Source of the DNA: Candidatus Woesearchaeota archaeon
GTDB lineage: Archaea; Nanobdellota; Nanobdellia; Woesearchaeales; GW2011-AR4
Assembly: GCA_016188245.1 (NCBI GenBank)
Contig: JACPIE010000038.1
Coordinates: forward strand, 30,939 to 94,938
DNA: 64,000 bases
Direction: 5' to 3'
In this document: positions 1 to 64,000 of the stretch, piece by piece
Layout of the letters: each line of letters begins with the position of its first letter
How positions within the stretch are numbered: position 1 is the first letter of the stretch
The notes under the pieces: generated by a model
Told to the model about the DNA's origin: nothing
The model's input: the letters and a program-made list of their open reading frames with translations, nothing else
Database searches by the model: none
Position numbers and translations under genes: made by a program

Positions 1-25
1 TGCAATTTTTTTTCTTATTCCCATT

Positions 26-547
26 TTATGCAATCTGCCCTGCAAGCTCCTCCAAAGCCCCTGAAATCCATCCTTCAATCAGCAAAATAACAAGCAATGT
101 CAGCAGCAAAGCCAGCAAAAATCTTCCAAGCTTGCTGTTTATTCCCTTCAGCAGCCACCAGATTAATGTAAATAATAGGAAATACAAAAACAAGGCAATT
201 AGTGGAACTAAAGACAAAATTGATTTTCCCTGTGCTACAAGCAGCAATGCACTCATTAAGCCTAGCACAACTGCAATTAGCTTTTCCGGCTTGTTTAGCT
301 GCCTGAAAGCATACCTTACCCCTATCATGTAAATGGAAATGAACAGCAATGAAAACACCAAAAAATCAATTACTTTGGTGTAATTCTCATATTCGCCGTT
401 TTCAAGGAAATTGTTGAACTTGCCAAGATTCTCTTTTAGGCCTTCAGATAAAGACTGGGCACTGGCAATATTTGAAAGCAAGAACACTATGGCAATTGCC
501 AAGCCCGCTGTTTTAATCAGTTTCATCTTCAAAACCTCGCGGCGCAT
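26..547 (-). CDS. hypothetical polytopic membrane protein
   Basis: N-terminal hydrophobic signal/TM segment and several hydrophobic helices (LIALFLYFLLFTLIWWLL). The real start is probably the internal MKLIKTAG. No recognisable catalytic motif. Confidence 0.4.
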   Translation of the reverse strand: MRREVLKMKLIKTAGLAIAIVFLLSNIASAQSLSEGLKENLGKFNNFLENGEYENYTKVIDFLVFSLLFISIYMIGVRYAFRQLNKPEKLIAVVLGLMSALLLVAQGKSILSLVPLIALFLYFLLFTLIWWLLKGINSKLGRFLLALLLTLLVILLIEGWISGALEELAGQIA

Positions 548-1047
548 TTTTTTATTATCTGGACAAATTTGTCTTCTCCGAACAAGACAGCCCCGTTTTT
601 CAGCAATTCAAGCACTTCAGGATCTTTTCTTCTGAGCAGCTCAATCAGCTCATCCTCAGTTTTAGCAATAATCTTTAAATCAGAAATCTGCACATCGATA
701 GTTGTTACATTGTCAATTAACAGCAGCAAATCTTTCTTGTAGGCAATGGCGGCATTCGCCTGCTTCAGCTTTCCCATATCAATGCCGTGATTTTCACCAG
801 AATACAGCAAAACAATTGCTGCCAAATGCCCGGCAATCCTGCTTTCAAAATTAATCGAATAGAACAACCCCGTACCGAGCTTTTCTCCAACAACAATGTG
901 GTTTTTTTCAAGTTTTTTAAGAATGTTGAAGACTCCTGCAGGGCTGAACTTTAATCTCTGGGCAATATTCCTTATTGTGAGCTTTTCAGTGAAGTTCCTA
1001 ACAAGAAAATTAAGTACGCTGAACTCGTTGTCTGATAAGGATAGCAT
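529..1047 (-). CDS. winged-HTH transcriptional regulator (MarR/TrmB-like N-terminus) with an uncharacterised C-terminal domain
   Basis: N-terminal 'FSVLNFLV...LTIRNIAQRLKFSPAGVFNILKKLEKNHIV' is a typical wHTH. Divergently arranged with the nucleotidyltransferase gene at 1221. Confidence 0.5.
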   Translation of the reverse strand: MLSLSDNEFSVLNFLVRNFTEKLTIRNIAQRLKFSPAGVFNILKKLEKNHIVVGEKLGTGLFYSINFESRIAGHLAAIVLLYSGENHGIDMGKLKQANAAIAYKKDLLLLIDNVTTIDVQISDLKIIAKTEDELIELLRRKDPEVLELLKNGAVLFGEDKFVQIIKKCAARF

Positions 1048-1220
1048 GTTTATTATTTATAAATGAATATTCTCTTTTTAAATGTTTCGATTTTATATTT
1101 AAGAATGAATAAATTATTTTAATAGATAAATAATTTATTTATTAGAATGAATGTTTGATATTTATAAATAAATTTTAAAACAAAAGTTTTAAATACTATT
1201 GTCTATACTAAGTATATACT

Positions 1221-2042
1221 ATGCAAAAACTGGCAATAAAAGAGCAGATTGTGAAAATTGTAAAGAAATCCGGCAATGGCGGAGCTGTATGGGTCCCAAA
1301 AAATTGGCTGGGGCAGGAAGTCATAGTTACGCTTCCAGACAAGCCGAAGTTAGATTTAAAAGAAAAAATTATACACCTGCTTGAGCCTTATTTGAAAGAC
1401 ACAATTGCGGTTTTTGTTTATGGCTCATATGCAAGGCATGAAGAGACAAAAGAGTCCGATATTGATGTGATGGTTATTACAATGAACAAGCCAATGCCAA
1501 TAAGCATTGACGAGCCAAATTTAGAAATAACCTCTTTTCAACTGGATAAGCTAAAGAAAGCAATTGAAAAATATCCGGTCATGTACTGGCAGATTGTGCA
1601 GGAGGCAGTTCCATTAATAAACTCTTTTGTGCTGGACGAGTTAAAAAATATTGAAATCAGCGAAGAAAAATTTAAAAGCTATATTGGCGAAGCTAAAGAG
1701 CATGCTGAAAGCAATAAAGAGCTTATAGAGCTTGATAAATTAGACGGCAAATTCCTAAAATCTTACTCGGCATTGTATTCTGCAATACTGAGGCTGAAGG
1801 GAATGTTTATCATAAACTGCATATCAAACAATGAAAAATTTTCAAGTAAGGCATTTAAGGAATGGATTCTACAAAACAGATTAACAAACCAAGAATTTGA
1901 GCAATGCTATTCAGCTTACCGTGCAGTCAGAAATGATGAAAATGCTAAAGGTATTAAGATTAAGATTTCTGTTGCAGAAAAATTATTAAATATACTGGTA
2001 ACTGAAACAGATTTGATGGAAACCAAGCTTTATGGCAAATAG
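1221..2042 (+). CDS. nucleotidyltransferase-domain protein (MNT-like) with N-terminal AbrB/SpoVT-like swapped-hairpin domain
   Basis: 'KKSGNGGAVWVPKNWLGQEVIV' resembles the AbrB/MazE fold. 'FVYGSYARHEETKESDIDVMVI' is the GS...DxD minimal nucleotidyltransferase motif. Confidence 0.6.
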   Translation: MQKLAIKEQIVKIVKKSGNGGAVWVPKNWLGQEVIVTLPDKPKLDLKEKIIHLLEPYLKDTIAVFVYGSYARHEETKESDIDVMVITMNKPMPISIDEPNLEITSFQLDKLKKAIEKYPVMYWQIVQEAVPLINSFVLDELKNIEISEEKFKSYIGEAKEHAESNKELIELDKLDGKFLKSYSALYSAILRLKGMFIINCISNNEKFSSKAFKEWILQNRLTNQEFEQCYSAYRAVRNDENAKGIKIKISVAEKLLNILVTETDLMETKLYGK

Positions 2043-2223
2043 AAAAAAGAGGCTGCAAAAAGGAATTAACTCGCTTGACAAGCAGATTAAGCTGCACGAG
2101 GAGAAGCTTAAGAAAGCTGGGGAAGAAGACAATATTGAGCTTATCGGATACTACAAAAAAGAGATAAATGCAAAGAAAAAAGATAAAGAAGAGAAGGAAA
2201 GGTTATTGGGCAAAGGAGGGTGA
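2032..2223 (+). CDS. small lysine-rich coiled-coil protein (uncertain)
   Basis: 63-aa K/E-rich ORF immediately downstream of the MNT gene. No motif recognised. Confidence 0.25.
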   Translation: MANRKKRLQKGINSLDKQIKLHEEKLKKAGEEDNIELIGYYKKEINAKKKDKEEKERLLGKGG

Positions 2224-2242
2224 ATTTTTAATTTTATCAAGA

Positions 2243-4180
2243 TTATCTCCCAACAGATTCTTCCTTTCTACTCTCAAAATGACTTCTTGCAGATATCAAG
2301 TCTGATGCACCCAATAAGTCTGTTGGGAAATTTCCGCCTATCAAGGGCTTTCTCAGTCCAATATCCCATCCAACAGGATTTTTGCCTACTCTGACAGCAT
2401 GATCCCAATATAGCTCTCTTAATAGCCTGTCAGCAATATATTTTGGCAGCCCTCTTGAAGATTTTTTAGGAAATGGGTTTTCAGACCATTTGTTTATGCC
2501 GTCTTTGCCTTCATAATAATACATCCTTCCCCAATGGAAGTCAATGCATTTAGCATTTGAAGCCCTTCTGTCATGGGCAGGATTAAGCTGAGACGGCTTT
2601 CTGATTCCGCTTTCTATTGTATAATCATCTTCATTTAAATTTAATTTCATTTGGTATCTTCTTGTAACTTTTTTTTCATCATGAGGCACAGCCATGAAAT
2701 CGCTTGGCTTTGCAGTGACATAGCTTGACATCTGGTCAAATTTCAAAGTTATTTTTTCTTTTGGGATTACAGTCTCTATATCCCTGCCGTTTTCTGTCTT
2801 CGTCCTGTAAGGCAGAGGCCCGCAAATCTGCTTTAGTTCTCCAGGGGCAAAACTCCTGTCTCCTTCGTAAAAAATGGTTGAGAGCCCTTCGCCTGCAAGA
2901 ATGTAGTCCATCGCAGTCTTTGAATGTGGATGGTAAACTCCCGCCCTTAGATCGTCCCTGACTGCATCAAGCTCATGGAACATATACAATGCTGCCTTAA
3001 GCAAGTCCAGCTTCTTGCAAAAAAACTTTGGAACTTTCCTTATTCCGCCTTTACTCACTCCATTGTTAACTTTGGCATTCCAGATTTCTTTTCCCCAAGG
3101 CTTGCTTTTTATGATTTTTTCCTGCCATTCATTTTGGGCTATTTCAGACCACCACTGGTCTAATAAAACTGTGCCGTCTTCACCAACTTCAAGAGGATAT
3201 CCATTTTCATCCAATCCTGCTTCGACTTCATCATTCCTTTTGAAGCTTTCGTTTTCGTGCCTACAATACTCTTCAAAGGTCCAGGTTGCCTTTCTGAAAA
3301 ATTCGTCAGTATTGTTAGGATCGAATTTTGGGTTTTTAATAACAGGGGCTACTATCCGGTATGTATGCTTAAACCTTACATTTTGCGGGCGCAGCTTTTC
3401 CAATGATGTCCACAAAGAATCAAAATCCCTGCTGCTTTCATCTGCCGGGCTTATCCATTTATTTTGAAAACTCGCTTCTCTTTCACGTATTTGTGCCAAC
3501 GCTCCATTTGCTCCATTAATTTTTTCATCTAATTCATTTATAAGATTCCAAATTGCGCCCAAATCCCCTCTTAAGTCACGCGCTTCTTGATCCCAATCAT
3601 CTTTGCGATTTTGCCAGCTTTTCCGAATTGACGGAACTGTTGCATGCCCAATAACGGAAATTTCTTCAGGAAACGCCCCATCATCATCCAAATAAAAAAC
3701 TTTTTCGCTGCCCAGTGTATATTTTTTGACTGTAATAGCATCATTTTCTTCAATTCCATGCCGAATAGGTTCTTCATTTTCAGAAAAACCAGTTCCTATC
3801 TCAAAGAACCTTTTTTCCAATTGGATTATATCGGGATCTGTCAAGAAAGACATACTTCTATAGCGGGCAACAATAGAGTTTTGGCTTTCCCATATTGATT
3901 CTTTAAAGCTTTGCCAGCATCTTTGCTCAATATCTTTAAGCCTTGCTATCAAATTTTCATTTGCTTCAAATTCCGGGCCCAATTCTTTTCTTATCTCAGT
4001 TTCGGATGGGCCGCCTCTTTCCCCTATTTCCGGCTCTTGCATATACCCAAGCCATCGCCCTTTTTTAGTTCTGGCAAATCTATTTTTAAGTCTTATAAGC
4101 CTGTTTTTGATTTTCCACTCAGGATAGCTGCCCGGCGCTTCCATCCCCAATAAATCTTCTTCATCAGCCATAATATTCAC
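2243..4180 (-). CDS. large hypothetical protein (645 aa), last gene of a five-gene operon
   Basis: Long uninterrupted ORF with no recognisable domain and coiled-coil-like stretches. Tightly spaced with the upstream genes on the same strand. Confidence 0.55.
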   Translation of the reverse strand: MNIMADEEDLLGMEAPGSYPEWKIKNRLIRLKNRFARTKKGRWLGYMQEPEIGERGGPSETEIRKELGPEFEANENLIARLKDIEQRCWQSFKESIWESQNSIVARYRSMSFLTDPDIIQLEKRFFEIGTGFSENEEPIRHGIEENDAITVKKYTLGSEKVFYLDDDGAFPEEISVIGHATVPSIRKSWQNRKDDWDQEARDLRGDLGAIWNLINELDEKINGANGALAQIREREASFQNKWISPADESSRDFDSLWTSLEKLRPQNVRFKHTYRIVAPVIKNPKFDPNNTDEFFRKATWTFEEYCRHENESFKRNDEVEAGLDENGYPLEVGEDGTVLLDQWWSEIAQNEWQEKIIKSKPWGKEIWNAKVNNGVSKGGIRKVPKFFCKKLDLLKAALYMFHELDAVRDDLRAGVYHPHSKTAMDYILAGEGLSTIFYEGDRSFAPGELKQICGPLPYRTKTENGRDIETVIPKEKITLKFDQMSSYVTAKPSDFMAVPHDEKKVTRRYQMKLNLNEDDYTIESGIRKPSQLNPAHDRRASNAKCIDFHWGRMYYYEGKDGINKWSENPFPKKSSRGLPKYIADRLLRELYWDHAVRVGKNPVGWDIGLRKPLIGGNFPTDLLGASDLISARSHFESRKEESVGR

Positions 4181-4198
4181 CTTTTTGCTTCATTATTT

Positions 4199-5920
4199 TT
4201 AAAAATATTCCGGCTCCGAAATGCTTATTCCATTTTTAGTGAAATAGCTTGGAGCAGCTCGTTTCAATATTTCATCAACCACTGCTGCCTGAGCCATCCT
4301 CTCTTTCAAAGCCGCTCCCATACCCTGAATTTCTTTGGCTTGATTCTTTAATTCAAGTACCCCTAAATTCTGAACTTTTCGGATCTTTTTTTCATCTTCT
4401 ATGACTCTCTCATCTGCCTCGAAGGAAAATGGATTTATTGCCCTGCCAATCCTTCTTCTTAGGGTTTCAAGCTTTGCTCTGGTCAAGTATACATAAGCGC
4501 CTATGTACGAATTTATCGCCTTATTTTTATTTTCAACCCACGATGCATTTTCTTCAACAAAATTCAATACAGGCTCGCCATAGTCCAGCAACGCATTTGT
4601 GAACGCTATCTTTTCTGCTCTTGTTTCTTTCCTTAAAAAGCCGAGCTCTGTTAGCAGCAGTGCTTCAAACTCCCTTAAGTTTGCTGACTTTCTTTTTGCG
4701 TCTTTGAAAAGATTTCTTAAAATGGCAGCAAGCTCTCTTAATTTTGCATTGATATCTCCTGCTGTCAACTCTTTCCTTCTTTGACTGAATATTTCGGTTA
4801 ATTCTTCCGATGCAGGCAGTATAATATGGGCATTTTGATATGACGGATGGACTAATCTTTTATATTGTAAGTTTAATTCCGCATACCAAGCTGAAGGTGT
4901 TTCATTAGTATGCAAGGCCTCCATCCTATCCGCAAATTTTGTATTTCCAAATTTTTTCCTGAACAACTCAATGAACCTTTCACCACCCATCAAATTTGGA
5001 TAGAATTCATTACCTTGCCCATCCTTTTCGCTAAATCCTTCCCACCTACCTTTGGGCATAGCATCCTTGACTATAGCTATCCATTTTACAAAAAAATCAA
5101 CCTGTCTTTTGTATGTCAACAGGCTTTTTAAGGCATTGGATTTATTGATTTGCGTCACTAAATTTTGTTTATCCTTGAAATACCTGATTAATCCAAGAAA
5201 ATTCTGCTTTTCAAGCTTACCGCCTTGCAAGTAAACCATAACCCTATTCCAGAAGAACATTATATTGTTGCCTATCCTAAAGTCTTTCCAGCTTTGAAGA
5301 TCACCAATACATCTGTCAATTTCAGCAGCTTCTGCCCCGCTGATTTCAATAACAAGCTTTCTTAGTTTGTCTTTAAGCTTATCATCCTCTTTCAATAGAT
5401 TCACCCAGTTAACCAATTCTGCCCCGTGAGTCTGAAGATATGACTTGGCAAATTCCGGATTTGCGTTCAGGGCAGCCAATAATGCGCCCAGGATTGGAAT
5501 TGCATTTTCTTGCGCAGGGCTGAATTTTCTAAGTGCATTTGCCAATCTTGGGTTGTTTGCTTCAATGCCTGCTTCCTTTTCACTGCCTTTTAAAGCCTTT
5601 AATTTTTCATTTTCAAAACTTGCAGCGTCCTGAAGCAGAAAGTATCTAAGCCGAAGGGCTTTTCCGTAGGAATTCCACCTTTTATTCAGCCTAATCAGCA
5701 ATTCCTGCGATTTTAGCACACTCCAATATTTTTCCCATACAAACCTTCTGTCAGCCAAATATTGAAACAGATTGGATGGGGCTGCTTTTGGCTCCATTTG
5801 CCACATTCTTTCCAGTGCCTGCACATCTGCATCAGCAGAAGCTTCATTTCCTCTTTTTTCGATTTTATTAATTACTGCCATTTTATTTGCTCTTTTCAAT
5901 TGTTGCAGTGCCTTTGGCAA
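4199..5920 (-). CDS. large hypothetical protein (573 aa), operon gene 4
   Basis: Long ORF, soluble and alpha-helical in character, no known motif. Its 5' end overlaps the upstream gene by 38 nt, consistent with translational coupling. Confidence 0.55.
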   Translation of the reverse strand: MPKALQQLKRANKMAVINKIEKRGNEASADADVQALERMWQMEPKAAPSNLFQYLADRRFVWEKYWSVLKSQELLIRLNKRWNSYGKALRLRYFLLQDAASFENEKLKALKGSEKEAGIEANNPRLANALRKFSPAQENAIPILGALLAALNANPEFAKSYLQTHGAELVNWVNLLKEDDKLKDKLRKLVIEISGAEAAEIDRCIGDLQSWKDFRIGNNIMFFWNRVMVYLQGGKLEKQNFLGLIRYFKDKQNLVTQINKSNALKSLLTYKRQVDFFVKWIAIVKDAMPKGRWEGFSEKDGQGNEFYPNLMGGERFIELFRKKFGNTKFADRMEALHTNETPSAWYAELNLQYKRLVHPSYQNAHIILPASEELTEIFSQRRKELTAGDINAKLRELAAILRNLFKDAKRKSANLREFEALLLTELGFLRKETRAEKIAFTNALLDYGEPVLNFVEENASWVENKNKAINSYIGAYVYLTRAKLETLRRRIGRAINPFSFEADERVIEDEKKIRKVQNLGVLELKNQAKEIQGMGAALKERMAQAAVVDEILKRAAPSYFTKNGISISEPEYF

Positions 5921-7535
5921 ATCTTAGCGTATCCCTTAATTGCTCTTCTGAATTGGGCCAGTCTTTTGAGTCGTCAGGGAATCTGGCTAAAATTTCCTGA
6001 ATTATTCTTGCCGACTGCCACTCTCTTGCCCTTATCAGAGCTTCCAAATATGCCTGAATTCCGGATACCGTAACCATCGGATATCTATTGTCAGGCTCTG
6101 CTTTCTTAAACTCATTTATTCCCTTGAACGGAATTCTGCCAGGGTTCGCCAAAGCCCTCCTGTCAAATTTTATTCCGCCAATTCCTGTAAACTTAACCAA
6201 GTCATCATTGAGGTGGACATCTTTTTTTTCTTCAAATGCCTTGATATAGTCTGAAGTTGTCCTGCTCTTTGCAGCCAATTCTCCGAATCTGAAATTTTGC
6301 AGATAAGTTTGCCATACCTTTTCCAATTCAGCCCTCATCATCAAGAAATTCGGAATGAAATGCGACATTGCTTTTGGATTGAGAAGCTTTTGCGGCTTTG
6401 CTCCAGACCTATTCACTTCTGCTTCATTCATCTTGTCAACTTCAACTCCGAATATATCCACTTCTAACCCTTTAGGGGCATCTTGTCCGCCAGTTGCCGC
6501 ATGCAAATCTCTCCTGAATTTTGCACCTAGCTTTGTTATTATGTAATGATGCCTGTAATCCCCTGCAATATTGTACATGTCATACAAATTCAGGACTAAT
6601 GAGTGCACTTCATGGTGAACGCCGAAAGCCTCTACCCTTCCTATGCTTTTTACAGCTCCTTCTTCTCCAAAAAACTGGGCGAAATCTGAATGTGCTTCCT
6701 CAGCCGCAGAATCAATTCTTTTTCTTATTTCATTCAGCTTGCCTGTAATCTCGATTAGAGCCCTTTTCTTTGCTGACTGCAGTTCTTTCTTTTTGCTTTC
6801 TGAATCTGTTTTGCCTATTGCCGCATTGTAATCTTTGACAACAAGAATTGATTCAAACATCAAGTCAGTTGTTTTGTTTATTGTGCTTAAAAGCACTTTG
6901 TCAAAAGATGTCCATCCCGAAATCTCTTTTCCTTCAGAAGTAGTGCCGCCGCTCCTGTAAGCCCTTATATCCTGCCTGAGAGCAGACCTTGTAAATGGTT
7001 GTTTTCCAGTTTCTTCCAAACTTTCGGCAAATCCAAATCTTCCCAAATCCTTATTTAACTGCTGTAATTTTTTTTGTATGTCATTTTTAATTGCATACCA
7101 TTTTGCAATCAGCGTGTCAAGCCTTAGCGCATAGTCCAGCAAAACAAAAGTCAATAATCTGTTTTCCCTGAAAGATTTTGGCTGATAGCCCGCTTCCCAC
7201 TCCCATTTTGTTATGGTTTCTGATTTGCCTTTCCATTTCTGCCATTTGTCCCTAATCCTGTTTCGGACAAATGCGCCCCTGCCTTTTCTTGACTGCCTGT
7301 CAAAATTCCTTGTTTCTTTTGATTTGGCAGCCCTTCCGGCAGCATCAAAGCCAAATCCGCTTAAAGTAGATTGTTTTGCGGAATATATTAATGCAAATAC
7401 GAGTCCTCCGCCTAATACGGCCATAACATATGGACTCATAGTTCCAACTAGGCCGTACGTTGGTATCCCTGTTAATTGAATAGCAAATAAAATACCTAAA
7501 CATCCAATACCCCATATCATGTCGTATATATCCAT
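5883..7535 (-). CDS. membrane-anchored hypothetical protein (550 aa), operon gene 3
   Basis: Two N-terminal TM helices ('GIGCLGILFAIQLTG...', 'VMAVLGGGLVFALIYSA') followed by a large soluble domain. No known motif. Confidence 0.55.
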   Translation of the reverse strand: MDIYDMIWGIGCLGILFAIQLTGIPTYGLVGTMSPYVMAVLGGGLVFALIYSAKQSTLSGFGFDAAGRAAKSKETRNFDRQSRKGRGAFVRNRIRDKWQKWKGKSETITKWEWEAGYQPKSFRENRLLTFVLLDYALRLDTLIAKWYAIKNDIQKKLQQLNKDLGRFGFAESLEETGKQPFTRSALRQDIRAYRSGGTTSEGKEISGWTSFDKVLLSTINKTTDLMFESILVVKDYNAAIGKTDSESKKKELQSAKKRALIEITGKLNEIRKRIDSAAEEAHSDFAQFFGEEGAVKSIGRVEAFGVHHEVHSLVLNLYDMYNIAGDYRHHYIITKLGAKFRRDLHAATGGQDAPKGLEVDIFGVEVDKMNEAEVNRSGAKPQKLLNPKAMSHFIPNFLMMRAELEKVWQTYLQNFRFGELAAKSRTTSDYIKAFEEKKDVHLNDDLVKFTGIGGIKFDRRALANPGRIPFKGINEFKKAEPDNRYPMVTVSGIQAYLEALIRAREWQSARIIQEILARFPDDSKDWPNSEEQLRDTLRFAKGTATIEKSK

Positions 7536-7541
7536 TTTTAC

Positions 7542-8846
7542 TTACGGTCCTCTGCCAAACAATCTTCTAATCAAATTAAGCCCAAGCACGTTACGAAATC
7601 TGTAAATCAGGATAGTTCCAATTATAGCCCCAATCCCTCCAATGTAATCTAACCACGGGCCGCCATATGGAACATTCATCCCCCAATCAGCAAAAGCATT
7701 ATTGATTATACCGCCTGACGCAGTTGAAGCAGGAGCAGTAGCAGTATGCTGCGCTAAAAGTTTGCATATGTCATAATTCAACATTGCCCTAAAACCAGAT
7801 CCAAGTGCACCGGTATAATTCACAATGCCAACTATCCCACCGAACAAGGCAATCACTGCGCCCACTACCCAGTTAGGCGATCTTAAAGCAAGCGAAATGA
7901 TCCAAAGTGTTATTAATGTGCTAACAAATCCACTGCTGAGAATTACATATCCAACCTCACCCAAAACTTTCAATGCCCTGCTTTGTTCAAATACGGCACA
8001 AAAAATCCACTCTACAAGTGTAACTCCAATAATCCAGCCCCACCATCTTCCACCAAAACTTGCTGCAACCTGGCTTCCAATCATTAAGAGTGCAAATGAT
8101 TCCCCTATTCCTATCATAGTGCCAGTTGTAGTGCCCTTGCTTGCAAGTTGTGCGCCGATGATAAACGCCATTACATAAGTCAGCCTTGGACTGCCTTGCC
8201 CTAAAGTTGGAATGAATCCCGCAAAGAACCATGCAAACAATATAGTTGCAGTTATGAAGATGAATAACCTGCTTTCAAATATGTTTACTTTGTCTATTGT
8301 TAATATACCATTAGGTCCACGCAGATACTTCCAAAGATTCTGGATATTATTCTCATTCCATATCCAAGTGCCTGCAGGAAGGCTATAAGCTATCATTCCG
8401 GCTAGAAGCAAAGCACCTAATGCGAGCCCTATCTGTCCTTGGAATGTTGGGGGAGCAACGCCTAAAAAGCCCGCTATGTAAAATATTGCAATGGCAAGTA
8501 TTATGGTGTTTACCAGCAAAGTCAATTTTAAGTATTGCGCAATCCATCCGGCTTCCCACAGATAAGCGCTGCCGGCAGGGGCTGGGCTTAGAATATTATA
8601 TGCTATCAACACAGCCAACCCTAAAGTCACAATCCACACAACAACCTTTACTCTCGTCTCTTGGCTTGTAACTAGGAACAGCGACGCTATAAACAAAACA
8701 CTCCAAATTAGCAAGGTATTGACTATGAAAACAACCCACTGATTTCTAAAAAAGCCAGTTAAGGAGCCATGGAAAAATGCAAATGCAGCTGTGCTGCTTA
8801 ATACAAACACCAATCCAAAAATCCAAAACAATTTGTTGATTTTCAT
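7542..8846 (-). CDS. polytopic integral membrane protein (~11 TM), operon gene 2
   Basis: Hydrophobic helices throughout, Gly-rich C-terminal TM segments. Overlaps the ATPase gene stop by 4 nt. Confidence 0.55.
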   Translation of the reverse strand: MKINKLFWIFGLVFVLSSTAAFAFFHGSLTGFFRNQWVVFIVNTLLIWSVLFIASLFLVTSQETRVKVVVWIVTLGLAVLIAYNILSPAPAGSAYLWEAGWIAQYLKLTLLVNTIILAIAIFYIAGFLGVAPPTFQGQIGLALGALLLAGMIAYSLPAGTWIWNENNIQNLWKYLRGPNGILTIDKVNIFESRLFIFITATILFAWFFAGFIPTLGQGSPRLTYVMAFIIGAQLASKGTTTGTMIGIGESFALLMIGSQVAASFGGRWWGWIIGVTLVEWIFCAVFEQSRALKVLGEVGYVILSSGFVSTLITLWIISLALRSPNWVVGAVIALFGGIVGIVNYTGALGSGFRAMLNYDICKLLAQHTATAPASTASGGIINNAFADWGMNVPYGGPWLDYIGGIGAIIGTILIYRFRNVLGLNLIRRLFGRGP

Positions 8847-9988
8847 AATTCTTTTGCTACCTCATTCAGTATTTTATCATCAGGAACATCGTCAAACTCG
8901 TAGCCATGAGAAGTTAACTTCAGCCAAAGCCTTAGCACATTGTCAGCAAAGTAGAACTTGCTGTCTTTCTTGTAGATTATATCGACTTCCATCAGCCTTT
9001 CAAGAATGCTTTTTGCCACAGGCGCGCTTCTGTAAATGCGCTTTGCAATTTCACTCAGCCTTAATTCTTCATTAGCAACAGCCCGTAAAATTGTTTTAAG
9101 AAGTGTTTGCCCTCTTGCCCTGTTGTAGTAAAAATCAAAGGAATCACTGCAGTAATCATAAATCGAATTGTTTTTTTGCAGTAGCTCAATCAAAAATGCT
9201 TTTTTGACATCTTTAACTTCATTGTATTTTTTGGAAATCAAAATTGTAACCAACGGATGCCCATTGCTTAATGCAAAGATTTCATTGCCTGCCTTTTCAT
9301 TTTTGCCGATAATGCTTTCAATTAATTCAAATGCCTCTTTTTTCTCAAGATTTTTTATTTCAAAGCATTCAAATTTCTTCAATAAATGAAGCGACTGCCT
9401 GACAGAAGAGCTTGCCGCAATATACTTGACAAAAGACGAGTCAAAATTTATTATAGAAAGAATATCCTTAATCTGCGAGAAATTGTTCAAATCAAATAAA
9501 TTCTCGAAATTGTCAAGCGCTATCAGGAATTTTTTATTCGTGTCTTTTCCCAAAGTTTCGCTGAACTTAAATGCAGCTTCAACCAACAGTTTTTGGTCAG
9601 GCTTGATTTTCAGCAGCTCATTTTCAACTGCTTTTATCAAGGAAAAGGCATTTTTGCTTTTCAGCTCATCTTCAAGCTTTAGCAGATGCTCAAGCAAAAG
9701 GAATTTTTTATATTCAGCCAAAGGCTTTTTTAGAAAACTAAAGGCAGCATTGCCGATGAATTCAATTGAGAAATTCTCAGGATTCAGGCTGATTTTTTCC
9801 AAATCAATGTAAACTGTAATGGCATCTTTGGCATTTTTGAGATGATTTTTAAGAATCGATGTTTTGCCTGATTTCCTTGAGCCTAAAAGGGCAATATTTT
9901 TTCCGGCGCCTTTTTTGAAAGAATCTGTATTTTTATCTAACAAATCCAAGTAATGCTCTCTGCCAATCAATCCCTCTTTTCCCATCAT
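8843..9988 (-). CDS. archaeal-family AAA+ ATPase (PF01637-like) with C-terminal winged helix, operon gene 1
   Basis: Walker A 'ALLGSRKSGKTS' and Walker B-like 'FLIALDNFENLF'. The C-terminal 'LRLSEIAKRIYRSAPVAKSILERLMEVDIIYK' is a wHTH, the DUF234-like architecture of the archaeal ATPase family. Confidence 0.65.
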   Translation of the reverse strand: MMGKEGLIGREHYLDLLDKNTDSFKKGAGKNIALLGSRKSGKTSILKNHLKNAKDAITVYIDLEKISLNPENFSIEFIGNAAFSFLKKPLAEYKKFLLLEHLLKLEDELKSKNAFSLIKAVENELLKIKPDQKLLVEAAFKFSETLGKDTNKKFLIALDNFENLFDLNNFSQIKDILSIINFDSSFVKYIAASSSVRQSLHLLKKFECFEIKNLEKKEAFELIESIIGKNEKAGNEIFALSNGHPLVTILISKKYNEVKDVKKAFLIELLQKNNSIYDYCSDSFDFYYNRARGQTLLKTILRAVANEELRLSEIAKRIYRSAPVAKSILERLMEVDIIYKKDSKFYFADNVLRLWLKLTSHGYEFDDVPDDKILNEVAKEL

Positions 9989-10353
9989 ATAACTATACCG
10001 AATGGAATATATACTATTAATATAAAAACATTCCGATTTGTTGTTTTATACTTTTTGGTATATACTTTTTAAAATTATATTCTGTTTAGTAGAGAAGTAA
10101 TATTTAAAGCTTGTGATTTGATAATTTATACTAATTGGTATATATATTTTTTGGTATAATCATTATTTGAGCACCCGAATGAGTTTAATAATTGCTATCA
10201 ATTTAAACTTTCCATATAGAAAATAAATTTGTTTTGCTCTATAAACCGAAAGATTTAAATATAAGTGTTATCATGTATAAGTAGTAACATATTAGATATA
10301 ATTGCAATAAAATATTTAAACAATAAAAACAAACAAAAGAGTGAACAAAGAAA
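9989..10353. promoter_or_regulatory. AT-rich divergent promoter region with three copies of a TTGGTATA(T/A) element
   Basis: Copies at ~10055, ~10135 and ~10151. TATA/BRE-like AT tracts lie between the divergent 5-gene operon and the gene at 10354. Confidence 0.3.
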
Positions 10354-11073
10354 ATGGGAAGAATCTGGAATTCAATTAGGGCTGCCGCAAGTAAAAAATG
10401 GAAAGAGGATAAGAAAGAAGTTAGGGAAGTATTAGGTGCCTTAAGAGGCAGAAAAGTACCTGAAGTTATAAAAGATAAATGGTATGGGGATATCAGGGCA
10501 ACAGGGAGATTTGGAAGAGATTATCTTGGAGAAGAGCCTAGATATGATACGGAAATCTTATCAGCATTGTCTCCAGATTTTTATGTAGCAAGCAAAGGCA
10601 GAAGGCTTGAAGATTATACTTTTGAAGTAGCTCCTCCATTTCAAATTCCAGTATATGCAAAGAAAGGCATGCAATTGCAAGATGCAGTTGCTATAGCATT
10701 AAAGGAATTGACAGATAAAGACAAAATACCAAACTTGGAAGATTTGGCAAACAGAGGAATTGTAGAAAAAATTTTATATCAAGCTAGCGGTGGACAAGAT
10801 GTTGCAGCTGAAGCTGGTATAGGATATAGTTTAAGATCCATATTTGCATCTGCAAGAAATGATTTGAGTCGTACTGGAGCGGTTAAACCAACTAAGGGAC
10901 CAGAAGCCAAGGCAACAGGAAAAGGGTACATGGTAACTATAACACCCATGATACTTAAAGATGTATCGGGTTATGCCGGAGGGTCTACAGGCCCTACAGG
11001 TGCATCGATACCTTTAACTTTTGACCCATCCTCAGGATACCATATACCATCTGGCGGCCCTGGCTCTCCATAA
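10354..11073 (+). CDS. hypothetical protein (239 aa) with Gly/Pro-rich C-terminus
   Basis: Clean ORF transcribed divergently from the operon. No motif recognised. Confidence 0.45.
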   Translation: MGRIWNSIRAAASKKWKEDKKEVREVLGALRGRKVPEVIKDKWYGDIRATGRFGRDYLGEEPRYDTEILSALSPDFYVASKGRRLEDYTFEVAPPFQIPVYAKKGMQLQDAVAIALKELTDKDKIPNLEDLANRGIVEKILYQASGGQDVAAEAGIGYSLRSIFASARNDLSRTGAVKPTKGPEAKATGKGYMVTITPMILKDVSGYAGGSTGPTGASIPLTFDPSSGYHIPSGGPGSP

Positions 11074-11117
11074 AACTTTTTTCTTTTTTTTATAATATTT
11101 TTATAATATCCTCCATC

Positions 11118-11507
11118 TCAATACCTCTCAACCCTTAACCCTTCTATTCTCTCAAAATGTTTGTCTCTTGTCAGAACTTTCCTGTTGTTTTTGATTGCAA
11201 TGCCTGCTATCATGGAATCTTCCGTGTCAATTTCTAACCCTTTTTTCATCAGTTTTCCGTCTATTGCGCCTGCGATTTTTGCGCTTTCCCCATCAAGAGG
11301 ATATACAATAAATCCCTTTAAAAAGGAAGTCAATTTTTGCTCCTCTTTTTCAACTTTGCCAAATTGGATTAACCCCCCGTACAATTCAAAAACTGTTGGT
11401 GATGCCAGCTCAACAGGAATGTTTTCGTCTATCAAGCCTTTCATTTTAGCTTTTGCATCTTCCCTGCCTTTAAGAAAATCTATTGCAAATGTTGTTTCTA
11501 AAATCAT
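11118..11507 (-). CDS. vapC: PIN-domain ribonuclease toxin (VapC)
   Basis: N-terminal 'ILETTFAIDFLKG' with acidic residues spaced as in PIN domains. The upstream antitoxin-like gene overlaps it by 4 nt. Confidence 0.7.
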   Translation of the reverse strand: MILETTFAIDFLKGREDAKAKMKGLIDENIPVELASPTVFELYGGLIQFGKVEKEEQKLTSFLKGFIVYPLDGESAKIAGAIDGKLMKKGLEIDTEDSMIAGIAIKNNRKVLTRDKHFERIEGLRVERY

Positions 11508-11737
11508 TTCATCATCTCTCTTATTTTGTTAGAGCGTTCTCGGCTGGCTTTGCGCCTTTCTTTTATGTATTGTGTAAGCTTTTCTCCCTCTTCTTCGCTA
11601 AGAATCCCGGCAAATTCCATAATTGACCTTTTGCCGGCGATCCTGTTTATCACGTCTGTAAAGCTTTCCTTAGGCTCTTTTTGTATTTTAAGCCTTTCAT
11701 AAGCCTCCTCAGTTATAGATATTGTTTTTGTCGCCAT
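11504..11737 (-). CDS. vapB: VapB-like antitoxin
   Basis: 77-aa protein ('ISITEEAYERLKIQKEP...') directly upstream of the PIN gene with a 4-nt overlap. Confidence 0.5.
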   Translation of the reverse strand: MATKTISITEEAYERLKIQKEPKESFTDVINRIAGKRSIMEFAGILSEEEGEKLTQYIKERRKASRERSNKIREMMK

Positions 11738-11868
11738 AATCTGTGTATGTATATGTATTTAATATTTAAATCTTTCTAAAATTTGTAACTACTCTAAAAT
11801 AATAAAAAATCAAAAACTTTATAAACCGTCGCCTATTATCCTACTTAGTAGCGCTTAACGCAACCAAA

Positions 11869-12012
11869 ATGAAGCAAAAAATCAGCATCACAATTGACGA
11901 GAAATCAATTTTAGATATTCTAAAGAATGTTGAAAGCGGCAAGTTTCGCAGCAAAAGCCACTTTGTAGAGTTTGCAGTAAAAAAGCTGCTTGAGGTGGAA
12001 AATGGCAGATGA
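11869..12012 (+). CDS. small ribbon-helix-helix (CopG/Arc-like) protein, not in ORF track
   Basis: Manual translation gives MKQKISITIDEKSILDILKNVESGKFRSKSHFVEFAVKKLLEVENGR, a beta-strand followed by two helices. Its stop overlaps the start codon of the downstream gene (ATGGCAGATGA). Confidence 0.45.
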   Translation: MKQKISITIDEKSILDILKNVESGKFRSKSHFVEFAVKKLLEVENGR

Positions 12013-12901
12013 GCATGGGCGGCAACAGGCACAGCCTGCTGAAAAGAAAGGCCCATCTAAATTCGAGGTAATAGTAAATGAATATGTAAAACAAATTGCC
12101 ATTCCTGTCGCAATAGGAGGAGTAGTAGCTGCTGCGCACAAAGTAGCGACATTATTTGGCTCAATTCCCGCAGCTGCTTCTGCAATTGGAGCTACACTTG
12201 AGCAGATTGTAAGCAAAGGAAATATAGACATCTCAACCGGAAGATTACTAAGTGAGACAGCAACTGGAGCAGCAGTTGGAAGCGCAGCTTATGCAGGTCT
12301 TCAAGCAGTCAACGGCATTCCAAAGGTTTTTGGGCTTGAACATGCTGTTGCAAATGTACTTGGTTATGTGATTCCAGTCAGCACTTTTGCTGTTGGAACT
12401 GCAACACTGGGAATTTTAGCGCCAGCAGCAGTCGCTCTTTATTACTCCGTCAGTCATTTATTCAATAATAACTTTAAATTTGAAGGAATGGGTAAGGATT
12501 TCAAGGAGCACTATCTGAAAGGATTGGCAAGAACAATGCCATTAAACATATTATCTTCTCTTGGAGTTGCGGCGCTTTATGCAGGATATACATTAACTCC
12601 TTACATTGCAATTCCTGCTGCTCTTGGACTTGGGGCATTATACAGGCTTGCATTGTCAAGAGAAAAAATAAATTATTTTTATTTGAAATTAGCTACTTTA
12701 CCTGTATGGGGCCCTATCGTTGGAGCATCTCATCTGATTGCAGGAGCAGTTACAACAGCGTATGAAGCCGTAAAAGGAGCCATTTATCAAGGCTTATCAA
12801 TACTTAATCATGCCCGTGTAGGTATCCATGATTTGGGGTTCGCAACCCACATGGCAATGATGGGAGCTGTTCCTGCACCGGCAGCAAAGAAAGGGCATTA
12901 A
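12002..12901 (+). CDS. Gly/Ala-rich membrane protein
   Basis: Likely starts at ATG 12002 (MADEHG); the track start at 11990 is TTG. Repeated G/A-rich hydrophobic helices. Translationally coupled to the RHH ORF. Confidence 0.45.
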   Translation: MADEHGRQQAQPAEKKGPSKFEVIVNEYVKQIAIPVAIGGVVAAAHKVATLFGSIPAAASAIGATLEQIVSKGNIDISTGRLLSETATGAAVGSAAYAGLQAVNGIPKVFGLEHAVANVLGYVIPVSTFAVGTATLGILAPAAVALYYSVSHLFNNNFKFEGMGKDFKEHYLKGLARTMPLNILSSLGVAALYAGYTLTPYIAIPAALGLGALYRLALSREKINYFYLKLATLPVWGPIVGASHLIAGAVTTAYEAVKGAIYQGLSILNHARVGIHDLGFATHMAMMGAVPAPAAKKGH

Positions 12902-13056
12902 TCCTTATGCATAGCTTCAGCCAAAAATAGTCAGAAATCCACCCAAACACCCATCAAGAAAGCCACAAGCAGGTTTCCTTCATAACTATGCTGCAAAAGG
13001 AAGCTCTCGTTTTTTAATTTAATCAATGAACTGAATTATAATTAATTTAAAAAATT

Positions 13057-13572
13057 CTATTTTCTTAAAGCTTTTATTATCTCCCTGCAGAATGCAGGCA
13101 AATCATCCGGCTTTCTTGAAGTGATTATGTTGCCGTCAACAACAACCTCTTCATCTGAATATCTTGCGCCGGCATTCATCACATCGTCTTTTATCGCGCT
13201 TACACAGGTTAATTTCTTTCCTTTCAGTATGCCTGCGCTGACCAAAACCCATGGGCCGTGGCAGATTGCAGCAACAATCTTTCCGGCGGAATGCATTTCC
13301 TTTACGAAATCAAGAACCTCCTTGTGCCTTCTTAATTTATCGGGAGCAAACCCTCCCGGCACGATAACAGCATCAAAATCTTTTGCCTTGTAATTTGTAG
13401 CATCTCCATCCACTTCAAGCGGATAGCCGTTCTTGCCCTTGTAAGTTTTGTCTCCGGTGCCTGCAACAACAACCTTTGCGCCTTCTTCCGCAAGCCTCAG
13501 CTTTGGGTACCAGAGCTCCAAATCTTCGTAAATGTTTTCCGCAAAAATCATAACTTTTTTGTTGTTTAGCAT
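13057..13572 (-). CDS. DJ-1/PfpI family protease/deglycase
   Basis: Nucleophile-elbow 'AAICHGPWVL' (Cys-His) and overall PfpI length and layout. Confidence 0.8.
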   Translation of the reverse strand: MLNNKKVMIFAENIYEDLELWYPKLRLAEEGAKVVVAGTGDKTYKGKNGYPLEVDGDATNYKAKDFDAVIVPGGFAPDKLRRHKEVLDFVKEMHSAGKIVAAICHGPWVLVSAGILKGKKLTCVSAIKDDVMNAGARYSDEEVVVDGNIITSRKPDDLPAFCREIIKALRK

Positions 13573-13607
13573 ATTAAATGAGATATTTTTGCTGTTTATT
13601 TATTTTT

Positions 13608-14552
13608 CTAGTGTGTCCAGTCAAGCACAGCGCCTTTTCCGCCTGTTATCCATTTGTAGCATTCAAGTGCAGCCTTTGCGCCTTCGCCTGCCGCAATGAC
13701 AGTCTGCTTGAACGGAACCGGAGTTATGTCGCCGCATGCAAAAATACCGGGACAGGAAGTGTTCCCCCTTTCATCGACAATTATCTCTTTCTTTTCATTG
13801 ACCTTGACAAGGTGCTGCACAAAATTTGTGTCCACAACATACCCTATTTCAATGAAAATGCCGTCAACTTTCAGCTCTTTCCTATCTTTTGTCACAATAT
13901 CTTCAACTTCAATGCCATCAACATTTTTCCCCCCTATGACTTTAGTTGAAACGCTGTTTAATACCAGCTCGATATTTGGGCTGTTTTTGAGCTTTTCAAC
14001 AGTTATCTCGTCTGCCCTGAATGAGTCTCTCCTGTGGACAAGATAAACCTTTCTTGCGATTGTTGCAAGCTCCAAAGTGCCTTCTATAGCAGAATTTCCG
14101 CCTCCAATCACGCAAACATCCCTGTTCTTGTACAGCGGCGCATCGCAGGTCACGCAAGTCGAAACCCCCCTGCCCATAAATCTTTCTTCGCCTTCAATCC
14201 CAAGTGATTTAGGAACTTTCCCATAGGCAAGAATGAGGGATTTGCATTCATATTCCTCGCCGTTTGCCAGCCCAATCCTGAACCCATCTTCTGTCTTTTC
14301 AGACTTAACCGCCTTGCCCATTATTATTTCGGCGCCAAAGCCGACAGCTTCGTCCTGGAATCTCCTCATGAGCTCGATTCCGCTCATTGGGCCTGTGCCG
14401 GGGTAGTTTTCAATGTGGCTTGTAAGGTTAGTCTGCCCGCCGACATCAATGCTCAAAATTGCAGTCCTTAATTTCTTCCTGCAGGTGTAGATGGCTGCCG
14501 TCATTCCGGCTGCGCCCGCTCCTATAATTATGACGTCGTGCATGAGAACCAT
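13608..14552 (-). CDS. trxB: thioredoxin-disulfide reductase
   Basis: FAD motif 'DVIIIGAGAAGMTAA', redox-active 'CVTCD', NADPH motif 'VCVIGGGNSA'. Probable start at the internal MHDVIIIG. Confidence 0.85.
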   Translation of the reverse strand: MVLMHDVIIIGAGAAGMTAAIYTCRKKLRTAILSIDVGGQTNLTSHIENYPGTGPMSGIELMRRFQDEAVGFGAEIIMGKAVKSEKTEDGFRIGLANGEEYECKSLILAYGKVPKSLGIEGEERFMGRGVSTCVTCDAPLYKNRDVCVIGGGNSAIEGTLELATIARKVYLVHRRDSFRADEITVEKLKNSPNIELVLNSVSTKVIGGKNVDGIEVEDIVTKDRKELKVDGIFIEIGYVVDTNFVQHLVKVNEKKEIIVDERGNTSCPGIFACGDITPVPFKQTVIAAGEGAKAALECYKWITGGKGAVLDWTH

Positions 14553-14643
14553 GTTTTAGGATAAATGCGGATTTTAAAAATGTTATGTTGTTTACAAATT
14601 TAAAAAGAAAAATTTTATATATCCTCCTCTGTATTCGGGCAGT

Positions 14644-15033
14644 ATGCTGGTGAAAGACTGCACTTTGATAAAGCCATTGTATTGCAAAAAGGAAGCAAAT
14701 CTGGTTGAAGTAGCTAAGCTTCTTAGGCAAAACAAGCAAAGAAGAATCACAGTTATAGACGAAAATGAATTTCCTGTCGGGATAATATCAACAACTGACA
14801 TCAACAACAAGGTTGTGGCGGAGAACAAGAATGCGTCAGAACTCAAAGCAGAATCCATAATGACTTCCCCGATTTACCTCACCTGCGACATTAACGATAA
14901 GCTAAATGACATATTCAACAGGATGCTGAAGCATGAATCATTCTTTTGTCCTGTGACCAAGGAAGGAAAATTGTATGGAGTCATAACATATGGGGAACTG
15001 ACAAGCCATATAAATCAAAAAGTGAAAAAATGA
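14644..15033 (+). CDS. CBS-domain pair protein
   Basis: Two CBS-like repeats ('VIDENEFPVGIISTTDI', 'PVTKEGKLYGVITYGEL'). Confidence 0.7.
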   Translation: MLVKDCTLIKPLYCKKEANLVEVAKLLRQNKQRRITVIDENEFPVGIISTTDINNKVVAENKNASELKAESIMTSPIYLTCDINDKLNDIFNRMLKHESFFCPVTKEGKLYGVITYGELTSHINQKVKK

Positions 15034-15782
15034 TAGCTAAATTTTTGCTGGAGGCCGGCAAAAGAGCGGCATTGGCTGGCTTGGCGGAACGTGCTACCAA
15101 ATTGTATACTGCAGTAAGGCATGGAGGAAAAAAATTCTTTGACAGGATTGGCGATTATGCTGTGAAAAGGGCTGATGGAACACAATACACTTTGGGGGAA
15201 ATGGCAGCTCATCACGGCTTGGAGTCATACCTTGAAGATTCCAAGCAGGCCATGCAGCAAAAATTTAAGGACTACCTAATCCGCCTAAACAAATTTATAG
15301 GATACATCCAGAATTTAGGGCAAATTGCCAACCATAAACTGGAAGATTACAAAATTAATGTTTATGTGGCTGCAAGAGGCGCATTTGACGAATTGTCCAA
15401 GCTTGCAGGCTACACTCCCAAAGTCAAGATAGGGAAGTATGGCTATTTGACTGACTTTTCCACCGCATACATGGACGCAATAGGGGATATAAACAAGAGG
15501 CTTGAAAGATTACTGAGTATGGGTTCTGCATTGGATAGCGCAAGACTGGCTTATCACGGATTTAGCATAGCTTTGAGAAATTTGGAACAAAAAGCCATTG
15601 AGAAAAAAAGGATTATTTCAGCAGGCCTCGAGAAAATTGTAAGCGCTCCGCTTGATTTCGACCAAGCAAGAAAAGCAACAAAACCGGTTTTCAGGATGTA
15701 TGGTGACTTGGTAAGGGAAATCAAGGCAAGCTACGCAGCGGATTTGGATAGAGGGATATATCTGGCACGTTCACCTGCTTAA
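15030..15782 (+). CDS. hypothetical protein
   Basis: The track ORF begins at 14946 and overlaps the CBS gene. The internal Met at 15030 (MIAKFLLEAG) is the more plausible start. No motif recognised. Confidence 0.4.
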   Translation: MIAKFLLEAGKRAALAGLAERATKLYTAVRHGGKKFFDRIGDYAVKRADGTQYTLGEMAAHHGLESYLEDSKQAMQQKFKDYLIRLNKFIGYIQNLGQIANHKLEDYKINVYVAARGAFDELSKLAGYTPKVKIGKYGYLTDFSTAYMDAIGDINKRLERLLSMGSALDSARLAYHGFSIALRNLEQKAIEKKRIISAGLEKIVSAPLDFDQARKATKPVFRMYGDLVREIKASYAADLDRGIYLARSPA

Positions 15783-15783
15783 T

Positions 15784-17280
15784 TTATTTCCACTCCCTCA
15801 TCATTTCCATAAGCAGCCTTACAGTAGCCCCTGTCGCCCCTTTTGTTAAAATCCCTTTGTCAACTTTTGACCATACTGTCGTGCCTATGTCTATGTGCGC
15901 CCAAGGAATATCGCCAACAAAATTCTTGAGGAACATTGAAGCGGTTATCACCCCTGCTTCGCCTTCATCTCCGATGTGCTTCACATCAGCCACATCGCTT
16001 TTCAGGCTGTCTTCATATTCCTGCCAAAGCGGAAGCTCCCATAATTTTTCAAGGCTTTTTGCAGAAGCATTGTTCAGCCTTTTCCTTAAGCTTTCATCTG
16101 TGCATACAAATGGCGTGCCGGCATACCCCAAAACAATCAAGCTTGCCCCTGTCAAAGTTGCAATGTCTATGATTGCCTGAGGCTTCTTCTCGGCAGCATA
16201 GCTCAATGCATCGGCCAAAATCAGCCTGCCTTCCGCATCAGTGTTTTTTATTTCAACTGTTGTCCCGTTATATGCCTTTAAAACATCGTCCGGCCTGAAA
16301 GAAGTCCCGCTTGGCATGTTCTCGCACAATGGAGTTATCACGATTATGTTTACAGCCAGCCTTAATCTGGCGCAGGCTTCAATGATATGCATCGCTGCAA
16401 CAGCCCCTCCTTTGTCGTCCTTCATGTTTAAGATGTAAGGATAAGGCTTCAGGTTCAATCCTCCACTGTCAAAAGTGACGCCTTTGCCGACTATGGCAAT
16501 CGGCTTTTGCGTTTTGGCAGCCCCATAATATTCAAGCACTATCATTCTTGGCTTGTTGATGCTGCCTTGGGAAACTCCAATAAAGCAGCCCATTTTCATG
16601 CTTTCAATCTGCTTTTCGTCAAATATGGTACATTTCAAATTTGATTTTTTTGCAATTTCTTTGGCATAACCTGCAACATATTCAGGAGTTGCAACATTTG
16701 GCGGAGTATTAATCAAATCTCTTGTTTTGTTGACTGCATCAGCCACAGCAGAGGCATATTTTATTTCATTATCGAAAGTTTTCCCTGAATTTGAGATGAT
16801 TGTGGCCTGCCTTATTTTTTTTATTTTGTCCTTGTCCTTTGTTTTGTACTCTGTAAACTGGTAAACCCCCATCAAAATGCCCAATGCCGCCTTTTCAACA
16901 CAATCTTCCTCCCTGAATCTGCCTTTGAATGATTCCAGGAAAATACTGAAGTTTTCAGTTTTGCTGTCCCTCATCCTTTTTGATGCATCTGCTATTGTGT
17001 TAGAAAGAACATCCAGGCCGTATTTTTCCTCTTCGCCCAATCCTACCAAAACAATGTTTTTTATTCCCTTATTTGCGTAAATGCTTTTTATTTCGCCCTT
17101 ATCGCCCTTGAAGCTGTTGCCCTTAATGTATGAGCTGACGGCATTTCCGTATTCTTTGTCCAATTCCGACAATTCTGCGTTTAATCCAGTCTTGTCTTTG
17201 AAAAACCCTATCAGCAAAGCGCTGTCCTTGGCTTTGGCTAAGCCTACCTTTGCAGTTATCACAGAAGCAGTTTGGTTCAT
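15784..17280 (-). CDS. pepA: leucyl aminopeptidase (M17 family)
   Basis: Diagnostic 'NTDAEGRL' signature and 'VGKGVTFDSGG'. Confidence 0.85.
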   Translation of the reverse strand: MNQTASVITAKVGLAKAKDSALLIGFFKDKTGLNAELSELDKEYGNAVSSYIKGNSFKGDKGEIKSIYANKGIKNIVLVGLGEEEKYGLDVLSNTIADASKRMRDSKTENFSIFLESFKGRFREEDCVEKAALGILMGVYQFTEYKTKDKDKIKKIRQATIISNSGKTFDNEIKYASAVADAVNKTRDLINTPPNVATPEYVAGYAKEIAKKSNLKCTIFDEKQIESMKMGCFIGVSQGSINKPRMIVLEYYGAAKTQKPIAIVGKGVTFDSGGLNLKPYPYILNMKDDKGGAVAAMHIIEACARLRLAVNIIVITPLCENMPSGTSFRPDDVLKAYNGTTVEIKNTDAEGRLILADALSYAAEKKPQAIIDIATLTGASLIVLGYAGTPFVCTDESLRKRLNNASAKSLEKLWELPLWQEYEDSLKSDVADVKHIGDEGEAGVITASMFLKNFVGDIPWAHIDIGTTVWSKVDKGILTKGATGATVRLLMEMMREWK

Positions 17281-17312
17281 AAAAATTGAAATTGAAAGGT
17301 GGTTTATTAATC

Positions 17313-18794
17313 TTATGAATTGCCGAGAATCATCTCAACTCCAACGGCATACAAGGCTGCGAAATATCCGAAATTAAGATAACTGTCGGCAAAGTACAGC
17401 AAAGTTTTCTCAGCAGCCTGCCTGTATTCTTCCTCTTTGGCAATGGAATGCAGCCTTAAAAAAACAACTGCGCAAAAAGAATTGTCCAGGAATTGCCTGC
17501 TTCTCTGATTCAAAGTTCCAAAATCTCCTTTCTCGATTATCCTGTCAAAAAACCCCCCATTTTTAACATCATAAAAACTTTCCAGTATAAATCCGGCAAG
17601 CTCCTTCATTGTGCCGAGGTATTTTTGATTTTTATTTATGGCGTAAATATCAACAAGGCAGTTTAAAAAATGAATATTGTCGGCTAATAAGCCGCGGATA
17701 TGGGGTTCTCCGTCATAATAATGGGACATTCCTTTGCCCTTGTCATAGCATTTCTCAAGTATGAAATCTGCAGTTTTTACCGCAAAATCAGTTATTTTGC
17801 CGTCATTCAGCACAACCCCTGTTTTTATGTAAGAGGAGATCATCATTGCATTCCAGTCCACATAAATTGTCCTGTCAACATGCGGATAGCCTTTTCTTTT
17901 TCTTTCATCGGCATTTAAATGATAAAACTCCTCGTCAGCATCCTGCGAGCCGTAAAATCCGCCGCCATTTTGGTCGGATAGGAACTTATTGATGTAGCTG
18001 ATTGTCTCGACTGCAGTTTCCCTATACTTTTCATCCCCGGTTATATCAAAAGCATCAGCATAATTTCTCAGCAATCCGGCATTTGTGTCCAGCATTTTTT
18101 CGTAATGGGGGATCTTCCAGTCTTGCGATACAGAATACCGAAAAAAGCCAAAATCAACATTGTCATAAATGCCGTTTCGCATTTCATCAAGCGTCTTAAT
18201 GGCCATTTCAAGGCATTTTTTGGATTTTGTTTTTTTGTACTGGAGGAACAGCAGGTCAACAACATCGGGGGATGGAAATTTTGGCTGCGCCCCAAATCCG
18301 CCGTAAAAGCTGTCAAAACTGCCCTCTACCAGCAGCAGGATCTCTTTTACAGCATCCTCGCTTATTTTTGCTTTGCTTGCATACTCTCCTTTTATTATTT
18401 TTTCAGCAGCTTCTGAAATCTTTTGCTTAATTTCCTCTTTCCTTTTTTTGTATTCTTCCTTCACAGATTTCAGCATGGCTTTCAGCCTTTCAGGAGGCAC
18501 ATATGTTTCGCCTGCAATTATGCAGCCGTCCGGATTTAGGAAGACAGTTGAAGGAAACCCCCCCATGTTGTACCTTTCCTTTATATCCGGCCTTTTGTCA
18601 ATGTCCACCTTGACTGGCACAAAATCTTTGCTTATGGCTTCTGCAATATCATCGTCGGAATAAGAGCCCGCATCCATCACATGGCACCAGTGGCACCATA
18701 CAGCCGTCAAATCCAGCAGGATTGGCTTGTCTTCTTTTCTTGCCTTTTCAAAAGCTGATTTGCCCCATTCCAGCCAGTTTATTTTGGTTTTCAT
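17313..18794 (-). CDS. thioredoxin-domain protein, DUF255/YyaL-like
   Basis: N-terminal 'AVWCHWCHVMD' (thioredoxin-like CxxC of DUF255), followed by an alpha/alpha-toroid-like C-terminal region. Confidence 0.75.
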   Translation of the reverse strand: MKTKINWLEWGKSAFEKARKEDKPILLDLTAVWCHWCHVMDAGSYSDDDIAEAISKDFVPVKVDIDKRPDIKERYNMGGFPSTVFLNPDGCIIAGETYVPPERLKAMLKSVKEEYKKRKEEIKQKISEAAEKIIKGEYASKAKISEDAVKEILLLVEGSFDSFYGGFGAQPKFPSPDVVDLLFLQYKKTKSKKCLEMAIKTLDEMRNGIYDNVDFGFFRYSVSQDWKIPHYEKMLDTNAGLLRNYADAFDITGDEKYRETAVETISYINKFLSDQNGGGFYGSQDADEEFYHLNADERKRKGYPHVDRTIYVDWNAMMISSYIKTGVVLNDGKITDFAVKTADFILEKCYDKGKGMSHYYDGEPHIRGLLADNIHFLNCLVDIYAINKNQKYLGTMKELAGFILESFYDVKNGGFFDRIIEKGDFGTLNQRSRQFLDNSFCAVVFLRLHSIAKEEEYRQAAEKTLLYFADSYLNFGYFAALYAVGVEMILGNS

Positions 18795-19259
18795 TTATTG
18801 CTCAAGACTGATTATGCCCCTTCTGCCTGCAAAACCTTCATCTATTTCGTGCCATGCCCTTATCTTGGATTCTCCAAGCCTCCAGCACAGGAAAATGTCC
18901 CTTCCCTCAAATTTGCAGTAAAAATCCACAAGCCCCTGCTCCAGGTCCTTGAGCAAGCAGCCTATCCTCTCAAAATTTTCCATCTCATTGTAGAATTCGT
19001 AAGACAGCTTGTGATAATCCTTGTTGAGCTTTGTGCTCATCTCAAGAAAATCGTCATAGCCTATCTCGTCCGGATTAGCCCTTACTGAAAGTATGGAGCC
19101 GATTGCCCTTTTCAGCCCCTGAAGCTTTGCTATTGATTTTTTTATTTCAGGCAGCTTTGCCTGCGCGGCCTCTGCTGTAAAATACTTTTTCGCCATGATG
19201 GCCGGCACATTCCGAAGTTTATAATCCTTTTGGTGGCAAAAGCATACCTTTATATACAA
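18795..19259 (-). CDS. hypothetical protein (DUF2203-like?)
   Basis: Probable start at the internal MAKKYFTAE. Weak resemblance only ('CWRLGE...WHE'). Confidence 0.35.
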   Translation of the reverse strand: MYIKVCFCHQKDYKLRNVPAIMAKKYFTAEAAQAKLPEIKKSIAKLQGLKRAIGSILSVRANPDEIGYDDFLEMSTKLNKDYHKLSYEFYNEMENFERIGCLLKDLEQGLVDFYCKFEGRDIFLCWRLGESKIRAWHEIDEGFAGRRGIISLEQ

Positions 19260-19279
19260 GTTAGGCTAACCTAACTTTT

Positions 19280-19678
19280 ATGTTTACGGCAAGCAGGGAA
19301 GACTACCTGAGGGGGATTTATATACTTGAAGAAGAGAAAGGCAGGATAAAATCAATTGACCTGGCGCATTACCTGAAAGTTTCAAAGCCGAGCGTTTCAG
19401 AGATGGTCAGGGAGCTTGGCAGGGAAGGCCTCGTGTCTCATAAAAAATACTCAAGCCTGAATTTCACCCCAAAAGGAAGGCAAATCGCAAAAAAGCTGAC
19501 ATCGAAGCACAGATTGATAGAGCTTTTTTTGAAAGATATGCTGAAAATAAAATCCAGGAAAGTGCATGAGGAGGCCCATAGGCTTGAGCACGCTTTCAGC
19601 GACGAGTCAATAGGGAGAATAAGAAAACTGCTCCACAATCCGAAAAAAGACCCTCACGGGAAGCCGATACCCCAGTAA
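19280..19678 (+). CDS. DtxR/MntR-family metal-dependent transcriptional repressor
   Basis: 'SREDYLRGIYILEEEKGRIKSIDLAHYLKVSKPSVSEMVREL' is the DtxR HTH. Sits upstream of the metal transporters. Confidence 0.8.
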   Translation: MFTASREDYLRGIYILEEEKGRIKSIDLAHYLKVSKPSVSEMVRELGREGLVSHKKYSSLNFTPKGRQIAKKLTSKHRLIELFLKDMLKIKSRKVHEEAHRLEHAFSDESIGRIRKLLHNPKKDPHGKPIPQ

Positions 19679-19696
19679 TTCTATACCGCATCAAAA

Positions 19697-20863
19697 ATGG
19701 ACAAAACAAAATTAATCAGGGCAATCCAAAGGGCTAAGATCCCATTAGTTATGATTATACTGCTGGCACTTGGCTTTATGCTGTTTGAATTGTCATCAAA
19801 AGACACCAAAGCAGAAACAGAATTTGACAAGATGAAGAAAGCTGCAAAATACTGCACAAATCCCACTTCTACAGACCCAAAATGCATTGAATTATTTGCT
19901 GAAATAAATGGAGCAATGCACTCAAGCTCAAATGACCTTCAGAAAACAGCACAGGAAAAAATAGGGATTGTCGGAAAATATGGAGAAGATGGCGTGTTTA
20001 ATGCAACTGAATACCTGTCAACATGGAATTTTGACAATCTTCCAGCGAATGAAAGAAGCAAATTTTACAGAGAAACAAAGAGACCTGGCGGCAGCTTACT
20101 GAGGGAATACTGGATTTATGCTGAGGACAAGGAAATTGAAATTGCACCCGGTGTTTTCTTTCCCGCATGGACATACAACGGGCAGGTTCCTGCCCCTACA
20201 ATAAGGGCCACAGAAGGCGACAGAATCAGGATTCACTTTACAAATAAAGGGACAAAGCCCCATACAATGCACTTTCACGGATTCCACCAATCTTCAATGG
20301 ATGGCTCAATGCCTGAAGATTTTGTTTATCCTGGACAAAGCTTCACTTACGAATTCGATGCAGACCCTTTTGGAGTCCACTTATTTCATTGCCATTCCGT
20401 TCCGTTGAAGCAGCACATTTCAAAAGGGCTTTATGGGGCATACATTGTAGACCCAAAAAACGACACCAGGCCCAAAGCAGACAAAGAAATGGTCATGGTA
20501 ATGAACGCATTTGATACAACTCTGGACGGAGAAAATGAAGTTTATGCAGTAAACACAAAGGCGTTTTATTATGCTATGGACCCAATTAAAGTTAAAAAAG
20601 ATGAATTGATAAGAATTTATTTAATAAACATTATTGAATTTGATCCAATAAACTCTTTCCATCTTCATGCAACTTTCTTTGATGAGTATAGGACAGGAAC
20701 AAAACAAGAGCCGAATGCTTACACAGATATTGTGTCATTTGCACAAGCAGAAAGATCAATTTTGGATGTAAAATTCAAATATCCTGGCATGTACATGTTC
20801 CATGCCCACGTCACAGAATTCACAGAGCTGGGATGGATGGGGTTTTTTGAGGTAACCGAATAA
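19697..20863 (+). CDS. two-domain multicopper oxidase family protein (laccase/NirK-like), membrane-anchored
   Basis: Copper-ligand motifs 'TMHFHGFH', 'HCHSVPLKQHISKGLYG' (T1 Cys-His) and 'MFHAHVTEF'. N-terminal TM helix. Confidence 0.65.
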   Translation: MDKTKLIRAIQRAKIPLVMIILLALGFMLFELSSKDTKAETEFDKMKKAAKYCTNPTSTDPKCIELFAEINGAMHSSSNDLQKTAQEKIGIVGKYGEDGVFNATEYLSTWNFDNLPANERSKFYRETKRPGGSLLREYWIYAEDKEIEIAPGVFFPAWTYNGQVPAPTIRATEGDRIRIHFTNKGTKPHTMHFHGFHQSSMDGSMPEDFVYPGQSFTYEFDADPFGVHLFHCHSVPLKQHISKGLYGAYIVDPKNDTRPKADKEMVMVMNAFDTTLDGENEVYAVNTKAFYYAMDPIKVKKDELIRIYLINIIEFDPINSFHLHATFFDEYRTGTKQEPNAYTDIVSFAQAERSILDVKFKYPGMYMFHAHVTEFTELGWMGFFEVTE

Positions 20864-20864
20864 A

Positions 20865-22070
20865 ATGGAAAATTCACCGGAAAAACAAAGTAAAGTGAAG
20901 TTTTGGATGAAGGCTTTGCTGCCTTTGATATTGCTGGGAATTCTCCTCATGATTTTTGTAAAATTCGGCCCACTTGGAGTTTTCAAATCATCAGTTGTTC
21001 CAATAGAAAATATTTTCATACAAAGGGTTGTTTTTTCACCCGAGCATATTTCACTGGAAGTGTTTAATGACGGGCCTGAGCCGGTAACAATAGCGCAAGT
21101 TCTTGTAAATGATGCTTACTGGCAGTTTGAAATGGCTCCAAGCGCCACACTTGAGCCTTTGGACAAGGGGAAAATTGAGATAGATTACCCGTGGCTTGAG
21201 GGAGACTTTGAAAAAATAACTTTAGTATCCAGAAACGGAGTTACCTTTGAAAAAGAAATTGAAGTCGCTTCCATGACGCCTACATTCAACAGATTTTATC
21301 TTAAAACATTTGCGCTGCTTGGAATTTATGTCGGTGTTATTCCAGTCTTGCTTGGACTGCTGTGGCTTCCATTTTTGAGGATGCTAAAAGAAAGATGGTA
21401 CAGCTTTTTGCTTGCCTTGACAATAGGATTGCTCGTATTCTTGGGGTTTGACGCGCTTGCGGAAGCATTTGATCTTTTGGGAGAGATACCCGGCGCATTT
21501 AACGGAATAGGAATCATATTGATTGGATTCACTTTGGCAGTCCTGACTTTGTCTGCTATAAGCTATAAGTCAGAGCACCACAGGCAAATCAAAGGCGAGC
21601 ATTTCCAGGCTCTGATATTCGGCTACCTGATTGCGCTTGGAATCGGGCTGCACAATCTGGGGGAAGGGCTTGCAATAGGAAGCGCTTATGCTGTAGGAGA
21701 AGTTGCGCTGGGAAGCTTGCTTGTGATAGGATTTATGATACATAATGTAACCGAAGGGGTTGCAATAGTGGCGCCTTTAACAAGATTCGTAAGGCAAGTC
21801 GGCAATTTCTATTTTCATCTTATTGTGATGGGGCTGCTGGCAGGCGCTCCCACGATAATCGGCGCCGTCATAGGCGGATTTGCATACTCTCCTGCTATGG
21901 CCGTATTGTTTCTTTCAATAGGGGCAGGGGCGATTTTCGATGTTGCATACGACATAATGCATTACATGGCAAAAGGAAAATGGACTTCACTTTTCACTGT
22001 GACAAATGTGCTTGGATTTTTGGCAGGATTGCTGATAATTTATGCAACGGGATTCTTGGTACTGGGTTAA
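20865..22070 (+). CDS. ZIP-family metal cation transporter with N-terminal extracytoplasmic domain
   Basis: Paired 'HNLGEGLAIGSA' and 'HNVTEGVAIVAP' ZIP signature helices. Confidence 0.75.
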   Translation: MENSPEKQSKVKFWMKALLPLILLGILLMIFVKFGPLGVFKSSVVPIENIFIQRVVFSPEHISLEVFNDGPEPVTIAQVLVNDAYWQFEMAPSATLEPLDKGKIEIDYPWLEGDFEKITLVSRNGVTFEKEIEVASMTPTFNRFYLKTFALLGIYVGVIPVLLGLLWLPFLRMLKERWYSFLLALTIGLLVFLGFDALAEAFDLLGEIPGAFNGIGIILIGFTLAVLTLSAISYKSEHHRQIKGEHFQALIFGYLIALGIGLHNLGEGLAIGSAYAVGEVALGSLLVIGFMIHNVTEGVAIVAPLTRFVRQVGNFYFHLIVMGLLAGAPTIIGAVIGGFAYSPAMAVLFLSIGAGAIFDVAYDIMHYMAKGKWTSLFTVTNVLGFLAGLLIIYATGFLVLG

Positions 22071-23348
22071 TTGAACAAGATGGCATTTTTTCAAAAATTT
22101 TTTGATTATTTCAGGATATTCTCGGACAGAAAGCTATTGGCTTTTATGGGTTCCGGGCTGATTGTAAGCGTTGCCTATATGGATCCCGGCAACTGGGGCA
22201 CGGATATCAGCGGAGGAGCCTCATTTAATTATGATCTGCTTTGGGTTGTATGGCTCGCTTCCGGAATGGCTATGCTGTTCCAGTATCTGTCAGGCAAGCT
22301 TGGAATCGCAGGCTATTCATTGCCGGAACTGGTAAAAGAAAAGCTGAAGAAAAAATGGATGGTTTTGCTGTACTGGATTTTGGCAGAGATTGCGATTCTT
22401 GCAACTGACTTGGCAGAATTTTTAGGCATTGTCGTTGCATTAAATCTGCTTTTCGGGATTCCATTATTGTTTGGGGCCTTTGTTGCAGTGGCTGATGTGC
22501 TCATCATACTTCTGCTCACACAAAAAAAATTTCGGGCTTTGGAGCAGTCATTCATCATTTTTGTATCGGTAATAGGGATAGGCTACATTTATGAGCTGTT
22601 CATCACAAAGCCAGATATCTCTTCTGTTGTCCTTCATTCAGTCAAGCCGATACTCACAAAAGAAAGCGCGCTGATTGCAGTCGGAATCATAGGGGCGACT
22701 GTCATGCCGCATGCATTGTTTGTCCATTCATGGCTGATTAAAAACAAGATAATAAGCGCAAATTTCGGCAGCAGGCTTAAAGCGTTGAAGTACCATCTTA
22801 TAGACAATGTAGCTTCACTTACAATTGCGGGGTTCATCAATGCGGCAATAATGATAATGTCTGCAGCGGCTTTCTACAATTCAGGCATAAAAGTCGCAAC
22901 TCTTGACCAGGCTTACACAACCTTAATCCCTCTTTTCGGCAATTTTGCAGCAATTGTCTTTGCGCTTGCGCTTCTCTCCGCAGGCATTTCTTCTTCAGTT
23001 ACAGGCACTTTAGCAGGCCAGTCAGTCATGGACGGCTTAACAGGGTTCAGGATCCCACTGTGGATAAGGAGGGTAATCACAAGACTAATCAATTTGATAC
23101 CGGTTATGGTTGCAATACTGCTTGGAATAGAGCCTTTAAGAATCCTCATCCTGAGCCAGGTTGCACTGAGCCTGCTGATTCCGCTGCCGCTAATCCCTTT
23201 GATAATCTACACTTCAAATAAAAAAATAATGAAAGAGCTGGTAAACAAAAAAATTACAACTGTGTTTGCTGTAATCTTTACTGCCTTGATTTTGGGCTTC
23301 AACGGATACCTGCTTTACCAGGTGATATTTCAAGGAGTGGGGATTTAG
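22071..23348 (+). CDS. mntH: NRAMP-family divalent metal (Mn/Fe) transporter
   Basis: 'AYMDPGNWGTDISGGA' (DPGN motif) and 'MPHALFVHS'. 11-12 TM segments. Confidence 0.85.
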   Translation: MNKMAFFQKFFDYFRIFSDRKLLAFMGSGLIVSVAYMDPGNWGTDISGGASFNYDLLWVVWLASGMAMLFQYLSGKLGIAGYSLPELVKEKLKKKWMVLLYWILAEIAILATDLAEFLGIVVALNLLFGIPLLFGAFVAVADVLIILLLTQKKFRALEQSFIIFVSVIGIGYIYELFITKPDISSVVLHSVKPILTKESALIAVGIIGATVMPHALFVHSWLIKNKIISANFGSRLKALKYHLIDNVASLTIAGFINAAIMIMSAAAFYNSGIKVATLDQAYTTLIPLFGNFAAIVFALALLSAGISSSVTGTLAGQSVMDGLTGFRIPLWIRRVITRLINLIPVMVAILLGIEPLRILILSQVALSLLIPLPLIPLIIYTSNKKIMKELVNKKITTVFAVIFTALILGFNGYLLYQVIFQGVGI

Positions 23349-24028
23349 CCGGATTTTGGCAAGTAAACTTCCTTGTAATATTTGCAATATTGGTTTATTG
23401 GACACTCTCGGCAATGCGGGCTTATTGGCTTGCATATGTTCTGCCCAAAAGTCACGAAAATATCGTTAATGTCCTGCCAATATTTTTTCAGGATTATTTT
23501 TTTTAATTCTTCCTCGGTTTGATGCGGATTTTTTGTTTTAACCCAGCCCAATCTGTTTGGAATTCTGTGAACGTGAGTGTCCACAGCAATATATTCTTTT
23601 TTGAAAAATCCGTAAGTCATGACTATATTTGCTGTTTTTCTTCCAACACCCTTGAATTTCATCAATTCATCGAAATCACCAGGAACTTTGCCGTTGTATT
23701 TTTCCAGCAAAGTTTTTGATATTTCTTTTATTCTCTTTGATTTGGTTATATAAAAGTTTACTGATTTTATTATTTTTTTTAGTTTTTTTAATGGAAGCTT
23801 GTTGATTTTTTCAGGAGTGTCGGCAATTTTAAACAAATTTTTAGAAACAGGCCCCGTTATTTTGTCATTTGTCCTTAAGCTCAAAAGGCATGACACAAGA
23901 ACCATGAATGGGCTTCTGGTTTTTTCGCCGATTTCCGTGACAATTGGGTTGGCAAAATTTTTGGCCTCCTTTTTCAGGATTTGCATTACTTTTATTATAC
24001 CCCAATCCTGCATTTTAGAATATTTCAT
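23345..24028 (-). CDS. nth: endonuclease III (HhH-GPD, 4Fe-4S)
   Basis: HhH 'FKGVGRKTANIV', 'VDTHVHRI', and C-terminal Cys cluster 'CKPISPHCRECPINQYC'. Confidence 0.8.
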   Translation of the reverse strand: MKYSKMQDWGIIKVMQILKKEAKNFANPIVTEIGEKTRSPFMVLVSCLLSLRTNDKITGPVSKNLFKIADTPEKINKLPLKKLKKIIKSVNFYITKSKRIKEISKTLLEKYNGKVPGDFDELMKFKGVGRKTANIVMTYGFFKKEYIAVDTHVHRIPNRLGWVKTKNPHQTEEELKKIILKKYWQDINDIFVTFGQNICKPISPHCRECPINQYCKYYKEVYLPKSG

Positions 24029-24078
24029 TTAATTTTGAATATCTGAATTTCAAATGTATTTTTTGCTTACCTATATGC

Positions 24079-24801
24079 TTAACAATTTAGTTTCAGTACT
24101 CCTTCTTTCATCATTTTATCAATTGCCATTTTGACATACCCTTCTATTGTGTCAACGAGATCAAGGTATAATTGTTTGTGCAAGTACTCTCGAGCAACTT
24201 TATCTCTTGAGTCAAATTTTTGAAATTCCCAATACTTCGCCAACCTATCTTCAGGCGGCAGATGCTTAATTGCACGATATTGCTCATCTGGAAGCTTTTT
24301 CTTTAAATTGTCTATTCTTCTTATCTCAATTTCCGGATGCCCTATGTAACCCGTTAAAGTATCAATTACCTTTCTTTCTAAATCAACAGGCATTATTGGA
24401 GAGGCACCACCTGAAACCCCATCATCTGGATACTCTTTTCCAAAAATTTTGTTAAATTCCACTAAATCACTAGTTTCAAAGCCAAGTATGAAATCTGCAG
24501 GCGAGATTATCTTCGGCGTAAGCTTTCTTGCAATGTGCTGGCTATTCAAGAACTCACCTGGTCGATGTTCCCGAACATAAAGAGGATTGTACCCTCGGTC
24601 CCTTAATGCCAGAAAAAGATCGTGGGGCAACCCGGAATATTTACCGGGGTTTAAGCCCGCAGAGCTTACATCTAGCCAAAGGCCGTGCCTTAATGCAATC
24701 TCTCTTGTTATAATTTCTCCGACAGGGCTCCTATACCTATTTGCAATGCAAAAATAAAGTACATTCAATGGGCGCTCGGATATATCTAATTCTTCTGCCA
24801 T
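24079..24801 (-). CDS. low-molecular-weight phosphotyrosine phosphatase/ArsC-like domain protein with C-terminal extension
   Basis: P-loop 'LYFCIANRYRSP' matches CX5R(S/T). The ~120-aa C-terminal extension is not recognised. GC content looks higher than in the neighbouring genes. Confidence 0.45.
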   Translation of the reverse strand: MAEELDISERPLNVLYFCIANRYRSPVGEIITREIALRHGLWLDVSSAGLNPGKYSGLPHDLFLALRDRGYNPLYVREHRPGEFLNSQHIARKLTPKIISPADFILGFETSDLVEFNKIFGKEYPDDGVSGGASPIMPVDLERKVIDTLTGYIGHPEIEIRRIDNLKKKLPDEQYRAIKHLPPEDRLAKYWEFQKFDSRDKVAREYLHKQLYLDLVDTIEGYVKMAIDKMMKEGVLKLNC

Positions 24802-24802
24802 A

Positions 24803-25501
24803 TTATTTCAAAATCCTCCCGTTCTTCCTGCTCCACAGCAATAAGTCCAGCTCATCCATGCCAATTCCAATTTCTTTTGAAAAGTCAATGAATTTTTGCT
24901 CCATTTCAAGATATTCTTTTGCATTTTTCGGCTTGTCGTTTGTTTTCAAGATGCCAAATTCATAAAGTGAATTGATTATATGCTTGTCCAAAATAGCATA
25001 GCCCTTAAACCCAATGTTTCTCAAGAAATGGGAAGCTTCTTTCATGGCAAGCCCTTTAATATCCTTGTTTAATGCAAAGAAATCCCTCAATTCGTTTTTG
25101 TTTTTGAATGATTTTATTTTATTTTTTAATTCAAAATTCAATGCGTTTTTAAGGTATGCCCTCGTATGGACAATATGGGATGGCCTAACATTATTAAACC
25201 TGTAAATTCCTTCCAGCCTTCTGGTCATCTCATCTGCAGTTCCGCTTATCAGAACATTCCTGACAGCATCAACAGCCTTGGCGCTCATCTCAGCGCTCGT
25301 GTTGGCCGTGAAGATGCAGAAGGCAAGTTCCTCAAAAATCCTATAGTCATCCTTTGCCCCTGAAGGAAGCAGCCTTAACTCTCCATTGGCGTAATGCCAG
25401 GAATAAGGCTCATTGAAGAATTTTTCAAACTGCTGCAGCCTTTCCTGTATCATGCTTCTTTTATTTTTATAGTCCGAAGTTAACTGCCCAATCTTGTCCA
25501 T
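24803..25501 (-). CDS. N-glycosylase/DNA lyase, archaeal Ogg2-type (8-oxoguanine)
   Basis: HhH-GPD-like 'KEASHFLRNIGFKGYAILDKHI', length ~230 aa. Confidence 0.6.
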   Translation of the reverse strand: MDKIGQLTSDYKNKRSMIQERLQQFEKFFNEPYSWHYANGELRLLPSGAKDDYRIFEELAFCIFTANTSAEMSAKAVDAVRNVLISGTADEMTRRLEGIYRFNNVRPSHIVHTRAYLKNALNFELKNKIKSFKNKNELRDFFALNKDIKGLAMKEASHFLRNIGFKGYAILDKHIINSLYEFGILKTNDKPKNAKEYLEMEQKFIDFSKEIGIGMDELDLLLWSRKNGRILK

Positions 25502-25669
25502 GAAAAAAGAATATCGGGATGTTTTTTAAAGCTTGCCTTGGCAGAGGAGCCAGCGCTGGCAAGCCATAAAAACACCTGAGAGTTCACATTATTCGCCTCA
25601 TCACTTGGAATCACCTCTTAACGCCCAGAGGCTATTCTTATATAAATATTTAATTGAAAAAATTATTCC

Positions 25670-26161
25670 TTAAAGAATATTAACCTTTGCATTTTTGGCC
25701 TTATTATGCGCAATCAAAATGAAAACAGCCATTAATGCGGAGTAATTTACAGCCATAAACCATGGAGTGCCCCAGCTTATGCCGTCGAACCTGTAGCTGG
25801 AAACCGGCCAGAGAAAAGGCGTTGGAAAGTACCTGAAAGAATGGGTTGGAATGTCGATAATGATATGCATGGCCCAGGCAGTCAAAGGCCAGAACCATTT
25901 TTTTGTGAATAGGTAAACAAGGGCAAAAACAGCGCCAAACATCACAAGGCTGTGTGTCATATTATAGGCGGCAAAAAGCCATTCCGGAAGCCCATTAACG
26001 GATGGAGGCCCCCTGTGAAAATTTCCATTGAATAAATTCATAACAAAGATTATCCCAAAAGAGAGGAAATCCGGCAGCAATCCGAATAAAACAGCCATCC
26101 AAACATATTTTTTCCTGTGAAATGCAGCGTAGCTCCACAATCCATGCGCAAAGATGTCCAT
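25670..26161 (-). CDS. membrane-bound metal-dependent hydrolase (DUF457/YdjM-like)
   Basis: Small 4-TM protein with conserved His residues ('FAHGLWSY', 'HSLVMFG', 'HIIIDIPTH'). Confidence 0.4.
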   Translation of the reverse strand: MDIFAHGLWSYAAFHRKKYVWMAVLFGLLPDFLSFGIIFVMNLFNGNFHRGPPSVNGLPEWLFAAYNMTHSLVMFGAVFALVYLFTKKWFWPLTAWAMHIIIDIPTHSFRYFPTPFLWPVSSYRFDGISWGTPWFMAVNYSALMAVFILIAHNKAKNAKVNIL

Positions 26162-26162
26162 T

Positions 26163-26720
26163 TTATTTTAACTTCAAGCTAAACTCAATACCGCTTCCAA
26201 TCGGCACCAGCACACTTCTCAAATCTTTATGGCTTCTTAAATAATGCAAGTAGTCCATCATGTATTTTTCAAACATTATTGCATTGTCAGCCACGATTAT
26301 CGCATTTTTTGTCAATTTAGGATAAGCCAATTTAAAGTAATTGATGTAGTCTTCTTTAATTGCGTCCAGAAACAAGAAATCAAATTTATCCTTTAATTTC
26401 GGAATTTCTTCAAGAGCATCGCCATGAACTATTTTCACATTGCTTAATCTTGCTCTCTTGAAGTTTTCTTTGGCTATCTTTACTTTATGCTCTGAAATCT
26501 CAATTGTTGTTACATTGCCTTTATTCTGCTTAGCTGCCTCCCCAAGCCAGATTGTGGAGTAGCCATTAGAAGCTCCAATCTCAAGAATATTCTTTGCCTT
26601 TGAAATCAAAACCAAAATATAAAAAAATTCTCCTGTGGCAGCAGAAATATTGTAATAACCGCTATTCCTATTGCCAAATTCTTCCAACTCCATCAATAAC
26701 ATTCTTGTTGATCCTTTCAT
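26163..26720 (-). CDS. class I SAM-dependent O-methyltransferase (family 3, caffeoyl-CoA OMT-like)
   Basis: 'ILEIGASNGYSTIWL' SAM motif and 'FDFLFLDAIKEDY'. Confidence 0.75.
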   Translation of the reverse strand: MKGSTRMLLMELEEFGNRNSGYYNISAATGEFFYILVLISKAKNILEIGASNGYSTIWLGEAAKQNKGNVTTIEISEHKVKIAKENFKRARLSNVKIVHGDALEEIPKLKDKFDFLFLDAIKEDYINYFKLAYPKLTKNAIIVADNAIMFEKYMMDYLHYLRSHKDLRSVLVPIGSGIEFSLKLK

Positions 26721-27889
26721 TGGATTATCGGGTGCGCTTTTGTCCTGTACTCCTTGTTGTCTTTCATCAGTTTGTAAAAAGCTATTGTGCCTGCGAGCAC
26801 TACCAAAGCGCTTGATACAAAAACAAATGTAATCCCGGTTCCAATCATAATGAGCCCTGCAATTATCGGCCCTAAACCTCCCCCGATTCCAAATGCAGTG
26901 TTGAACAGCCCCATCACAGAGCCCATGCCGAGCTTCTTTCCGAGCCTGGCGGTTATTGCGCTTCCAGCCGGGATTGAAATTGCAGAGCCAAGTCCCATGA
27001 GTATGTTAAAGAAAAGCAAAGTGTAAAAACCTGTCGACAAGGGCATGAGCGCAAGCGCAGCAAGCATAACTATGCTCCCTGTTATTGTCATCTTTATCTT
27101 GTCGCTTTTATCCGCCATTATTCCAAAATATCTCTGCAATAATGAAGACGCCAGAAGATTTGAAGAAACTATGAAGCCAATCTGGAATATGCTTACATTA
27201 ATTCTTTCCGCAATCAATGGCAAAAAACCCATAACTGCGCCGATGCCGTATGCGTTCGCCATCCTGAACATGAGCATTGCCTGCATTGTTTTGTCTTTTA
27301 TTATGGTTCTCAGTGGAGACGGATGTGTATTCTTGTGCGCATTAATCTCCGGCAGCATGAACATGAGCAAAAGAAGCGACAAAAAGCTTATCGCCCCCAT
27401 TGTGTAGAACGCGGCATTCATGTTCCACATGTCATGCAAGGTTCCACCTATTATTGGGCCGACAGCCAATCCCATGAAAAATGCTATTGTGAAAGTGCCA
27501 AGATACTTGCCTTCCTGGTTTTTCGGGGCAATATCTCCAATGTAGGCCATTGCTATGGGCAGAACCATTGCGGATGCCAAGCCATGCAGCAGCCTTATTA
27601 TTGTAAGCAAAGCTGTTGTTGACGCAACCGCATAAAAAAAGGATAATATTGTGTAGCCTGCCAGCCCCACTACCATTATGTTTTTTCTTCCTTTCAACTC
27701 AGAGAATTTGCCGATTAAAGGCGTGAACAAAGCCCTTGACAAAGTGAATGAGCCAAAAATCAGCCCGATCATCAGCCCATTTGCGCCAAGGTCTTTTGCA
27801 TAGATTGCCATGAACGGCTCTATTATGCCTGCCCCAAGCATCGTTGCAAAAACAGCGATGAACAAGACTGTAAAAATCCTTTTTTCCAT
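26717..27889 (-). CDS. MFS transporter
   Basis: 12 TM helices. Overlaps the OMT gene by 4 nt. Confidence 0.75.
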   Translation of the reverse strand: MEKRIFTVLFIAVFATMLGAGIIEPFMAIYAKDLGANGLMIGLIFGSFTLSRALFTPLIGKFSELKGRKNIMVVGLAGYTILSFFYAVASTTALLTIIRLLHGLASAMVLPIAMAYIGDIAPKNQEGKYLGTFTIAFFMGLAVGPIIGGTLHDMWNMNAAFYTMGAISFLSLLLLMFMLPEINAHKNTHPSPLRTIIKDKTMQAMLMFRMANAYGIGAVMGFLPLIAERINVSIFQIGFIVSSNLLASSLLQRYFGIMADKSDKIKMTITGSIVMLAALALMPLSTGFYTLLFFNILMGLGSAISIPAGSAITARLGKKLGMGSVMGLFNTAFGIGGGLGPIIAGLIMIGTGITFVFVSSALVVLAGTIAFYKLMKDNKEYRTKAHPIIQ

Positions 27890-27920
27890 CAGAACAGAAA
27901 TTCTTTCTTATTTTTAAGCA

Positions 27921-28481
27921 TTATCCTTCTCCCAAATTGGTTACCATGCATTCCAGCAAAAGCGGGAAGGTGTCAAAGCCTGCTTTGCTGTTTAAATGCC
28001 CCCCATTCGGGATTATGTTCAGCTCTGCATTTAATATGCCTGCCATCTCTTTTGTTAATTCAAGCGGTATGTACTGGTCGTTGTCTGACGCGAACACAAA
28101 AAAATTGCCGCAGCTCCCTTTTATTTTTTCCCAGTCGAATTCCCTGCCGACAAAAGTCGCGTTTAACTCCTTGAACTCATTTTCTATCAGCTTATGGTAG
28201 CCTGCCACCAGGAATGCCGCTTTTATCTTTTTATCTGGCTGTTCCAGGTAATCAAGTATGAACGCAGCTCCAAGGCTATGCCCAATCAAAACTGTCTCTT
28301 CATTTATCTTGGCTTCATACTTGGAGATTATCCTCATCCAGCTTTCAAGCGACTGGTCCAGAGGTGTTGGAAATTTAGGCACAATGGCTTCATAGCCTCT
28401 GCTTTCAAGCTCTTTTTTCAGCCACGGAAACCAGTTTTCCCCGGGATGCCCGTAAATTCCGTGAATTATTATGAAGTTCAT
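27921..28481 (-). CDS. alpha/beta-hydrolase (RBBP9/YdeN-like serine esterase)
   Basis: 'IIHGIYGHPGENW' and nucleophile elbow 'LIGHSLGAAF'. Confidence 0.6.
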   Translation of the reverse strand: MNFIIIHGIYGHPGENWFPWLKKELESRGYEAIVPKFPTPLDQSLESWMRIISKYEAKINEETVLIGHSLGAAFILDYLEQPDKKIKAAFLVAGYHKLIENEFKELNATFVGREFDWEKIKGSCGNFFVFASDNDQYIPLELTKEMAGILNAELNIIPNGGHLNSKAGFDTFPLLLECMVTNLGEG

Positions 28482-28990
28482 TTTATCTTTGCAAATATCA
28501 TCACATCAATGAGTTTGCCGTCTTTTAAAGTGTATTTTTTCATCACACCTTCCAGTTTATAGTTGTTTTTTTTGAGTATTCTGGCGGAAGCCATGTTTCT
28601 GCAAAAAACTATGGCATATACCCTTCTAAGCCTTAATTTTTTGAACCCAAAATCTGTGGCTAATCTTAATGCTTCGCTCATTATTCCCCTATTCCAATAT
28701 TTCCTGCCAAGCCAATATCCAATTTCAGCCCTGTGGATTTTGATTTCCCTGAAGCCAATCCCTCCAATGGCCTCTCCGCCCACATCAATCGCAAAATTAA
28801 TCATTTTTTTGCCAGCATCAGGAAGCTTATTGCTTTTTATGAATTCCAGGGCGTCTTTTCTCGTGTAAGGATAAGGTATGCTGCATGTATTCCTGTAGAC
28901 ATGCCTGTCATTAATATTCCTAATCAGGGATGATTCGTCGCCTTTTCTGTAAGGCCGCAAAATAAATTTCCTTGATTTTAAAATGGCCAT
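28478..28990 (-). CDS. GNAT family N-acetyltransferase (RimJ/RimL-like)
   Basis: 'RAEIGYWLGRKYWNRGIMSEALRL' acetyl-CoA binding motif. Confidence 0.7.
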   Translation of the reverse strand: MAILKSRKFILRPYRKGDESSLIRNINDRHVYRNTCSIPYPYTRKDALEFIKSNKLPDAGKKMINFAIDVGGEAIGGIGFREIKIHRAEIGYWLGRKYWNRGIMSEALRLATDFGFKKLRLRRVYAIVFCRNMASARILKKNNYKLEGVMKKYTLKDGKLIDVMIFAKIK

Positions 28991-28991
28991 T

Positions 28992-30752
28992 TTACCTTCT
29001 CAAAAACCCGCTCAAAGTAATCTGCTCATCACGTTTTGAGCTCAAATAAATCACCTGGCCTTCTCTTGAGCCATACCTGTAAACAGAAATTCCTTTACAG
29101 CCGAGCTCATAGGCCATCATAAAGATTTTCTCAACATCTTCAACAGTTGCGTCTTTTGGCAAAGTTACGGTTTTTGAAATGCCGTTGTCAACATATTTCT
29201 GGAAGGCAGCCTGCATCCTGACGTGCCATTCCGGGGCAATGTCGGAGCCGACAACAAATATCTTTTTTAGTTTATCAGGAATCTCGTCTATATTTTTTAA
29301 CGAGCCTTCTTTGTTGATTTTATCAATTATCTCGTCATTGTACATATAATTTTCCTTAAGGGATTTCTTCAGCTCTTCATTAAAATAAATTAATGTTTTT
29401 CCTTCTGCAGTCCTCCTTGCATAGCTCAGGGCAAACAAAGGCTCTATGCCGCTTGACACGTCTGCAATTATGCTTATTGTGCCTGTCGGCGCAATTGTTG
29501 TTCTTGTTGCGTTCCTTAAGGGCATGTGGCAGCCTTTGAAGTATTTTGATTTCTTGTTGTAAACACTGTTTTTCCATTCCGGGAAAGCGCCTCTTTTCCC
29601 TGCAAGCTCAAGTGATGCAATGCTTGCTTCTTTTGAGATGAATTTCATGATTTTTTCTGCCGCATTTAGCCCATCTTGGGAATCATAGGCAATTCCGAGC
29701 TTTATGAGCATGTCGGCAAATCCCATGACCCCAAGCCCGATTTTTCTGTTCTTGTAAACAATTTTTTTATTTTCTTCCAGCGGGTATTGGCACATGTCAA
29801 TCACATTGTCAAGAAAATGCACGGCAGAATGCACAATTTTTTTTAATCTTTCAAAATTTATTTTTTTGCCATCAGCCATATTTGACAGGTTAATGCTTCC
29901 CAGATTGCATGCTTCATACGGCAGAAGCGGCTGCTCGCCGCAGCTGTCTGTGCTCTCAATTTTTCCAAGCTTTGGAGTCTGGTTAAACTCATTAATCCTG
30001 TCTATGAAGATGACTCCGGGGTCTCCATTTAGCCATGCCTGCCCGCAAATCAGCCTGAAAATTCTTTTTGCGCTTTCTTTTTTTTCAATTTTTTTTGTTC
30101 TTGGGTTCTCCAGGCTGTAATTCTTGTTTTTCCTGGCAGCCTGCATGAATTTGTCAGTTATGGCAACTGAAACATTGAAATTAGTGAGCACATTCTCTTT
30201 GCTTTTTATTGTTATGAACTCTTCAATATCTGGATGGCTTGCATTCAGAATCCCCATGTTGGCCCCCCTTAAAGTGCCGCCGAGCTTTATCTGCCCAGTT
30301 GCCGCGTCAAACACCTTCATGAAGGAAACAGGCCCAGAAGTAAAGCCGGAACTTTCTATCATGTCTCCTTTTGGCCTCAGCCTTGAAAAATTGAATCCTG
30401 TGCCGGCCCCTGTTTTATGAATCAAGGCCGCATCATGCAGAGTCTTAAAAATTGAGCTTATGTCATCTTCAATCGGCAGGACAAAGCAGGCTGCAAGCTG
30501 CTGCAGCTTTCTCCCGGCATTGAGCAGAGTCGGAGAATTCGGCAGAAAATCCAAAGACACCATCAAATCGTAGAATTCCTGCTCCGTTTTTTTGGCATTT
30601 CCCCCGTATCTTGCATCAGGCTTGGCAATATTCCTTGCAACTCTCCTGAACATGTTTCCCGGCCCCTCGACAACTTTTCCATTTTCATTTTTTTTCAGGT
30701 ACCTATGCTCAAGAATCAATAACGCATTTTTTGACAGGCTAAGCTTTTGCAT
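28992..30752 (-). CDS. nrdJ: adenosylcobalamin-dependent ribonucleotide reductase (class II), compact paralog without ATP cone or inteins
   Basis: Matches the large RNR at 33971 in 'GAGTGFNFSRLRPKGD', 'LRGANMGILNASHPDIEEFI', 'DPGVIFIDRINEFN', 'STDSCGEQ...EACNLGSINLS', 'TIAPTGTISIIADVSSGIEP'. It lacks the N-terminal ATP cone and the C-terminal Zn ribbon. Confidence 0.8.
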   Translation of the reverse strand: MQKLSLSKNALLILEHRYLKKNENGKVVEGPGNMFRRVARNIAKPDARYGGNAKKTEQEFYDLMVSLDFLPNSPTLLNAGRKLQQLAACFVLPIEDDISSIFKTLHDAALIHKTGAGTGFNFSRLRPKGDMIESSGFTSGPVSFMKVFDAATGQIKLGGTLRGANMGILNASHPDIEEFITIKSKENVLTNFNVSVAITDKFMQAARKNKNYSLENPRTKKIEKKESAKRIFRLICGQAWLNGDPGVIFIDRINEFNQTPKLGKIESTDSCGEQPLLPYEACNLGSINLSNMADGKKINFERLKKIVHSAVHFLDNVIDMCQYPLEENKKIVYKNRKIGLGVMGFADMLIKLGIAYDSQDGLNAAEKIMKFISKEASIASLELAGKRGAFPEWKNSVYNKKSKYFKGCHMPLRNATRTTIAPTGTISIIADVSSGIEPLFALSYARRTAEGKTLIYFNEELKKSLKENYMYNDEIIDKINKEGSLKNIDEIPDKLKKIFVVGSDIAPEWHVRMQAAFQKYVDNGISKTVTLPKDATVEDVEKIFMMAYELGCKGISVYRYGSREGQVIYLSSKRDEQITLSGFLRR

Positions 30753-30831
30753 TTGCCCAATCTATCCATTGCGGTTTATAAATATTGCCACTATCAAAAA
30801 ATTTATATAAACCAAAATCCAATAATCCAGC

Positions 30832-31113
30832 ATGGAGCACTTATCCATCAGGGAAGTCCATGACCGGCTTTTGGAGCTTCAAGGCTGGGAGATGTCAGAC
30901 CATTCTTCCATCTTCAAGGAATTCGAGTTTGACAATTTCAAGGAAGCTATGGAGTTTGCAAATAAAGTCGGGGAAGAGGCCCAAAGGGAAAATCACCATC
31001 CGGACATCCTGGTGAAGTACAATAAAGTCACTTTAACTTTGACAACTCACGATGAAGGCGGATTGACTTATAAGGACTTTAAGCTGGCCAAGATCATTGA
31101 GCAGATGGTTTGA
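30832..31113 (+). CDS. phhB: pterin-4a-carbinolamine dehydratase
   Basis: 'ENHHPDILVKYNKVTLTLTTHDEGGLTYKD' is the PCD/DCoH signature. Confidence 0.8.
   Translation: MEHLSIREVHDRLLELQGWEMSDHSSIFKEFEFDNFKEAMEFANKVGEEAQRENHHPDILVKYNKVTLTLTTHDEGGLTYKDFKLAKIIEQMV
31078..31113. repeat. direct repeat copy 1 (3' end of phhB, 36 bp)
   Basis: tttaagctggccaagatcattgagcagatggtttga. Identical at 34 of 36 positions to 32283..32318. Confidence 0.8.
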
Positions 31114-31241
31114 ATCTTAGAATTGAAAGGGCAAATAGCGATAATGGGATTTGAGGCTAGAGTTTCGAAATTATTAGACGAACTCATAATAACAAAAATT
31201 AAGGGCGTAATATTTATATAGTTAAGAGTACAAATAGTTTA

Positions 31242-31466
31242 TTGCGATTAAAAATGCAATCTTTTACAGCAGTTTTGCATAAGGAAGAAGACATGTATGT
31301 AGCAGAATGCCCGGAAGTTGGTACAGTTAGCCAAGGCAAGAACATTGACGAAGCAGTTTCTAACCTCAAAGAAGCCACCGAACTTTACTTGGAAGAATTT
31401 CCAGTAAAGGAAAAACGAAAAACTTGGCTGACGACTTTTGAGGTGGCTATTGATGCCGGAACTTAG
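31242..31466 (+). CDS. hicB: HicB-family antitoxin (UPF0150)
   Basis: 'FTAVLHKEEDMYVAECPEVGTVSQGKNIDEAVSNLKEATELYLEE'. Likely start at MQSFTAV. Confidence 0.7.
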   Translation: MRLKMQSFTAVLHKEEDMYVAECPEVGTVSQGKNIDEAVSNLKEATELYLEEFPVKEKRKTWLTTFEVAIDAGT

Positions 31467-31683
31467 GAAAGTATCTGGCGAAAAGGCTGTAAAGATTCTT
31501 TGCAACAAATTGGGATTTTCTATAAGCGGGCGAACTGGCTCTCATGTTAGATTATCGAAAGAAACGCCAGAAGGGAAAGTCGGAACAGTTGTGCCAATTC
31601 ATTCTGAACTGAAAATTGGAACTCTGAAAGGAATTTTGAAGCTTGCAAAAGTGGACGAAGAGGAGTTTAAAAAATACCTATGA
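31438..31683 (+). CDS. hicA: HicA-family mRNA interferase toxin (YcfA-like)
   Basis: 'LRKVSGEKAVKILCNKLGFSISGRTGSHVRL' and 'VPIHSELKIGTLKGILKLA'. Overlaps the end of hicB. Confidence 0.75.
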   Translation: MRWLLMPELRKVSGEKAVKILCNKLGFSISGRTGSHVRLSKETPEGKVGTVVPIHSELKIGTLKGILKLAKVDEEEFKKYL

Positions 31684-32282
31684 CGGGAAAACTTGAAAAG
31701 AAAAGTTTTAAATTTAAGCCTAAAACTGATACTAAAATGGGATTGTTTTCAGACCATGATATAAATGAGGCTGAAAGAGCTTTAGGCGCATTGCAACCGC
31801 CTATAGATCGCGAAACAAAGATTTTAATTCTTAGGGGTTTTGAAAAAGGGTGGAAAGCGCTAGGAGACATAAGTGGCAATATTCATTATGATGAATCTAT
31901 TAGGGAGCAAGTGATAACCCTTAGGAATGAAGCTACTCGAATTAAAGTTGAAAATTTAACAAAAAAACCCTTTGATTTTGGATATATATTGGGATGTTTA
32001 ATTGGCACTTTAAGATTTCATCCAACATCTTTACTCAAATATGGGGACAAAAGGTTCCTTAAAAAACTTTCCCGGAGTATTAACTCTTTAAGAAAAATTT
32101 CCCCCATTCATGACTTGGTCATAAGATATTTAAGAGAATGGCAGGAATGGATAGTGTTCTATTCCAGATTTCCAAGTGCTATCCTTTACAGGAATGCTAC
32201 AGTGGGCAGGCCTCCAACCGAAGATGAAAAAAATAAGATGCGCCAGCTTTACGAGCTTTTTGTCAGGGAGGTAGGGCTTTAG
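31680..32282 (+). CDS. hypothetical protein (200 aa) carried on the inserted segment
   Basis: Clean ORF overlapping the hicA stop by 4 nt. No motif recognised. Confidence 0.4.
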   Translation: MTGKLEKKSFKFKPKTDTKMGLFSDHDINEAERALGALQPPIDRETKILILRGFEKGWKALGDISGNIHYDESIREQVITLRNEATRIKVENLTKKPFDFGYILGCLIGTLRFHPTSLLKYGDKRFLKKLSRSINSLRKISPIHDLVIRYLREWQEWIVFYSRFPSAILYRNATVGRPPTEDEKNKMRQLYELFVREVGL

Positions 32283-32318
32283 TTTAAGCTGGCCAAGATA
32301 ATAGAGCAGATGGTTTGA
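32283..32318. repeat. direct repeat copy 2 (displaced phhB 3' end remnant)
   Basis: tttaagctggccaagataatagagcagatggtttga. The two differences from copy 1 are synonymous Ile codon changes (atc/att to ata). Confidence 0.8.
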
Positions 32319-32638
32319 GGTTTTATAAGATGGGCAAAACTGCGCGAAGAATTTTGATTGGCTCTGCAGCCTTTGTGTTCACAGGATTGGTGCATAGAAT
32401 ACTTGAAGATGAAATTTTAAGGCTAAAATCACTTAAATTTATAAGCGAGACTGCAGCAGAAAGAGCCAAAACCCCAGACGATAGGTATATTCATCAAAAA
32501 CGCTCTGAATACTATGGAAGGCTTGCCATCATTGCTGAAACTATTCAGTCTATAAACCCCTTTTCCATCCCATCCCATTTAAGAAATGTTTACAACAACT
32601 ATTCATCAAAAAAGCACTATGAAGCTGGCAAATCTTAA
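32315..32638 (+). CDS. hypothetical protein
   Basis: Likely start at MGKTARRIL. One hydrophobic segment. No motif recognised. Confidence 0.3.
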   Translation: MRFYKMGKTARRILIGSAAFVFTGLVHRILEDEILRLKSLKFISETAAERAKTPDDRYIHQKRSEYYGRLAIIAETIQSINPFSIPSHLRNVYNNYSSKKHYEAGKS

Positions 32639-33246
32639 TACTCAATCCCTTTTCTCGCCACAATCCCTTTTTGCCACGGATGCTTAACGCTTTGAATGGC
32701 ATTGACATAATCTGCCGCTTCCATTAATTCTTTTGGAGCGTCCCTGCCTGTGAAAACCAGCTCGACTTTTCCGTGCTCTTTGGCAATTTCCAAAACTTCT
32801 TTTAAAGGAATCAATTCCTTTGCAAGAGCGCAGTTTATCTCGTCCAGAATGACCATGTCATAATCATTGCTTTTAATGATTTTTTTGGCATGCTCCCACC
32901 CTTCCATCGCAGCGTCTTTTTCCTTGATGTCCGGCTGGAAAACAAATCTTCCTGTTTTGTCCTCAAACTCCTGCAGGTGCTTCTGCCTTTCTTTCAGCGC
33001 ATCAACCCCGAACTGTTCAATCTCAAATCCAAGTTTTTTGGCCGAATAAATTTCTCCTGTGAACCCGCTTTTCAGGAATTGTATCATATGGACTTTTAGA
33101 TTATTGCCGACTGCCCTCAAAGCCAGCCCAAGCGAAGAAGTTGTCTTGCCTTTGCCGTCCCCAGTGATTACATGGACTAATCCGAGGCTTTCCCTGCTGT
33201 TGTCGCCGGTTACTTTGATTGGAGACTTTATTTTTGTCAGTGACAT
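32635..33246 (-). CDS. cobO: cob(I)alamin adenosyltransferase (CobA/CobO/BtuR type)
   Basis: P-loop 'ITGDGKGKTTSSLG' and 'MVILDEIN'. Lies between the two B12-dependent RNR genes. Confidence 0.8.
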   Translation of the reverse strand: MSLTKIKSPIKVTGDNSRESLGLVHVITGDGKGKTTSSLGLALRAVGNNLKVHMIQFLKSGFTGEIYSAKKLGFEIEQFGVDALKERQKHLQEFEDKTGRFVFQPDIKEKDAAMEGWEHAKKIIKSNDYDMVILDEINCALAKELIPLKEVLEIAKEHGKVELVFTGRDAPKELMEAADYVNAIQSVKHPWQKGIVARKGIEY

Positions 33247-33247
33247 T

Positions 33248-33859
33248 TCATTTAAGCTTTTTATTTTTTATAGTAAAATATGATATTGACATTGTGATTA
33301 TTGCGCCGATTGCAGCCATAAGCATGTCTTTTTCAGCGTCAAACACATCTCCCTGGATGCCGAGCCACGCAATTGCGTTATCCGGCTGGACAATTGTTGC
33401 AACAGCCCATTCAATAACCTCATATGCTGCGCTTGCCGACATTATGGTGTTTGTAGGGATAGAATAGCTTAAAAAGCCGGTTATGCCCGTCAATCTTGTT
33501 ACAAATTCCCTTACAGGATAAACTATCAACAATCCGAATGTGAAATGGACTAATCTGTTGTAGTTGTCCCTTTGGAAATGCAGGACATTGAACAGCGATT
33601 TAACAAAAGGAACTTCTGAATAAGTGTAGTGGGCGCCAATTGCGTGCAAAATCATAAAGATTGCGATTAAAGTATATGAGAGATTTGAAAACCGGAATTT
33701 TCCGTATGTTAAAATCAGCAATGGAACAAACACAAAAGGCAATAAATTCTCCAGAAGCCAGTCAAATCTGTTTAACGGGCTTATGGCCAGCAAAGCCCAG
33801 GCTATCAAATAAGCAAAAAGGCAGTATTTCGGATAATTTTCTGAAAATGAGGATTTCAT
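33248..33859 (-). CDS. membrane protein (DUF2238/YjdF-like)
   Basis: Approximately 6 TM helices. Weak family resemblance only. Confidence 0.4.
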   Translation of the reverse strand: MKSSFSENYPKYCLFAYLIAWALLAISPLNRFDWLLENLLPFVFVPLLILTYGKFRFSNLSYTLIAIFMILHAIGAHYTYSEVPFVKSLFNVLHFQRDNYNRLVHFTFGLLIVYPVREFVTRLTGITGFLSYSIPTNTIMSASAAYEVIEWAVATIVQPDNAIAWLGIQGDVFDAEKDMLMAAIGAIITMSISYFTIKNKKLK

Positions 33860-33970
33860 TTTTGAATTTGATTATGCTAATGAGCTGATAATGCCCATAA
33901 CTTAAGCTATTGGCTGTAACATCCAACAAAACTCCACCCGTGTTTTGAAAGAAAAAACAAATAAAAGAAA

Positions 33971-36900
33971 TTAAGTGCAGAGGCCCCATCCGCATCCCGG
34001 GCAGTGCAAACATCCTTCTTTAAGCTCAACTTTAGTGCCGCACTCCGGGCAGTTCTTGATTGTCTGTTTTGTAATCGGCCTTGCATCGCTTCCATTGCCG
34101 TTGGCAAAAACAAGCCCGGATTCCGACTCTTTGACCATCTTTTTCATCTCTGGCTTTATGTCCACTTCAATATTTGCGCCTTCCTTTTTCTCTTTGGCTT
34201 TTGGGGCGACAAGCACTTGATCCTTGATGCTGGAATCCCTGAACACAGTCACATCCTTGCAGCCAAGCGTGTAAGCCAGGATATAGCTTTCTTTCATGTC
34301 CTCAACAGTTGCATCTGCAGGAAAATTGTTTGTCTTTGAAATGCTTGAGTCCACCCATTTCTGGAATGATGCTAAAGCTCTTATATGGTCTTCCGGAGTC
34401 ATGTCAGTTGCCGTAACAAGCACCTTCCTCAGTTGCTCAGGCAGATATTCAATTCCCTGTATGCTGCCCCTGTGCTCGTTTATGTCTTCCATGAGCTTTT
34501 CATTCAACAGACCTTCATCCCTGAGCACTTTTTCAGCAGCGGGATCCACATAATAAAAGCTGCCGACTTTCACATTCTTCTCAAACACAAGGGAATAAAC
34601 CGGTTCCATTCCTGATGAGCATCCGGCAATCATTGAAATGCTCCCTGTTGGGGCGATTATTGTAGTATACCCATTCCTGATGCCGTGCTTCTTTATGTCT
34701 TCGCTTATTTTGCCCCAGTCAAAATGCGATTCATCTTTTAAATAAGGGCCCCTTATCGGCAATTTTCCCTGCTTGTAAAAGCTTTTGTCATAATATGGAA
34801 GATTGCCCCTTGCCTTTGCAAGCTCTATGCTTTCAACCTTGCTCCAGTAGGCTATGAACTCCATCAGCAGCTCCATGAATTTTCTTCCTTGTTCTGAGTT
34901 GTAGGCAAGCCTTAATTCATACAGCAAATCACCGACTCCCATTACACCCAATCCTATCTTCCTTGTGCTTAAGCTCATCTCCTCGATTGCTTTTAACGGG
35001 AAATTGTTGACATCAATAACATTGTCCAAAAATCTTGTGCAGCCCCTTACAACCTCCCTTAATGAGTCCCAGTCAACTGTCTTGTTGCCTTCCTCATCTT
35101 CTTTTGTAAATGCCCATACATTTATGCTGCCAAGATTGCACGGCTCATTTGGGTAAAGCAGAACTTCGCCGCAATTATGCACAACAATGCCATTGGCTAT
35201 GAAAGAATGTGTTGATGGTTCTGTAATGTCATAAACTTCTTCAATGCCACTTATCTCTATTCTATCTATGCTGTCTTCATGTTCTTCATTAGTAGTTATT
35301 ATCCTATCTTCTTCCGTTAATTTTGCAGCTTCTATCCACCCATTTGAAGTCAGTATTTTATGATCTGGTGTGCATCTCAAGTCATTTCCTTTTTTGGTAA
35401 TCAATTTAATGGTTTGTTTTAAGCCGGTTTTGAACACTTTATATTGCGTAACATGATTTATCAATTCCAAAAATTGATTTCCGTTTTTTACCGTTTGATG
35501 TACGGCTATTCCCACACCTCCATTAGGATATTTTTCAGCCAATTCTTTTATACTTATCGAACCACTCTTGGTCAAAATCATTGTATCTCCTGTTACGCAA
35601 GGATTAGTCGTGACAATAGGCCCAAGATGCTCGTAAAATGGGTTGTATTCATTTACCCTGTCAAAAAATATAATGCCGGGCTCTGCAGATTCCCAGGCCT
35701 GATAGACAACCTTGTCAAATAACACTCTTGGGTTTACAGTTTTGACCACTTTTCCGTCCTTTGGATTGACTAAGGGATATGGCTCGTTCTTTTCATAATG
35801 CTCCCAAAAATCAGGCATTATCAGTATGCTTATGTTGAAATTCCTCAATGACTTGTTGCCATCCTTGGCGGTTATGAACTGCTCTATGTCAGGATGGTTT
35901 GAATTCAGGATGCCCATGTTTGCCCCTCTTCTTATCCCCCCTTGCTTTATCACTTCAGTCATTGTATCAAACAGCCTCATGAAGCTCAAAGGCCCTGAAG
36001 CTACCCCCCCTGTGGAGCTGACAAAATCGCCTTCCGGCCTGAGCTTTGAGAAATTGTAACCCATGCCGCCTCCTGCTTTAAACACAATTGCAGTATTCTT
36101 TAGCGTTTCCATGATTCCGTCTATGGAGTCCGGAACATCCAATACAAAGCAATTATGCACAGAAACCATATTTGCAACATAAGAATGGTCTTCTTCAATC
36201 TCAAGATTGTATACAGTTCCGACATAATCCACTTTCGATATTTCGTCTATTTCTGTAAAGGTTATGCCATCTGCAACAATGGTATTTGGCTTGTAACCAC
36301 TATCAACTTCCTGCCTGTCAAATAATTCATTAATAAGCAAAAGGCCATTTTCTCCGCTTATTGTGCACCTATAAGGCTGGGTTGTTCCAAGCTTCGGCAT
36401 AGACTCCTTACCTAAAGCAGTAAAGACACCGCAGCGCATAGCCATCTGCCAGAAAGCATAAACTAAATTTTGATTGCACATCACAAGTTTTGCGTTTGTT
36501 TTATGCGAGTTTTTGAATATGGTGCCGTCTCCTCTTATCAGTCCAGCCATAATTCCTTTTTGCTTATTCTGGGGCAGTTTTATAATCCATTGCGGTATAT
36601 ATTTATTTTTATACCCTCTGCCTAAAATGTTTTCAAAGAAATTAGCCAGTATTGTAGAATGAAACCTTAACGATAGCCATTTTCTAGCTTCGCTATTTGT
36701 TTTTTCTATTCTTGCAGAAACTCCAAATTTATTCTCCATTATTGATATAACTTCTCTGCAATAATTTTCCTCATCGGCCGAAAATGTAAATCTTACACAA
36801 TCCTTGTCTGCAATTGAGCCTTCAGAAAGATAATACCCAAATAACTTCATAAGCTCGTAATCAACAGTAATGCTATTTTTTACAGGCTTTGTAGTGTGTA

Positions 36901-38104
36901 CAAATGCATTGAATTTTCCTCCCTTATACTCATAGGCACACTCATCCTTTTCATTCAAGGTTACATTTTTAACTACGTCATTAATCCTTATTTCTGTAAT
37001 TTCTTCTGTTTCTGTAGGGTAAGATAAAGCTACATAATCTCCTTCATCAAGCATATTAAGCTGTATCCATTGAATCTTGTTGTCCTTATAGCTCAGTATA
37101 GGATGCTCTTCTGTTACAAGCATGGAAGGCTTTGGGAGTTTGCTGCAACTCACTTTGTATAAAGAGTTCGTATCTCTAACATATACTTTTTCAACTTTTC
37201 TAAACCTGCCCCTGTGTGTCAGTACTTCATCTCCAACTTTAATGTTTTTTATTTCCTTTGGACCATCTTTAGCCATTATTGGTTGGTTTGGATGAAAGCA
37301 TGCGCTTCCCATTCCCAAAGGATTGCCAAAATTGGCAATTGCAGGGGTATTCGGCATAAACAGCTTTCTTGTCATCAAATTGTAAAGCTCATCAAAATTC
37401 TTCTCATAGCTGTCAAGCTCGCCTTTCTTTATCATATCAAAGAGCTTGCTCCATGACACTTTCATCTGCCCGTTGCCGTTGAACCTGTCGTACATTCTCT
37501 TCAGCGCTTCCAGATGATACCTGTTAAGCCTGTATTTTCCAATTCCATACTGGTCTTCATTAATAGCGGGCTTGAAGTCTTCTGTGAAGTTTACCGGCTG
37601 CTGGCCGTGTATATCGAACAATCTTGCATCGTAAAACAAGTCAGGCAAAGCCGCATGCACTGCAACTCTTGTAAATAGCTGCTTGGGAGTTTCAATCAGC
37701 TTGCCTGTTGCATCCTTTCTCAAGTACCTTGCTTTCAGGACCCTTAACGCGTTTACATCAAAGCGCTTGTCAACTTCGTCAATTTCCTCTTTTTCAAGCA
37801 CAAGCTGCTTTTCCTTTCTTACCTCTGACCTTTGCTGCCTGTAAAGAATGTAGGCTTTTGCAGTTGCAGCATGCCCTTCCTCAATAAGCACTTTTTCCAC
37901 AATGTCCTGAATTTCTTCAACAGAAGGCACGTCTTTGTTGAGATTTTCAAGCTGCCCAATAACTTTGTCGCTGATTTGCCTGGCTGCTTTCCTGTCTTTT
38001 CCTCCGACAGCCCTTGCAGCCTTGAAAACAGCCTCTGTAATCTTGTTTTGGTCAAATCCTGCCACAGTCCCGTCCCGTTTCCTTATCTGAAAAAGCTTTT
38101 GCAT
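33971..38104 (-). CDS. nrdJ: adenosylcobalamin-dependent ribonucleotide reductase (class II) with ATP cone, two inteins and C-terminal Zn ribbon
   Basis: N-terminal ATP cone 'IRKRDGTVAGFDQNKITEAV'. Catalytic exteins 'GGGMGYNFSKLRPEGD', 'GIRRGANMGILNSNHPDIEQFI' and NPC|GE. C-terminal 'CPECGTKVELKEGCLHCPGCGWGLCT'. The intein-free product would be 852 aa. Confidence 0.9.
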   Translation of the reverse strand: MQKLFQIRKRDGTVAGFDQNKITEAVFKAARAVGGKDRKAARQISDKVIGQLENLNKDVPSVEEIQDIVEKVLIEEGHAATAKAYILYRQQRSEVRKEKQLVLEKEEIDEVDKRFDVNALRVLKARYLRKDATGKLIETPKQLFTRVAVHAALPDLFYDARLFDIHGQQPVNFTEDFKPAINEDQYGIGKYRLNRYHLEALKRMYDRFNGNGQMKVSWSKLFDMIKKGELDSYEKNFDELYNLMTRKLFMPNTPAIANFGNPLGMGSACFHPNQPIMAKDGPKEIKNIKVGDEVLTHRGRFRKVEKVYVRDTNSLYKVSCSKLPKPSMLVTEEHPILSYKDNKIQWIQLNMLDEGDYVALSYPTETEEITEIRINDVVKNVTLNEKDECAYEYKGGKFNAFVHTTKPVKNSITVDYELMKLFGYYLSEGSIADKDCVRFTFSADEENYCREVISIMENKFGVSARIEKTNSEARKWLSLRFHSTILANFFENILGRGYKNKYIPQWIIKLPQNKQKGIMAGLIRGDGTIFKNSHKTNAKLVMCNQNLVYAFWQMAMRCGVFTALGKESMPKLGTTQPYRCTISGENGLLLINELFDRQEVDSGYKPNTIVADGITFTEIDEISKVDYVGTVYNLEIEEDHSYVANMVSVHNCFVLDVPDSIDGIMETLKNTAIVFKAGGGMGYNFSKLRPEGDFVSSTGGVASGPLSFMRLFDTMTEVIKQGGIRRGANMGILNSNHPDIEQFITAKDGNKSLRNFNISILIMPDFWEHYEKNEPYPLVNPKDGKVVKTVNPRVLFDKVVYQAWESAEPGIIFFDRVNEYNPFYEHLGPIVTTNPCVTGDTMILTKSGSISIKELAEKYPNGGVGIAVHQTVKNGNQFLELINHVTQYKVFKTGLKQTIKLITKKGNDLRCTPDHKILTSNGWIEAAKLTEEDRIITTNEEHEDSIDRIEISGIEEVYDITEPSTHSFIANGIVVHNCGEVLLYPNEPCNLGSINVWAFTKEDEEGNKTVDWDSLREVVRGCTRFLDNVIDVNNFPLKAIEEMSLSTRKIGLGVMGVGDLLYELRLAYNSEQGRKFMELLMEFIAYWSKVESIELAKARGNLPYYDKSFYKQGKLPIRGPYLKDESHFDWGKISEDIKKHGIRNGYTTIIAPTGSISMIAGCSSGMEPVYSLVFEKNVKVGSFYYVDPAAEKVLRDEGLLNEKLMEDINEHRGSIQGIEYLPEQLRKVLVTATDMTPEDHIRALASFQKWVDSSISKTNNFPADATVEDMKESYILAYTLGCKDVTVFRDSSIKDQVLVAPKAKEKKEGANIEVDIKPEMKKMVKESESGLVFANGNGSDARPITKQTIKNCPECGTKVELKEGCLHCPGCGWGLCT
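35174..35599 (-). mobile_element. intein 2 (142-aa mini-intein) inserted at the NPC|GE radical-Cys motif
   Basis: 'VTTNP|CVTGDTMILTK...GIVVHN|CGEVLLYPNEPCNLGSIN'. Cys1, a terminal HN and a +1 Cys are present and there is no endonuclease domain. The paralog reads '...SCGEQPLLPYEACNLGSINLS' at this site. Confidence 0.85.
36152..37300 (-). mobile_element. intein 1 (383 aa) with LAGLIDADG homing-endonuclease domain, inserted before a conserved active-site Cys
   Basis: Begins with Cys ('GMGSA|CFHPNQ') and ends 'MVSVHN|CFVLDV'. LAGLIDADG blocks 'LFGYYLSEGSI' and 'IMAGLIRGDGTI'. The extein junction aligns with 'LAACFVLPIEDD' in the intein-free paralog. Confidence 0.85.
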
Positions 38105-38158
38105 TTTTTAACCTCTTTGCGTTTTTTACTACTCACACGAAAACACAACATATAGTAT

Positions 38159-38188
38159 ACAAGATGTCGTCGGCATACTACATCTTGT
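38159..38188. promoter_or_regulatory. 9-bp inverted repeat (acaagatgt/acatcttgt) in the nrdJ upstream region
   Basis: Perfect 9-bp arms separated by 12 nt, about 55-85 bp upstream of the nrdJ start codon. Confidence 0.25.
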
Positions 38189-38361
38189 GTATTTTTAGTT
38201 CATGCTTATATTTAAAGATTGTGATTCCGCTATATAAAAACAAAGCACCTTTTTACCAAAACCCGAACAAAAATGGAAGATTTTGAGGTTTATATATTTT
38301 AGGCAGGGATGTCCAGTGGTTGATTATGCGCATTTAAATACAAGCTTAACATTATGCATTT

Positions 38362-38778
38362 ATGAATAAAAATCGTGAAGAATGCTATGTTTTAACTGAG
38401 AAACTTGAAGAGATTACATGGGCATTGGATGGGAGCTGCAATGACATAGACTGTGACAAGTACATGTATAAACGGCTTCTTAAAAAGAAATACAAGCCGG
38501 TCCTAAAGCATAGCTACTCATGCATTCCTAAATTAAAAATGGAAAAAGAAGCAGTTATGCGCTTGTTATCTTTAAAAAAATTCCGACAGTTTCGATACAA
38601 AAAATGCGAAGTATGCGGCAGGAAAATAGATTCGTTAGGAAAACATTATGCGATTGTAAGTTTTACAAAGCCTGCTGAATATAATGGCAAGAGAGTATAC
38701 GAATGTAAATTGATTCGAACACACAAAAAATGCAAGCATAAAGTTAGCATACCGATGGGCTGGCAAAAAATGGGATAA
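38362..38778 (+). CDS. Cys-rich hypothetical protein (Zn-ribbon-like)
   Basis: 'CEVCGRK...YECKLIRTHKKCKH' CxxC pairs. Lysine-rich. Confidence 0.35.
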   Translation: MNKNREECYVLTEKLEEITWALDGSCNDIDCDKYMYKRLLKKKYKPVLKHSYSCIPKLKMEKEAVMRLLSLKKFRQFRYKKCEVCGRKIDSLGKHYAIVSFTKPAEYNGKRVYECKLIRTHKKCKHKVSIPMGWQKMG

Positions 38779-39187
38779 TTCTTTTGTCAGAAAAATAAGA
38801 GAAAAGTTCACATAACGTACAATATTTCACGAGGTTTTTTTCCTCACAAAATTTTCCCTCGTGAGCAAATTTCGGCAACCCATGAAATTTGCGAACAGAG
38901 TTGGAAAATTTTGAGAGCTGGAAAAAACTTAGGACAAATCGAAAAATGCTTGGCATTTTAGCTTAAGCGTTCGATTTTTCCGTGAAATATGTGTTATATT
39001 CTTTTCCCATGCGTAGTGTGGGAAAACTGCGTCCGCAGACTTTTTTAGACATCGTAAATCTGAGAGGCACTGTAGTTTTTACAGTAGATTTCTGCCTAAG
39101 GCAGACTAGATGTCCGAAGGACTAGAGAAGGGGCTTTTAAATTACATTAATATTTATATATGTTAATTATTTCTAGTTAAGTCAAAA

Positions 39188-40327
39188 ATGGATAAGAAAC
39201 TTCCAGATATCAGTGAATTGCCTGAAAGTCAAAGGATTCTTCTTAGGAGAGGGGGCAAAATAAAAGTTCCAAGTGAAAAAACGATTGGGTTTTTAAAATT
39301 ATACAATAAAAATATAAGAGGCACGATTGCTGGCAATGCTGTATATGCTATCCTTAACCCAGAAAAAATTGATGAAAAATTCAGAAAAGAGAATCAAGAA
39401 AAAATTGAGGAAACTCTGAACAATTACCTAAAAATAGCTTTAAAAGATATGAACAAGCAAATTGATTTGCATAAGGTCAATGAAAATATCTGCCTTTTTG
39501 ATGAGGGAATTGGTTTAGGAATATATGTGCCAAAGCTTATTCAGCAATACTTTCGCAAAGAATCTACTTATTTCAGTGATCTACTTTATGGAGCAAAATA
39601 TAATAGAAATCTTCTTAATCTTTCTGTTTTTAGCAAAATACTTTCAAAGAACATAAGGAATTTTACAGATCATGTGAATATTGATTACTTAATTTTCATG
39701 CCTTACTCACATAAAGGTTCAAAATCATTTTTTCCTTTGGAAATAATTGAGAAGGAGATACAAAAACAAGTGAACATTCCAATTTTTAGAATAATCAATA
39801 CGTCACAGCAAGAAAATCTCAAATATTCTACTTGGGCGCATAAAATACAGAGCATACTTCCAAATTTAAGAATAGACAATCCTGAAAAATTAAAATTTAA
39901 GAATATCATTCTAATTGATGATATCTATAATACTGGTGCACATCTTGCAGTTGCTTGCATAAAATTAAGACAAGCTAGTGTAAACAATATTTTTGTTTTA
40001 ACGTTGGGAGTATCCGATAATGTTAAGAATGATTTAAGCAATGAATTTGATTGGGAATGGCTGGATTTTTATAATGAAAGAAAAGAAACAAATATGATAA
40101 CTACTTCCCTCAGTCTAATAACTTTAAATTATCCATTAGACACGATAAACAAGAAGACTTCCCATTACAACTTAAAAGACTATGGAATCAAAGAATTATT
40201 GTTGACTAATACGTACCTCAAGAAAATGTTCAGAATCCATGTGAGATATTCTTCTAACAGAAGGAGTTATGTTCTTTTCATTGAGCCAGAATTAAAAGAA
40301 AAATTGAAAAGCTTTATAGGGAAATAA
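39188..40327 (+). CDS. phosphoribosyltransferase (PRTase)-domain protein, ShosT-like
   Basis: Type I PRTase PRPP-binding motif 'IILIDDIYNTGAHLAVACIKL'. Strongly AT-rich gene. Confidence 0.5.
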   Translation: MDKKLPDISELPESQRILLRRGGKIKVPSEKTIGFLKLYNKNIRGTIAGNAVYAILNPEKIDEKFRKENQEKIEETLNNYLKIALKDMNKQIDLHKVNENICLFDEGIGLGIYVPKLIQQYFRKESTYFSDLLYGAKYNRNLLNLSVFSKILSKNIRNFTDHVNIDYLIFMPYSHKGSKSFFPLEIIEKEIQKQVNIPIFRIINTSQQENLKYSTWAHKIQSILPNLRIDNPEKLKFKNIILIDDIYNTGAHLAVACIKLRQASVNNIFVLTLGVSDNVKNDLSNEFDWEWLDFYNERKETNMITTSLSLITLNYPLDTINKKTSHYNLKDYGIKELLLTNTYLKKMFRIHVRYSSNRRSYVLFIEPELKEKLKSFIGK

Positions 40328-40925
40328 TATCAGAGAGCTTGTTAAAGCTAAAATCTGGCTTTTCTTTTATTTTGTTATTATTATGCCAAAGTACAAGCCC
40401 AGAAAGACATCCAGCGTTTTTTGCAGCCAGAATATCCACATCCTGATCGCCGATATAGATTGTATTTTCAACATCTCCTTTTAGGTAATTGATGGCAATT
40501 AGTAAGGGTTTTGGGCTAGGCTTTCTAGCTCTTGTTTCACTGGGAGTTACTATCACATCTCCATATCTCAATAGATTGAATTGATTTAGCAATTTAAACG
40601 CAAACTCCTTTTTCAAAGAAGTTACAAATCCAATCTTTTTATCATTGCTTTTAAGGACTTTCATAGTTTCTTGAGTATTTTCAAAAAATAGTCTAATTTT
40701 GTCCAAATTGCTAGCATAAAATTTCCAGTATTTATTTAAGGACATAATACGGAATTCTGACAATATAGAGGTAAAAGATGCTCCCTTTCTTAATTTTGTA
40801 AATACATCTTCTTGATTAATATTTTTTCCTCCAGAATCCAAGATTGTATTAAATATTGCTTCAGCAATGCAATTTTCTGAATGCCAAAGTGTACCATCTA
40901 AATCAAATAAAATTGTCTTAATCAT
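40314..40925 (-). CDS. HAD-superfamily phosphatase
   Basis: Motif I 'ILFDLDGTLWHSE' and C-terminal 'IYIGDQDVDILAAKNAG'. Confidence 0.75.
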   Translation of the reverse strand: MIKTILFDLDGTLWHSENCIAEAIFNTILDSGGKNINQEDVFTKLRKGASFTSILSEFRIMSLNKYWKFYASNLDKIRLFFENTQETMKVLKSNDKKIGFVTSLKKEFAFKLLNQFNLLRYGDVIVTPSETRARKPSPKPLLIAINYLKGDVENTIYIGDQDVDILAAKNAGCLSGLVLWHNNNKIKEKPDFSFNKLSDIISL

Positions 40926-41830
40926 TTAAAGGGAAATTTTACTTCATGACCATTAGCAAAAGCAATGATTTCGGCTTTTTGGTCATTTTTAATTTTCAAA
41001 TTACCACTATACGCTTCGGTATTGTCTTGGAATGGGATAAGAACCCCAATTGGCTTTTTTTGCTCCTTTGCTGCAATATAGGAATTCATAGTTCCTCCTT
41101 TTTCAGAAGTCTGCACAATCAAAACATAATTTGATAGCCCAACTATTATTTTATTCCTTTTTTTCAGGGCAAAATCTTGAACTTTGGTTCCTGGAGGGTA
41201 TTCACTTATAATTATCCCGTGTTTAATTATTTCATTTTTTAAAATTAAATTTTCTTTAGGATAATCAACGTCAATTCCACATCCTAATACTGCAATAGTA
41301 TCCCCACTATTATCTAATGCTGTTTTATGAGCTATTGCATCAAGTCCCATAGCTAAACCGCTAACTATACAAAAACCATCATTAACTAGTTTTTTTACAG
41401 CAATTTTGCCATTTTCTATTGCCCATTCATCAGGTTTTCTTGTACCTACAACAGCGCAAGATTTTAGTTTATTTAGAGTACTTAAATTTCCTTTAACATA
41501 TAGAATAGGCACAGAATGACTGGACTCAAAGAGGGTTTTGGGGTAATCTTGTTCAAAAAAGGTAATTATCTTTACCTGATTTAAATTTGTTTTTTCTATT
41601 ATCTTGTGTGCTTCATGTTCAAAATATTCTAATTTTGGTTTTCTTTCTAAAATTTGAGAAACTACCTCTTTTTTTAACTTAAATTCACTTTCTAATTCCT
41701 CTTTTGTCATATCAAATACTTTTTGAAATGATTTGTAAGCCTTAAAAAAAGTCTTAAATTTAACTGGGCCAAATCCTTTAACTTCTAAAAGATTTAGAAT
41801 CGCCCCTAGCTCCTTTAGATCATTCACCAT
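40922..41830 (-). CDS. dprA: DNA-processing protein DprA/Smf
   Basis: N-terminal SAM/HhH domain, then Rossmann DprA core 'IVSGLAMGLDAIAHKTAL...TIAVLGCGIDVDYPKEN...RNKIIVGLS'. Confidence 0.8.
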   Translation of the reverse strand: MVNDLKELGAILNLLEVKGFGPVKFKTFFKAYKSFQKVFDMTKEELESEFKLKKEVVSQILERKPKLEYFEHEAHKIIEKTNLNQVKIITFFEQDYPKTLFESSHSVPILYVKGNLSTLNKLKSCAVVGTRKPDEWAIENGKIAVKKLVNDGFCIVSGLAMGLDAIAHKTALDNSGDTIAVLGCGIDVDYPKENLILKNEIIKHGIIISEYPPGTKVQDFALKKRNKIIVGLSNYVLIVQTSEKGGTMNSYIAAKEQKKPIGVLIPFQDNTEAYSGNLKIKNDQKAEIIAFANGHEVKFPFK

Positions 41831-41952
41831 AATATAAAGTCTATCAATGTTAATTTAAAAAATTATCTAATTATATGGGGCAAACAAGCTAGGGAGTTGG
41901 GGCTTTAAAATACCATTTATGATTTTAGAATTTTTGATTTTTTACAAATATA

Positions 41953-44835
41953 TTACCAATTTACTTTAATCTTTAGTACTTCGTTGTGCAATTTATTAAA
42001 ATAATCTAATTTACCGTCTTTTTTTCCTTTTTCATATAGTTTTTTTATTAATCTTACATCATGCTTACAGTACTCTGTAACTTTATCTATTTTTCCCTCC
42101 TTAAACCATTTTAAAGATTGCAGTCCATCCGCTATCTTATTCTCATTAAAATTTATTTGGGCAAGGTCTCCTAATTTTAATCTAAAATTAAGCCTGTTTC
42201 TTATATGTTCTAATAAATCTAATGGTTTAATCAAATTCTGATTAAAATTTTCATACCCAGATAAAACTCTAAAATCGAAATATTTGATATTATACCCAAT
42301 AACTAAATCTGCCTTGTATAAAGATTCAATTAGTGCCTGCACTTCATTTTCTGTATAAACTTGATAGTTATCATTATTATCTAGGGTAACAGCTATAGCT
42401 ACCTTCATTTTGTCAATATTTCTCCATCCGCCTACTTCATCTGCACCTTTCTGAGTTTCTACATCAAAAAAGATTATATTTTGTTGAATTTTAGTATCTT
42501 CATCAATTAGTTTCGTAACTAATTGAGGCTCTACCTTTATATCTTCCACTTTTAGATAGCCACGCATATATTTTAATATTTCAATTGCAGTGGCTTTACT
42601 TAGTGGTTCATTATCATTACCACACTTAGGACTCATTATACATTTAGGGCAGCCATTGTCTTTATTACATTTGCATTTACTTATTAGTTCATTCGTAAAA
42701 CCTAATAGCTCGTCAAATATATTATATGCTTTTTCACAAAGTCCAATCCCTCCATCATATCCGTCGTAAATAAAGATAGATGCTCTTTTAGTTTGTGGAT
42801 GGAATAACATGGAATATCCGCCTATGTCCCATCGGTCACATAAAACTTTGATTGGAAATAAAGAAATTATGCCATGTTCAATTGCATGCAATCCACCTCC
42901 ATAAAGTGTCTCTTTATCTATGTTATTTTTTGGACAAAATGTAGAACTAACTACATCTGGTAGTTCTATCCAACAAGATTTAGTTATTAGCTTTACCATA
43001 GGGCAATCTACATCTATTAAAGAACTCATTTTTTCTCTTGTAGACTTCTTTATTTTATAGTAACCAATTACTTGTTCATTTACTTCGACTATTCCAAATT
43101 TTAGTTTGAAACTATTAAATGTTTTTTCATCTAACACCTTTATAACTCTAATGTCTTTGAGAGAATATGGCTCAGTATAATAATCAACAAAACAAGGTTT
43201 GACATAAATATCTTTTCCATAATCATCAATTTCTGTAACGATGAATTCCCTTCCCCCATGTAAGTATATAGCTCCGCTATGGCATTCATTGTAGATATTA
43301 AATATTGAAATATCCCCGATGACTTCTTTTTTGTTTTTGTTGATAATTGTATATTGTTGTCTCGAATCCCTTAAAGTAACTTTTCTGTGTAGGTCTTGGT
43401 GAGATATTAAATCGCCCCTATAATTTCTTGCTAATCTTCCCTCACTCTCTAATTCTTCCATGATTTTTTTGGCATAAACAGGAAAATATTTTTCATTATC
43501 TTTTTGTAATGGAAACTCTATCGATGCACACAATAGATGATTCATTAGGACATACCTATTATTAATATCAATTATGGCTTCCTCAAATTTATTCTCAAAA
43601 AGATAATTTGGATTATCTAAAAAATAGGAGTCCATCGGAGAACTACCATCAAATAAAATTACTACAAAAGATTCCTTATCCCTTCTTCCAACCCTGCCTG
43701 CTTGTTGCCAAGTGCTTATTAAACTCCCCGGATAACCAACCATAATGCAAAAATCTAAATTCCCGATGTCTATTCCAAGTTCAAGTGCATTTGTGCTAAT
43801 AATACCTTTTAATTTTCCTGTTCTAATTTTTTTCTCGATTTCTCGTCTTTCTTCTGGGAGCAAGCCTGCTTTGTACGGTTTAACAACTTTTTTTATGTCA
43901 TTATCACTCCACATATAAAGTAACTCAGTAATTTTTCTTGCTCTGGTAAAGGCTATCGTTTTCAAATTTGATTTAATACCTAACTTCAATAACTCAACAG
44001 CTTCTGTATTGATTGACCTTTGCTCGATATCTTGATTTTTGAGAAGCTCATTAATATCACTAATTGTAGGTGTCCAATAAATAAAATTTTTCTTGCTGGA
44101 AGGGTGATGAGATTCAGTAATTACTTTAAAATATCTGCCAGGGATTAAGTTATCTATAAATGATTCTGGATTACCAATTGTCGCCGAGGAACTGATAAAT
44201 TGAGGATTTGAATTGTATAAGTCGCATATTCTCAACAATCTCCTCATGACCATTGTAAAATGTGTCCCAAATATTCCTCTGTATATATGAGACTCATCTA
44301 CAATAACATATTTCAAATTTTTAAAAAATTTCTCCCATTTTTCCCTATATCTTAAAATTGCACAATGTAATTCATTAGGGTTAGTAATGATTATATTAGG
44401 CAGGTTGTGTCTTATGAATCTTTTCTTTGAATCATCAGTGTCTCCATCGTAAACTTCAAAGCTAAAACCTTTATTGTAAGGTAGATTTTCGTCTATTTCT
44501 CTTAATTTTTCTAATTGATCTTGTTGTAGAGCTTTCAAAGGAAAAATATAAAGTGCTCGAGTTTCTTTATTTCTTAATATACTATTTAAAACTGGAATGT
44601 TATAGACTAGTGTCTTGCCACTTGATGTTGGGGTTGTTAATAATACATTATCCTTTCTGTGTACAAGTTCGATAGCTATTGATTGATGTTTGTATAATTT
44701 TGTAATTCCTAATTTATTTATAGCATTCTTCAAATCTTGGTCTATCCAGTGGGGGAAATCAAAGTATTGTCCCTCTTTCTCATCTATAACTTTCCAAAAT
44801 TTTATTTTTTTGTTATCGAGATTTAAAAAGTTCAT
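41953..44835 (-). CDS. MrfA-like DEXH-box helicase with DUF1998 zinc domain fused to a C-terminal MrfB-like DEDD 3'-5' exonuclease
   Basis: Helicase motifs 'LLTTPTSSGKTL', 'VIVDESH', 'QQAGRVGRR'. DUF1998 Cys cluster 'CKCNKDNGCPKCIMSPKCG'. Exonuclease Exo I 'IFFDVETQ', Exo II 'YNIKYFDFRVL', Exo III 'YCKHDVRLIKKLY'. Confidence 0.75.
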   Translation of the reverse strand: MNFLNLDNKKIKFWKVIDEKEGQYFDFPHWIDQDLKNAINKLGITKLYKHQSIAIELVHRKDNVLLTTPTSSGKTLVYNIPVLNSILRNKETRALYIFPLKALQQDQLEKLREIDENLPYNKGFSFEVYDGDTDDSKKRFIRHNLPNIIITNPNELHCAILRYREKWEKFFKNLKYVIVDESHIYRGIFGTHFTMVMRRLLRICDLYNSNPQFISSSATIGNPESFIDNLIPGRYFKVITESHHPSSKKNFIYWTPTISDINELLKNQDIEQRSINTEAVELLKLGIKSNLKTIAFTRARKITELLYMWSDNDIKKVVKPYKAGLLPEERREIEKKIRTGKLKGIISTNALELGIDIGNLDFCIMVGYPGSLISTWQQAGRVGRRDKESFVVILFDGSSPMDSYFLDNPNYLFENKFEEAIIDINNRYVLMNHLLCASIEFPLQKDNEKYFPVYAKKIMEELESEGRLARNYRGDLISHQDLHRKVTLRDSRQQYTIINKNKKEVIGDISIFNIYNECHSGAIYLHGGREFIVTEIDDYGKDIYVKPCFVDYYTEPYSLKDIRVIKVLDEKTFNSFKLKFGIVEVNEQVIGYYKIKKSTREKMSSLIDVDCPMVKLITKSCWIELPDVVSSTFCPKNNIDKETLYGGGLHAIEHGIISLFPIKVLCDRWDIGGYSMLFHPQTKRASIFIYDGYDGGIGLCEKAYNIFDELLGFTNELISKCKCNKDNGCPKCIMSPKCGNDNEPLSKATAIEILKYMRGYLKVEDIKVEPQLVTKLIDEDTKIQQNIIFFDVETQKGADEVGGWRNIDKMKVAIAVTLDNNDNYQVYTENEVQALIESLYKADLVIGYNIKYFDFRVLSGYENFNQNLIKPLDLLEHIRNRLNFRLKLGDLAQINFNENKIADGLQSLKWFKEGKIDKVTEYCKHDVRLIKKLYEKGKKDGKLDYFNKLHNEVLKIKVNW

Positions 44836-45348
44836 TTTATCTTGTTATACCCTATTCTTTTGTTGGTTAAAGTAAAATATTATATAAATATTCCCTTATA
44901 AAAGCTCCTTCTCCCGTCGTTAAGTAAAAACTTAGGAGAACGAAGTGAACCGTATAATCTCTCGTTATGCGAATCTCCTTGAGTTTGCATTTCTAAGATT
45001 ATGCGAAAGTGTCTCTCAATTAAGATTTACGGCGTAAGCCTTTTCATAGGTGTCTAAAAAAGTGAATATAACGCCGTTATGGCGAACTTTTCAATCTGCA
45101 TTTTTTGTATTTTGCCCTAAAAACAGAATTCACTTACAATGCACTATTCTGTTGTTCTTGGTGTAACAAACCAGTTTATTTTTCCATATTGTAGACAACT
45201 ATTCCAAGATAGCAACAAAAATGTACATTTTGTACAAAAGTTTATATATAATCTCTACATTATACTAATTTAGCAGGTAAAACCTGTTGGTCAGTGTACT
45301 TTGAAGTGCACGCACAACAGTACCAGCAGGTGCTGCTTTTCTTTCGTT

Positions 45349-45960
45349 TTACCATAAATGGGCTACGTTAACTTTTTTCTCGATTACCCTGAAATAAATG
45401 TCATTGCCGTGTTCAAACTTATGAAAAACTGCCCATGACACAATATCTGCTATCTGCAATCCGGGCCAAGCATGTGACCAGCTGTGGTATATCTCTATCT
45501 CCCTAGCCCATCTCGCTTCTTTGAACTTCATCTCCATATACTTGTTAAAGTCTTCAATTAAAGTCTGCTTTCCTTTTGACCTGTCAATCCTCATAGTCAA
45601 TCTTCTGGAATCAACCGATATATTGGCTAAATGGCTGCACACAAAATTATACAATTTGTGCTTGTCGCTTTTGAGAAATTGGCTATACAATTTTTTCTTT
45701 TCAAGTATAATGCTTTGTGCATGGGCGGATTCAATTTCCATAAACTTTTTTAATGTATGCATAATCAATTCTGCACTTGAGTCATTCGCCTTGATTTCAG
45801 AAGCATTTTTTAGCTCTTTTTTAAATTTGTTTCTTCTCATATTTTTTATTATTCGTTCTAAGAAAGCGGGATTGTCTACCCAAATTGCAGTAATCACAAA
45901 ATATTTTGAGCCCTTTTCTCCTAAATCTCCAGTTTCATCAATGTAAACGTATCTTTCCAT
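45349..45960 (-). CDS. DUF3800-domain protein
   Basis: N-terminal 'VYIDETGDLG' is the signature start of DUF3800. Confidence 0.65.
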   Translation of the reverse strand: MERYVYIDETGDLGEKGSKYFVITAIWVDNPAFLERIIKNMRRNKFKKELKNASEIKANDSSAELIMHTLKKFMEIESAHAQSIILEKKKLYSQFLKSDKHKLYNFVCSHLANISVDSRRLTMRIDRSKGKQTLIEDFNKYMEMKFKEARWAREIEIYHSWSHAWPGLQIADIVSWAVFHKFEHGNDIYFRVIEKKVNVAHLW

Positions 45961-46000
45961 TAAGAAAATACATGTTTATTAATTTAAAAATCTTTAGAAT

Positions 46001-47554
46001 CTATTCAACACTCTTTCCTAATTTAGATAGCTTTTCCCCTTCCATAAACCTCCTTAAAACATCCTTCAAGTCTTTTATTTTGACTCTGATTTGCTCTGTC
46101 GTATCTCTCGATCTTATTGTCACAGATTCATCCTCCAGGCTTTCAAAATCAACAGTGACAGATGCGCAGATTCCTGATTCATCTGCCCTTGCATACCTTC
46201 GCCCTATCGAGCCCGAAGTGTCAAAAGTGCAGGTCCATCCTGCCTTTAGCTCATCATACACGCTCTTTGCTTTCTTGACAAGCTCTGCCTTATTGGAAAC
46301 AAGAGGAAAAATTCCTATTTTTATGGGCGCCAGCCTCGGATGCAGCTTCAGCACTACATTGTCCCTTGACTTGTCGTAATTGTAGGCATCAAACATGAAT
46401 ACAAGGAAAGCCCTTTCCACCCCTTGCGACGGCTCGCAAATGACATGAGGCAAAATTTTTTTCTTTGTCTCTTCGTCAAAAATGCTCAAGTCAGTCTTGC
46501 TGTGCTCCATGTGCTGCTTTAAGTCAAAGTCTGTCCTGTTTGAAAGCCCCTGCAGCTCCTTCCATCCGAAAGGAAACTCGTATTCCAGGTCCCATGTGTC
46601 AAGCGCATAATGCGAAAGCTCGTCTTTTACATGCTGCCGTATCCTGAAATGCCCGGAAGAAGCCCCCAAATCAACAAACCATTTGTGCATTATAGCCAGC
46701 CAGTAAGCATGCCATCTTGTCTTTATTATCTTTTTGCTGAGGCATTCTTTTATCGGCATCTTCTGCATTTTTTGGCCTTTTTTTTGCATTTCAGCTGAAA
46801 GCACATTCAGCTCATAGTCAATGACATCTTCAATGTAGGCGCATTCATCCTGCTTTTCAGGATGGACAAAATATTCAATCTCCATCTGCTCGAATTCCCT
46901 CATCCTGAACAGGAAATCCCTTGGTGAAATTTCGTTCCTGAATGATTTTCCGATTTGGGCAATCCCAAACGGAAGCTTCAGCCTTGCATTCTCCTGCACA
47001 AGCCTGAAGTTGGCAAAAATCAGCTGGGCTGTTTCCGGCCTCAAATAAGCCGCTGAGGCATCGCTCTGAATCGGCCCAATGTGGGTTGTGAACATAAGGT
47101 TGAATTTTTTGGCATCACCTAGGCTGCCGCTGCACTTTGGGCATTTGATTTTATGCTCTTTTATCTCTGCATTCAGGCCTCCAATAGTCATGCCTGCTGT
47201 GGGAATCTTCAACGTATCCTCGACCAAAGTATCTGCCCTGAACCTTGAATTGCACTTCCTGCAATCGACAAGCACGTCAGAAAAGCCGGCTGCATGCCCG
47301 CTCGCTTTCCACACAAGCGGATTTGATATGATGCTTCCGTCAATGCCGACAACATCATCCCTCTGGTGTACAAATGTTTTCCACCACTCCTTCTTTATGT
47401 TGTTCTTTAATTCAACTCCAAGATGCCCGAAATCATAAAATCCGGCAATTCCCCCATAAATCTCGGAATTAGGGTAGACAAACCCCTTTCTCTTGCAGAA
47501 AACAGCCATCTCATCGATTGTTAGTTTTTTTGCGTCTTGCTTGATTTTTTCCAT
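46001..47554 (-). CDS. glyS: glycyl-tRNA synthetase (archaeal/eukaryal type)
   Basis: Class II motifs 'GIAGFYDFGHLGVELKNNIKKEW', 'FRNEISPRDFLFRMREFEQMEIE', and the anticodon-binding C-terminus. Confidence 0.9.
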   Translation of the reverse strand: MEKIKQDAKKLTIDEMAVFCKRKGFVYPNSEIYGGIAGFYDFGHLGVELKNNIKKEWWKTFVHQRDDVVGIDGSIISNPLVWKASGHAAGFSDVLVDCRKCNSRFRADTLVEDTLKIPTAGMTIGGLNAEIKEHKIKCPKCSGSLGDAKKFNLMFTTHIGPIQSDASAAYLRPETAQLIFANFRLVQENARLKLPFGIAQIGKSFRNEISPRDFLFRMREFEQMEIEYFVHPEKQDECAYIEDVIDYELNVLSAEMQKKGQKMQKMPIKECLSKKIIKTRWHAYWLAIMHKWFVDLGASSGHFRIRQHVKDELSHYALDTWDLEYEFPFGWKELQGLSNRTDFDLKQHMEHSKTDLSIFDEETKKKILPHVICEPSQGVERAFLVFMFDAYNYDKSRDNVVLKLHPRLAPIKIGIFPLVSNKAELVKKAKSVYDELKAGWTCTFDTSGSIGRRYARADESGICASVTVDFESLEDESVTIRSRDTTEQIRVKIKDLKDVLRRFMEGEKLSKLGKSVE

Positions 47555-47604
47555 TATTAACGGATTTTACAGCTCACAATAAAAAGATTTTGGTAGAATC
47601 CTGC

Positions 47605-47874
47605 CTATTTTGATGCTTGGGCATTTTTCAAATATTTCATCGCAACCTTAACTACAATAGGCGCAAATGGATTGGGAGCTTGAACTGGCCTGCCATAATC
47701 CATCACTGTCAGTTTGCGAGTGCGGCCATCATATGCCAAATTAAAAGAGTCAGAGTCAGCTGCAGAGAATCCAAGTCCCAGAAAAGCCGCTTGGAGGTCT
47801 GCCAACATCTCAAGTGAATTTTTTTTCATATTTCTGAATTGTGCTTCGGTAACACGGGATATCTCATAAACCAT
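47605..47874 (-). CDS. hypothetical protein
   Basis: 89-aa ORF, no motif recognised. Confidence 0.3.
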   Translation of the reverse strand: MVYEISRVTEAQFRNMKKNSLEMLADLQAAFLGLGFSAADSDSFNLAYDGRTRKLTVMDYGRPVQAPNPFAPIVVKVAMKYLKNAQASK

Positions 47875-47916
47875 AATGCCATGACAAACAGGATTATTTA
47901 TAAATTTTTTCCCGTT

Positions 47917-48879
47917 TTATTGTTTTTTAACTTCCTTATAAGACTTCCAGAAGAAATACCCTATTATGAGGAATGTGACAACAGGAGACAGCCAGTCCGG
48001 AATGTGGCTTATGAAGTAAAGAAGGGGATGCCTGCTTTCCCTGACATAGTGGCCGAAGGCGTGCAAGACCATGATGCAGCCAAGCGCAAGTATTGAGTAC
48101 ATAGCGCCGTTTTTAAGATATTTGTATTTCTTGACATTCTCTATATTGCTGACAGTGAGCTGCCTGACAACTAAAGCGCCTATTCCATTTCCCACCAGTA
48201 TAAGGGGAATGGAAAACGTAAAGGCGAATGCGCCAAGAACTCCATCAATAGAGAAAGTGGCATCAATGACTTCGAGGTAAAGGATTTTGCTCATATCTGA
48301 CATCTTTGAAGCGCCTTTAATCATCTGCTGCTCTGCCCTTTCGGCATTTTCCTTGAAGCCGTGTGTAATGAAAAAGGCAGTTGAGCCTATGACTGCGCCG
48401 AATGCCATGTTTGGATTTGCCTTGTTTGCTACAAAAACAAAGACTGCAAGCACCACAGAAACAACTGCAAAGAACCATATCCCCTGCCTGTGGAAAAATT
48501 TTTCGCCAATCAAGCCATAATGTTTTTCCTCCAGAAAAATCCAGTGGAAGAACAGGAATATCAAGAAAGTGCCGCCGCCCATCAATAATATCGGGGCAGA
48601 CTTTTCAATAGTATCTTTTACGCTGGGGTCATTGCTGAATGATGCCGTCAAAGCCCCTATGGCGCCAAGGCTTGGGTTGTTTGCCCATATTATCAGCCAC
48701 GGCAATAGCCCCCTTACAAGAAAAACGGCAATCAGGATTCCCCAGATTAAAAACCATTTTCTGGCTTTTTTGGACATAGTGCCAAGGACTTCTGCATTGA
48801 TTATGGCATTGTCCACGCTTATTATTATCTCGAAAAGCCCAAGGCCAAGAACTACAATTATGATTGAAAACAGGTCCAT
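47917..48879 (-). CDS. TerC/DUF475-family integral membrane protein
   Basis: 'IIISVDNAIINAEVL' resembles the TerC signature. Multiple TM helices. Confidence 0.5.
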   Translation of the reverse strand: MDLFSIIIVVLGLGLFEIIISVDNAIINAEVLGTMSKKARKWFLIWGILIAVFLVRGLLPWLIIWANNPSLGAIGALTASFSNDPSVKDTIEKSAPILLMGGGTFLIFLFFHWIFLEEKHYGLIGEKFFHRQGIWFFAVVSVVLAVFVFVANKANPNMAFGAVIGSTAFFITHGFKENAERAEQQMIKGASKMSDMSKILYLEVIDATFSIDGVLGAFAFTFSIPLILVGNGIGALVVRQLTVSNIENVKKYKYLKNGAMYSILALGCIMVLHAFGHYVRESRHPLLYFISHIPDWLSPVVTFLIIGYFFWKSYKEVKKQ

Positions 48880-48996
48880 TTGTATAAGTTATGCTTTTTA
48901 GGTTAAAAGGTTTGCTATGATTTATTATTTGTATCAAGCTAAACCCAGTAACCAATAACCGCAATATTTTTAAACCGCGTATTATTACATGAAAAG

Positions 48997-49572
48997 ATGG
49001 TAAGTTATATAGTTGCCGCGACAGACACCCAAGTATGGGCTGTTAATCCCACAACACGACAATTATTAAGAATGACTGCAGGGTCAGAAAGGCTTCCAGT
49101 TTTAGGTATTTATGCTAACGGTGCAGTATACCATGCTGTAGAAGTTCGCGAAAGAAAAGAACATACTTTTGGCAGGCAAAAGGTTGAGTATGATGAGAAT
49201 TCTGTTCAAGTAAAAGATACTATTTCAGGAAATACTGCTATTACAGTGCACCCATCAGGCCAAAAAAGTTTGCCGCTCGAGCAAAGGGTGGTTCCTCTTA
49301 ATTTTCGCTTTATTAGAAGAGGAAATTCTCTTTTGTACAGCCTTAACGGTTCAGAGGGTGTTATATTCCCACAAATTGGTTCTGTGGAAGAACAAGATTA
49401 TGGAATAGTTTCTGTGGATGGCAAAAACATTTATCTAGGTGCAAGAAGGGTAGCAACTTTGGATAGTGAGCCAAAATTTGTAGCTGAAATTAATCAATCA
49501 AAGCTTTCAGGTTCTTTTAGAAAGAAAAATCCACATAAATTTGAAAAAAATAAAGAGTTCTTTAAAGTGTGA
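48997..49572 (+). CDS. hypothetical protein
   Basis: 191-aa ORF, no motif recognised. Confidence 0.35.
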   Translation: MVSYIVAATDTQVWAVNPTTRQLLRMTAGSERLPVLGIYANGAVYHAVEVRERKEHTFGRQKVEYDENSVQVKDTISGNTAITVHPSGQKSLPLEQRVVPLNFRFIRRGNSLLYSLNGSEGVIFPQIGSVEEQDYGIVSVDGKNIYLGARRVATLDSEPKFVAEINQSKLSGSFRKKNPHKFEKNKEFFKV

Positions 49573-49575
49573 TTT

Positions 49576-51018
49576 TCATCTCCTGTCAAAAATTCTCCTT
49601 GGCATCAGAAACGCGGCTGCAACCGGAATGGCAACAGTTCCGGCGCCAAAAACAAGCAAAGCCCACAATGGGTAGCTGCCGTAATTGGCCGAAATGTCCG
49701 ATTTTATCCGGAAAAGCAAAAGCGGCAGCAGTATTAATGGAATGATGTATCTGATGAAAAGCCTCCATAATGCCCCAACTTTCAATGCTGAATTCTGGTT
49801 TATATATGATGATATTTTTTCGCTTTCAAAAAACCACCCAATTGCGGCAGCCTCGAGCAGAATGGCAATCAAAATGTTGTAAAAAATGAAATGGCTCACA
49901 ATGTCCATTATGTAAAACCCCGGCTTGATGATAAACGCTAATCCAAATAAAAATCCGAGCCCTGAAACAAAGATTGCCGCATTTGTGTGTTTTGTCTTGA
50001 ACTTATGCACAAGGACATGGGTTATTGAGTATGCAAGCGCCGCTGTTCCCAATATAAAAAACATTGACAAGAGCGCAAAAAACAGAATGCTCAGCAGAGT
50101 CGGCTTGTAGAACAAAGGCAGCGCCTGCGCCAAAACTGTGAACGGAAAGCTGAAATCGTTTGATGCCAGCTTATCAGCCCCTATCCCATTGTTCATGCTT
50201 AAAAACCCGAGAACCGCAAACACGATAAACCCTAAAATAAGGCCTGCCATCAGCTCGAAAACTGCAATTATAAATGAGTTTTCTGCTGCAAAGCTCCTGC
50301 ATTTTCTTGCAAGCGCATGCATTATTCCAAAAGACAATCCCAGTGATACAACCGCCAATGAAAAAGATGCAGCCCAGGTTTCTAAGTCAAAAAGGCCTGC
50401 AAAGCCCGGCTTTAGAGCAGCATAAACCCCGCTTAATGCATTGTCAAGCGCCAATGAATACATCAAAAAAAACAGCATCAAGATTATTAAGACATGGAAT
50501 GTTGCCAGAAACCATTTTTTCATGCTTTCAAAGCCTTTTCTTATGTAGAAAAAAATGATTACCCATGCTAAAATCAATGCAATAAAAACAGGCAGTGAAA
50601 ATTGCGTAAAGCCGCTAAAGCCGCCAGAAACCTGAAGCACTTTGCTAAAAAAATATTTTTCAGCGTCATTTTTCCACTGCAGGCCAAATGAGGTAAAAAG
50701 ATAGATTATGTGCCATGAAAGCGCAACAGCATAATACCCCATCACAATAAATGCATTAAAAACCATAAGCCATCCGATGCTGCTGAACCATTTCCTTATG
50801 GATGCGAACAAATCCACGACATTCTTGTTGAAATGCTGCCCCGCTGAAAACTCCAGCATAAGCAAAGGCACTCCCAAAACAATCAAGGCAATAAAATAAG
50901 GAATGAAAAACAAGCCCCCAAGCCTGTATGAAAAATAAGGGTAAAGCCAAACGCCCCCTATTCCTAAAGCGGCCCCGACTGCCGATAGCACAAAAAAGAA
51001 CCTTGAATTGCTGATCAT
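49576..51018 (-). CDS. sodium-dependent transporter, SNF/NSS family (divergent)
   Basis: N-terminus 'SRFFFVLSAVGAALGIGGVWLYPYFSYRLGG' resembles the NSS 'FxLSxxGxAxGLGNxWRFPY' signature. About 12 TM helices. Confidence 0.55.
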   Translation of the reverse strand: MISNSRFFFVLSAVGAALGIGGVWLYPYFSYRLGGLFFIPYFIALIVLGVPLLMLEFSAGQHFNKNVVDLFASIRKWFSSIGWLMVFNAFIVMGYYAVALSWHIIYLFTSFGLQWKNDAEKYFFSKVLQVSGGFSGFTQFSLPVFIALILAWVIIFFYIRKGFESMKKWFLATFHVLIILMLFFLMYSLALDNALSGVYAALKPGFAGLFDLETWAASFSLAVVSLGLSFGIMHALARKCRSFAAENSFIIAVFELMAGLILGFIVFAVLGFLSMNNGIGADKLASNDFSFPFTVLAQALPLFYKPTLLSILFFALLSMFFILGTAALAYSITHVLVHKFKTKHTNAAIFVSGLGFLFGLAFIIKPGFYIMDIVSHFIFYNILIAILLEAAAIGWFFESEKISSYINQNSALKVGALWRLFIRYIIPLILLPLLLFRIKSDISANYGSYPLWALLVFGAGTVAIPVAAAFLMPRRIFDRR

Positions 51019-51136
51019 GGGCGGAGTATTCCAATATTAAATTTAAACCTTTTGATTGTGTTTATTTTAAAGTGATAACATGGCATATTGAAGGCAAACC
51101 GCAAAAAATTTAAATGGAAATGGTTAATCCGCTTTT

Positions 51137-52123
51137 GTGATTATCGGGCTTAAGCGTGTGGTTGCTGTCCAATTTGTCCTTATAGTCATATTGCTTGCAA
51201 TAACTGCAAACTATTATCTTGAAAAAAAAGAGATAGAAACATCCCCCAGTAATGGGCTTCTTTCCCAAAGGGTATACTCGGGCTTATTGGAGCCAAAAAG
51301 CTTCCTTATAGTGAATTTTGCCGAGCCGAAAGAAAAAATAAAGTCATACATCTCAAAAAACAACCTTAACATATCGGTCTATGTTGAAAATTTCCGCAAT
51401 GGGGCATATATCGGAATAAACGAGAAAGCAGGATTCTTTCCTTCAAGCCTTATCAAGCTGCCTGTTGCCGTTATGATAGTAAAAAGGATTGAAAATGGCG
51501 AGCTTAGCTTTGACACAATGATTGACCTAAAAGATTCAGACAGGACAAGCAGCTTTGGCGAGCTTTACAAAACTGAAGAGAAGCGGCTGCCTGTCCGGCT
51601 TTTGCTTGAACAAATGCTTAAAGAATCCGATAACACGGCTTTTAGGGCTCTAGTGCGCAATATTGATGCCGGAGATTTTCAGCTGGTTTTGGATTATTAC
51701 AACATTGATGTTAATGCAGACTTCCAGGACGGGGAAACGGCAGTGCATCCTAATCTGCTAAGCCCGAAATCAATGTCCACTTTATTCTCAAGCCTTTACT
51801 TCTCCACAGTGCTCGAGGCAGAGAACTCAGAGTACCTGCTCTCTTTGCTGGCTGATTCTGCTTTTGATGTAAGCCAAGCCGCCGACATTCCTGAAGATGT
51901 CATTATAGCCCATAAATTCGGCAGCACCCATTACAATAATTTTGATTTTTTTCATGACTGCGGCATAATGTACATCCAGGAAAGCAGGATATTCTACTGC
52001 ATCATGACCAAAGATTTAAATGAAAAACAGGCTACTAAAGCCATAGGCGTAATAGTTAATGAAATATACAGTTATGTCAAAACTGCCAGGGCACGATTTG
52101 ATGATTACAAAGGCAACAGCTAA
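51137..52123 (+). CDS. serine hydrolase, class A beta-lactamase/PBP-like
   Basis: 'SLIK' (SxxK), 'ESDNTA' (SDN) and 'HKFGST' (KTG-like) in the canonical order. N-terminal TM anchor. Confidence 0.55.
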   Translation: MIIGLKRVVAVQFVLIVILLAITANYYLEKKEIETSPSNGLLSQRVYSGLLEPKSFLIVNFAEPKEKIKSYISKNNLNISVYVENFRNGAYIGINEKAGFFPSSLIKLPVAVMIVKRIENGELSFDTMIDLKDSDRTSSFGELYKTEEKRLPVRLLLEQMLKESDNTAFRALVRNIDAGDFQLVLDYYNIDVNADFQDGETAVHPNLLSPKSMSTLFSSLYFSTVLEAENSEYLLSLLADSAFDVSQAADIPEDVIIAHKFGSTHYNNFDFFHDCGIMYIQESRIFYCIMTKDLNEKQATKAIGVIVNEIYSYVKTARARFDDYKGNS

Positions 52124-52162
52124 ATAAGTATATTAATAAATCAGAAACTCTTTCTTTATCCC

Positions 52163-53374
52163 ATGCAGCCCCTAATCAATAAATACATCCCAAAAGCCAC
52201 GAAGGAAATTCTCGGGCAGGAAGAGACAGTCGGTAAGCTGAAGAATTTTATACTTAATTTCAAAAATGAAAAAAAGAATGCCGCTTTGATTTACGGCCCG
52301 AGCGGCACGGGCAAGACATGCTCCGTTCATGCAATATCCGGTGAATTGGGGCTTGAAATTATCGAGGTCAATGCATCTGATTTCAGGAATGCGGAGCAGA
52401 TAGGCCAAAAGGTCGGAAGCGCAATCAAACAGCAAAGCCTTTTTGCAAAAGGAAAAATAATACTTGTTGACGAGATTGACGGGCTGAGCGGGCGCGAAGA
52501 CAGGGGGGGTGTGCAGGCCATCACAAAGCTAATCCAAGATTCATCATATCCTGTGATACTTACAGCCACAAACCCTTTTGACAACAAGTTCAGCTCTTTA
52601 AGGAGCAAGTCGAGCATGATTGAATTCAGGCAGCTTGATTACTTGTCAATCTTTGCAATATTAAAAAAGATATGCGATGGGGAAGGGATAAAACACGAAG
52701 ATGATGTGCTGAAAGCCCTTTCAAGAAGGGCAGGGGGTGATGCAAGGGCTGCAATAAATGACCTGCAAACTTTGTCCAATAGCAAAAAAGAGCTGACAAA
52801 GGAAAGCCTGCAGGAATTGTCGGAAAGAAACAAGACTGACAATATAATGACTGCATTGAATAAAATATTCAAGACAACAGACATGAAAATTGCAATATCG
52901 GCTTTTGAAAACGTTGAAGAGGATTTGAACGAGCAGCTGCTGTGGATTGATGAGAATCTGCCAAAAGAATACACCAAGCCGGAGGAGCTTGCAAAAGCTT
53001 ATGATATGCTCAGCAAGGCAGATGTATTCAGCAGAAGGATAAGAAGATGGCAGCATTACAGGTTTTTAATCTATATAAACGCGCTTATAACTGCAGGAAT
53101 AGCCTCTGCAAAAAAAGAAAAATACAGGGAACTGGTCCAATACAAGCCAACTGGAAGAGTCTTAAAAATCTGGTGGGCAAACCAAAGAAACGCGAAGAAA
53201 AAAGAAATTGCCAGGAAAATAGCGGAAAAAACACATTCGTCAAAAAAGGAGATAATAAAAAATACGATGCCCTATCTGCCCCTGATGTTCAGGAACAAGG
53301 AAATGAGAAACCGCATTGTTGGTTATCTCGATTTGAATGAAGAGGAATCTGAATGGCTGAAAGGAAAAAGTTAA
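52163..53374 (+). CDS. rfcL: replication factor C large subunit
   Basis: 'ALIYGPSGTGKTCSVHAISGELGLEIIEVNASDFRN' and 'LVDEIDGL'. Confidence 0.8.
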   Translation: MQPLINKYIPKATKEILGQEETVGKLKNFILNFKNEKKNAALIYGPSGTGKTCSVHAISGELGLEIIEVNASDFRNAEQIGQKVGSAIKQQSLFAKGKIILVDEIDGLSGREDRGGVQAITKLIQDSSYPVILTATNPFDNKFSSLRSKSSMIEFRQLDYLSIFAILKKICDGEGIKHEDDVLKALSRRAGGDARAAINDLQTLSNSKKELTKESLQELSERNKTDNIMTALNKIFKTTDMKIAISAFENVEEDLNEQLLWIDENLPKEYTKPEELAKAYDMLSKADVFSRRIRRWQHYRFLIYINALITAGIASAKKEKYRELVQYKPTGRVLKIWWANQRNAKKKEIARKIAEKTHSSKKEIIKNTMPYLPLMFRNKEMRNRIVGYLDLNEEESEWLKGKS

Positions 53375-53390
53375 ATGAAGCTGGGCAAAA

Positions 53391-53717
53391 ATGGAATTCA
53401 TAACAGCAAAAGAACTGTCGGAGAGCAAGAATAAATTCATTGTTCTGGATATAAGAGATGAAGACAAATTCAGGCGGAATACGGTGCCCGGGAGCATAAA
53501 CATTGATATTTACGGCGACATCCATGAGGGGAATTACGGAGCTGTGATGGAAAAATTGAATGCACTTCCTAAGGAAAAGGAGATAGTGTTGGTTTGCAAT
53601 ACCGGAAGCACAACACAGCCGGCATGCCAGATCCTTGAATCTATGGGGTACAGGGCAAAGGTCCTTGAGCTGGGAATGGTCGGATGGAATTCTTTCGTTA
53701 AGCATGGTCACTCTTAA
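53391..53717 (+). CDS. rhodanese-domain sulfurtransferase
   Basis: Active-site loop 'VLVCNTGSTTQPA'. Confidence 0.75.
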   Translation: MEFITAKELSESKNKFIVLDIRDEDKFRRNTVPGSINIDIYGDIHEGNYGAVMEKLNALPKEKEIVLVCNTGSTTQPACQILESMGYRAKVLELGMVGWNSFVKHGHS

Positions 53718-53758
53718 AGTTAAACTTTTAAATAATAGCGCAAATCCAGCTTAATAAG

Positions 53759-56176
53759 ATGGACATTCCGAAAAACTACAATCCTAAAGAGTCAGAGCCA
53801 AAATGGCTTGAGTTCTGGGAAAAGGAGAAAATATACGCTTTTGACCCTGAAAGCAAGGCAGAGGTTTACTCTGTTGACACTCCCCCACCAACAGTTAGCG
53901 GGAATATGCATATTGGTCATTCATTTTCTTATTCACAACAGGATTTTATTGTTAGGTTCCAGAGAATGTCCGGAAAGAATATTTTTTATCCATTTGGCGT
54001 AGATGACAATGGACTGGCTACGGAAAGGATGATTGAGAAAATGAAAAATGTAAAGGGCCAGTTCATGCCCAGGCAGGAATTTGTAAAGCTATGCTACACA
54101 ACTGTAGAGAAAATAAGAAACGATTTTGTCCAAGACTGGAAAAAGCTGGGGGTTAGCGCTGACTTTAATATATTTTATTCAACAATAAACAAGCATTCAC
54201 AAAAAATATCGCAAAGATCCTTCATCGAGCTTTACAAGTCAGGAAGGCAGTACAGGAAGGAAGGCCCTACAATCTGGTGCCCTGAATGCCGGACAGCAAT
54301 AGCCCAGGTGGAGATGAAAGATGAGGAAAAAGCAACCAGTTTAGTGCACATTGAGGCAAAGACGGAAAAAGGAGAGCCGCTTGTGTTTGCAACAACAAGG
54401 CCGGAGCTTTATCCTTCCTGTGTGGGAATTTCCGTCAACCCAAATGATGGGAGGTACAAAAAATATGTCGGCCAAAAAATTATAATGCCGCTGACAAATG
54501 CCGGGATTGAGCTGACCACAGACGAAATGATAGACCCGGAATTTGGCACAGGAGTTGTATACTTCTGCAGCAGCGGAGATGCGCAATTTTTGGACTGGGA
54601 GACAAGGCACCCTGTCAAAAACAAGATCTACATCCTGAATTTTGACGGCACCATGAATGAAAAGGCAGGAGTGTACAAGGGGCTTACAATAGCAGAAACA
54701 AGAAGGAGAATAGTTGAAGATTTAAGCAGGCTTGGAGCGGTCAAGAAAACGGAGCAATTGAAGCACTCCGTTAATGTTCATGAAAGGTGCGGAACAGTTG
54801 TTGAATACATGGTTTCCAAGCAGTGGTACATCAAGTATCTTGACTTAAAGGAAGAATTCATAAAATACGGCAGGAAAATAAAGTGGTATCCTGAGCACAT
54901 GCGCATCAGGTATGAAAACTGGATAAATGGATTGAAGTGGGACTGGAACATTTCAAGGCAGAGGCATTTTGGAATTCCAATTCCTGTCTGGTACTGCAAA
55001 AAATGCAATGCAATAATCGCTGCAGATGAAAATCAGCTGCCTGTTGACCCATTGGTTGACAAGCCATCAAAAAAATGCAAATGCGGCTCAGGCGATTTTA
55101 TTGGGGAGAAAGATGTTTTGGACACTTGGGCAACTTCCTCTTTGACTCCCGATATTGCAGTTGCCTTATTCGATAAAAAAACCCAAAAAAAATTATTTCC
55201 GATGAATTTACGGCCGCAGGCGCATGACATAATAACCTTCTGGCTTTTCAATACTGTTGCAAAGAGCTATCTTCACCATAAGGAGGTGCCATGGCATAAT
55301 GTCATGATATCCGGATTTGTTCTCGATCCTTACGGGAAAAAAATGAGCAAGAGCAAAGGCAATGTTATTGACCCAAGGGAGATAATTGAAAAATACTCGG
55401 CAGATTCCCTGAGATTTTGGGCAGCCGGCTCAAGATTGGGGGATGACATGCCTTTCCAGGAAAAAGATTTGGTTACCGGCAGCAAATTCATAACAAAAAT
55501 CTGGAATGCCTCGAAGTTTGCATCCATCCACCTTAAGGATTATGATTTGAGAAATCCGGGCAAGCTGCATTTGATGGAAAGGTGGATTTTGTCAAAGCTG
55601 AGCAAAGTTGTAAAGGAATCAACCGAAAATTTCATGAATTATGAGTATTCGCATACAAAGCTTGCGGCAGAAACATTCTTCTGGCACACTTTTTGCGACA
55701 ATTACCTTGAAATCATAAAGGATAGGTTGTACAATGCTGAGAGAAGGGGGGAAGATGCAAGATTATCTGCGCAATACGGGCTGTACCAAACCTTGTTGGC
55801 AATAACCAAGCTGATGGCCCCAATTATGCCGTTCATAACCGAAGAGCTTTACCAGCTTTATTTCAAAAGCCATGAAAATTCAAAGTCAGTGCATCTTGAA
55901 AAATGGCCAGATATAAACTTGATTGATGAGCATGCAGAGCACATTGGAGATTTTGTTGTGCAAGTTGTCGAATTTGTAAGAAGGCAGAAGACGGCAAAGC
56001 AGCTGTCCTTGAAAGCCCCTGTGAAGAAGCTGACGATAAAGGCAAAAATAGAGGAAACTGATTTTGATGAAGTTGAAGCCGAGATAAGGGCAGCGACATC
56101 GGCTGAAAGCATAGTTTTCGAGCCGACAAGAGGCAAAGCTCCAGAGAAGGATGTCGAGATTGAAGTTGAGTTTTGA
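53759..56176 (+). CDS. valS: valyl-tRNA synthetase
   Basis: Class I 'PPPTVSGNMHIGHSFSYSQQD...PFGVDDNGLATE', 'KMSKSKGN' and 'DVLDTWATSS'. A length of 805 aa fits archaeal ValRS better than LeuRS or IleRS. Confidence 0.75.
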   Translation: MDIPKNYNPKESEPKWLEFWEKEKIYAFDPESKAEVYSVDTPPPTVSGNMHIGHSFSYSQQDFIVRFQRMSGKNIFYPFGVDDNGLATERMIEKMKNVKGQFMPRQEFVKLCYTTVEKIRNDFVQDWKKLGVSADFNIFYSTINKHSQKISQRSFIELYKSGRQYRKEGPTIWCPECRTAIAQVEMKDEEKATSLVHIEAKTEKGEPLVFATTRPELYPSCVGISVNPNDGRYKKYVGQKIIMPLTNAGIELTTDEMIDPEFGTGVVYFCSSGDAQFLDWETRHPVKNKIYILNFDGTMNEKAGVYKGLTIAETRRRIVEDLSRLGAVKKTEQLKHSVNVHERCGTVVEYMVSKQWYIKYLDLKEEFIKYGRKIKWYPEHMRIRYENWINGLKWDWNISRQRHFGIPIPVWYCKKCNAIIAADENQLPVDPLVDKPSKKCKCGSGDFIGEKDVLDTWATSSLTPDIAVALFDKKTQKKLFPMNLRPQAHDIITFWLFNTVAKSYLHHKEVPWHNVMISGFVLDPYGKKMSKSKGNVIDPREIIEKYSADSLRFWAAGSRLGDDMPFQEKDLVTGSKFITKIWNASKFASIHLKDYDLRNPGKLHLMERWILSKLSKVVKESTENFMNYEYSHTKLAAETFFWHTFCDNYLEIIKDRLYNAERRGEDARLSAQYGLYQTLLAITKLMAPIMPFITEELYQLYFKSHENSKSVHLEKWPDINLIDEHAEHIGDFVVQVVEFVRRQKTAKQLSLKAPVKKLTIKAKIEETDFDEVEAEIRAATSAESIVFEPTRGKAPEKDVEIEVEF

Positions 56177-56220
56177 GAATTAAAAAGATTTAAAAATAAC
56201 TGGTATTTAGTCAAGAATGC

Positions 56221-57294
56221 GTGATTTTTATGCGATATAACAATTATGTCATGGCTTTAACAGAAAGATTGGATCAAGCTATTGCTTCAGCTAGAGAACA
56301 GCATGGCTTGCGCCCATTTGAGTACTCCAGTCATGATTATGAAGCAGCAAGACGATTGGTTTTAGGGGGAAGTCCCGTAGATAGGGTTGTAGCATTATTT
56401 TCACAGCCAGTTGCATTTTCTACAAGACCATCTGATAATCCTTCTGCTAATGGGGCAAGTTTAGAGGGCAGAACAAATGGCTTGCTTTGGAATCCCGGAA
56501 GCGGAACACCTCAACAAAATAAAATTGCTTCGTATGGGGATGTATCGATGCATGTGGGATACGGAAAGCGATTAGACTCAAATGTAGACTATAGTGGAAA
56601 TGTACCGTCTGATATGAAATCTTCAATAAGGAAAAGAGGATCATTACAATTACCATCTGTTAAAGCGGCTACTGGTGTGTTAAGGGCTGCAAATAGGCAA
56701 AATTGGAAAAGGGCTGAAAAATTATTTGAACAAATGATTGGATTTAATGCACCTATTTTTTACGATACCGCTTTGTATTCCAGATTCCTATCAGAATTAG
56801 GCTCTGTGATACTGCAAAGAAATTTCGAGTATAGATTCCGATGGATAAAAGATGAAAGAAGAAAATTTATAGTTGGGTACGAAGTAGCCCCTCCGCCAAG
56901 CGAGTCAAATCTGGTGCAGATGTTGAAAGCTATCAATCAGCGTGATATTGCAACAGCACGTTCAATTTATGATGTGCTATTAAAGGGCGGCTCAAGTGTT
57001 TTTGCAGAAGAGCATGAGTCTGAACAGCAGGGGTTTTATAGGGAGGTTGGCCTGCTTTTAAGAAAAAACCTGAATGCTAGAGTCAAATGGTGGTTAGATA
57101 CGAAAGGCAAGATTTTGAGATATGAAATTCTGCAACCTAGCAGAATGAGGGCATTTCCTGATGGCATTGGAACTAGCCGAACGAACCCTTCATCCAGAAA
57201 CCCACATAGGAAAATTACAAGAAAAGCTTTTAGATTCCATGAAAATAGAACTGTAAGAACAGAGAAGGTATTACAGGCGCCCCCGTTATATTAA
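56221..57294 (+). CDS. hypothetical protein
   Basis: Probable start at the internal MALTERLD, ~56251. No motif recognised. GC content looks higher than in the neighbouring genes. Confidence 0.4.
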   Translation: MIFMRYNNYVMALTERLDQAIASAREQHGLRPFEYSSHDYEAARRLVLGGSPVDRVVALFSQPVAFSTRPSDNPSANGASLEGRTNGLLWNPGSGTPQQNKIASYGDVSMHVGYGKRLDSNVDYSGNVPSDMKSSIRKRGSLQLPSVKAATGVLRAANRQNWKRAEKLFEQMIGFNAPIFYDTALYSRFLSELGSVILQRNFEYRFRWIKDERRKFIVGYEVAPPPSESNLVQMLKAINQRDIATARSIYDVLLKGGSSVFAEEHESEQQGFYREVGLLLRKNLNARVKWWLDTKGKILRYEILQPSRMRAFPDGIGTSRTNPSSRNPHRKITRKAFRFHENRTVRTEKVLQAPPLY

Positions 57295-57319
57295 ACCATT
57301 TGAACAAGAAACTAACTTT

Positions 57320-58723
57320 TTAGGTATAATTTGTACTTTTCCACCTAACCCCTTCTTTTGTATCCTCAAGAACTATCCCTTTCTCCTTTAGCTGATTCCT
57401 TATTTCATCGGCTTTTGCAAAGTTTTTTTCATTTCTTGCGATTTCCCTTTCGTCAATCAGCTTTTTCAAGTCCTGGCTTAATTTTTCATCTTTTTCCACG
57501 AGAACCCCAAGAACTTTGTCAAATCCTTCCATCAGTTTTATTATTTCCTTGGCATCATTCTTTCCTATCTTGCCCCCCATGATTAATGTGTTTGTTTCTT
57601 TTACAAACTCAAAGATATGCGATAATGCAATGCTTATGTTTATATCATCATCCATTGCCTCTTCGAATTCTTTTTTTGTTTTTTGGATTAATTTGCCCAT
57701 TTCTTCATTTTTAATGTTATCCCTTATCTCCTTTAATCTAATCATGAAATCATTCAGCCTTTGCACTGCATTCTCAGCAGCCTTGACAGATTCCTCTGTA
57801 AAATTTAATTGCATCCTGTAATGCGCCGAAAGAAGAAGGTACCTTATTGCCTTTGGATTGAAATTCTTATTCAATAAGTCTCTCAAAGTCCAGAAATTTC
57901 CCAATGACTTTGACATTTTCTGCCCGTTGACCAGCAAGTGCTCGTTGTGCACCCAGTAATTGGCGAATTTTTTCCTTGTCGAGGCTTCACTTTGCGCAAT
58001 CTCGTTCTCATGGTGCGGAAACACCAGGTCAATTCCGCCTGCGTGTATGTCAAAATGTTTTCCCAAACATTTCATTGACATTGCGCTGCATTCAATGTGC
58101 CAGCCCGGCCTGCCTTTCCCAAGCTCGGTTTCCCAGAAGACATCTCCATCTTCACTGTCATAATTTTTCCACAGGGCAAAATCATGGGCATGCTCTTTTT
58201 CATATTGGTCTTGCCTTACCCTTTTTCCGGCTTCCAGCCCCTCCAGCTTGGCGTGCGACAGCTTGCCGTAATCCCCGAATTTGGAAATGTCAAAATATAT
58301 TCCATCCTCGCTTTTGTATGCAATGCCGTTCTTTAACAGTTTTTTAATAATCTCAGTCATTTCCTTGACATGCTCCGTTGCCCTTGGATAATAGTCTGCC
58401 CTGTCAATATTCAATGTTTCGATGTCATCAAAGAATGCTTTTTCATATTTTCTTGTAAAATCCTTTAAAGAGATTTCTTCTTTGTTTGCGCCTTTTATTG
58501 TCTTGTCGTCAACATCAGTTATATTCATCACATGCTTTACTTTATAGCCTGAATACTTCAAATACCTTTTAAGGATATCGCTGCATACATAAGCCCTGAA
58601 GTTGCCGATGTGGGCGAAATCGTATACAGTGGGGCCGCAGGTATACATCTTCACAGCCTTGCCTTTAATTGGCTTGAAGATTTCCTTTTCTCTTGTTAGT
58701 GTATTGTATAATCTTAAAGTCAT
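57320..58723 (-). CDS. cysS: cysteinyl-tRNA synthetase
   Basis: '[20 protein letters not shown]' (HIGH region) and 'KMSKSLGN'. Confidence 0.9.
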
Positions 58724-58773
58724 TTTTCAAATTGTTTGACGCCTGTTAATAGATTTTATTTGAAATAAAAAAA

Positions 58774-58906
58774 AGCGAGGGATGGGATTTTCGTCATTCT
58801 TGAACTCGAACCCATGATAAAGCGGGCTTGGCGCGAGCATTTCATCACCTTTCAGTTCAAATTGCTGCTTTGCAGCCGCTCCCCTTAGCCGCTTGGGCAC
58901 CCTCGC
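58774..58906 (-). tRNA. tRNA-Cys (GCA) with two introns: 43 nt at the anticodon loop, 17 nt in the T-loop
   Basis: Manual minus-strand fold: acceptor GCGAGGG/CCCUCGC, U73 discriminator, anticodon stem AGCGG/CCGCU, anticodon loop CUGCAAA. T-arm AUGGG-UUCGA[GUUCAAGAAUGACGAAA]AU-CCCAU gives the consensus UUCGAAU loop after a 17-nt excision. Mature length is exactly 73 nt. Poly-U follows the 3' end. Adjacent to cysS. Confidence 0.7.
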
Positions 58907-59373
58907 TTGAAAACAACTGATAGAACTAGCAACAGCCGCATATATAATAATCTTGCTTAATCATATTATGAATGTTAATCCAATGATTATTCAGATGTGT
59001 ATGCTCCATTTTATGCCTAAATCGCTTTTCCCATTCTTTTACTTGTCCAAGCCGCGGCTGTTGAAGTCTACTGAAAGCAGGTTTTGAAGGAATTCTTCAA
59101 ATTCTTCCTTGCTTTCCGCGCCGAACTTCGTCCGCTGGTTAGAGTTTAGTTTTGTCTTTTGTACCAATTTTAACACCTCCGAATTTTTTAGAAAAAAAGT
59201 AAGGTTAAAATCGGCAACTAACACACCATCACAGCTGTATGGGCTGTGGTGTGGATAGGGCTGACTGTTGTATGCAGAATACTACTCCTATTCCACGTGT
59301 TACTTGCCATTCTTAATAGATTAATGACCATCTTATATTTAAATATTGCGTTTTTGTGCGAATATCGCACATA

Positions 59374-60591
59374 TTATTGCGGTTCCTGGCTTGCCCGGCT
59401 AAGCTCATTCAGCTGCTTCAAGGACTCGCATGACTGCCTTAAATGATTGTTGATTATGCTGCCGCATACAGAATAGTCTTTGTTGTCGAGCACAAATGTC
59501 ATGTAGCAGGAATCCTTTCTGCTGTCCGCCGATATATCCCGGCAGATTGAATTGTCATTGGAGGACTTGGCAATGCCTGAATAGCACAAGTCCTTTATCC
59601 TTGCATTTGATATTCTGGCGCAGTAGCTCTTGTCGCGCTGCACCCCACCAATACTGCTTATGCATTCGTCTTTCAGGTCAGGCACTTCAATTGCGCTGCA
59701 CTGCTGCAGCGCTTTTAGCGGATTTGCCCTTGCAGCTTCCTTGATTTCATCTAAATCCTCCGGCAATGCTGGAAAGGAAGGTTCTGCAGCCTTTGGGCAA
59801 TCAGCCAAGCAATCATCATTTTCCTGGGATTCGCATGCATTATTGCCGCAGCATGGTTCGATAGGCTTATTTGAGCAAATGCCGTTTTCAACCAGGTCAT
59901 CAGTGCATTGGTTGTTGTCATTGCATTCCTTGGCCTGCCCATTGCAGGGATTGCATGCCCCTCCGCAGTCAATATTTTCTTCATCCTGATTTTTTACTCC
60001 GTCAAAGCATGTCTCTTTTTTTGCAGCCCTCGCAATCTTGACAGGCAATGTTGCAACTGCTTTCTTGTTTTCATATTCAACAATGGCCCTCAATATGTAA
60101 TCTCCTGTTTTTGTGTCGTCTGGAATCAGCATTTTTGTCTGGGTTGAGCCGAAAGTTTCAATAGCCCTTGTTTCAATTTTTTGGGTTACAATCTCGTTAG
60201 TTAAAGGATCTATGATCTCCTGCTTTATCACCACATCATATCTTTTTGCAGACCCGAGGTTTGAAAGCTCTTTGATAAAGGCGATGCTTTGCCCTGGCGC
60301 TACATTCGTTGCTATTGGCTCAAGGTTAAGGTCAAGAAGATTAGATGGAGTTTGCACTGGCTTGTAGCGCAAGAATAGCACAATCCCAGTTAAAAAAACC
60401 AAAATCAAAACCACAACAAAAACCGATGTGCGCGACAGGTGTATCTCATGCCTTATTGTAGTTGAGCCTATGGCGTCGTCAATCTCGCTGCCCGAGTAGC
60501 CATACTTAAGCAAAACATTCCTTATTGAAGAAACATCATACCCTTTTTTAAGCTGCTTTTTAATATAGTCTATCAGGCTCTTTTTTGGCAT
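59374..60591 (-). CDS. membrane-anchored Cys-rich extracellular protein
   Basis: N-terminal cytoplasmic segment, one TM helix ('VFVVVLILVFLTGIVLFL'), then a Cys-rich ectodomain (more than 30 Cys, CxxC and CC motifs). Confidence 0.45.
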   Translation of the reverse strand: MPKKSLIDYIKKQLKKGYDVSSIRNVLLKYGYSGSEIDDAIGSTTIRHEIHLSRTSVFVVVLILVFLTGIVLFLRYKPVQTPSNLLDLNLEPIATNVAPGQSIAFIKELSNLGSAKRYDVVIKQEIIDPLTNEIVTQKIETRAIETFGSTQTKMLIPDDTKTGDYILRAIVEYENKKAVATLPVKIARAAKKETCFDGVKNQDEENIDCGGACNPCNGQAKECNDNNQCTDDLVENGICSNKPIEPCCGNNACESQENDDCLADCPKAAEPSFPALPEDLDEIKEAARANPLKALQQCSAIEVPDLKDECISSIGGVQRDKSYCARISNARIKDLCYSGIAKSSNDNSICRDISADSRKDSCYMTFVLDNKDYSVCGSIINNHLRQSCESLKQLNELSRASQEPQ

Positions 60592-60950
60592 TGAACAATT
60601 TTTATTTCTTATTGTATTTAAAGTTATTTGTCAAAATTCTTAAATAGGATTTGGGTGTCTTTTTATCACAATAACTTACAGAAGATTATTGTTAAATGCT
60701 TTTCCGGCTGCGAAGTGCCAATAAATTATGCATTTTAAACAGCGTTCCGAAAAGTAGTTTTTAATGGCCCGTGCTCAATCAGGCGAACAAAGGTGAGCAG
60801 TCAAGAACAAACATCAAGTTGGACATTTTGTTTCAGTAGTTTTGTTAGTTAGCCGTTAGGGTGGTCATCAATTCATCAGCCTAACTGATAGTTGCAGAAC
60901 AAATATAAATAGATAAAAATTTAAATCTCCTAAAAACACAAAAAAATAAG

Positions 60951-61427
60951 ATGGAAAAAATAATGCTCGACACTAATGTCTTTTCTAGACCTTTAGATGA
61001 TTTGTCAGACAAAAGTGTAAAACTGGAAGCTGAATCATCAAAGAGAATATTCAATTTTGCCCGCGATAAAACAGCATCAATAGTTACATCAGAAATCTTG
61101 TTTTATGAAATTGGCTTGATTAAAGAGAAAGACAAGCGCGAAGTGATTTTTCATCTTGCAAAAAATGTTGAAAGAAGCATGATTATGATTAATCCTGACA
61201 TTGAAAAACTTGCAGATGATCTTAAAGCCCACATTAAAGATTATGCTGATTGCCTGCATATCGCTTCAGCAGCTTTATCAGGCTGCAGCTATCTTGTCAC
61301 CTGCGACAAAGAATTATTAAGAAAGGCAGGAAAAATAGGAAGTTTTTTATTAAGCCTTAATATTAAGCTCCATATAATCAATCCTGTAAATCTTCCAAGC
61401 ATAATAGGCGAACAAAATGGAAACTGA
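60951..61427 (+). CDS. PIN-domain protein
   Basis: 'IMLDTNVF' N-terminus and a distal 'VTCD' acidic residue. Confidence 0.65.
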   Translation: MEKIMLDTNVFSRPLDDLSDKSVKLEAESSKRIFNFARDKTASIVTSEILFYEIGLIKEKDKREVIFHLAKNVERSMIMINPDIEKLADDLKAHIKDYADCLHIASAALSGCSYLVTCDKELLRKAGKIGSFLLSLNIKLHIINPVNLPSIIGEQNGN

Positions 61428-61626
61428 AATGCACCATCCACTGGTTGAGAAGGGAATAGCAGCTCTGTTCAAAGAGCTTGGACCAGTGGAAACCATAGAA
61501 TTCTTCCAGAGATTGGGCATCAATAGAGGAGACAGTGTAAAAGAAATTGAGAGTATCACAGAAAAGATGAGTAAAGAGGAGATTTTGCAAGGCATTAGGA
61601 AATCAAGGAAACAGATTCATTCTTAA
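61417..61626 (+). CDS. small hypothetical protein overlapping the PIN gene end (possible cognate partner)
   Basis: 69-aa ORF overlapping the PIN gene by 11 nt. No motif recognised. Confidence 0.3.
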   Translation: METEMHHPLVEKGIAALFKELGPVETIEFFQRLGINRGDSVKEIESITEKMSKEEILQGIRKSRKQIHS

Positions 61627-61880
61627 GTAGTAACAGAAAGCTTTATATACTAGCTCTTCTTTTCTTACAGCTATGAAAGGAGTTGGTTGTTTTCATTGTG
61701 GGCAAATTTTATTCTGATTTAAATAATTTATACTCCATTAATTTGATTGGTTTTAAGTTTCTAGATAATGTTATTTCTATTCATCATCATCGCTAAAATT
61801 CTTGCATTGTTTAATTTAAAATCTTTTTTTATTTCAATTATTAAAATTTTGAGCTAAAATGGAATAAGGCAAAACAATAT

Positions 61881-61988
61881 GGTGGCAGTAGTTCAGTGGT
61901 AGAATAAGCGGCTGTGGTGCAACAAGTGAGCACTCACTTACGTTCGTGCAGCTCCCGCTTGGCGCGAGTTCGATTCTCGCCTGCCGCC
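61881..61988 (+). tRNA. tRNA-His (GUG) with encoded G-1 and a 36-nt anticodon-loop intron
   Basis: G-1 plus acceptor GUGGCAG/CUGCCGC, C73 discriminator, D-arm GUUC-AGUGGUA-GAAU, anticodon stem AGCGG/CCGCU with loop CUGUGG, intron ~61918..61953, T-arm GCGAG-UUCGAUU-CUCGC. Confidence 0.8.
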
Positions 61989-62031
61989 CTTTAAAATATG
62001 GAGGCAAAAATGGAAAATATGGTATCAACCA

Positions 62032-62613
62032 GTGATTGTATTCATTGTCGTGCCAAACAATAAGAGCTTGGCAAATTATTTAGATATAACTCTGCGCTAT
62101 TTAGGAAACCCATCTAAAGATAAGGTAGTCGTTTCCAGAGGGGAAGATGTACCATTTATTATAGAGGAGTTATCTCAAAATGGTAAAAAGGCAATTGGCT
62201 TAACAGGCAGGGATTTGTTTAAAGAATACGAGCTATCCAAGTACAACACTAATCTTCTTGTGCTAAAAACTATTGACTGGAATGATAAAAACGCAATGTT
62301 TGGAAAGCCAGTTTTATGCCTGTTAGGCCCAAAAGGTAAAAAGCTGGAAGATTTTCCTAAAAATCTTAGAGTTTCCATTAATTCAAAATACAAAAACCTT
62401 GCTAAAAAATATCTTAATATTCTGGAAGACAAGGGCTATAGGTTTGCTAAAATCTATTTATCGGGTTCAACTGAATCCGCATACTGCAATGGCATTTCTG
62501 ACTTGGTTATTGATATTGTCTATACCGGCTCATCTATCAAAAATGCTAATCTTGAGGTTTATGACAAGATCTTTGAAAGCGATTTTGTAATTATAGGTGT
62601 GAAAAATGATTAA
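62032..62613 (+). CDS. hisG: ATP phosphoribosyltransferase (short form)
   Basis: 'AIGLTGRDL', 'KIYLSGSTESAYCNGISDLVIDIVYTGSSIKNANLEV'. The N-terminal PKGRL motif is degenerate. Confidence 0.65.
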   Translation: MIVFIVVPNNKSLANYLDITLRYLGNPSKDKVVVSRGEDVPFIIEELSQNGKKAIGLTGRDLFKEYELSKYNTNLLVLKTIDWNDKNAMFGKPVLCLLGPKGKKLEDFPKNLRVSINSKYKNLAKKYLNILEDKGYRFAKIYLSGSTESAYCNGISDLVIDIVYTGSSIKNANLEVYDKIFESDFVIIGVKND

Positions 62614-63343
62614 GCCAAGACAAGCTGTAATGGAAATGCAGGCATATAATCCGCCAACTTCAAATAGAGAAGGCTCTTTAAGATTGGATTTTAATGAAAA
62701 TACCAGTGGGTGTTCTAAAAATGTAATAAAGTCGCTTAGAAAAATAAAAAGAGGAACTCTATCAACATACCCAGAATATACGGCATTAAAAAAAGAAGTG
62801 GCGAAATATTGCAAAGTTAAATCAGACGAGATTATCGCAACTAATGGAACGGATGAGGCAATTAAAACAATCATTGAAGTATACATTGAAGTATACATTG
62901 AGAAAGGTAAGAACGAAATTATTATTCCTATGCCGACTTATGCCATGTTTAAATTTTATGCTCAATTGAATGAGGCAATAAATATAGCAAATGAAAAATC
63001 GCCAGAACACTTGGAATTACAAATAAAAAATCCAGAAAATACAATAAGGAAACTTAAAAATTACGGCTCATTGTTTATAGGAGAGAATACAGCAGAAGTT
63101 TTTGGAGATTATTGCAGCGGCACTAATCACGTACTTCCAACAAATGGTGCAGCCAGATTTACTGGAGGCCTATCAGTAAAGGAATTTGTAAAGATTGTAA
63201 CGTGTCAGAGATTTAGTAGAAAAATTCCAAAGAGTATGATTAAGACAGCTTCAAAACTTGCAGAGATAGAAGGACTTGATGCACACCGAAAAGCAGCTTT
63301 AATTAGGTCAAAGAGTAAAAGTGAAGAGAACTCCACCTCGTAG
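62606..63343 (+). pseudogene. chimeric his-operon remnant: hisC (histidinol-phosphate aminotransferase) N-terminal fragment fused in frame to a hisD (histidinol dehydrogenase) C-terminal fragment
   Basis: N-terminal 'LRLDFNENTSGCSKNV...IATNGTDEAI...IIIPMPTYAMFKFYAQL' is HisC-like. C-terminal 'GDYCSGTNHVLPTNGAARFTGGLSVKEFVKIVTCQRFS...AEIEGLDAHRKAALIR' is HisD-like. A 12-bp tandem duplication (gaagtatacatt x2, EVYIEVYIE) sits inside the HisC-like portion. Confidence 0.6.
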
Positions 63344-63617
63344 TTTAGTGTAGTTTCGTTAGTCTTCGAAATGTCCCCCAATTAACCATAAAGCCACTAA
63401 AAATTATTGAGATTAACAAGCTTTCGCAAAATTTATATCCCTCTTTTATACTTAAAATAGTCTATATTAACTACTTTTTTAGTATTAATTTTTAAATTTA
63501 ATACATTAAAAATACTTTATTTATGCTTAAAATCGTATAAATTTTATTTTTTTATAATCACAATCTTTAAATAGTTATACTTAAAATAGTATAAAAAAGG
63601 TATATTAATAGGTAAAA

Positions 63618-63791
63618 ATGAGTATTCAAATTAGAATTACTGTATCTAAAGAAATCAACGATTTACTAGAGAGAGTTTCTAAAAAGCTTGGCAAAAAGAA
63701 GTCAATGCTCGCCCGCGAGCTGATGGAGCAGAAAATGTACGATCTTGACCTTATACAGAAAGAGCTGCAGGAAATGGACAAAAAAGGCTGA
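63618..63791 (+). CDS. small ribbon-helix-helix (CopG/MetJ/Arc-like) protein, not in ORF track
   Basis: Manual translation gives MSIQIRITVSKEINDLLERVSKKLGKKKSMLARELMEQKMYDLDLIQKELQEMDKKG. Preceded by AT-rich promoter-like sequence. Confidence 0.45.
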   Translation: MSIQIRITVSKEINDLLERVSKKLGKKKSMLARELMEQKMYDLDLIQKELQEMDKKG

Positions 63792-63863
63792 CGATGAACT
63801 TGGCAAAATATCAAATTTCAAATTTTTTAAAAGCATAATCAAAATAAGCCATAAAAGCAAAAA

Positions 63864-64000
63864 ATGAAAATAAATTCAAACAAGAAATCCCAAACAACAA
63901 TATTCATGATAGTTGGCCTGATGATAATAATAGGCGGAGTAATCTTCTTTTACTCAACACAGAATCTTCCGGGGCAGCTTGAGCCTGAAATCAAAATCGT
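63864..64000 (+). CDS. partial CDS (5' end) of a secreted/membrane protein
   Basis: 'MKINSNKKSQTTIFMIVGLMIIIGGVIFFYST' is a signal/TM segment. The ORF runs off the window end. Confidence 0.3.
   Translation, partial: MKINSNKKSQTTIFMIVGLMIIIGGVIFFYSTQNLPGQLEPEIKI

What the first reader, a model, noticed from the sequence alone, without database searches (positions are those of the whole stretch)
2243..9988. Five-gene operon: archaeal-family ATPase, 11-TM membrane protein and three large orphan proteins
Five co-directional genes are packed with 4-nt and 38-nt overlaps or gaps of at most 18 nt, which implies one transcript. They are driven from an AT-rich divergent promoter (9989..10353) that carries repeated TTGGTATA elements. 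Only the first gene is recognisable: a PF01637-like archaeal ATPase with a C-terminal wHTH (Walker A LLGSRKSGKTS). The other four are a polytopic membrane protein, a 2-TM-anchored 550-aa protein, and soluble 573-aa and 645-aa proteins; I can assign none of them to any family or system I know. The combination of an NTPase, a membrane component and large unknown effectors is the architecture of many immunity or surface-machinery systems. I could not place it in a described family.
Basis: partly seen in the sequence, partly recalled or inferred. Interest (0 to 1): 0.8.

Follow-up and report, generated by a model that had tools for sequence, protein, structure and literature searches.

The report
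Regulator-anchored hypervariable membrane operon in Woesearchaeota
A five-gene operon of tiny symbiotic archaea (Woesearchaeota) pairs a well-conserved DNA-binding ATPase and its conserved DNA binding sites with four membrane-linked proteins of no known family; these four differ almost completely between close relatives, as expected for genes caught in a conflict with viruses or partner cells.

Summary
In detail: five tightly packed minus-strand genes (g1-g5) follow an AT-rich divergent promoter. The host is a Woesearchaeota (DPANN) archaeon.

- **g1** belongs to the PF01637-type ATPase + winged-helix family.
- **Operator array:** the "TTGGTATA" repeats are halves of a 16-bp palindrome, TATACCAAWWRGTATA. 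Three to six copies, interleaved with two TATA boxes, lie upstream of g1 in 75 of 80 related loci and almost nowhere else.
- **Cassette:** g1-g2-g3-g4-g5 is kept in the same order in about 100 loci. g2 and g3 are often fused.
- **g3 and g5** share a C-terminal domain. Its confident AlphaFold model matches no PDB or viral fold.
- **g2-g5** hit nothing in Pfam, NCBIfam, PADLOC or PHROGs.
- **Context:** the locus sits among housekeeping genes and is absent from viral contigs.
- **Main new result:** genomes with about 90%-identical g1 and 78-93%-identical flanking DNA have g3-g5 only 25-35% identical, with no nucleotide similarity. g5 divergence is uncoupled from g1 divergence, and 52 loci carry 39 g5 types.

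I read this as an autoregulated, membrane-anchored recognition or conflict module with an exchangeable specificity block. Its biochemical function remains unknown.

The parts
8843..9988 (-). g1: 381-aa P-loop ATPase (Walker A GSRKSGKT, degenerate Walker B LDNFE) with a C-terminal winged helix-turn-helix. It is the conserved first gene of the cassette and the proposed operator-binding ATP switch.
   Evidence: ORF. Weak AAA_16, AAA_14, DUF815 and wHTH hits. 7 of 12 orthologues hit PF01637. The family profile hits 2fna at E 1e-6. The recognition helix RLSEIAxRIYRSAPVTKxLLERL is nearly invariant down to 26-30% overall identity. dN/dS is 0.07-0.15.
7542..8846 (-). g2: 434-aa polytopic membrane protein with a signal-peptide-like N-terminus and a conserved membrane-embedded Glu249. 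Only its first ~285 aa are conserved. Its start overlaps the g1 stop by 4 nt.
   Evidence: Hydropathy. Conservation map. The 4-nt overlap is seen in nearly all loci. g2 is fused to g3 in about half of the loci. No Pfam hit in the window's g2 or in the 14 fused g2-g3 orthologues scanned.
5883..7535 (-). g3: 550-aa protein with two N-terminal TM segments, a strongly basic juxtamembrane stretch (implying a cytoplasmic body), a helical middle and a C-terminal domain paralogous to that of g5.
   Evidence: No Pfam or PDB sequence hit.
6036..6338 (-). Core motif block (about residues 400-500) of the domain g3 shares with g5: W408, G418, S424-R425, Y430, F457-D458, G472, P481-N483-P486.
   Evidence: HMM cross-hits. 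hhalign probability 99.2%, E 6e-20 over 275 columns. Conserved positions. Coordinates are approximate.
4199..5920 (-). g4: soluble, helical protein of 573 aa (about 560 aa if it starts at ATG 5881). It is unrelated to g3 and g5 and is the most divergent member of the cassette.
   Evidence: hhalign finds no relation to g3 or g5. No Pfam or PDB hit. Median pairwise identity is 18%. Some orthologues are too divergent for the family HMM but still occupy the same position.
2243..4180 (-). g5: soluble protein of 645 aa (642 aa in the NCBI annotation). It has an N-terminal helical-hairpin/small beta region and a C-terminal globular domain.
   Evidence: Full-length AF2 model has pLDDT 53.9, with only residues ~20-390 of moderate confidence. 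No PDB match by Foldseek.
2246..3295 (-). C-terminal domain of g5 (residues 296-645). It carries invariant acidic/basic motifs (GLDENGYPLE, DxxRDDxRxGxxH, PAFD, HWGRxYYY, RG, DxG) and its fold has no detectable counterpart.
9994..10009 (.). Operator site D (g1 strand: TATTCCATTCGGTATA), 6-21 nt upstream of the g1 ATG and between TATA-2 and the expected transcription start. This is a repressor-type position.
10018..10028 (-). TATA-2 (TTTTTATATTA on the g1 strand), the proposed promoter of the g1-g5 operon. It ends about 30 nt upstream of the ATG, so the leader is short or absent.
   Evidence: Conserved column block in the 30-locus alignment. Its promoter function is inferred.
10047..10062 (.). 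Operator site C (TATACCAAAAAGTATA).
10077..10092 (.). Operator site B position. It is degenerate in this genome; the consensus elsewhere is TATACAAAATGGAATA.
   Evidence: Alignment. Not matched at <=1 mismatch in the window.
10101..10109 (.). TATA-1 (CTTTAAATA on the g1 strand). It is either a second upstream promoter or the promoter of the divergent unit.
   Evidence: Conserved block. Its direction was not determined.
10127..10158 (.). Adjacent operator sites A2 (TATACCAATTAGTATA) and A1 (TATACCAAAAAATATA).
2150..2242 (-). T-rich tract with two T6 runs directly after the g5 stop codon. This is a plausible archaeal oligo-T terminator and marks the end of the unit.
   Evidence: Sequence. No statistical test was made.
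11869..12012 (+). RHH47: conserved 47-aa protein that I read as ribbon-helix-helix from its sequence (no RHH family hit was obtained). It is translationally coupled to up303. In most close relatives it is the gene directly divergent from g1. It is an accessory of one clade, not part of the universal core.
   Evidence: Nucleotide similarity to 31 loci. Absent near distant cassettes that still have the operators.
11990..12901 (+). up303: Gly/Ala-rich hydrophobic protein, hypervariable, present as 1-4 tandem RHH47-up303 pairs in relatives.
   Evidence: Nucleotide similarity to only 0-2 loci.

Best explanation
This is a lineage-specific, autoregulated operon of Woesearchaeota-type DPANN archaea. 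It has a conserved control part and an exchangeable, hypervariable working part.

**Control part (inferred from co-conservation).** g1 is a PF01637/STAND-like ATP-binding switch. Its winged helix binds the array of 16-bp palindromes TATACCAAWWRGTATA that flank and overlap two TATA boxes. This gates transcription of its own operon and, in one clade, of the divergent RHH47-up303 genes.

**Working part (partly shown, partly inferred).** g2 and g3, often one polypeptide, form a polytopic membrane platform whose large domain faces the cytoplasm. g4 and g5 are soluble subunits that dock on it. g3 and g5 carry the same new-fold domain, with an invariant cluster of Asp/Glu/Arg/His residues that looks like a ligand-binding or catalytic pocket.

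**Evolutionary mode (shown).** The block from the 3' part of g2 through g5 exists as dozens of deeply diverged types. These are swapped between lineages by recombination between the conserved flanks.

**Committed reading (inferred).** The complex is a recognition or conflict device acting at the inner face of the membrane. g3-g5 set its specificity and g1 controls its production. My single most likely function is inducible antiviral immunity of the abortive-infection or sensor type. The next most likely is discrimination of the host or partner cell.
For: **Cassette integrity**
- Same gene order in 29 genome loci and about 60 metagenomic loci with enough sequence.
- 4-nt g1/g2 overlap nearly universal; g2-g3 fused in about half.
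- The cassette persists where g1 is only 30-39% identical to the window's.

**Operators**
- 330 of 369 matches in 988 kb fall within the 306 bp upstream of g1.
- 75 of 80 loci have at least 3 sites. The mean is 4.1 per region against 0.046 in shuffles.
- The same position weight matrix is found in 29 distant loci.
- Positions relative to the two TATA boxes are conserved.
- The sites follow g1, not RHH47. They are present in L035, L036 and L039, where no RHH47 or up303 is nearby.
- The g1 recognition helix is nearly invariant across the cassette-linked clade and differs in stand-alone PF01637 relatives.

**Cytoplasmic orientation**
- The stretch after g3 TM2 is strongly basic.
- No TM segment or N-terminal hydrophobic (signal-peptide-like) stretch is seen in g4 or g5 by hydropathy and by reading the sequences; no signal-peptide predictor was run.

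**Shared domain**
- g3/g5 paralogy: hhalign probability 99.2%.
- Confident model with no fold match.

**Hypervariability and exchange**
- In 13 genomes the median identities are TrxR 84%, g1 74%, g2/g3 23%, g4 18% and g5 26%.
- g1 has dN/dS 0.07-0.15 and dS 0.6-1.0. In the same genome pairs g3-g5 have dN 0.55-0.94.
- Flanks are 78-93% identical in DNA. Similarity disappears across g3-g5 and returns within about 10 nt of the g5 stop codon.
- About 80 loci align to the window's g1 at nucleotide level, but only about 3 align to g2-g5.
- g1 and g5 identities are nearly uncorrelated (rho 0.12), whereas g4 and g5 co-vary (rho 0.59).
- There are 39 g5 types among 52 loci. Pairs with 90%-identical g1 carry g5 of 957 versus 588 aa. 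One g5 type is shared by genomes whose g1 are only 61-80% identical.
Against: - No biochemical activity can be assigned. There is no hit to any defence model, nuclease, protease, pore-former or nucleotide-signalling domain.
- Presence in every locus with enough sequence recovered through a g1 search, which cannot reveal genomes that lack the cassette, and a fixed position among housekeeping genes, are unusual for immune systems.
- Binding of g1 to the palindromes is inferred, not shown. Translational coupling of g1 to g2 would make as much regulator as structural protein, which is odd for a pure transcription factor.
- Codon alignments at 25-35% protein identity are unreliable. The saturated pS of g3-g5 is therefore only indicative. 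The stronger evidence is the blastn mosaic and the length-class switches.
- TM topology rests on hydropathy and the positive-inside rule only.
Confidence: 0.45

Rival explanations
1. Symbiont-host interface machine. The g2-g5 complex builds or operates the contact site or cytoplasmic bridge through which the DPANN cell attaches to and draws material from its host. The hypervariable block then adapts each lineage to a particular host.
For: - Every locus recovered whose source organism was named is from episymbiotic DPANN.
- The complex is membrane-anchored.
- The cassette is present in every locus with enough sequence recovered through a g1 search, at a housekeeping-type location. This fits an essential lifestyle function better than optional immunity.
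- Variability and allele exchange are as expected for partner-specific recognition.
- The neighbouring membrane protein up303 is hypervariable too.
Against: - The most variable proteins (g4, g5) have no TM segment or N-terminal hydrophobic stretch by hydropathy and by reading the sequences (no signal-peptide predictor was run), so they are predicted to stay in the symbiont's cytoplasm.
- The better-conserved part is the N-terminal half of the membrane protein g2.
- No adhesin-like, pilin-like or secretion domain was found.
Confidence: 0.25
2. Ordinary structural membrane scaffold, such as a cytoskeletal or division-associated coiled-coil complex. On this view its sequences drift fast only because helical scaffolds tolerate substitutions, and no conflict or recognition is involved.
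For: - There is a long helical region in the g5 model. g3 and g4 give only coiled-coil noise against the PDB, which is also the level of the g5 N-terminal part.
- Gene order and chromosomal position are fixed.
- A few motif residues stay strictly invariant against a divergent background.
Against: - Drift in place cannot explain the sharp boundaries where 78-93% flanking DNA identity drops to nothing exactly at the block edges.
- It cannot explain the lack of correlation between g1 and g5 divergence (rho 0.12).
- It cannot explain different g5 length classes in genomes with 90%-identical g1, or the same g5 type in genomes with 61-80%-identical g1.
- dN of g3-g5 is about equal to the dS of g1 in the same pairs.
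Confidence: 0.12
3. g1 is the motor or assembly ATPase of the machine rather than its regulator. On this view the palindromes are bound by another factor, such as the RHH47 protein, the nearby MarR or a global regulator.
For: - g1 is translationally coupled to g2 almost everywhere, which suggests equimolar production and physical association.
- An RHH gene and a MarR gene lie close by in many loci.
Against: - The palindromes persist upstream of g1 in loci with no RHH47 or up303 within 10 kb. MarR is present in only 11 of about 30 genome loci.
- The palindromes occur almost only upstream of g1.
- The most conserved segment of g1 is its winged-helix recognition helix.
- Walker B is degenerate in the cassette clade (DN, EN, KE, EH). 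That fits a nucleotide-binding switch better than a motor.
Confidence: 0.12
4. Replication-origin-like element. On this view g1 is an initiator-type AAA+/winged-helix protein and the palindrome array is an ORB-like set of initiator boxes in an AT-rich region next to the initiator gene.
For: - The architecture resembles archaeal orc1/cdc6-oriC pairs: an AAA+ plus wH protein gene next to an AT-rich region with 4-5 repeated dyad elements.
- PF01637 proteins have been modelled on Cdc6 structures (PMC1913061).
Against: - g1 gives no Orc1/Cdc6 family hit in Pfam or NCBIfam. One of its 12 orthologues gives a marginal ORC-CDC6-like Pfam hit (E 0.0041), and the only similarity to 2qby is P-loop-level (E 0.05).
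- The sites are placed precisely around two conserved TATA boxes.
- The cumulative GC skew shows no turn at 10 kb.
- Stand-alone relatives sit in unrelated contexts.
Confidence: 0.03
5. Remnant of an integrated virus, plasmid or other mobile element.
For: - Toxin-antitoxin and nucleotidyltransferase genes are inserted around the cluster.
- A weak TrbC/VirB2-like hit lies downstream.
- The block is exchanged horizontally.
Against: - There are no relatives of g1 or g5 on 2.9 million IMG/VR contigs.
- There are no credible PHROG hits.
- No integrase-family hit was seen among the flanking genes of the window that were scanned or in the recorded Pfam annotation of the three closest loci. L004 has an integrase about 9 kb downstream.
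- GC content of the cluster (0.38-0.41) is like the rest of the window.
- The chromosomal position is the same across species.
Confidence: 0.03

Closest known systems
PF01637 (ATPase_2, 'archaeal ATPase') proteins, e.g. the solved structures 2fna and 2qen
   Same: g1 shares the P-loop ATPase followed by a winged helix. The family profile hits 2fna at E 1e-6. 7 of 12 orthologues hit PF01637. Relatives 27-36% identical in Methanosarcinales and Nitrospinota are annotated PF01637.
   Different: g1 lacks the ~150-aa C-terminal extension of the stand-alone relatives, and its Walker B DE is degenerate. It is always followed by g2 and preceded by the palindrome array. No function is established for the family, so the comparison does not explain the system.
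STAND/NLR-type immune sensors such as Avs4 (PDB 8dgf)
   Same: A conserved NTPase is combined with hypervariable partner regions. The g1 profile shows weak P-loop similarity to Avs4 (E 1e-4). Some orthologues give faint NACHT or nSTAND hits.
   Different: The variable parts here are separate polypeptides and are membrane-anchored. The NTPase carries a DNA-binding domain instead of sensor repeats and an effector. No PADLOC model matches. The distribution is lineage-wide and syntenic rather than patchy.
Serotype-type variable loci (pneumococcal cps, O-antigen clusters, Bacteroides CPS loci with conserved 5' UpxY/UpxZ regulators). This comparison comes from my own knowledge.
   Same: A conserved regulatory 5' end and conserved flanks enclose a block that exists as many deeply diverged types and is replaced by recombination.
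   Different: No glycosyltransferase, flippase or polymerase family was detected in any member. The variable genes stay homologous and collinear rather than being replaced by unrelated enzymes. The variable proteins are predicted to be cytoplasmic.
Archaeal Orc1/Cdc6 with ORB-box origins
   Same: An AAA+ plus winged-helix gene lies next to an AT-rich region with several dyad-symmetric boxes.
   Different: g1 gives no Orc1/Cdc6 family hit; one of its 12 orthologues gives a marginal ORC-CDC6-like Pfam hit. The boxes are positioned as operators around TATA boxes. There is no skew signal.
ATPase-plus-platform envelope machines (type IV pili/archaella, type II/IV secretion)
   Same: A conserved ATPase gene is followed by a polytopic membrane protein and poorly conserved bitopic or soluble helical partners.
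   Different: g1 is not a PilB, FlaI, VirB11 or VirB4-type ATPase and has a DNA-binding domain. g2 does not match FlaJ, PilC or GspF. There are no pilins in the operon.

Membership tests
PF01637 (ATPase_2) ATPase + wHTH | Walker A P-loop GxxxxGK[ST] | tested here: met
   GSRKSGKT at residues 36-43. G36, G41 and K42 are invariant in 14 diverse relatives.
PF01637 (ATPase_2) ATPase + wHTH | Match of the window's own protein to the PF01637 model | tested here: not met
   No PF01637 hit even at E <= 10. The best hits are DUF815 (26.4 bits), AAA_14 and AAA_16.
PF01637 (ATPase_2) ATPase + wHTH | Family-level match: orthologues or the family profile match PF01637 members | tested here: met
   7 of 12 orthologues hit PF01637, best E 8e-9. 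Hits are also on record for L035 and L039. The profile hits 2fna at E 1e-6.
PF01637 (ATPase_2) ATPase + wHTH | C-terminal winged helix-turn-helix | tested here: met
   Sub-threshold but consistent hits of residues ~292-348 to HTH_Cmi2_C, TrmB and HTH_45 in the four close orthologues. Orthologues also hit IclR, HTH_24 and MarR. This segment is the most conserved in the family. No hit reaches a curated cut-off.
PF01637 (ATPase_2) ATPase + wHTH | Canonical Walker B hhhhDE | tested here: not met
   The window has LDNFE. The cassette clade varies (EN, EE, KE, EH, DD), whereas stand-alone relatives keep DE.
Orc1/Cdc6 initiator with ORB origin | Match to Orc1/Cdc6 models (e.g. TIGR02928, Cdc6_C) | tested here: not met
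   No such hit for g1 in Pfam or NCBIfam. One of 12 orthologues gives a marginal ORC-CDC6-like hit (E 0.0041). 2qby matches only the P-loop at E 0.05.
Orc1/Cdc6 initiator with ORB origin | Array of repeated dyad boxes next to the gene | tested here: met
   4 sites in the window and 3-6 in 75 of 80 loci. They are interleaved with TATA boxes.
Orc1/Cdc6 initiator with ORB origin | Strand-composition switch at the site | tested here: not met
   The cumulative GC skew does not turn near 10 kb. This is a weak test on a 64-kb window.
Known anti-phage defence systems (PADLOC-DB 2.0) | Match of any component to a defence-protein model | tested here: not met
   Only marginal hits: mad8 at E 5.5e-4 on the P-loop, and Unk_03 at E 4.8e-4 on a helical stretch.
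Known anti-phage defence systems (PADLOC-DB 2.0) | Patchy distribution and defence-island context | tested here: not met
   The flanks are syntenic housekeeping genes in 18 of 24 loci, and ribosomal-protein or aaRS genes in a distant locus. The cassette is present in essentially every g1-bearing locus. Only scattered TA modules are nearby.
Known anti-phage defence systems (PADLOC-DB 2.0) | Rapid diversification and horizontal exchange of specificity components | tested here: met
S-layer / surface glycosylation assembly | Glycosyltransferase, oligosaccharyltransferase, flippase or S-layer domains | tested here: not met
   No such Pfam hit in the window proteins or in 26-28 orthologues each of g3 (14 of them g2-g3 fusions), g4 and g5.
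Type IV secretion / pilus-like machines | VirB4, VirB11, PilB or FlaI ATPase and a FlaJ, PilC or VirB6-type platform | tested here: not met
   None detected in g1-g5. A weak TrbC/VirB2 hit (E 6e-4, below cut-off) belongs to a separate downstream gene at 26-547.

The most novel reading that the evidence does not exclude
The cassette is a previously unrecognised kind of archaeal self/non-self or antiviral recognition system, a 'split NLR'. A conserved STAND-like ATPase with a DNA-binding output is coupled to a membrane-anchored complex. The specificity subunits of that complex (g3, g4, g5) carry a new protein fold. They exist as dozens of exchangeable types kept in the population by frequency-dependent selection. 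In DPANN episymbionts the same device could decide which host or virus a lineage can engage.
Probability: 0.3. Interest if true: 0.88.

Novelty: categorically new. Interest (0 to 1): 0.72.

Why it matters
DPANN archaea have tiny genomes, yet this lineage spends about 8 kb on a cassette that no database explains.

- **A cheap test.** The conserved ATPase-wHTH gene, its 16-bp operator array and the two TATA boxes can be tested directly: g1 binding, with and without ATP. That would give the first functional handle on the large but uncharacterised PF01637 family.
- **A marker of biological conflict.** An exchangeable, hypervariable block between conserved flanks is the signature of loci that decide interactions with viruses or partner cells. 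How uncultured DPANN choose hosts or resist viruses is an open question. This locus gives a concrete candidate and a typing marker (the g5 type) to correlate with hosts and viruses in metagenomes.
- **A possible new fold.** The domain shared by g3 and g5 has a candidate active site.

Tried and rejected
**Homology searches that found nothing**
- Pfam, NCBIfam, PADLOC and PHROGs on the five proteins. Pfam on every member of the g3/g2-g3, g4 and g5 alignments gave no recurrent family.
- Profile searches against PDB sequences for g3, g4, g5 and the g5 C-terminal domain gave only coiled-coil noise or nothing.

**Structure**
- The full-length g5 model was poor (pLDDT 53.9), and its Foldseek search of the PDB was empty.
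- AFDB50 was not available.

**A wasted search**
- One protein search with the whole g3 alignment returned only 4 proteins, because low-complexity words saturated the candidate list.

**Ideas rejected**
- RHH47 as the operator binder. The sites persist where RHH47 is absent.
- A viral or mobile origin.
- A replication origin.
- g4 as a paralogue of g3 or g5.
- The view that g1 is exceptionally conserved. Calibration against neighbouring housekeeping genes shows g1 is ordinary (74% against 66-84%). It is g2-g5 that are extraordinary.

**Not informative**
- The sigma-70 promoter scan is irrelevant for an archaeon and was at chance level.
- Literature searches found no description of the cassette.

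Full report
**1. What is at the coordinates**

| Gene | Coordinates | Length |
|---|---|---|
| g1 | 8843-9988 | 381 aa |
| g2 | 7542-8846 | 434 aa |
| g3 | 5883-7535 | 550 aa |
| g4 | 4199-5920 | 573 aa |
| g5 | 2243-4180 | 645 aa |

- g1 and g2 overlap by 4 nt. The g2/g3 gap is 6 nt and the g4/g5 gap is 18 nt.
- The 38-nt g3/g4 overlap probably comes from choosing the most upstream TTG. Orthologues align from residue 13-14, and the ATG at 5881 leaves a 1-nt spacer.
- Two T6 runs follow the g5 stop codon.
- By hydropathy, g2 has about 10-12 hydrophobic segments and g3 has two.
- The stretch after the second g3 segment is very rich in Lys and Arg. By the positive-inside rule this puts the body of g3 in the cytoplasm. 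g4 and g5 have no hydrophobic segment.
- The organism is a Candidatus Woesearchaeota archaeon: g5 is identical to HYV80_06250.
- The window is chromosomal. It carries tRNA synthetases, ribonucleotide reductases and a tRNA gene long enough (107 nt) to hold an intron.

**2. Homology of the proteins**

g2-g5 have no credible hit in Pfam, NCBIfam, PADLOC or PHROGs. Scanning 26-28 orthologues of each family gives no recurrent Pfam family either. Profiles against all PDB sequences give only coiled-coil noise.

The window's g1 gives weak AAA_16, AAA_14 and DUF815 hits plus sub-threshold winged-helix hits, but no PF01637 hit.
- 7 of 12 orthologues hit PF01637.
- The family profile hits the PF01637-type structure 2fna at E 1e-6, and Avs4 at E 1e-4.
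- Relatives 27-36% identical, of 510-580 aa, in Methanosarcinales and Nitrospinota are stand-alone PF01637 genes with a C-terminal extension and no g2-g5 partners.

**3. The cassette is conserved and lineage-restricted**

- A scan of species-representative genomes with a g1 alignment gave 29 loci. All are Woesearchaeota/Nanoarchaeota MAGs, and some carry a 'Methanosarcinales' label.
- A metagenome scan gave 79 more loci, with g1 35-81% identical to the window's.
- Local profile searches show the order g1-g2-g3-g4-g5 in every locus with enough sequence. The g2 start overlaps the g1 stop by 4 nt almost everywhere. g2 and g3 are fused into one 800-1180-aa protein in about half of the loci.
- Where the g4 profile failed, a protein of similar size still fills the position.
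- The cassette persists where g1 is only 30-39% identical: L035, L036 and L039.
- At that distance, variant cassettes also appear that keep only g1 plus g2.
- Flanks are housekeeping genes and often syntenic. Thioredoxin reductase is present in 18 loci, M17 peptidase in 10 and DJ-1 in 8. Ribosomal-protein genes flank L035.
- Nothing related is found on IMG/VR viral contigs.

**4. The promoter region**

- In the window there are four sites (<=1 mismatch) at 9994-10158, against 0.38 matches expected in all 64 kb.
- An alignment of 30 upstream regions shows a ~190-bp block conserved far beyond the neighbouring coding DNA. Its order is: sites A1 and A2, TATA-1 (TTTAAATA), site B, site C, TATA-2 (TTTTTATA), site D, then the g1 start.
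- Over 80 non-identical loci, 75 have at least three sites.
- 330 of 369 matches in 988 kb lie in the 306 bp upstream of g1. The mean is 4.1 per region against 0.046 in shuffles.
- The consensus is TATACCAAWWRGTATA. It is the same in 29 loci whose g1 is 35-56% identical to the window's.
- Site D lies between TATA-2 and the expected transcription start, a typical archaeal repressor position. That reading rests on established knowledge and is an inference here.

**5. Who binds the sites**

In most close relatives the gene divergent from g1 is a conserved 47-aa protein that I read as ribbon-helix-helix from its sequence. It is coupled to a Gly/Ala-rich hydrophobic protein (up303), and the pair is repeated 1-4 times. 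In the window this pair (11869-12901) is separated from the promoter by an extra gene (10354-11073) and a PIN/antitoxin pair.

Several points favour g1 as the binder:
- The palindromes persist in L035, L036 and L039, where no such RHH or up303 gene lies within reach.
- They never occur upstream of the additional RHH47-up303 copies.
- The one protein that always accompanies them is g1.
- The winged-helix recognition helix of g1 (RLSEIAxRIYRSAPVTKxLLERL) is its most conserved segment across the whole cassette-linked clade, and it differs in stand-alone relatives.
- The Walker B acidic pair is degenerate in the clade. That fits a nucleotide-binding switch.

g1 as an ATP-dependent autoregulator is therefore the best-supported inference. 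It has not been demonstrated.

**6. The shared domain**

- The C-terminal ~300 residues of g3 and residues ~190-590 of g5 are homologous: hhalign probability 99.2%, E 6e-20. g4 is unrelated to both.
- The domain carries invariant polar residues: E318, D324, E331, D341, D405, R408, D409, D410, R412, H417, D537, R552, R576 and D606 in g5.
- A full-length g5 model was poor.
- After I collected 32 homologues, the C-terminal 350 residues folded with pLDDT 81.6 and pTM 0.80.
- Within the limits of those libraries the fold has no counterpart. AFDB was unavailable.

**7. The main new finding: a hypervariable, exchangeable block**

*Divergence against neighbouring genes.* In 13 genomes that carry all the genes, median pairwise identities are as follows.

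| Gene | Median pairwise identity |
|---|---|
| Thioredoxin reductase | 84% |
| DJ-1 | 81% |
| M17 peptidase | 66% |
| g1 | 74% |
| g2/g3 | 23% |
| g4 | 18% |
| g5 | 26% |
| up303 | 26% |

*Substitution rates.* In pairs with about 90%-identical g1 (dN/dS 0.07-0.15, dS 0.6-1.0), g3-g5 are 25-41% identical with dN 0.55-0.94. That is as large as the synonymous divergence of g1. The codon alignments at this identity are rough.

*Sharp boundaries.* DNA comparison shows them directly.
- L026 versus L051, and L009 versus L016, are 78-93% identical through the upstream genes, g1 and the start of g2.
- They show no similarity across g3-g5.
- Similarity resumes within about 10 nt of the g5 stop codon.

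*Nucleotide similarity to the window across the ~115 loci held at that point*.

| Region of the window | Loci with nucleotide similarity |
|---|---|
| g1 | about 80 |
| Operator block | 46 |
| TrxR | about 34 |
| RHH47 | 31 |
| MarR | about 13 |
| g2-g5 | about 3 |
| up303 | 0-2 |

*Uncoupled histories.*
- g1 and g5 identities are nearly uncorrelated (rho 0.12), while g4 and g5 co-vary (rho 0.59).
- Pairs with g1 85-95% identical have g5 21-40% identical.
- A trio with g1 71-81% identical has g5 88-90% identical.
- Fifty-two loci hold 39 g5 types at 50% identity. One type is shared by genomes whose g1 are 61-80% identical.
- Genomes with 90%-identical g1 carry g5 of different length classes, such as 957 versus 588 aa.

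Fast drift in place cannot produce these boundaries and discordances. The block is replaced between lineages, with g1 plus operators on one side and the downstream genes on the other as conserved flanks.

**8. Interpretation**

*Shown:*
- a real, conserved five-gene unit;
- a specific operator array tied to g1;
- g2-g3 linkage by fusion;
- g3/g5 paralogy;
- a confident model without a fold match;
- hypervariability with exchange.

*Inferred:*
- g1 binds the operators;
- g2-g5 form one complex on the cytoplasmic face of the membrane;
- the invariant polar residues form an active or binding site.

*Committed guess:* this is a recognition or conflict module whose specificity lies in g3-g5. Antiviral immunity is the single most likely role, because the most variable parts are intracellular. 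A symbiont-host interface function is next.

*Against immunity:* the lineage-wide presence, the housekeeping context and the absence of any known defence domain.

**9. Limits**

- No transcript data were available.
- TM topology rests on hydropathy only.
- There was no HHpred or AFDB search.
- Only one domain has a reliable model.

**10. Novelty**

No paper found describes the cassette. Only g1 can be placed in a known, though functionally uncharacterised, family. With the tools at hand, the system as a whole does not fit any described kind.

Noticed in passing
window 11869-12901 (+); e.g. L015 6016-9690: A conserved 47-aa protein (read as ribbon-helix-helix from its sequence) is translationally coupled to a hypervariable Gly/Ala-rich hydrophobic ~300-aa protein. 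In relatives the pair is repeated 1-4 times in tandem, divergent from g1. It repeats the pattern of a conserved DNA-binding gene followed by a hypervariable membrane gene.
   Followed up: partly
window 10354-11737: An extra orphan gene (239 aa, found only in the window and one close relative) and a PIN toxin / 77-aa antitoxin pair on the minus strand lie between the operator block and the RHH47-up303 pair. In L001 a PIN-MazE pair sits instead between g5 and MarR. TA modules therefore insert at varying points around the cassette.
   Followed up: partly
window 26-1047 (-); L001 12770-16315; L003 11977-15650; L010 11187-14327: Downstream of g5 in about a third of the loci: a MarR-type regulator, then a ~170-aa five-TM protein with a weak TrbC/VirB2-like (DUF8208) hit. 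Next comes a 650-1050-aa protein whose N-terminus is a paralogue of that small protein. This may be a second membrane system. The window ends inside it.
   Followed up: partly
window 1221-2042 (+): A Pol-beta-type nucleotidyltransferase gene lies convergent with g5. It is present at the same place in only a few relatives (L006, L027). L035 has an NTase-HEPN pair nearby.
   Followed up: no
window 38000-46000: Low-GC stretch (0.30-0.33 against ~0.40 elsewhere). It holds a 960-aa DEAD-box helicase with an MrfA-type zinc domain and an RNase H-like C-terminus, plus several orphan ORFs. It may be a horizontally acquired island.
   Followed up: no
window 33971-38104 (-) and 28992-30752 (-): Two ribonucleotide reductase large-subunit genes. 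The longer one is interrupted by an intein with a LAGLIDADG endonuclease domain.
   Followed up: no
window 61882-61988 (+): A 107-nt tRNA gene found by Rfam (51.5 bits) but missed by ARAGORN. It probably contains an archaeal intron.
   Followed up: no
L008, L018, L022, L024, L025, L027-L030, L033: Several GTDB-representative MAGs titled 'uncultured Methanosarcinales archaeon' (binchicken and SRP co-assemblies) carry this Woesearchaeota cassette with 66-81% identical g1. They look mislabelled in the public record.
   Followed up: no
L106, L111, L112 (g1 at locus start; about 9 kb downstream): A variant cassette at g1 37-40% identity: g1, g2 (~450 aa), a ~565-aa soluble protein, a ~700-aa 6-7-TM protein, a ~355-aa protein and a ~900-aa 2-TM protein. 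Only g1 and g2 are recognisable with the profiles built here.
   Followed up: partly
L037 7979-7994 (gene start 8001): A stand-alone PF01637 gene of a Methanosarcinales MAG has a TATACCACATAGAATA match 22 nt upstream of its start and another about 400 nt upstream. This may be chance, or a hint that related ATPase-wHTH proteins use similar boxes.
   Followed up: no
L010 9536-11244; L022 9332-11452: g5 is split into two ORFs in two MAGs. The cause could be a frameshift, an assembly error or decay; this was not resolved.
   Followed up: no

Follow-up and report, generated by a model that had tools for sequence, protein, structure and literature searches.

What this locus asks is how a 1.2-kb segment came to lie between two copies of the 3′ end of a housekeeping gene in a groundwater Candidatus Woesearchaeota archaeon, leaving that gene intact. 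The whole stretch of DNA analysed, 64,000 nucleotides in length, is referred to below as the window. From the letters alone, the original prediction had read the segment as the footprint of a site-specific integrative element that targets a gene end and restores it. The evidence was assembled from the repeat itself, the corresponding site in relatives, the content of the insert, a second locus of the same layout, and a search for mobility genes.

The insert and its direct repeats

Features of the locus are listed by window coordinates and strand.

30832-31113, + strand: PCD (pterin-4a-carbinolamine dehydratase), 93 aa, the target gene, intact (Pfam Pterin_4a, E 6.7e-32, 89/91 profile positions)
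31078-31113, + strand: direct repeat copy 1 (attL-like), the functional PCD end, i.e. the last 11 codons and TGA (FKLAKIIEQMV*)
31114-31189, + strand: left inner spacer of the insert, with no homologue in the empty site
31190-31704, + strand: hicBA cassette (promoter region, hicB, hicA and a conserved tail of ~20 nt)
31213-31220: TATA-like TTTATATA in the conserved hicBA promoter region
31254-31466, + strand: hicB, 70 aa (HicB-like, Pfam match under the cutoff; PHROG 497)
31453-31683, + strand: hicA, 76 aa (HicA_toxin, E 1.4e-13)
31737-32282, + strand: orf181, ~181 aa from its most likely start, the marker gene of the cassette (annotated as 200 aa, 31680-32282)
32283-32318, + strand: direct repeat copy 2 (attR-like), the displaced, non-coding PCD end, directly after the orf181 stop codon
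32330-32638, + strand: orf102, the native downstream gene, outside the insert; overlapping CobA at the stop codons
32635-33246, - strand: CobA (ATP:corrinoid adenosyltransferase), the convergent neighbour and conserved right flank (Pfam E 4.9e-55; syntenic in relatives)

Copy 1 (TTTAAGCTGGCCAAGATCATTGAGCAGATGGTTTGA) and copy 2 (TTTAAGCTGGCCAAGATAATAGAGCAGATGGTTTGA) are identical at 34/36 positions with a spacing of 1205 nt, and the repeat was confirmed as first described, including its two synonymous differences (ATC/ATA and ATT/ATA), both of which fall on silent third positions of Ile codons. Similarity between the copies ends sharply on both sides of the 36 nt; nothing is alike upstream of the copies or 3′ of the stop codon, and a longer repeat is thereby ruled out. 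When up to three mismatches were allowed, the 36-mer was matched in the 64-kb window only by copy 1 and copy 2, and not once in 100 shuffled sequences. There is no second long, close direct repeat in the window, the copy 1/copy 2 pair being the sole case. Had the 36-mer been a common terminator-like motif, it would have spoken against the original prediction, but it was absent from the rest of the window, from JGI metagenome contigs and from IMG/VR.

Neither copy contains a hairpin, and the repeat with its flanks folds no better than shuffled sequence, which rules out a hairpin, an attC site or a terminator; no terminator or Rfam matches were obtained in the region. An apparent 11-nt repeat, AATGGGATT, at 31139 and 31733 around hicBA, was discounted because its left copy is shared with sequence of another hicBA context (L034).

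The left junction was reproduced by Logan contigs L001-L005 and the right junction by Logan contigs L006-L008 and L053-L055, all at 99.5-100% identity. Since these contigs are independent short-read assemblies of about ten sequencing runs from the same study, and both flanks are syntenic in relatives, an artefact of MAG assembly is ruled out. All contigs of the source population carry the insert, with no empty-site variants among the assembled contigs. Across the population sampled, the insertion is fixed and shows no sign of current mobility; neither an excised circle nor a second occupied site nor a further copy of the 36-mer was found in the assembled contigs, JGI metagenome contigs or IMG/VR.

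The empty site in relatives

PCD orthologues in Woesearchaeota relatives share 67-88% aa identity with the window protein, and the nearest PCD loci belong to MAGs of groundwater Woesearchaeota/Nanoarchaeota. In the closest one found (L029, PCD 88% aa identity), PCD is followed after 41-44 nt by an orf102 homologue and then by CobA. The empty site that had been predicted therefore exists, and 1,205 bp, bounded by the repeat, are inserted in the window. In the blastn alignment, positions 2703-2743 of L029 are replaced in the window by 31112-32324, and the sequence after copy 2 corresponds by homology to what follows PCD in L029. The gene next to PCD in L029 (P0004, 60% identical) was the single homologue found for orf102, and orf102 itself is no member of the orf181 family described below (hhalign probability 0.1%).

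Other relatives differ at this junction. In four loci (L009, L011, L012 and L015) PCD and the convergent CobA gene overlap at their stop codons, and other DNA follows PCD in four more (L010, L013, L014 and L016). No duplication of the PCD end was seen in any relative examined. None of the nine relatives (0/9) has hicBA at the PCD locus; HicBA at this position without repeats in all related genomes, the observation named beforehand as contrary to the prediction, is thus not what was found. On the other side of PCD, L029 carries a different inserted toxin-antitoxin pair (PIN/MazE), around which no repeats were found.

A composite insert

The insert is composite, consisting of hicBA and orf181. 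Of its content as first described, it holds true that hicB, hicA and a 200-aa gene all lie within the segment; they do not form one unit, hicBA being independently mobile.

The HicA toxin domain is present (PF07927, 51.2 bits against a cutoff of 27), and HicB remains below the cutoff of 27 for PF15919 (20.9 bits, E 4e-4) while matching the HicB-like PHROG 497 with an E-value of 1.3e-7. The two genes overlap by 14 nt and form one operon. Altogether 23 contigs encode an identical 76-aa HicA, in six or more unrelated archaeal contexts, i.e. after SecDF, with glycosyltransferases, with an AsnC regulator, after a Toprim protein, with an IS66 transposase and with HNH genes; among their sources are Hainich groundwater, a further NC_groundwater MAG, and data of JGI and Logan. 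The 70-aa HicB precedes hicA in every context where the contig extends far enough. At the DNA level, the cassettes of unrelated contexts (n=7) are 91-93.5% identical to the window, limited to ~31190-31704, and 14-21 of the 231 hicA nucleotides differ in these seven contexts with zero amino-acid changes. In L032, L036 and L038, HNH endonuclease genes lie directly after the same cassette.

Because the similarity ends at ~31190-31704, and no long direct repeats were found flanking hicBA in its other contexts, hicBA is an independently travelling promoter-plus-operon cassette of ~0.5 kb, which does not explain the 36-nt repeat. The left inner spacer is partly common with sequence upstream of hicBA elsewhere, from ~31128 in L034 and from ~31160 in L030. 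With its invariant toxin in unrelated groundwater loci of several projects, hicBA is a clean case in which to ask how toxin-antitoxin pairs travel by themselves.

The third gene had been taken for a 200-aa orphan. The open reading frame 31680-32282 does exist, is present in GenBank as a hypothetical protein of Candidatus Woesearchaeota archaeon, and retrieved only itself in a word-indexed search; it belongs, nevertheless, to a small and rare family, and its likely length is ~181 aa with a start at 31737. An exhaustive HMMER search returned 17 distant relatives of 118-178 aa with 25-42% identity, and the family comprises 18 clusters at 50% identity. Common to its members are the N-terminal sequence MGLFSDxDINEA and two further motifs, FLxGFExGWK and FGxxLGxLVGxLRFHP. 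Since all 17 relatives align from residue 20 of the annotated 200-aa ORF and their C-termini align with that of orf181, the true start is most likely 31737 and the gene complete; truncation of orf181 by the insertion is ruled out by the same C-terminal alignment. The first 19 codons of the annotated ORF fall in the conserved hicBA tail.

The protein encoded by orf181 is predicted to be all-alpha with a HEAT-like alpha-solenoid fold (AF2 pLDDT 86). It has no Pfam match, and invariant polar catalytic residues, recombinase features and nuclease motifs were all absent from the family. Because the family loci carry archaeal housekeeping genes (LonB, Kae1, FEN1 and RNase P Rpr2), the family is taken as archaeal; neither the family nor the insert was found in phage collections, plasmid collections or IMG/VR.

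The same layout at LonB

A second locus, L050, also present as L049 from another Hainich groundwater sample, has the layout of the window at a different gene. Here an orf181 family member of 159 aa, 28% identical to orf181, lies 56 nt after LonB, and a 33-nt copy of the last 10 codons and stop of LonB starts at the stop codon of the family gene. The two LonB ends are identical at 25/33 positions, in frame and with the stop kept (NILKQIVAAD* vs KILRQIVAVD*). The unit measures 567 bp and is without hicBA. When 96 nt around the stop of the family gene were compared with the 2.6 kb upstream, 0/200 shuffles reached the score (z 4.9).

To see how frequent such gene-end copies are, the last 33 nt of all ORFs with 80 or more codons, in the window and 22 loci (~425 kb), were compared with the following 3 kb. 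Matches were limited to the window, L050 and one trivial case of adjacent tandem genes, and the upstream control gave 0. In both the window and L050, the repeat finishes exactly on the stop codon of the target gene, the displaced copy starts at the stop codon of the family gene, and family gene and target gene have the same orientation. Because L050 has this layout at LonB without hicBA, the repeat geometry is tied to the orf181 family gene and not to hicBA. The gene-end repeat occurs in 2/9 family contexts and is absent from the other seven.

Downstream of the displaced LonB end, L050 contains a second, more divergent family member (hhalign probability 96%). The two paralogues are only 23% identical to each other and so are not recent tandem duplicates; they seem to have reached the site one after the other. 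In a further locus, L046, a 32-nt repeat flanks a PIN module that adjoins an orf181 family gene.

Search for mobility genes

That no integrase remains in the window, as originally stated, was upheld by both searches. Pfam, covering 30/52 window ORFs of at least 150 aa, found no integrase or other recombinase, no transposase and no endonuclease, and tblastn of the window with tyrosine recombinase, IS66, IS240 and HNH queries found no integrase, transposase or HNH relative. The ends of the insert bear no terminal inverted repeats, and neither a transposase nor Cas1 was found in the window, so the features that define a DNA transposon or a casposon are missing. No reverse transcriptase was found in the window. 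The insert contains no endonuclease of the LAGLIDADG, GIY-YIG or HNH type, HNH genes standing next to hicBA in other loci only.

Candidate mechanism and alternatives

The reading we consider best, and to which we give an even chance, is that of a small non-autonomous cassette which entered the PCD end by Campbell-style integration, whether by a trans-acting recombinase or by the recombination system of the host; hicBA would be a secondary passenger in it. The core unit would comprise the final ~11 codons and stop of the target gene, a short promoter spacer and one orf181 family gene. If the gene-end copy on the element recombined once with the end of the chromosomal gene (a Campbell-type crossover), PCD would read into functional copy 1, and copy 2 would be stranded downstream, right after the orf181 stop. 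With no recombinase encoded in the cassette, this crossover would have required either a trans-acting integrase or homologous recombination by the host across the 36 bp of identity. Located in the spacer ahead of orf181, the hicBA cassette probably makes the insert more stable by acting as an addiction module. In this scheme we infer the circular intermediate, the enzyme, the native copy and which of orf181 and hicBA came first. The circle would be recognised by an attP-type junction of the orf181 stop, the 36-mer and ATCTTAGAATTG, with GGTAGGGCTTTAG and ATCTTAGAATTGAAAGG as the left and right flanks of the 36-mer, whereas an attB-type junction would have the flanks ACTTATAAGGAC and GGTTTTATAAGATGGGC. 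As for the element first proposed, the insertion relative to an empty site and the intact PCD gene stand, and the action of a site-specific integrase would still have to be supposed.

That the repeat ends on the stop codon in both cases is what one would expect of an element carrying a mimic of the coding gene end. Copy 2 (ATAATA) matches L029 at both variable sites, and these two bases point weakly to copy 2 as the native end and to part of copy 1 as element-derived. The CTGGCC bases are common to both window copies and absent from all relatives. Because the copies share such lineage-specific bases, duplication in situ is to be considered as well; the sharing fits it no worse than cycling of the element within the lineage. 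Several points count against the cassette reading: a sequence-specific integrase would need a changed specificity to act on two targets (PCD and LonB), the repeat is confined to 2/9 family contexts, no mobility gene was found in the insert or the window, the family protein lacks invariant polar catalytic residues, and the contigs and collections searched gave neither an excised circle nor an empty-site variant of the source population.

The same lineage-specific bases favour a target-site duplication, by which a transposition-like or Cas1-like insertion with cuts staggered by ~33-36 bp would have produced two host-derived copies, the downstream one decaying. Such an event would also account for the like repeat lengths of the two cases (36 and 33 nt) and for the 32-nt repeat around the PIN module beside the family gene in L046, and the substitutions in L050 are by hand count not significantly biased to third positions. 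We nevertheless regard it as quite unlikely: no terminal inverted repeats, transposase or Cas1 were found, and a staggered cut blind to sequence would not end on a stop codon twice. To our knowledge, no prokaryotic transposon makes a duplication of 33-36 bp, and those of casposons are 14-15 bp. A single recombination event following DNA uptake, illegitimate or helped by homology, would involve no dedicated element and leave the repeat as an accident; it would agree with the missing recombinase and with the DprA gene in the window at 40922-41830. The PCD/CobA junction, moreover, is a hotspot whose contents differ among relatives, and the PIN/MazE pair of L029 was inserted on the other side of PCD without repeats. 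This explanation is still unlikely, as the geometry recurs with a related gene at LonB, in orientation, in nearly equal repeat length and in stop-codon boundaries, and nowhere else in the ~425 kb scanned.

If an endonuclease, lost or acting in trans, had cut the 3′ end of the target, repair could have copied in the cassette together with a replacement C-terminus. The succession of gene core, inserted C-terminus, mobile ORF and native C-terminus is that of mitochondrial mobile ORFs (mORFs; PMC3630166), and the HNH genes right after the same hicBA cassette in L032, L036 and L038 are in keeping with such homing. With an insert devoid of an endonuclease gene, a family protein predicted to be an alpha-solenoid without nuclease motifs, and no HNH relative in the window, it is judged improbable. 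Local tandem duplication of the gene end with its downstream gene is suggested by the two L050 paralogues that flank the displaced LonB end; their identity, however, is 23% against 76% for the repeat, paralogue A has more in common with the window gene (28%), and orf102 in the window is outside the orf181 family. The variable and template repeats of a diversity-generating retroelement (DGR) could be seen in the A that the non-coding copy has at both window mismatches, but the mismatches are silent, the repeat is only 36 bp, no reverse transcriptase was found, and at L050 the non-coding copy has A at only 1/8 mismatches. Tandem duplication and DGR are thereby effectively refuted.

Implications

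The gene content of DPANN archaea is carried on tiny genomes, and how these organisms gain genes is poorly understood. On the two instances available, we tentatively propose, as a possibility still short of probable, that the 'MGLFSD' family marks an undescribed class of single-gene DPANN cassettes of ~0.6 kb, which enter housekeeping genes (PCD, LonB) within their last ~11 codons and supply a replacement for the end that they displace. If this is true, cassettes of 0.6-1.2 kb without a recombinase, placed in the ends of essential genes without damage, would represent a new minimal route of gene gain. Other tiny cassettes, hicBA among them, could then also use the 'MGLFSD' cassettes as a landing pad, and the signature of the latter (gene end, cassette, displaced gene end) would be searchable in metagenomes.

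Comparison with known systems

An insert flanked by direct repeats that duplicate a gene 3′ end is a familiar signature, and in that respect the locus is ordinary. Unusual are the size (1.2 kb, and 0.57 kb in L050) and the lack of any mobility gene found. Unusual too are the linkage of one rare, predicted helical family to two different target genes and the nesting of the widespread mini-cassette hicBA. Integron gene cassettes offer no parallel, as an attC hairpin site is missing and no integrase was found.

Integrated elements of archaea use 3′-distal parts of protein-coding genes, e.g. the cryptic elements of Thaumarchaeota, and the window repeat is inside the 29-69-bp range of crenarchaeal attachment sites (PMC6563490). 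The likeness extends to the flanking direct repeats, one of which is the functional gene end restoring the gene, and to the empty sites in relatives. Such elements, however, hold several genes, one of them for an integrase, and range in size from kilobases to tens of kilobases, in contrast to the present cassette of 1.2 kb (0.57 kb in L050), which has no recombinase.

Cis-mobilizable elements (CIMEs) are remnants that keep flanking att sites but have no integrase, and they depend for mobility on a related element integrating next to them. They resemble the cassette in their att-like repeats at a gene 3′ end and in the lack of integration or transfer genes, and the tandem family genes at LonB in L050 would fit accretion. 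They differ in host (a Firmicute, here a DPANN archaeon) and in size, the cassette being far smaller, and no parent element with an integrase is known for the present site.

Like HicAB type II toxin-antitoxin systems, the passenger has a HicA domain above the Pfam cutoff, a small HicB-like gene upstream and a promoter of its own. Unlike them, its HicB has only 70 aa, is below the Pfam cutoff and shows no recognisable DNA-binding domain, and the operon forms a discrete 0.5-kb cassette with a HicA protein frozen across unrelated archaeal loci.

The mORFs with C-terminal duplication are known from fungal mitochondrial genes, i.e. atp6, atp9, cox2 and nad3 of Glomus and atp6 of Allomyces (PMC3630166). 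The arrangement is common to both systems: a gene core is followed by an inserted replacement C-terminus, a mobile ORF and the displaced native C-terminus, which diverges mostly at silent sites, and a duplicated C-terminal coding segment flanks the ORF in the window as well as in L050. The mORFs encode LAGLIDADG or GIY-YIG endonucleases, whereas the present cassette encodes a helical-repeat protein, by prediction, and a toxin-antitoxin pair; the duplicated segment is 50-280 nt in mORFs vs 33-36 nt here. If the proposed class is real, the 'MGLFSD' cassettes would be a prokaryotic counterpart of the mitochondrial mORFs, with neither a nuclease nor a recombinase encoded on the cassette.

The PCD–CobA junction

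In four relatives (loci L009, L011, L012 and L015) the convergent PCD and CobA genes have overlapping stop codons (TTAA), the counterparts of which in the window are at 31113 and 32635. The window has the same arrangement one gene further on, as the stop of orf102, the native downstream gene, overlaps that of CobA exactly as the PCD stop does in the four relatives. The PCD–CobA junction holds differing inserts in six genomes, and it is therefore a hotspot of gene gain. On the other side of PCD, the empty-site relative L029 carries a PIN/MazE toxin-antitoxin pair (1740-2325), which separates PCD from the 586-aa ribonucleotide reductase gene; flanking repeats were absent from this pair. In the window just 80 nt of intergenic DNA lie between these two genes.

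Within the insert, orf181 and repeat copy 2 share a reading frame (window 32280-32318) with a TAG stop alone between them, and read-through of orf181 would add the PCD tail FKLAKIIEQMV. This shared frame is probably due to chance, because at L050, where the family member follows LonB, the family gene and the displaced gene end are in different frames.

Spread and variation of the hicBA cassette

The cassette, i.e. promoter, hicB and hicA (window 31190-31704), was present in at least six unrelated archaeal contexts (L030-L039) from groundwater metagenomes of several projects. Among these contexts hicA differed by 6–9% in nucleotides without a single amino-acid change, and the promoter/leader of about 55 nt was almost invariant, and thus conserved beyond the level of silent sites. 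Three contexts have an HNH endonuclease gene directly 3′ of the cassette:

L032, 1768-2205: HNH endonuclease gene
L036, 517-966: HNH endonuclease gene
L038, 2194-2505: HNH endonuclease gene

The DNA linking hicBA to the HNH gene is common to all three, and in L038 an IS66 transposase is located upstream. Cassette and HNH gene together may constitute a homing unit.

One Logan contig over the left junction (L001) differed from window 31245-31461 by 12 SNPs, all 12 inside hicB, with none in 2 kb of flank. Either the locus has a second allele of hicBA, or the walk through the de Bruijn graph strayed into a different cassette copy; every Logan contig breaks within hicBA (31216-31635).

Repeats and mobility genes at other loci

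At family locus L046, a 32-nt direct repeat (4737-4768 and 5576-5607, 29/32 identical) surrounds an 839-bp segment in which a PIN gene converges with an ORF of 101 aa. The family member lies immediately downstream; compared with P0009, a nearly identical protein, its reading frame is broken by a T7 run in the start region. Family member P0005 (L040) was identical across 12 contigs from several projects, always adjoined by an IS240-like transposase. L040 also has two copies of a 33-nt repeat (CACAAATTTTATGGAGCGAAGCGGAATAAAATT; 2076-2108 and 4297-4329), spaced by 2.2 kb amid small ORFs that lack annotation; a tyrosine recombinase is encoded 3.5 kb downstream (5143-5958). Direct repeats of 30 nt (27/30 identical), spaced by 3.0–3.3 kb, surround housekeeping genes in L016, a relative's PCD locus (5278 and 8578, reductase to PCD), and in locus L051 (630 and 3621, FEN1 to TrmB).

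Other genes of the window

28992-30752: second ribonucleotide reductase paralogue, 586 aa, without insertions
33971-38104, − strand: class II ribonucleotide reductase, 1377 aa
40922-41830, − strand: DprA (DNA processing protein A)
45349-45960, − strand: DUF3800 gene

DprA in a DPANN window may have a bearing on DNA uptake and recombination. Two insertions in the 1377-aa reductase, at about residues 276-651 and 865-972, have no counterpart in its L009, L010 and L015 orthologues. Judged by their terminal residues (C...HNC) and by LFGYYLSEGS, a LAGLIDADG-like motif, these look like two inteins, present in the source genome and missing in its relatives.

Follow-up and report, generated by a model that had tools for sequence, protein, structure and literature searches.

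The locus described here raises the question of whether an AT-rich segment of an archaeal genome (Candidatus Woesearchaeota) encodes a defence system related to ShosTA or some other kind of DNA-processing cassette. ShosTA (DprA-PPRT), characterised not long ago, is an anti-phage toxin–antitoxin system of the "damage-and-repair" kind, in which a toxic phosphoribosyltransferase (PRTase) is neutralised by a DprA-like partner without being bound by it, and the pair gives protection against phages. A preliminary description of the segment had placed a probably acquired island at positions 39188-45960 of the window, i.e., of the whole 64-kb stretch of DNA analysed, and had likened its PRTase and DprA genes to ShosTA. 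The genes that it listed, coding for a PRTase (B), a HAD phosphatase (C), DprA (D), a 960-aa helicase–exonuclease (E), and a DUF3800 protein, are all present (Table 1).

Composition and Extent of the Island

In 1-kb windows, the GC content between 38.5 and 45.5 kb is 0.27-0.33, as against about 0.40-0.45 on either side, and thus the segment is indeed AT-rich. The per-gene GC of B, C, D, and E is 0.296-0.310, corresponding to z = -2.9 to -3.4 (about -3) relative to the remaining 47 window ORFs, which average 0.406 (sd 0.033), and GC3 in the four genes is 0.20-0.27 vs. 0.42 for the other ORFs; the four-gene core, 39188-44835, is compositionally foreign. The DUF3800 gene and the ORF upstream of the core (38362-38778), both with a GC of 0.353 and z of about -1.6, fall inside the lower tail of the window. 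Since these two are not compositionally outlying, the island proper is the four-gene core, about 39.0-45.0 kb, and the extent proposed initially holds for B, C, D, and E but not for the DUF3800 gene. In independent Logan assemblies, contigs covering positions 39066-44952 of the window bear exactly B, C, D, and E. The DUF3800 gene, which lies 513 nt away from E, is missing from these contigs and from all related loci, and nothing was found that links it to the module; contrary to the preliminary description, it is probably a neighbour of the core and not a part of it. The suggested search for integrase remnants and att sites around the island revealed no integrase, tRNA, att site, or significant terminal repeat.

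Table 1. Features of the island and its flanks (positions in the window).
Feature	Position	Strand	Remarks
Ribonucleotide reductase large subunit, intein-containing	33971-38104		Flank of the island
Promoter-like block of B	39117-39160	+	…GACTAGAGAAGGGGCTTTTAAAT…AATATTTATATA; upstream of B, ending 27 nt before the ATG
B, ComF-like PRTase	39188-40327	+	379 aa; putative effector/toxin
PRTase core of B	39542-40057	+	Residues about 119-290; from model matches, HHalign, and the PRPP-loop motif
C, HAD-IA phosphatase	40314-40925	-	PF13419, E=2.3e-28
D, DprA-like	40922-41830	-	302 aa; PF02481, E=7.5e-57, 192 bits; putative ssDNA-binding, recombinase-loading antidote
E, YprA/MrfA-type SF2 helicase + DEDDh-like exonuclease domain	41953-44835	-	960 aa
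Exonuclease domain of E	41956-42513	-	C-terminal
MZB/DUF1998 of E	42637-42879	-	
Helicase core of E	about 43669-44700	-	
Promoter-like block of E	44881-44921	-	Upstream of E; homologous to the block of B
DUF3800 gene	45349-45960	-	PF12686, E=2.1e-16; PADLOC candidate PDC-M04A, E=3.7e-7
Glycyl-tRNA synthetase (glyS)	46001-47554		Flank of the island; PDB 8u2q, E=1.6e-126

The PRTase

B has no Pfam match at E≤0.01. Its top match in the defence library is the PADLOC ShosT model PDLC03962 (E=9.5e-13, 74% of the model covered), followed by the PRTase end (positions 542-682) of the PsyrT model (E=2.5e-7), and it matches the ComF model TIGR00201 with E=3.9e-7 and 30 bits, the cut-off being 234. The PRPP-loop motif, ILIDDIYNTGAHL, occupies residues 241-253; D244, D245, and G250 are invariant across the B family and ComF-like relatives, while H252 stands where the PRPP loop has T and SKSFFP where ComF has the RGFNQ loop. 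The ComFC zinc finger is absent: C102 and C257 are the sole cysteines of B and there are no CxxC pairs. Both ends of the protein, about residues 1-120 and 290-379, are family-specific, and no HAD domain was found in it with Pfam or the defence library.

When 1.84 billion representatives were searched exhaustively with HMMER, B had just three matches below E=1e-10, namely itself and two fragments; about 312 further matches were distant and confined to residues about 120-280. All of the distant matches sampled (29/29) belong to the ComF family by TIGR00201, and the only named relatives of B among them are ComF/GntX competence proteins. HHalign relates B to a 370-aa PRTase of related loci, here PRT2, with a probability of 94%. 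No PRTase was found when the B-family profile was compared with PDB; the solved ShosT chain matches B just at E=0.21, within the PRPP loop.

The DprA-like Protein and the HAD Phosphatase

D consists of a helical, SAM-like N-terminal region and a Rossmann DprA domain (residues 82-286); the C-terminal DprA_WH domain (PF17782) is found neither in D nor in its subfamily. D does not have the features of a housekeeping DprA: it reaches 168 bits with TIGR00732 (cut-off 191), is devoid of PF17782, and resides in a low-GC context. Judging by the missing PF17782 and by the many DprA::HAD fusions, D is placed in a distinct DprA subfamily, with which it shares 42-59% identity, compared with 33-43% for canonical DprAs. 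In PDB it matches S. pneumoniae DprA with 94 bits and E. coli ShosA with 81 bits. The PADLOC ShosA model gives 232 bits, with the N-terminus aligned from model position 16, a score that is uninformative because canonical bacterial DprAs with a C-terminal WH reach 231-247 bits on the same model. The comparison with ShosT and ShosA profiles proposed in the preliminary description was therefore telling for B, which matches the former, but not for D; as the ShosA model fails to separate housekeeping DprA, ShosTA calls made with it rest on the PRTase partner. D is probably not an orthologue of ShosA: the Rossmann domain of E. coli ShosA scores 105 bits on average against canonical DprAs but 90 bits against the subfamily of D, and is thus nearer to the former.

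The catalytic motifs of C are intact (DLDGT 8-12, T102, K135, GDxxxD 159-164), and the HAD motifs are unchanged in all seven module HADs. The top NCBIfam match of C is pyrophosphatase PpaX (E=1.9e-32, under the family cut-off). C itself does not match the ShosT models, including the E. coli-type PDLC03012, to which three of the seven module HADs are weakly similar (best E=6e-5). It is also worth mentioning that the HAD protein, initially listed merely as a phosphatase, corresponds to a component of ShosTA.

The Helicase–Exonuclease

MrfAB (YprAB) of Bacillus subtilis is a mitomycin-C repair helicase plus exonuclease that removes bulky mitomycin adducts. E residues 8-734 match YprA/MrfA of this bacterium (PDB 6ZNP) with E=8e-147 and 494 bits; the score is 653 bits with TIGR03817 and 66 bits with the RecQ model. 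The Pfam domains of E are DEAD, Helicase_C, WHD_HRQ1, MZB/DUF1998, and RNase_H_2, and its motifs comprise GKT 73-75, DESH 180-183, and a Cys cluster at 721-738. The C-terminal 190 aa, a fused 3'-5' exonuclease-like domain, match PF13482 RNase_H_2 (E=4e-6) as well as a polymerase exonuclease subunit, PHROG 403 (E=2.7e-13), and their motifs are DVET 791-794, YNxxxFD 848-854, and HD 925-926; compared by sequence with solved exonucleases, this domain has no match. From these sequence features, E is probably a MrfA–MrfB-type repair fusion. Thousands of ~960-aa homologues have this fusion architecture, and both of the two inspected lie in unrelated, housekeeping-looking contexts. A 2025 preprint places the architecture of helicase plus fused exonuclease in the DNA-repair branch of the YprA family. 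The view of the DUF1998 helicase as a defence-type component is thus not upheld by either the YprA/MrfA match or the repair-branch architecture.

Gene Arrangement and Related Loci

As described initially, B converges on the E-D-C unit; C lies between B and D, its 3' end overlapping that of B by 14 nt (40314-40327), and E is located 122 nt upstream of D in the same orientation. The upstream regions of B and E have a 44-nt promoter-like block in common: their local alignment score is 35 vs. 19.1±2.5 for dinucleotide shuffles, 0/500 of which reach 35, and at most 24 for control segments of the island. The core of the block, GAGAAGGRGCTTTTA, occurs within the 64-kb window at just these two sites, and the block was not found at other loci. 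It may act as an archaeal TATA/BRE-type promoter or operator. The convergence, the 3' overlap, and the homologous blocks together suggest balanced co-expression of B and E-D-C.

Synteny was analysed in 10 independent loci of the DprA subfamily of D. The HAD gene is next to or fused with the DprA gene in nine of them, and a ComF-like PRTase (PRT2 and/or a B-like protein) follows DprA-HAD in all eight loci with enough sequence. At least 13 DprA::HAD fusions, about a quarter, are present among the ~57 closest DprA matches to D. In six related loci DprA, HAD, and PRT2 form a single operon, and two PRTase paralogues are frequent in relatives; the window is devoid of PRT2, as is L009/L100, where the ORFs are intact and 46-62% identical to the window proteins. 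A B-like gene convergent with the DprA-HAD operon was found in four independent loci (the window, L007, L009/L100, and L090/L099; 49-51% identity), and this recurrent order supports a functional link between the PRTase and DprA genes. The module is rare and patchy, its neighbours at related loci often being type I R-M, PIN/MazE, AbiEii, integrases, an OLD-type nuclease, and CRISPR-like repeats, with Rad50/Mre11-like pairs adjoining it at two loci; at L092 the subfamily DprA is solitary amid oxidative-stress genes. As for the gene set expected elsewhere, DprA-HAD-PRTase does recur, but neither the DUF3800 gene nor the helicase–exonuclease is present at related loci, and the window is the sole place where E accompanies the module. 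The lineage of the relatives is mostly uncultivated, and archaeal where the organism is named.

Proposed Mechanism and Alternative Readings

We consider it somewhat probable that the low-GC core was gained by horizontal transfer and constitutes a ShosTA-like damage-and-repair module, with the ShosTA domains redistributed among genes. In the mechanism that we infer, B would act, by analogy with ShosT, as an effector that uses PRPP for a phosphoribosylation, the product of which would upset nucleotide or DNA metabolism; C may be the counterpart of the N-terminal HAD-like pyrophosphatase domain of ShosT, moved to the DprA operon. D would bind ssDNA and recruit a recombinase, presumably RadA and not RecA because the host is archaeal, and repair of the damage would neutralise B; E most likely reinforces the repair arm in this lineage. 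A virus upsetting the balance between B and E-D-C would unleash B, and the infection would be aborted. This reading is supported by the conserved DprA-HAD-PRTase synteny, by the recurrent convergence of B-like genes with DprA-HAD, and by the foreign, defence-island context, i.e., low GC here and defence and mobile genes at related loci. Also in its favour are the agreement of the domain set with that of E. coli ShosTA, the top matches of B (ShosT) and C (PpaX) together with the weak ShosT similarity of three module HADs, the conserved PRPP-loop DD of B and HAD motifs, and the upstream block common to B and E. The likeness to ShosTA asserted in the preliminary description therefore survives as regards the top defence match of B and the recurrent PRTase–DprA synteny, but not as regards D. 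The reading is weakened by D's subfamily being not specifically ShosA-related and not set apart from housekeeping DprA by the PADLOC ShosA model, by the marginal match of B to solved ShosT, the lack of any PDB PRTase among the matches of the B-family profile, and the missing ShosT-model match of C, by the absence of the promoter-like block from other loci, and by the non-canonical gene order, the missing PRT2, and the solitary DprA of L092; a module role for E is weakened by its linkage being confined to the window and by the unrelated contexts of the two homologues.

Instead of serving in defence or as a toxin–antitoxin pair, the same genes could form a cassette for DNA processing, repair, or uptake, a reading that we regard as rather unlikely. 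PRTase, DprA, and helicase–exonuclease would handle ssDNA and load the recombinase, in parallel with ComFA–ComFC–DprA in bacterial transformation, with HAD as a nucleotidase; such a cassette could serve a DPANN archaeon scavenging host DNA and nucleotides. It agrees with the ComF/GntX identity of the named relatives of B, with the origin of E from the DNA-repair YprA branch, with the full SAM and Rossmann regions of D and its TIGR00732 score close to the DprA equivalog, and with the Rad50/Mre11-like pairs beside two related modules. There are also precedents, as ComFC binds ssDNA and acts with DprA (PMC9005727) and the repeated association of PRTase, helicase, and DprA in DNA uptake and repair was already pointed out earlier (PMC5512222). 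However, B is devoid of the ComFC zinc finger, E is not of the ComFA type and is absent at other loci, and no ComEC or pilus genes are present among the ORFs examined near the module; a rare, patchy, low-GC module with R-M, TA, integrase, or CRISPR-like neighbours elsewhere does not fit either, and convergent, 3'-overlapping genes are unusual for a simple pathway operon. The PRT2 operons of the six related loci allow yet another reading, which we hold to be improbable, namely that PRT2, the real ShosT-like toxin, has been lost, leaving an orphan DprA-HAD antidote arm whose HAD gene now directly overlaps B at its 3' end. B would then be accessory, maybe non-catalytic or regulatory, consistent with its altered RGFNQ loop and H252, and E would be an unrelated, co-acquired repair helicase, consistent with its being common in unrelated contexts. 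Yet the form without PRT2 is also present, with intact ORFs, in L009/L100, which argues for a maintained variant; moreover, all four ORFs of the window are full length with intact motifs, the invariant PRPP-loop residues DD and G are retained in B, and the promoter-like block is common to B and E.

A quite improbable reading is a write-and-erase cycle on DNA, in which the PRTase would phosphoribosylate bases, HAD would dephosphorylate the adduct, the MrfAB-type enzyme would excise it, and DprA with the recombinase would repair the gap. It fits the presence of a PRTase resembling ssDNA-binding ComFC, of a HAD coupled to the DprA arm and in many relatives fused with it, and of a MrfAB-type enzyme. 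If true, the antidote would be enzymatic reversal plus repair, not metabolic bypass, and the system would be a DNA-phosphoribosylating analogue of DarTG.

Comparison with Known Systems

Parts of the core resemble several known systems. Like ComFA–ComFC–DprA, it pairs a ComF-like PRTase core with DprA and a helicase; the differences noted above, in the zinc finger of B, the type of E, and the absence of uptake genes among the nearby ORFs examined, are accompanied by the island context. A combination of SF2 helicase, ComF-like PRTase, and DprA-like protein is also characteristic of PsyrTA/RqlHI, and D matches the PsyrA model with E=1.2e-32; there, however, a RecQ-like helicase bears the PRTase as a C-terminal fusion, whereas here the helicase is of the YprA/MrfA type with MZB and an exonuclease, is separate from the PRTase, and is linked to it in this window only, and HAD is an additional component. 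Like MrfAB, the island encodes a DEXH SF2 helicase homologous to YprA, in which a winged helix is combined with a four-Cys MZB (DUF1998); at its C-terminus E has a putative exonuclease domain of the RNase H fold bearing DEDDh-like motifs. Unlike other MrfA–MrfB fusions, E is placed head-to-tail with DprA-HAD inside a low-GC insert.

The core also has parallels with ShosTA of E. coli, the structures of which have been solved (ShosT, PDB 8ZVB; ShosA, 8ZVA/9VZO). ShosT consists of an N-terminal HAD-like pyrophosphatase (1-164) and a C-terminal PRTase (165-424), and ShosA of SAM and Rossmann DprA domains that bind ssDNA and RecA (PMC11961720; PMC12961424); PRPP was bound by ShosT, and none of the purines tried was (PMC11961720). 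The island thus contains the ShosTA domain set, otherwise partitioned: the PRTase has a DD motif in its PRPP loop, the phosphatase/pyrophosphatase belongs to the HAD superfamily, and the DprA-like protein comprises SAM-like and Rossmann regions without WH. It also shares with ShosTA an island-like, patchy genomic behaviour. In contrast to ShosTA, the HAD is encoded by its own gene in the DprA operon, or fused to DprA in relatives, instead of being fused to the PRTase; the PRTase gene is convergent, whereas the canonical system is an adjacent, co-oriented two-gene operon; the PRTase core of B is flanked by N- and C-terminal regions of its own, of 120 and 90 aa; and the subfamily of D is no nearer to ShosA than to canonical DprA. 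The three activities are kept but repartitioned, the phosphatase travelling with, or fused to, the putative DprA antidote and not the putative PRTase toxin. Such repartitionings are Rosetta-stone-like evidence that PRTase, phosphatase, and DprA form one functional unit; they suggest that DNA-lesion repair is the axis of neutralisation, and they raise the question of whether the phosphatase aids the toxin or the antidote.

Gene content and limits of the island

All five open reading frames named in the preliminary description, B to F, were found in the window, where the island is flanked by the genes of glycyl-tRNA synthetase and an intein-containing ribonucleotide reductase; in NCBI, B is labelled 'hypothetical protein HYV80_06445' (Candidatus Woesearchaeota MAG).

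Features of the window and of the related loci
Feature	Sequence	Position	Strand	Description
B	window	39188-40327	+	ComF-like PRTase, 379 aa; ILIDDIYNTGAHL at residues 241-253
C	window	40314-40925	-	HAD_2 phosphatase; PF13419, E=2.3e-28
D	window	40922-41830	-	DprA-like; PF02481, E=7.5e-57
E	window	41953-44835	-	960 aa; DEAD, Helicase_C, WHD_HRQ1, MZB/DUF1998, RNase_H_2
F	window	45349-45960	-	DUF3800
Cys/Lys-rich ORF	window	38362-38778	+	138 aa; GC intermediate between core island and genome
Hairpin	window	38830-38925	+	~70 nt, imperfect, just 3' of the Cys-rich ORF
E–DprA spacer	window	41831-41952		122 nt; inverted copy (GGGGCTTTAAAA, + strand) of promoter-like block core
Ribonucleotide reductase, large subunit	window	33971-38104	-	1377 aa; ATP-cone, intein with LAGLIDADG homing-endonuclease domain
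Ribonucleotide reductase, large subunit	window	28992-30752	-	
Corrinoid adenosyltransferase	window	32635-33246		
PRT2	L007	1709-2830		370-aa PRTase of related loci (reference)
PRT2	L090	2631-3752		
PRT2	L094	9550-10671		
PRT2	L101	7296-8408		
PRT2	L102	3482-4591		
PRT2	L103	8572-9696		
Repeats	L094	10665-11071		'QSSWVRNCFCK' thrice in ORF translations
ATPase–metallophosphatase pair	L101	8499-11212		SMC/Rad50-like and Mre11-like
ATPase–metallophosphatase pair	L103	10010-13678		SMC/Rad50-like and Mre11-like

In 1-kb windows the GC content is 0.27-0.33 in the island vs 0.40-0.45 on either side; taken singly, B, C, D and E have a GC content of 0.296-0.310 (z = -2.9 to -3.4 relative to the window's 47 other ORFs) and a GC3 of 0.20-0.27, compared with 0.42 for those ORFs. 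The DUF3800 gene and the Cys-rich ORF, both with a GC content of 0.353 (z ~ -1.6), are inside the lower tail of the window. Logan contigs of ~5.8 kb, representing independent assemblies from several runs, have a gene content of exactly B, C, D, and E, and one of them, L001, maps to 39066-44952. Because of these contigs and the unexceptional GC of DUF3800, the foreign unit is taken to be the four-gene core and not the whole AT-rich segment 39188-45960 proposed initially: the low GC holds for B to E, whereas DUF3800 falls outside the compositional core and is probably a bystander of the DprA-HAD-PRTase module.

Traces of mobility were also sought. No att sites or integrase remnants were found at the flanks, the repeat search yielding short pairs only; likewise, the boundaries contain no tRNA or Rfam family, and no integrase is encoded by the flanking genes. 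A 15-nt direct repeat at 38923/44926 (14/15 matching) was rejected as a boundary, being one of ~20 similar chance-level pairs in an AT-rich stretch, as was a 13-nt inverted match at 39039/45051 (E ~0.3-0.4); SNPs, and not a repeat, lie near the left end of L001. Neither the B family nor the PRT2 family was found in the viral contigs scanned; among plasmids, the search for B gave nothing and that for PRT2 a single ComF gene. A metagenome scan for the B family returned two loci, both duplicates of known ones. When the DprA-subfamily alignment was compared with genome contigs, with scan patterns that also fit canonical DprA, all 80 loci among the matches listed were ordinary bacterial dprA (29-42% identity).

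The Cys/Lys-rich ORF has no match in Pfam, NCBIfam, PADLOC, or PHROGs. The adjacent hairpin (MFE -32.3 kcal/mol, z = -4.4, with 0/200 shuffles folding as well; no Rfam match) could serve as a terminator or represent a small structured RNA, on the left border of the low-GC region. It is also worth mentioning that the two ribonucleotide-reductase genes are located less than 9 kb apart, with the corrinoid adenosyltransferase gene between them.

Relationship of the DprA-like protein D to ShosA

D comprises an N-terminal helical region and a Rossmann DprA domain and lacks the C-terminal DprA_WH. Its score on the PADLOC ShosA model (PDLC03961), 232 bits, was discarded as evidence that D is ShosA and is uninformative because three canonical bacterial DprAs with the C-terminal WH reach 231-247 bits; PDLC03961 alone is unable to tell ShosA from DprA. 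The PDB matches of D to DprA of S. pneumoniae, at 94 bits, and to ShosA of E. coli, at 81 bits, are about equal. The list of D homologues shows a clear step: ~57 proteins, none with PF17782 and all with 42-59% identity except for a single fragment at 85%, are followed by canonical DprAs of ~360 aa that have PF17782 and 33-43% identity. At least 13 of the ~57, about a quarter, are DprA::HAD fusions of ~515 aa, including one that belongs to Freyrarchaeum, an Asgard archaeon. The Rossmann domain of E. coli ShosA is closer to canonical DprAs (mean 105 bits) than to the D subfamily (mean 90 bits), and for this reason D, in spite of lacking DprA_WH, is probably not of the ShosA subtype; by these comparisons it can be placed in a DprA subfamily of its own and is not considered an orthologue of ShosA.

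Related loci

Ten independent loci encoding the D subfamily were annotated with the window proteins and PRT2 of L007.

Arrangement of the ten loci encoding the D subfamily (::, fusion; arrows, convergent genes)
Locus	Arrangement	Neighbours
Window	E–DprA–HAD → ← B	RNR, glyS, DUF3800
L007	x–DprA–HAD–PRT2 → ← B-like	
L009/L100	DprA–HAD → ← B-like	
L090/L099	RadC–DprA–HAD–PRT2 → ← B-like	type I R-M operon
L094/L095 (Freyrarchaeum)	DprA::HAD–PRT2	PIN/MazE, CRISPR-like repeats
L101	DprA–HAD–PRT2	AbiEii-like, SMC/Mre11-like pair
L102	DprA–HAD–PRT2	deaminase, OLD-TOPRIM, RusA
L103	DprA::HAD–PRT2	integrase, PLD, Rad50/Mre11-like pair
L104	DprA–HAD (contig ends)	MazE-PIN, integrase
L092/L093	DprA alone	oxidative-stress genes

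The HAD is encoded beside DprA or fused to it in nine of the ten, and a ComF-like PRTase follows in all eight that extend far enough; the gene set thus recurs in other genomes as to DprA-HAD with a PRTase, whereas among these loci the helicase–exonuclease is found in the window only. Wherever a B-like gene is found, it converges on the 3' end of the DprA operon, and PRT2, absent from the window, always lies downstream of DprA-HAD in the loci carrying it.

In Candidatus Freyrarchaeum guaymaensis (JAUQZD020000106.1; L094), the threefold peptide, encoded directly after the DprA::HAD–PRTase genes, points to regularly spaced direct DNA repeats resembling a CRISPR array. The Rad50/Mre11-like pairs of L101 and L103, two divergent loci, are convergent with, and immediately 3' of, the PRTase gene of the module; their PADLOC matches are generic (LmuB/PbeC-like, ~100 bits). 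Such a pair may represent a repair nuclease that is repeatedly associated with the module, as a parallel to the MrfAB fusion of the window.

The PRTases, the HAD phosphatase, and the helicase–exonuclease

B has no match in Pfam; its best matches are the PADLOC models ShosT (PDLC03962, E=9.5e-13) and PsyrT (E=2.5e-7), and ComF TIGR00201 (E=3.9e-7). It is a near-orphan: 1.84 billion representatives, searched exhaustively with HMMER, gave only three matches below E=1e-10, B itself and two fragments, as well as ~312 distant proteins of ~200-250 aa aligning to residues ~120-280 only, and all 29 of those sampled belong to the ComF/GntX family. Of the PRPP loop, B retains the DD and the G; the ComFC zinc finger is missing, and the N- and C-terminal regions of B are private to it. 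The AlphaFold2 model built from a three-sequence alignment (mean pLDDT 52) is uninformative, as is the Foldseek search with it, which gave no PDB match at E<=0.001; the B-family profile retrieved no PRTase among PDB sequences. PRT2 is a well-conserved 370-aa family (44-85% identity) with almost no Pfam signal, composed of a ~130-aa uncharacterised N-terminal domain and a ComF-like PRTase, with conserved cysteines that suggest a zinc ribbon, and is homologous to B in the PRTase core only (HHalign 94%, E=1.3e-7).

All four HAD motifs are present in C and invariant across seven module HADs. In NCBIfam, C is closest to the pyrophosphatase PpaX (E=1.9e-32, which does not reach the family cut-off) and then to phosphoglycolate phosphatases. 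Three of the seven HADs, C not being among them, match the E. coli-type ShosT model (best E=6e-5), so that the sequence support for homology to the N-domain of ShosT is weak. In the PDB the module-HAD profile finds generic HAD-IA phosphatases, with ShosT not in the best 60.

E matches B. subtilis YprA/MrfA (E=8e-147, residues 8-734) and TIGR03817 (653 bits). Its helicase motifs are intact, it has the MZB cysteine cluster, and its C-terminal RNase H-fold domain contains DxE / YNxxxFD / HD motifs of exonuclease type. Fusions of this ~960-aa type are very common (thousands of matches); the best 120 show 39-45% identity, those named are bacterial, and the two whose genomic context was inspected are surrounded by glycosyltransferase or sensor-kinase genes. 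The typical occurrence of DUF1998 helicases in defence islands is thus no argument in the case of E, which appears to be a MrfAB fusion of the repair type, its link with the module being confined to the window.

Convergent arrangement and upstream sequences

As initially described, B is convergent with the E-D-C unit; the 3' ends overlap by 14 nt. The regions upstream of B and E have a 44-nt block in common, AAsGACnnGAGAAGGrGCTTTTA…AATATTTATATA, with a local alignment score of 35 (shuffles 19.1±2.5, 0/500 reaching 35; control island segments at most 24), and its core 15-mer has two sites only in the 64-kb window. The A/T-rich end of the block, 27 nt 5' of the start codon of B and 45 nt 5' of that of E, is compatible with archaeal TATA-type promoters with short leaders. 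As the convergent units share this block, co-regulation of both arms is suggested in this genome; in the other loci the block is not conserved, being marginal in L007 only. The E–DprA spacer also has A/T-rich TATA-like stretches, and DprA-HAD may have its own promoter or a shared operator there.

Interpretation and comparison with ShosTA

The best-supported reading, with a probability judged slightly better than even, is that of a ShosTA-like damage-and-repair system; the likeness proposed initially is partly supported, by synteny, fusions, and domain logic and not by the earlier reasoning from profile matches. B would use PRPP to form a harmful phosphoribosylated product, and C would either remove PPi to drive this reaction, as in ShosT, or dephosphorylate the product; the fusion of HAD to DprA hints at the latter, antidote-side role. 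D would load a recombinase on ssDNA so that the consequences are repaired, E would contribute 3'-5' unwinding and resection, and a virus-caused imbalance would release the toxicity of B.

The main rival to this ShosTA-like reading, unlikely but deserving attention, is a non-defence cassette for ssDNA processing or repair, analogous to ComFA–ComFC–DprA. That the window holds a partial system having lost PRT2 is improbable, as the PRT2-less arrangement is also conserved in L009/L100.

E. coli ShosT binds PRPP but no tested purine; its toxicity depends on the DD motif of the PRTase and is enhanced by the PPase domain. ShosA, with SAM and Rossmann DprA-like domains, has ssDNA and RecA as binding partners and neutralises the toxin, to which it does not bind (PMC11961720, PMC12961424). 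DefenseFinder-based work found ShosTA enriched in Asgard archaea, so the general kind of system is already known in archaea; no description of a tripartite or fused DprA-HAD-PRTase form was found in the literature search. Three features are of note: the PRTase family B as a near-orphan, the re-partitioned HAD, and a hint that neutralisation takes place through lesion repair. PRTase, HAD, and DprA-like protein make up the domain inventory of ShosTA as well as of the window trio and its relatives, and the HAD gene is therefore regarded as the counterpart of a ShosT domain and not as an incidental neighbour; the difference is that in the window and its relatives the HAD goes with the proposed antidote DprA, as a gene beside it or as a fusion.
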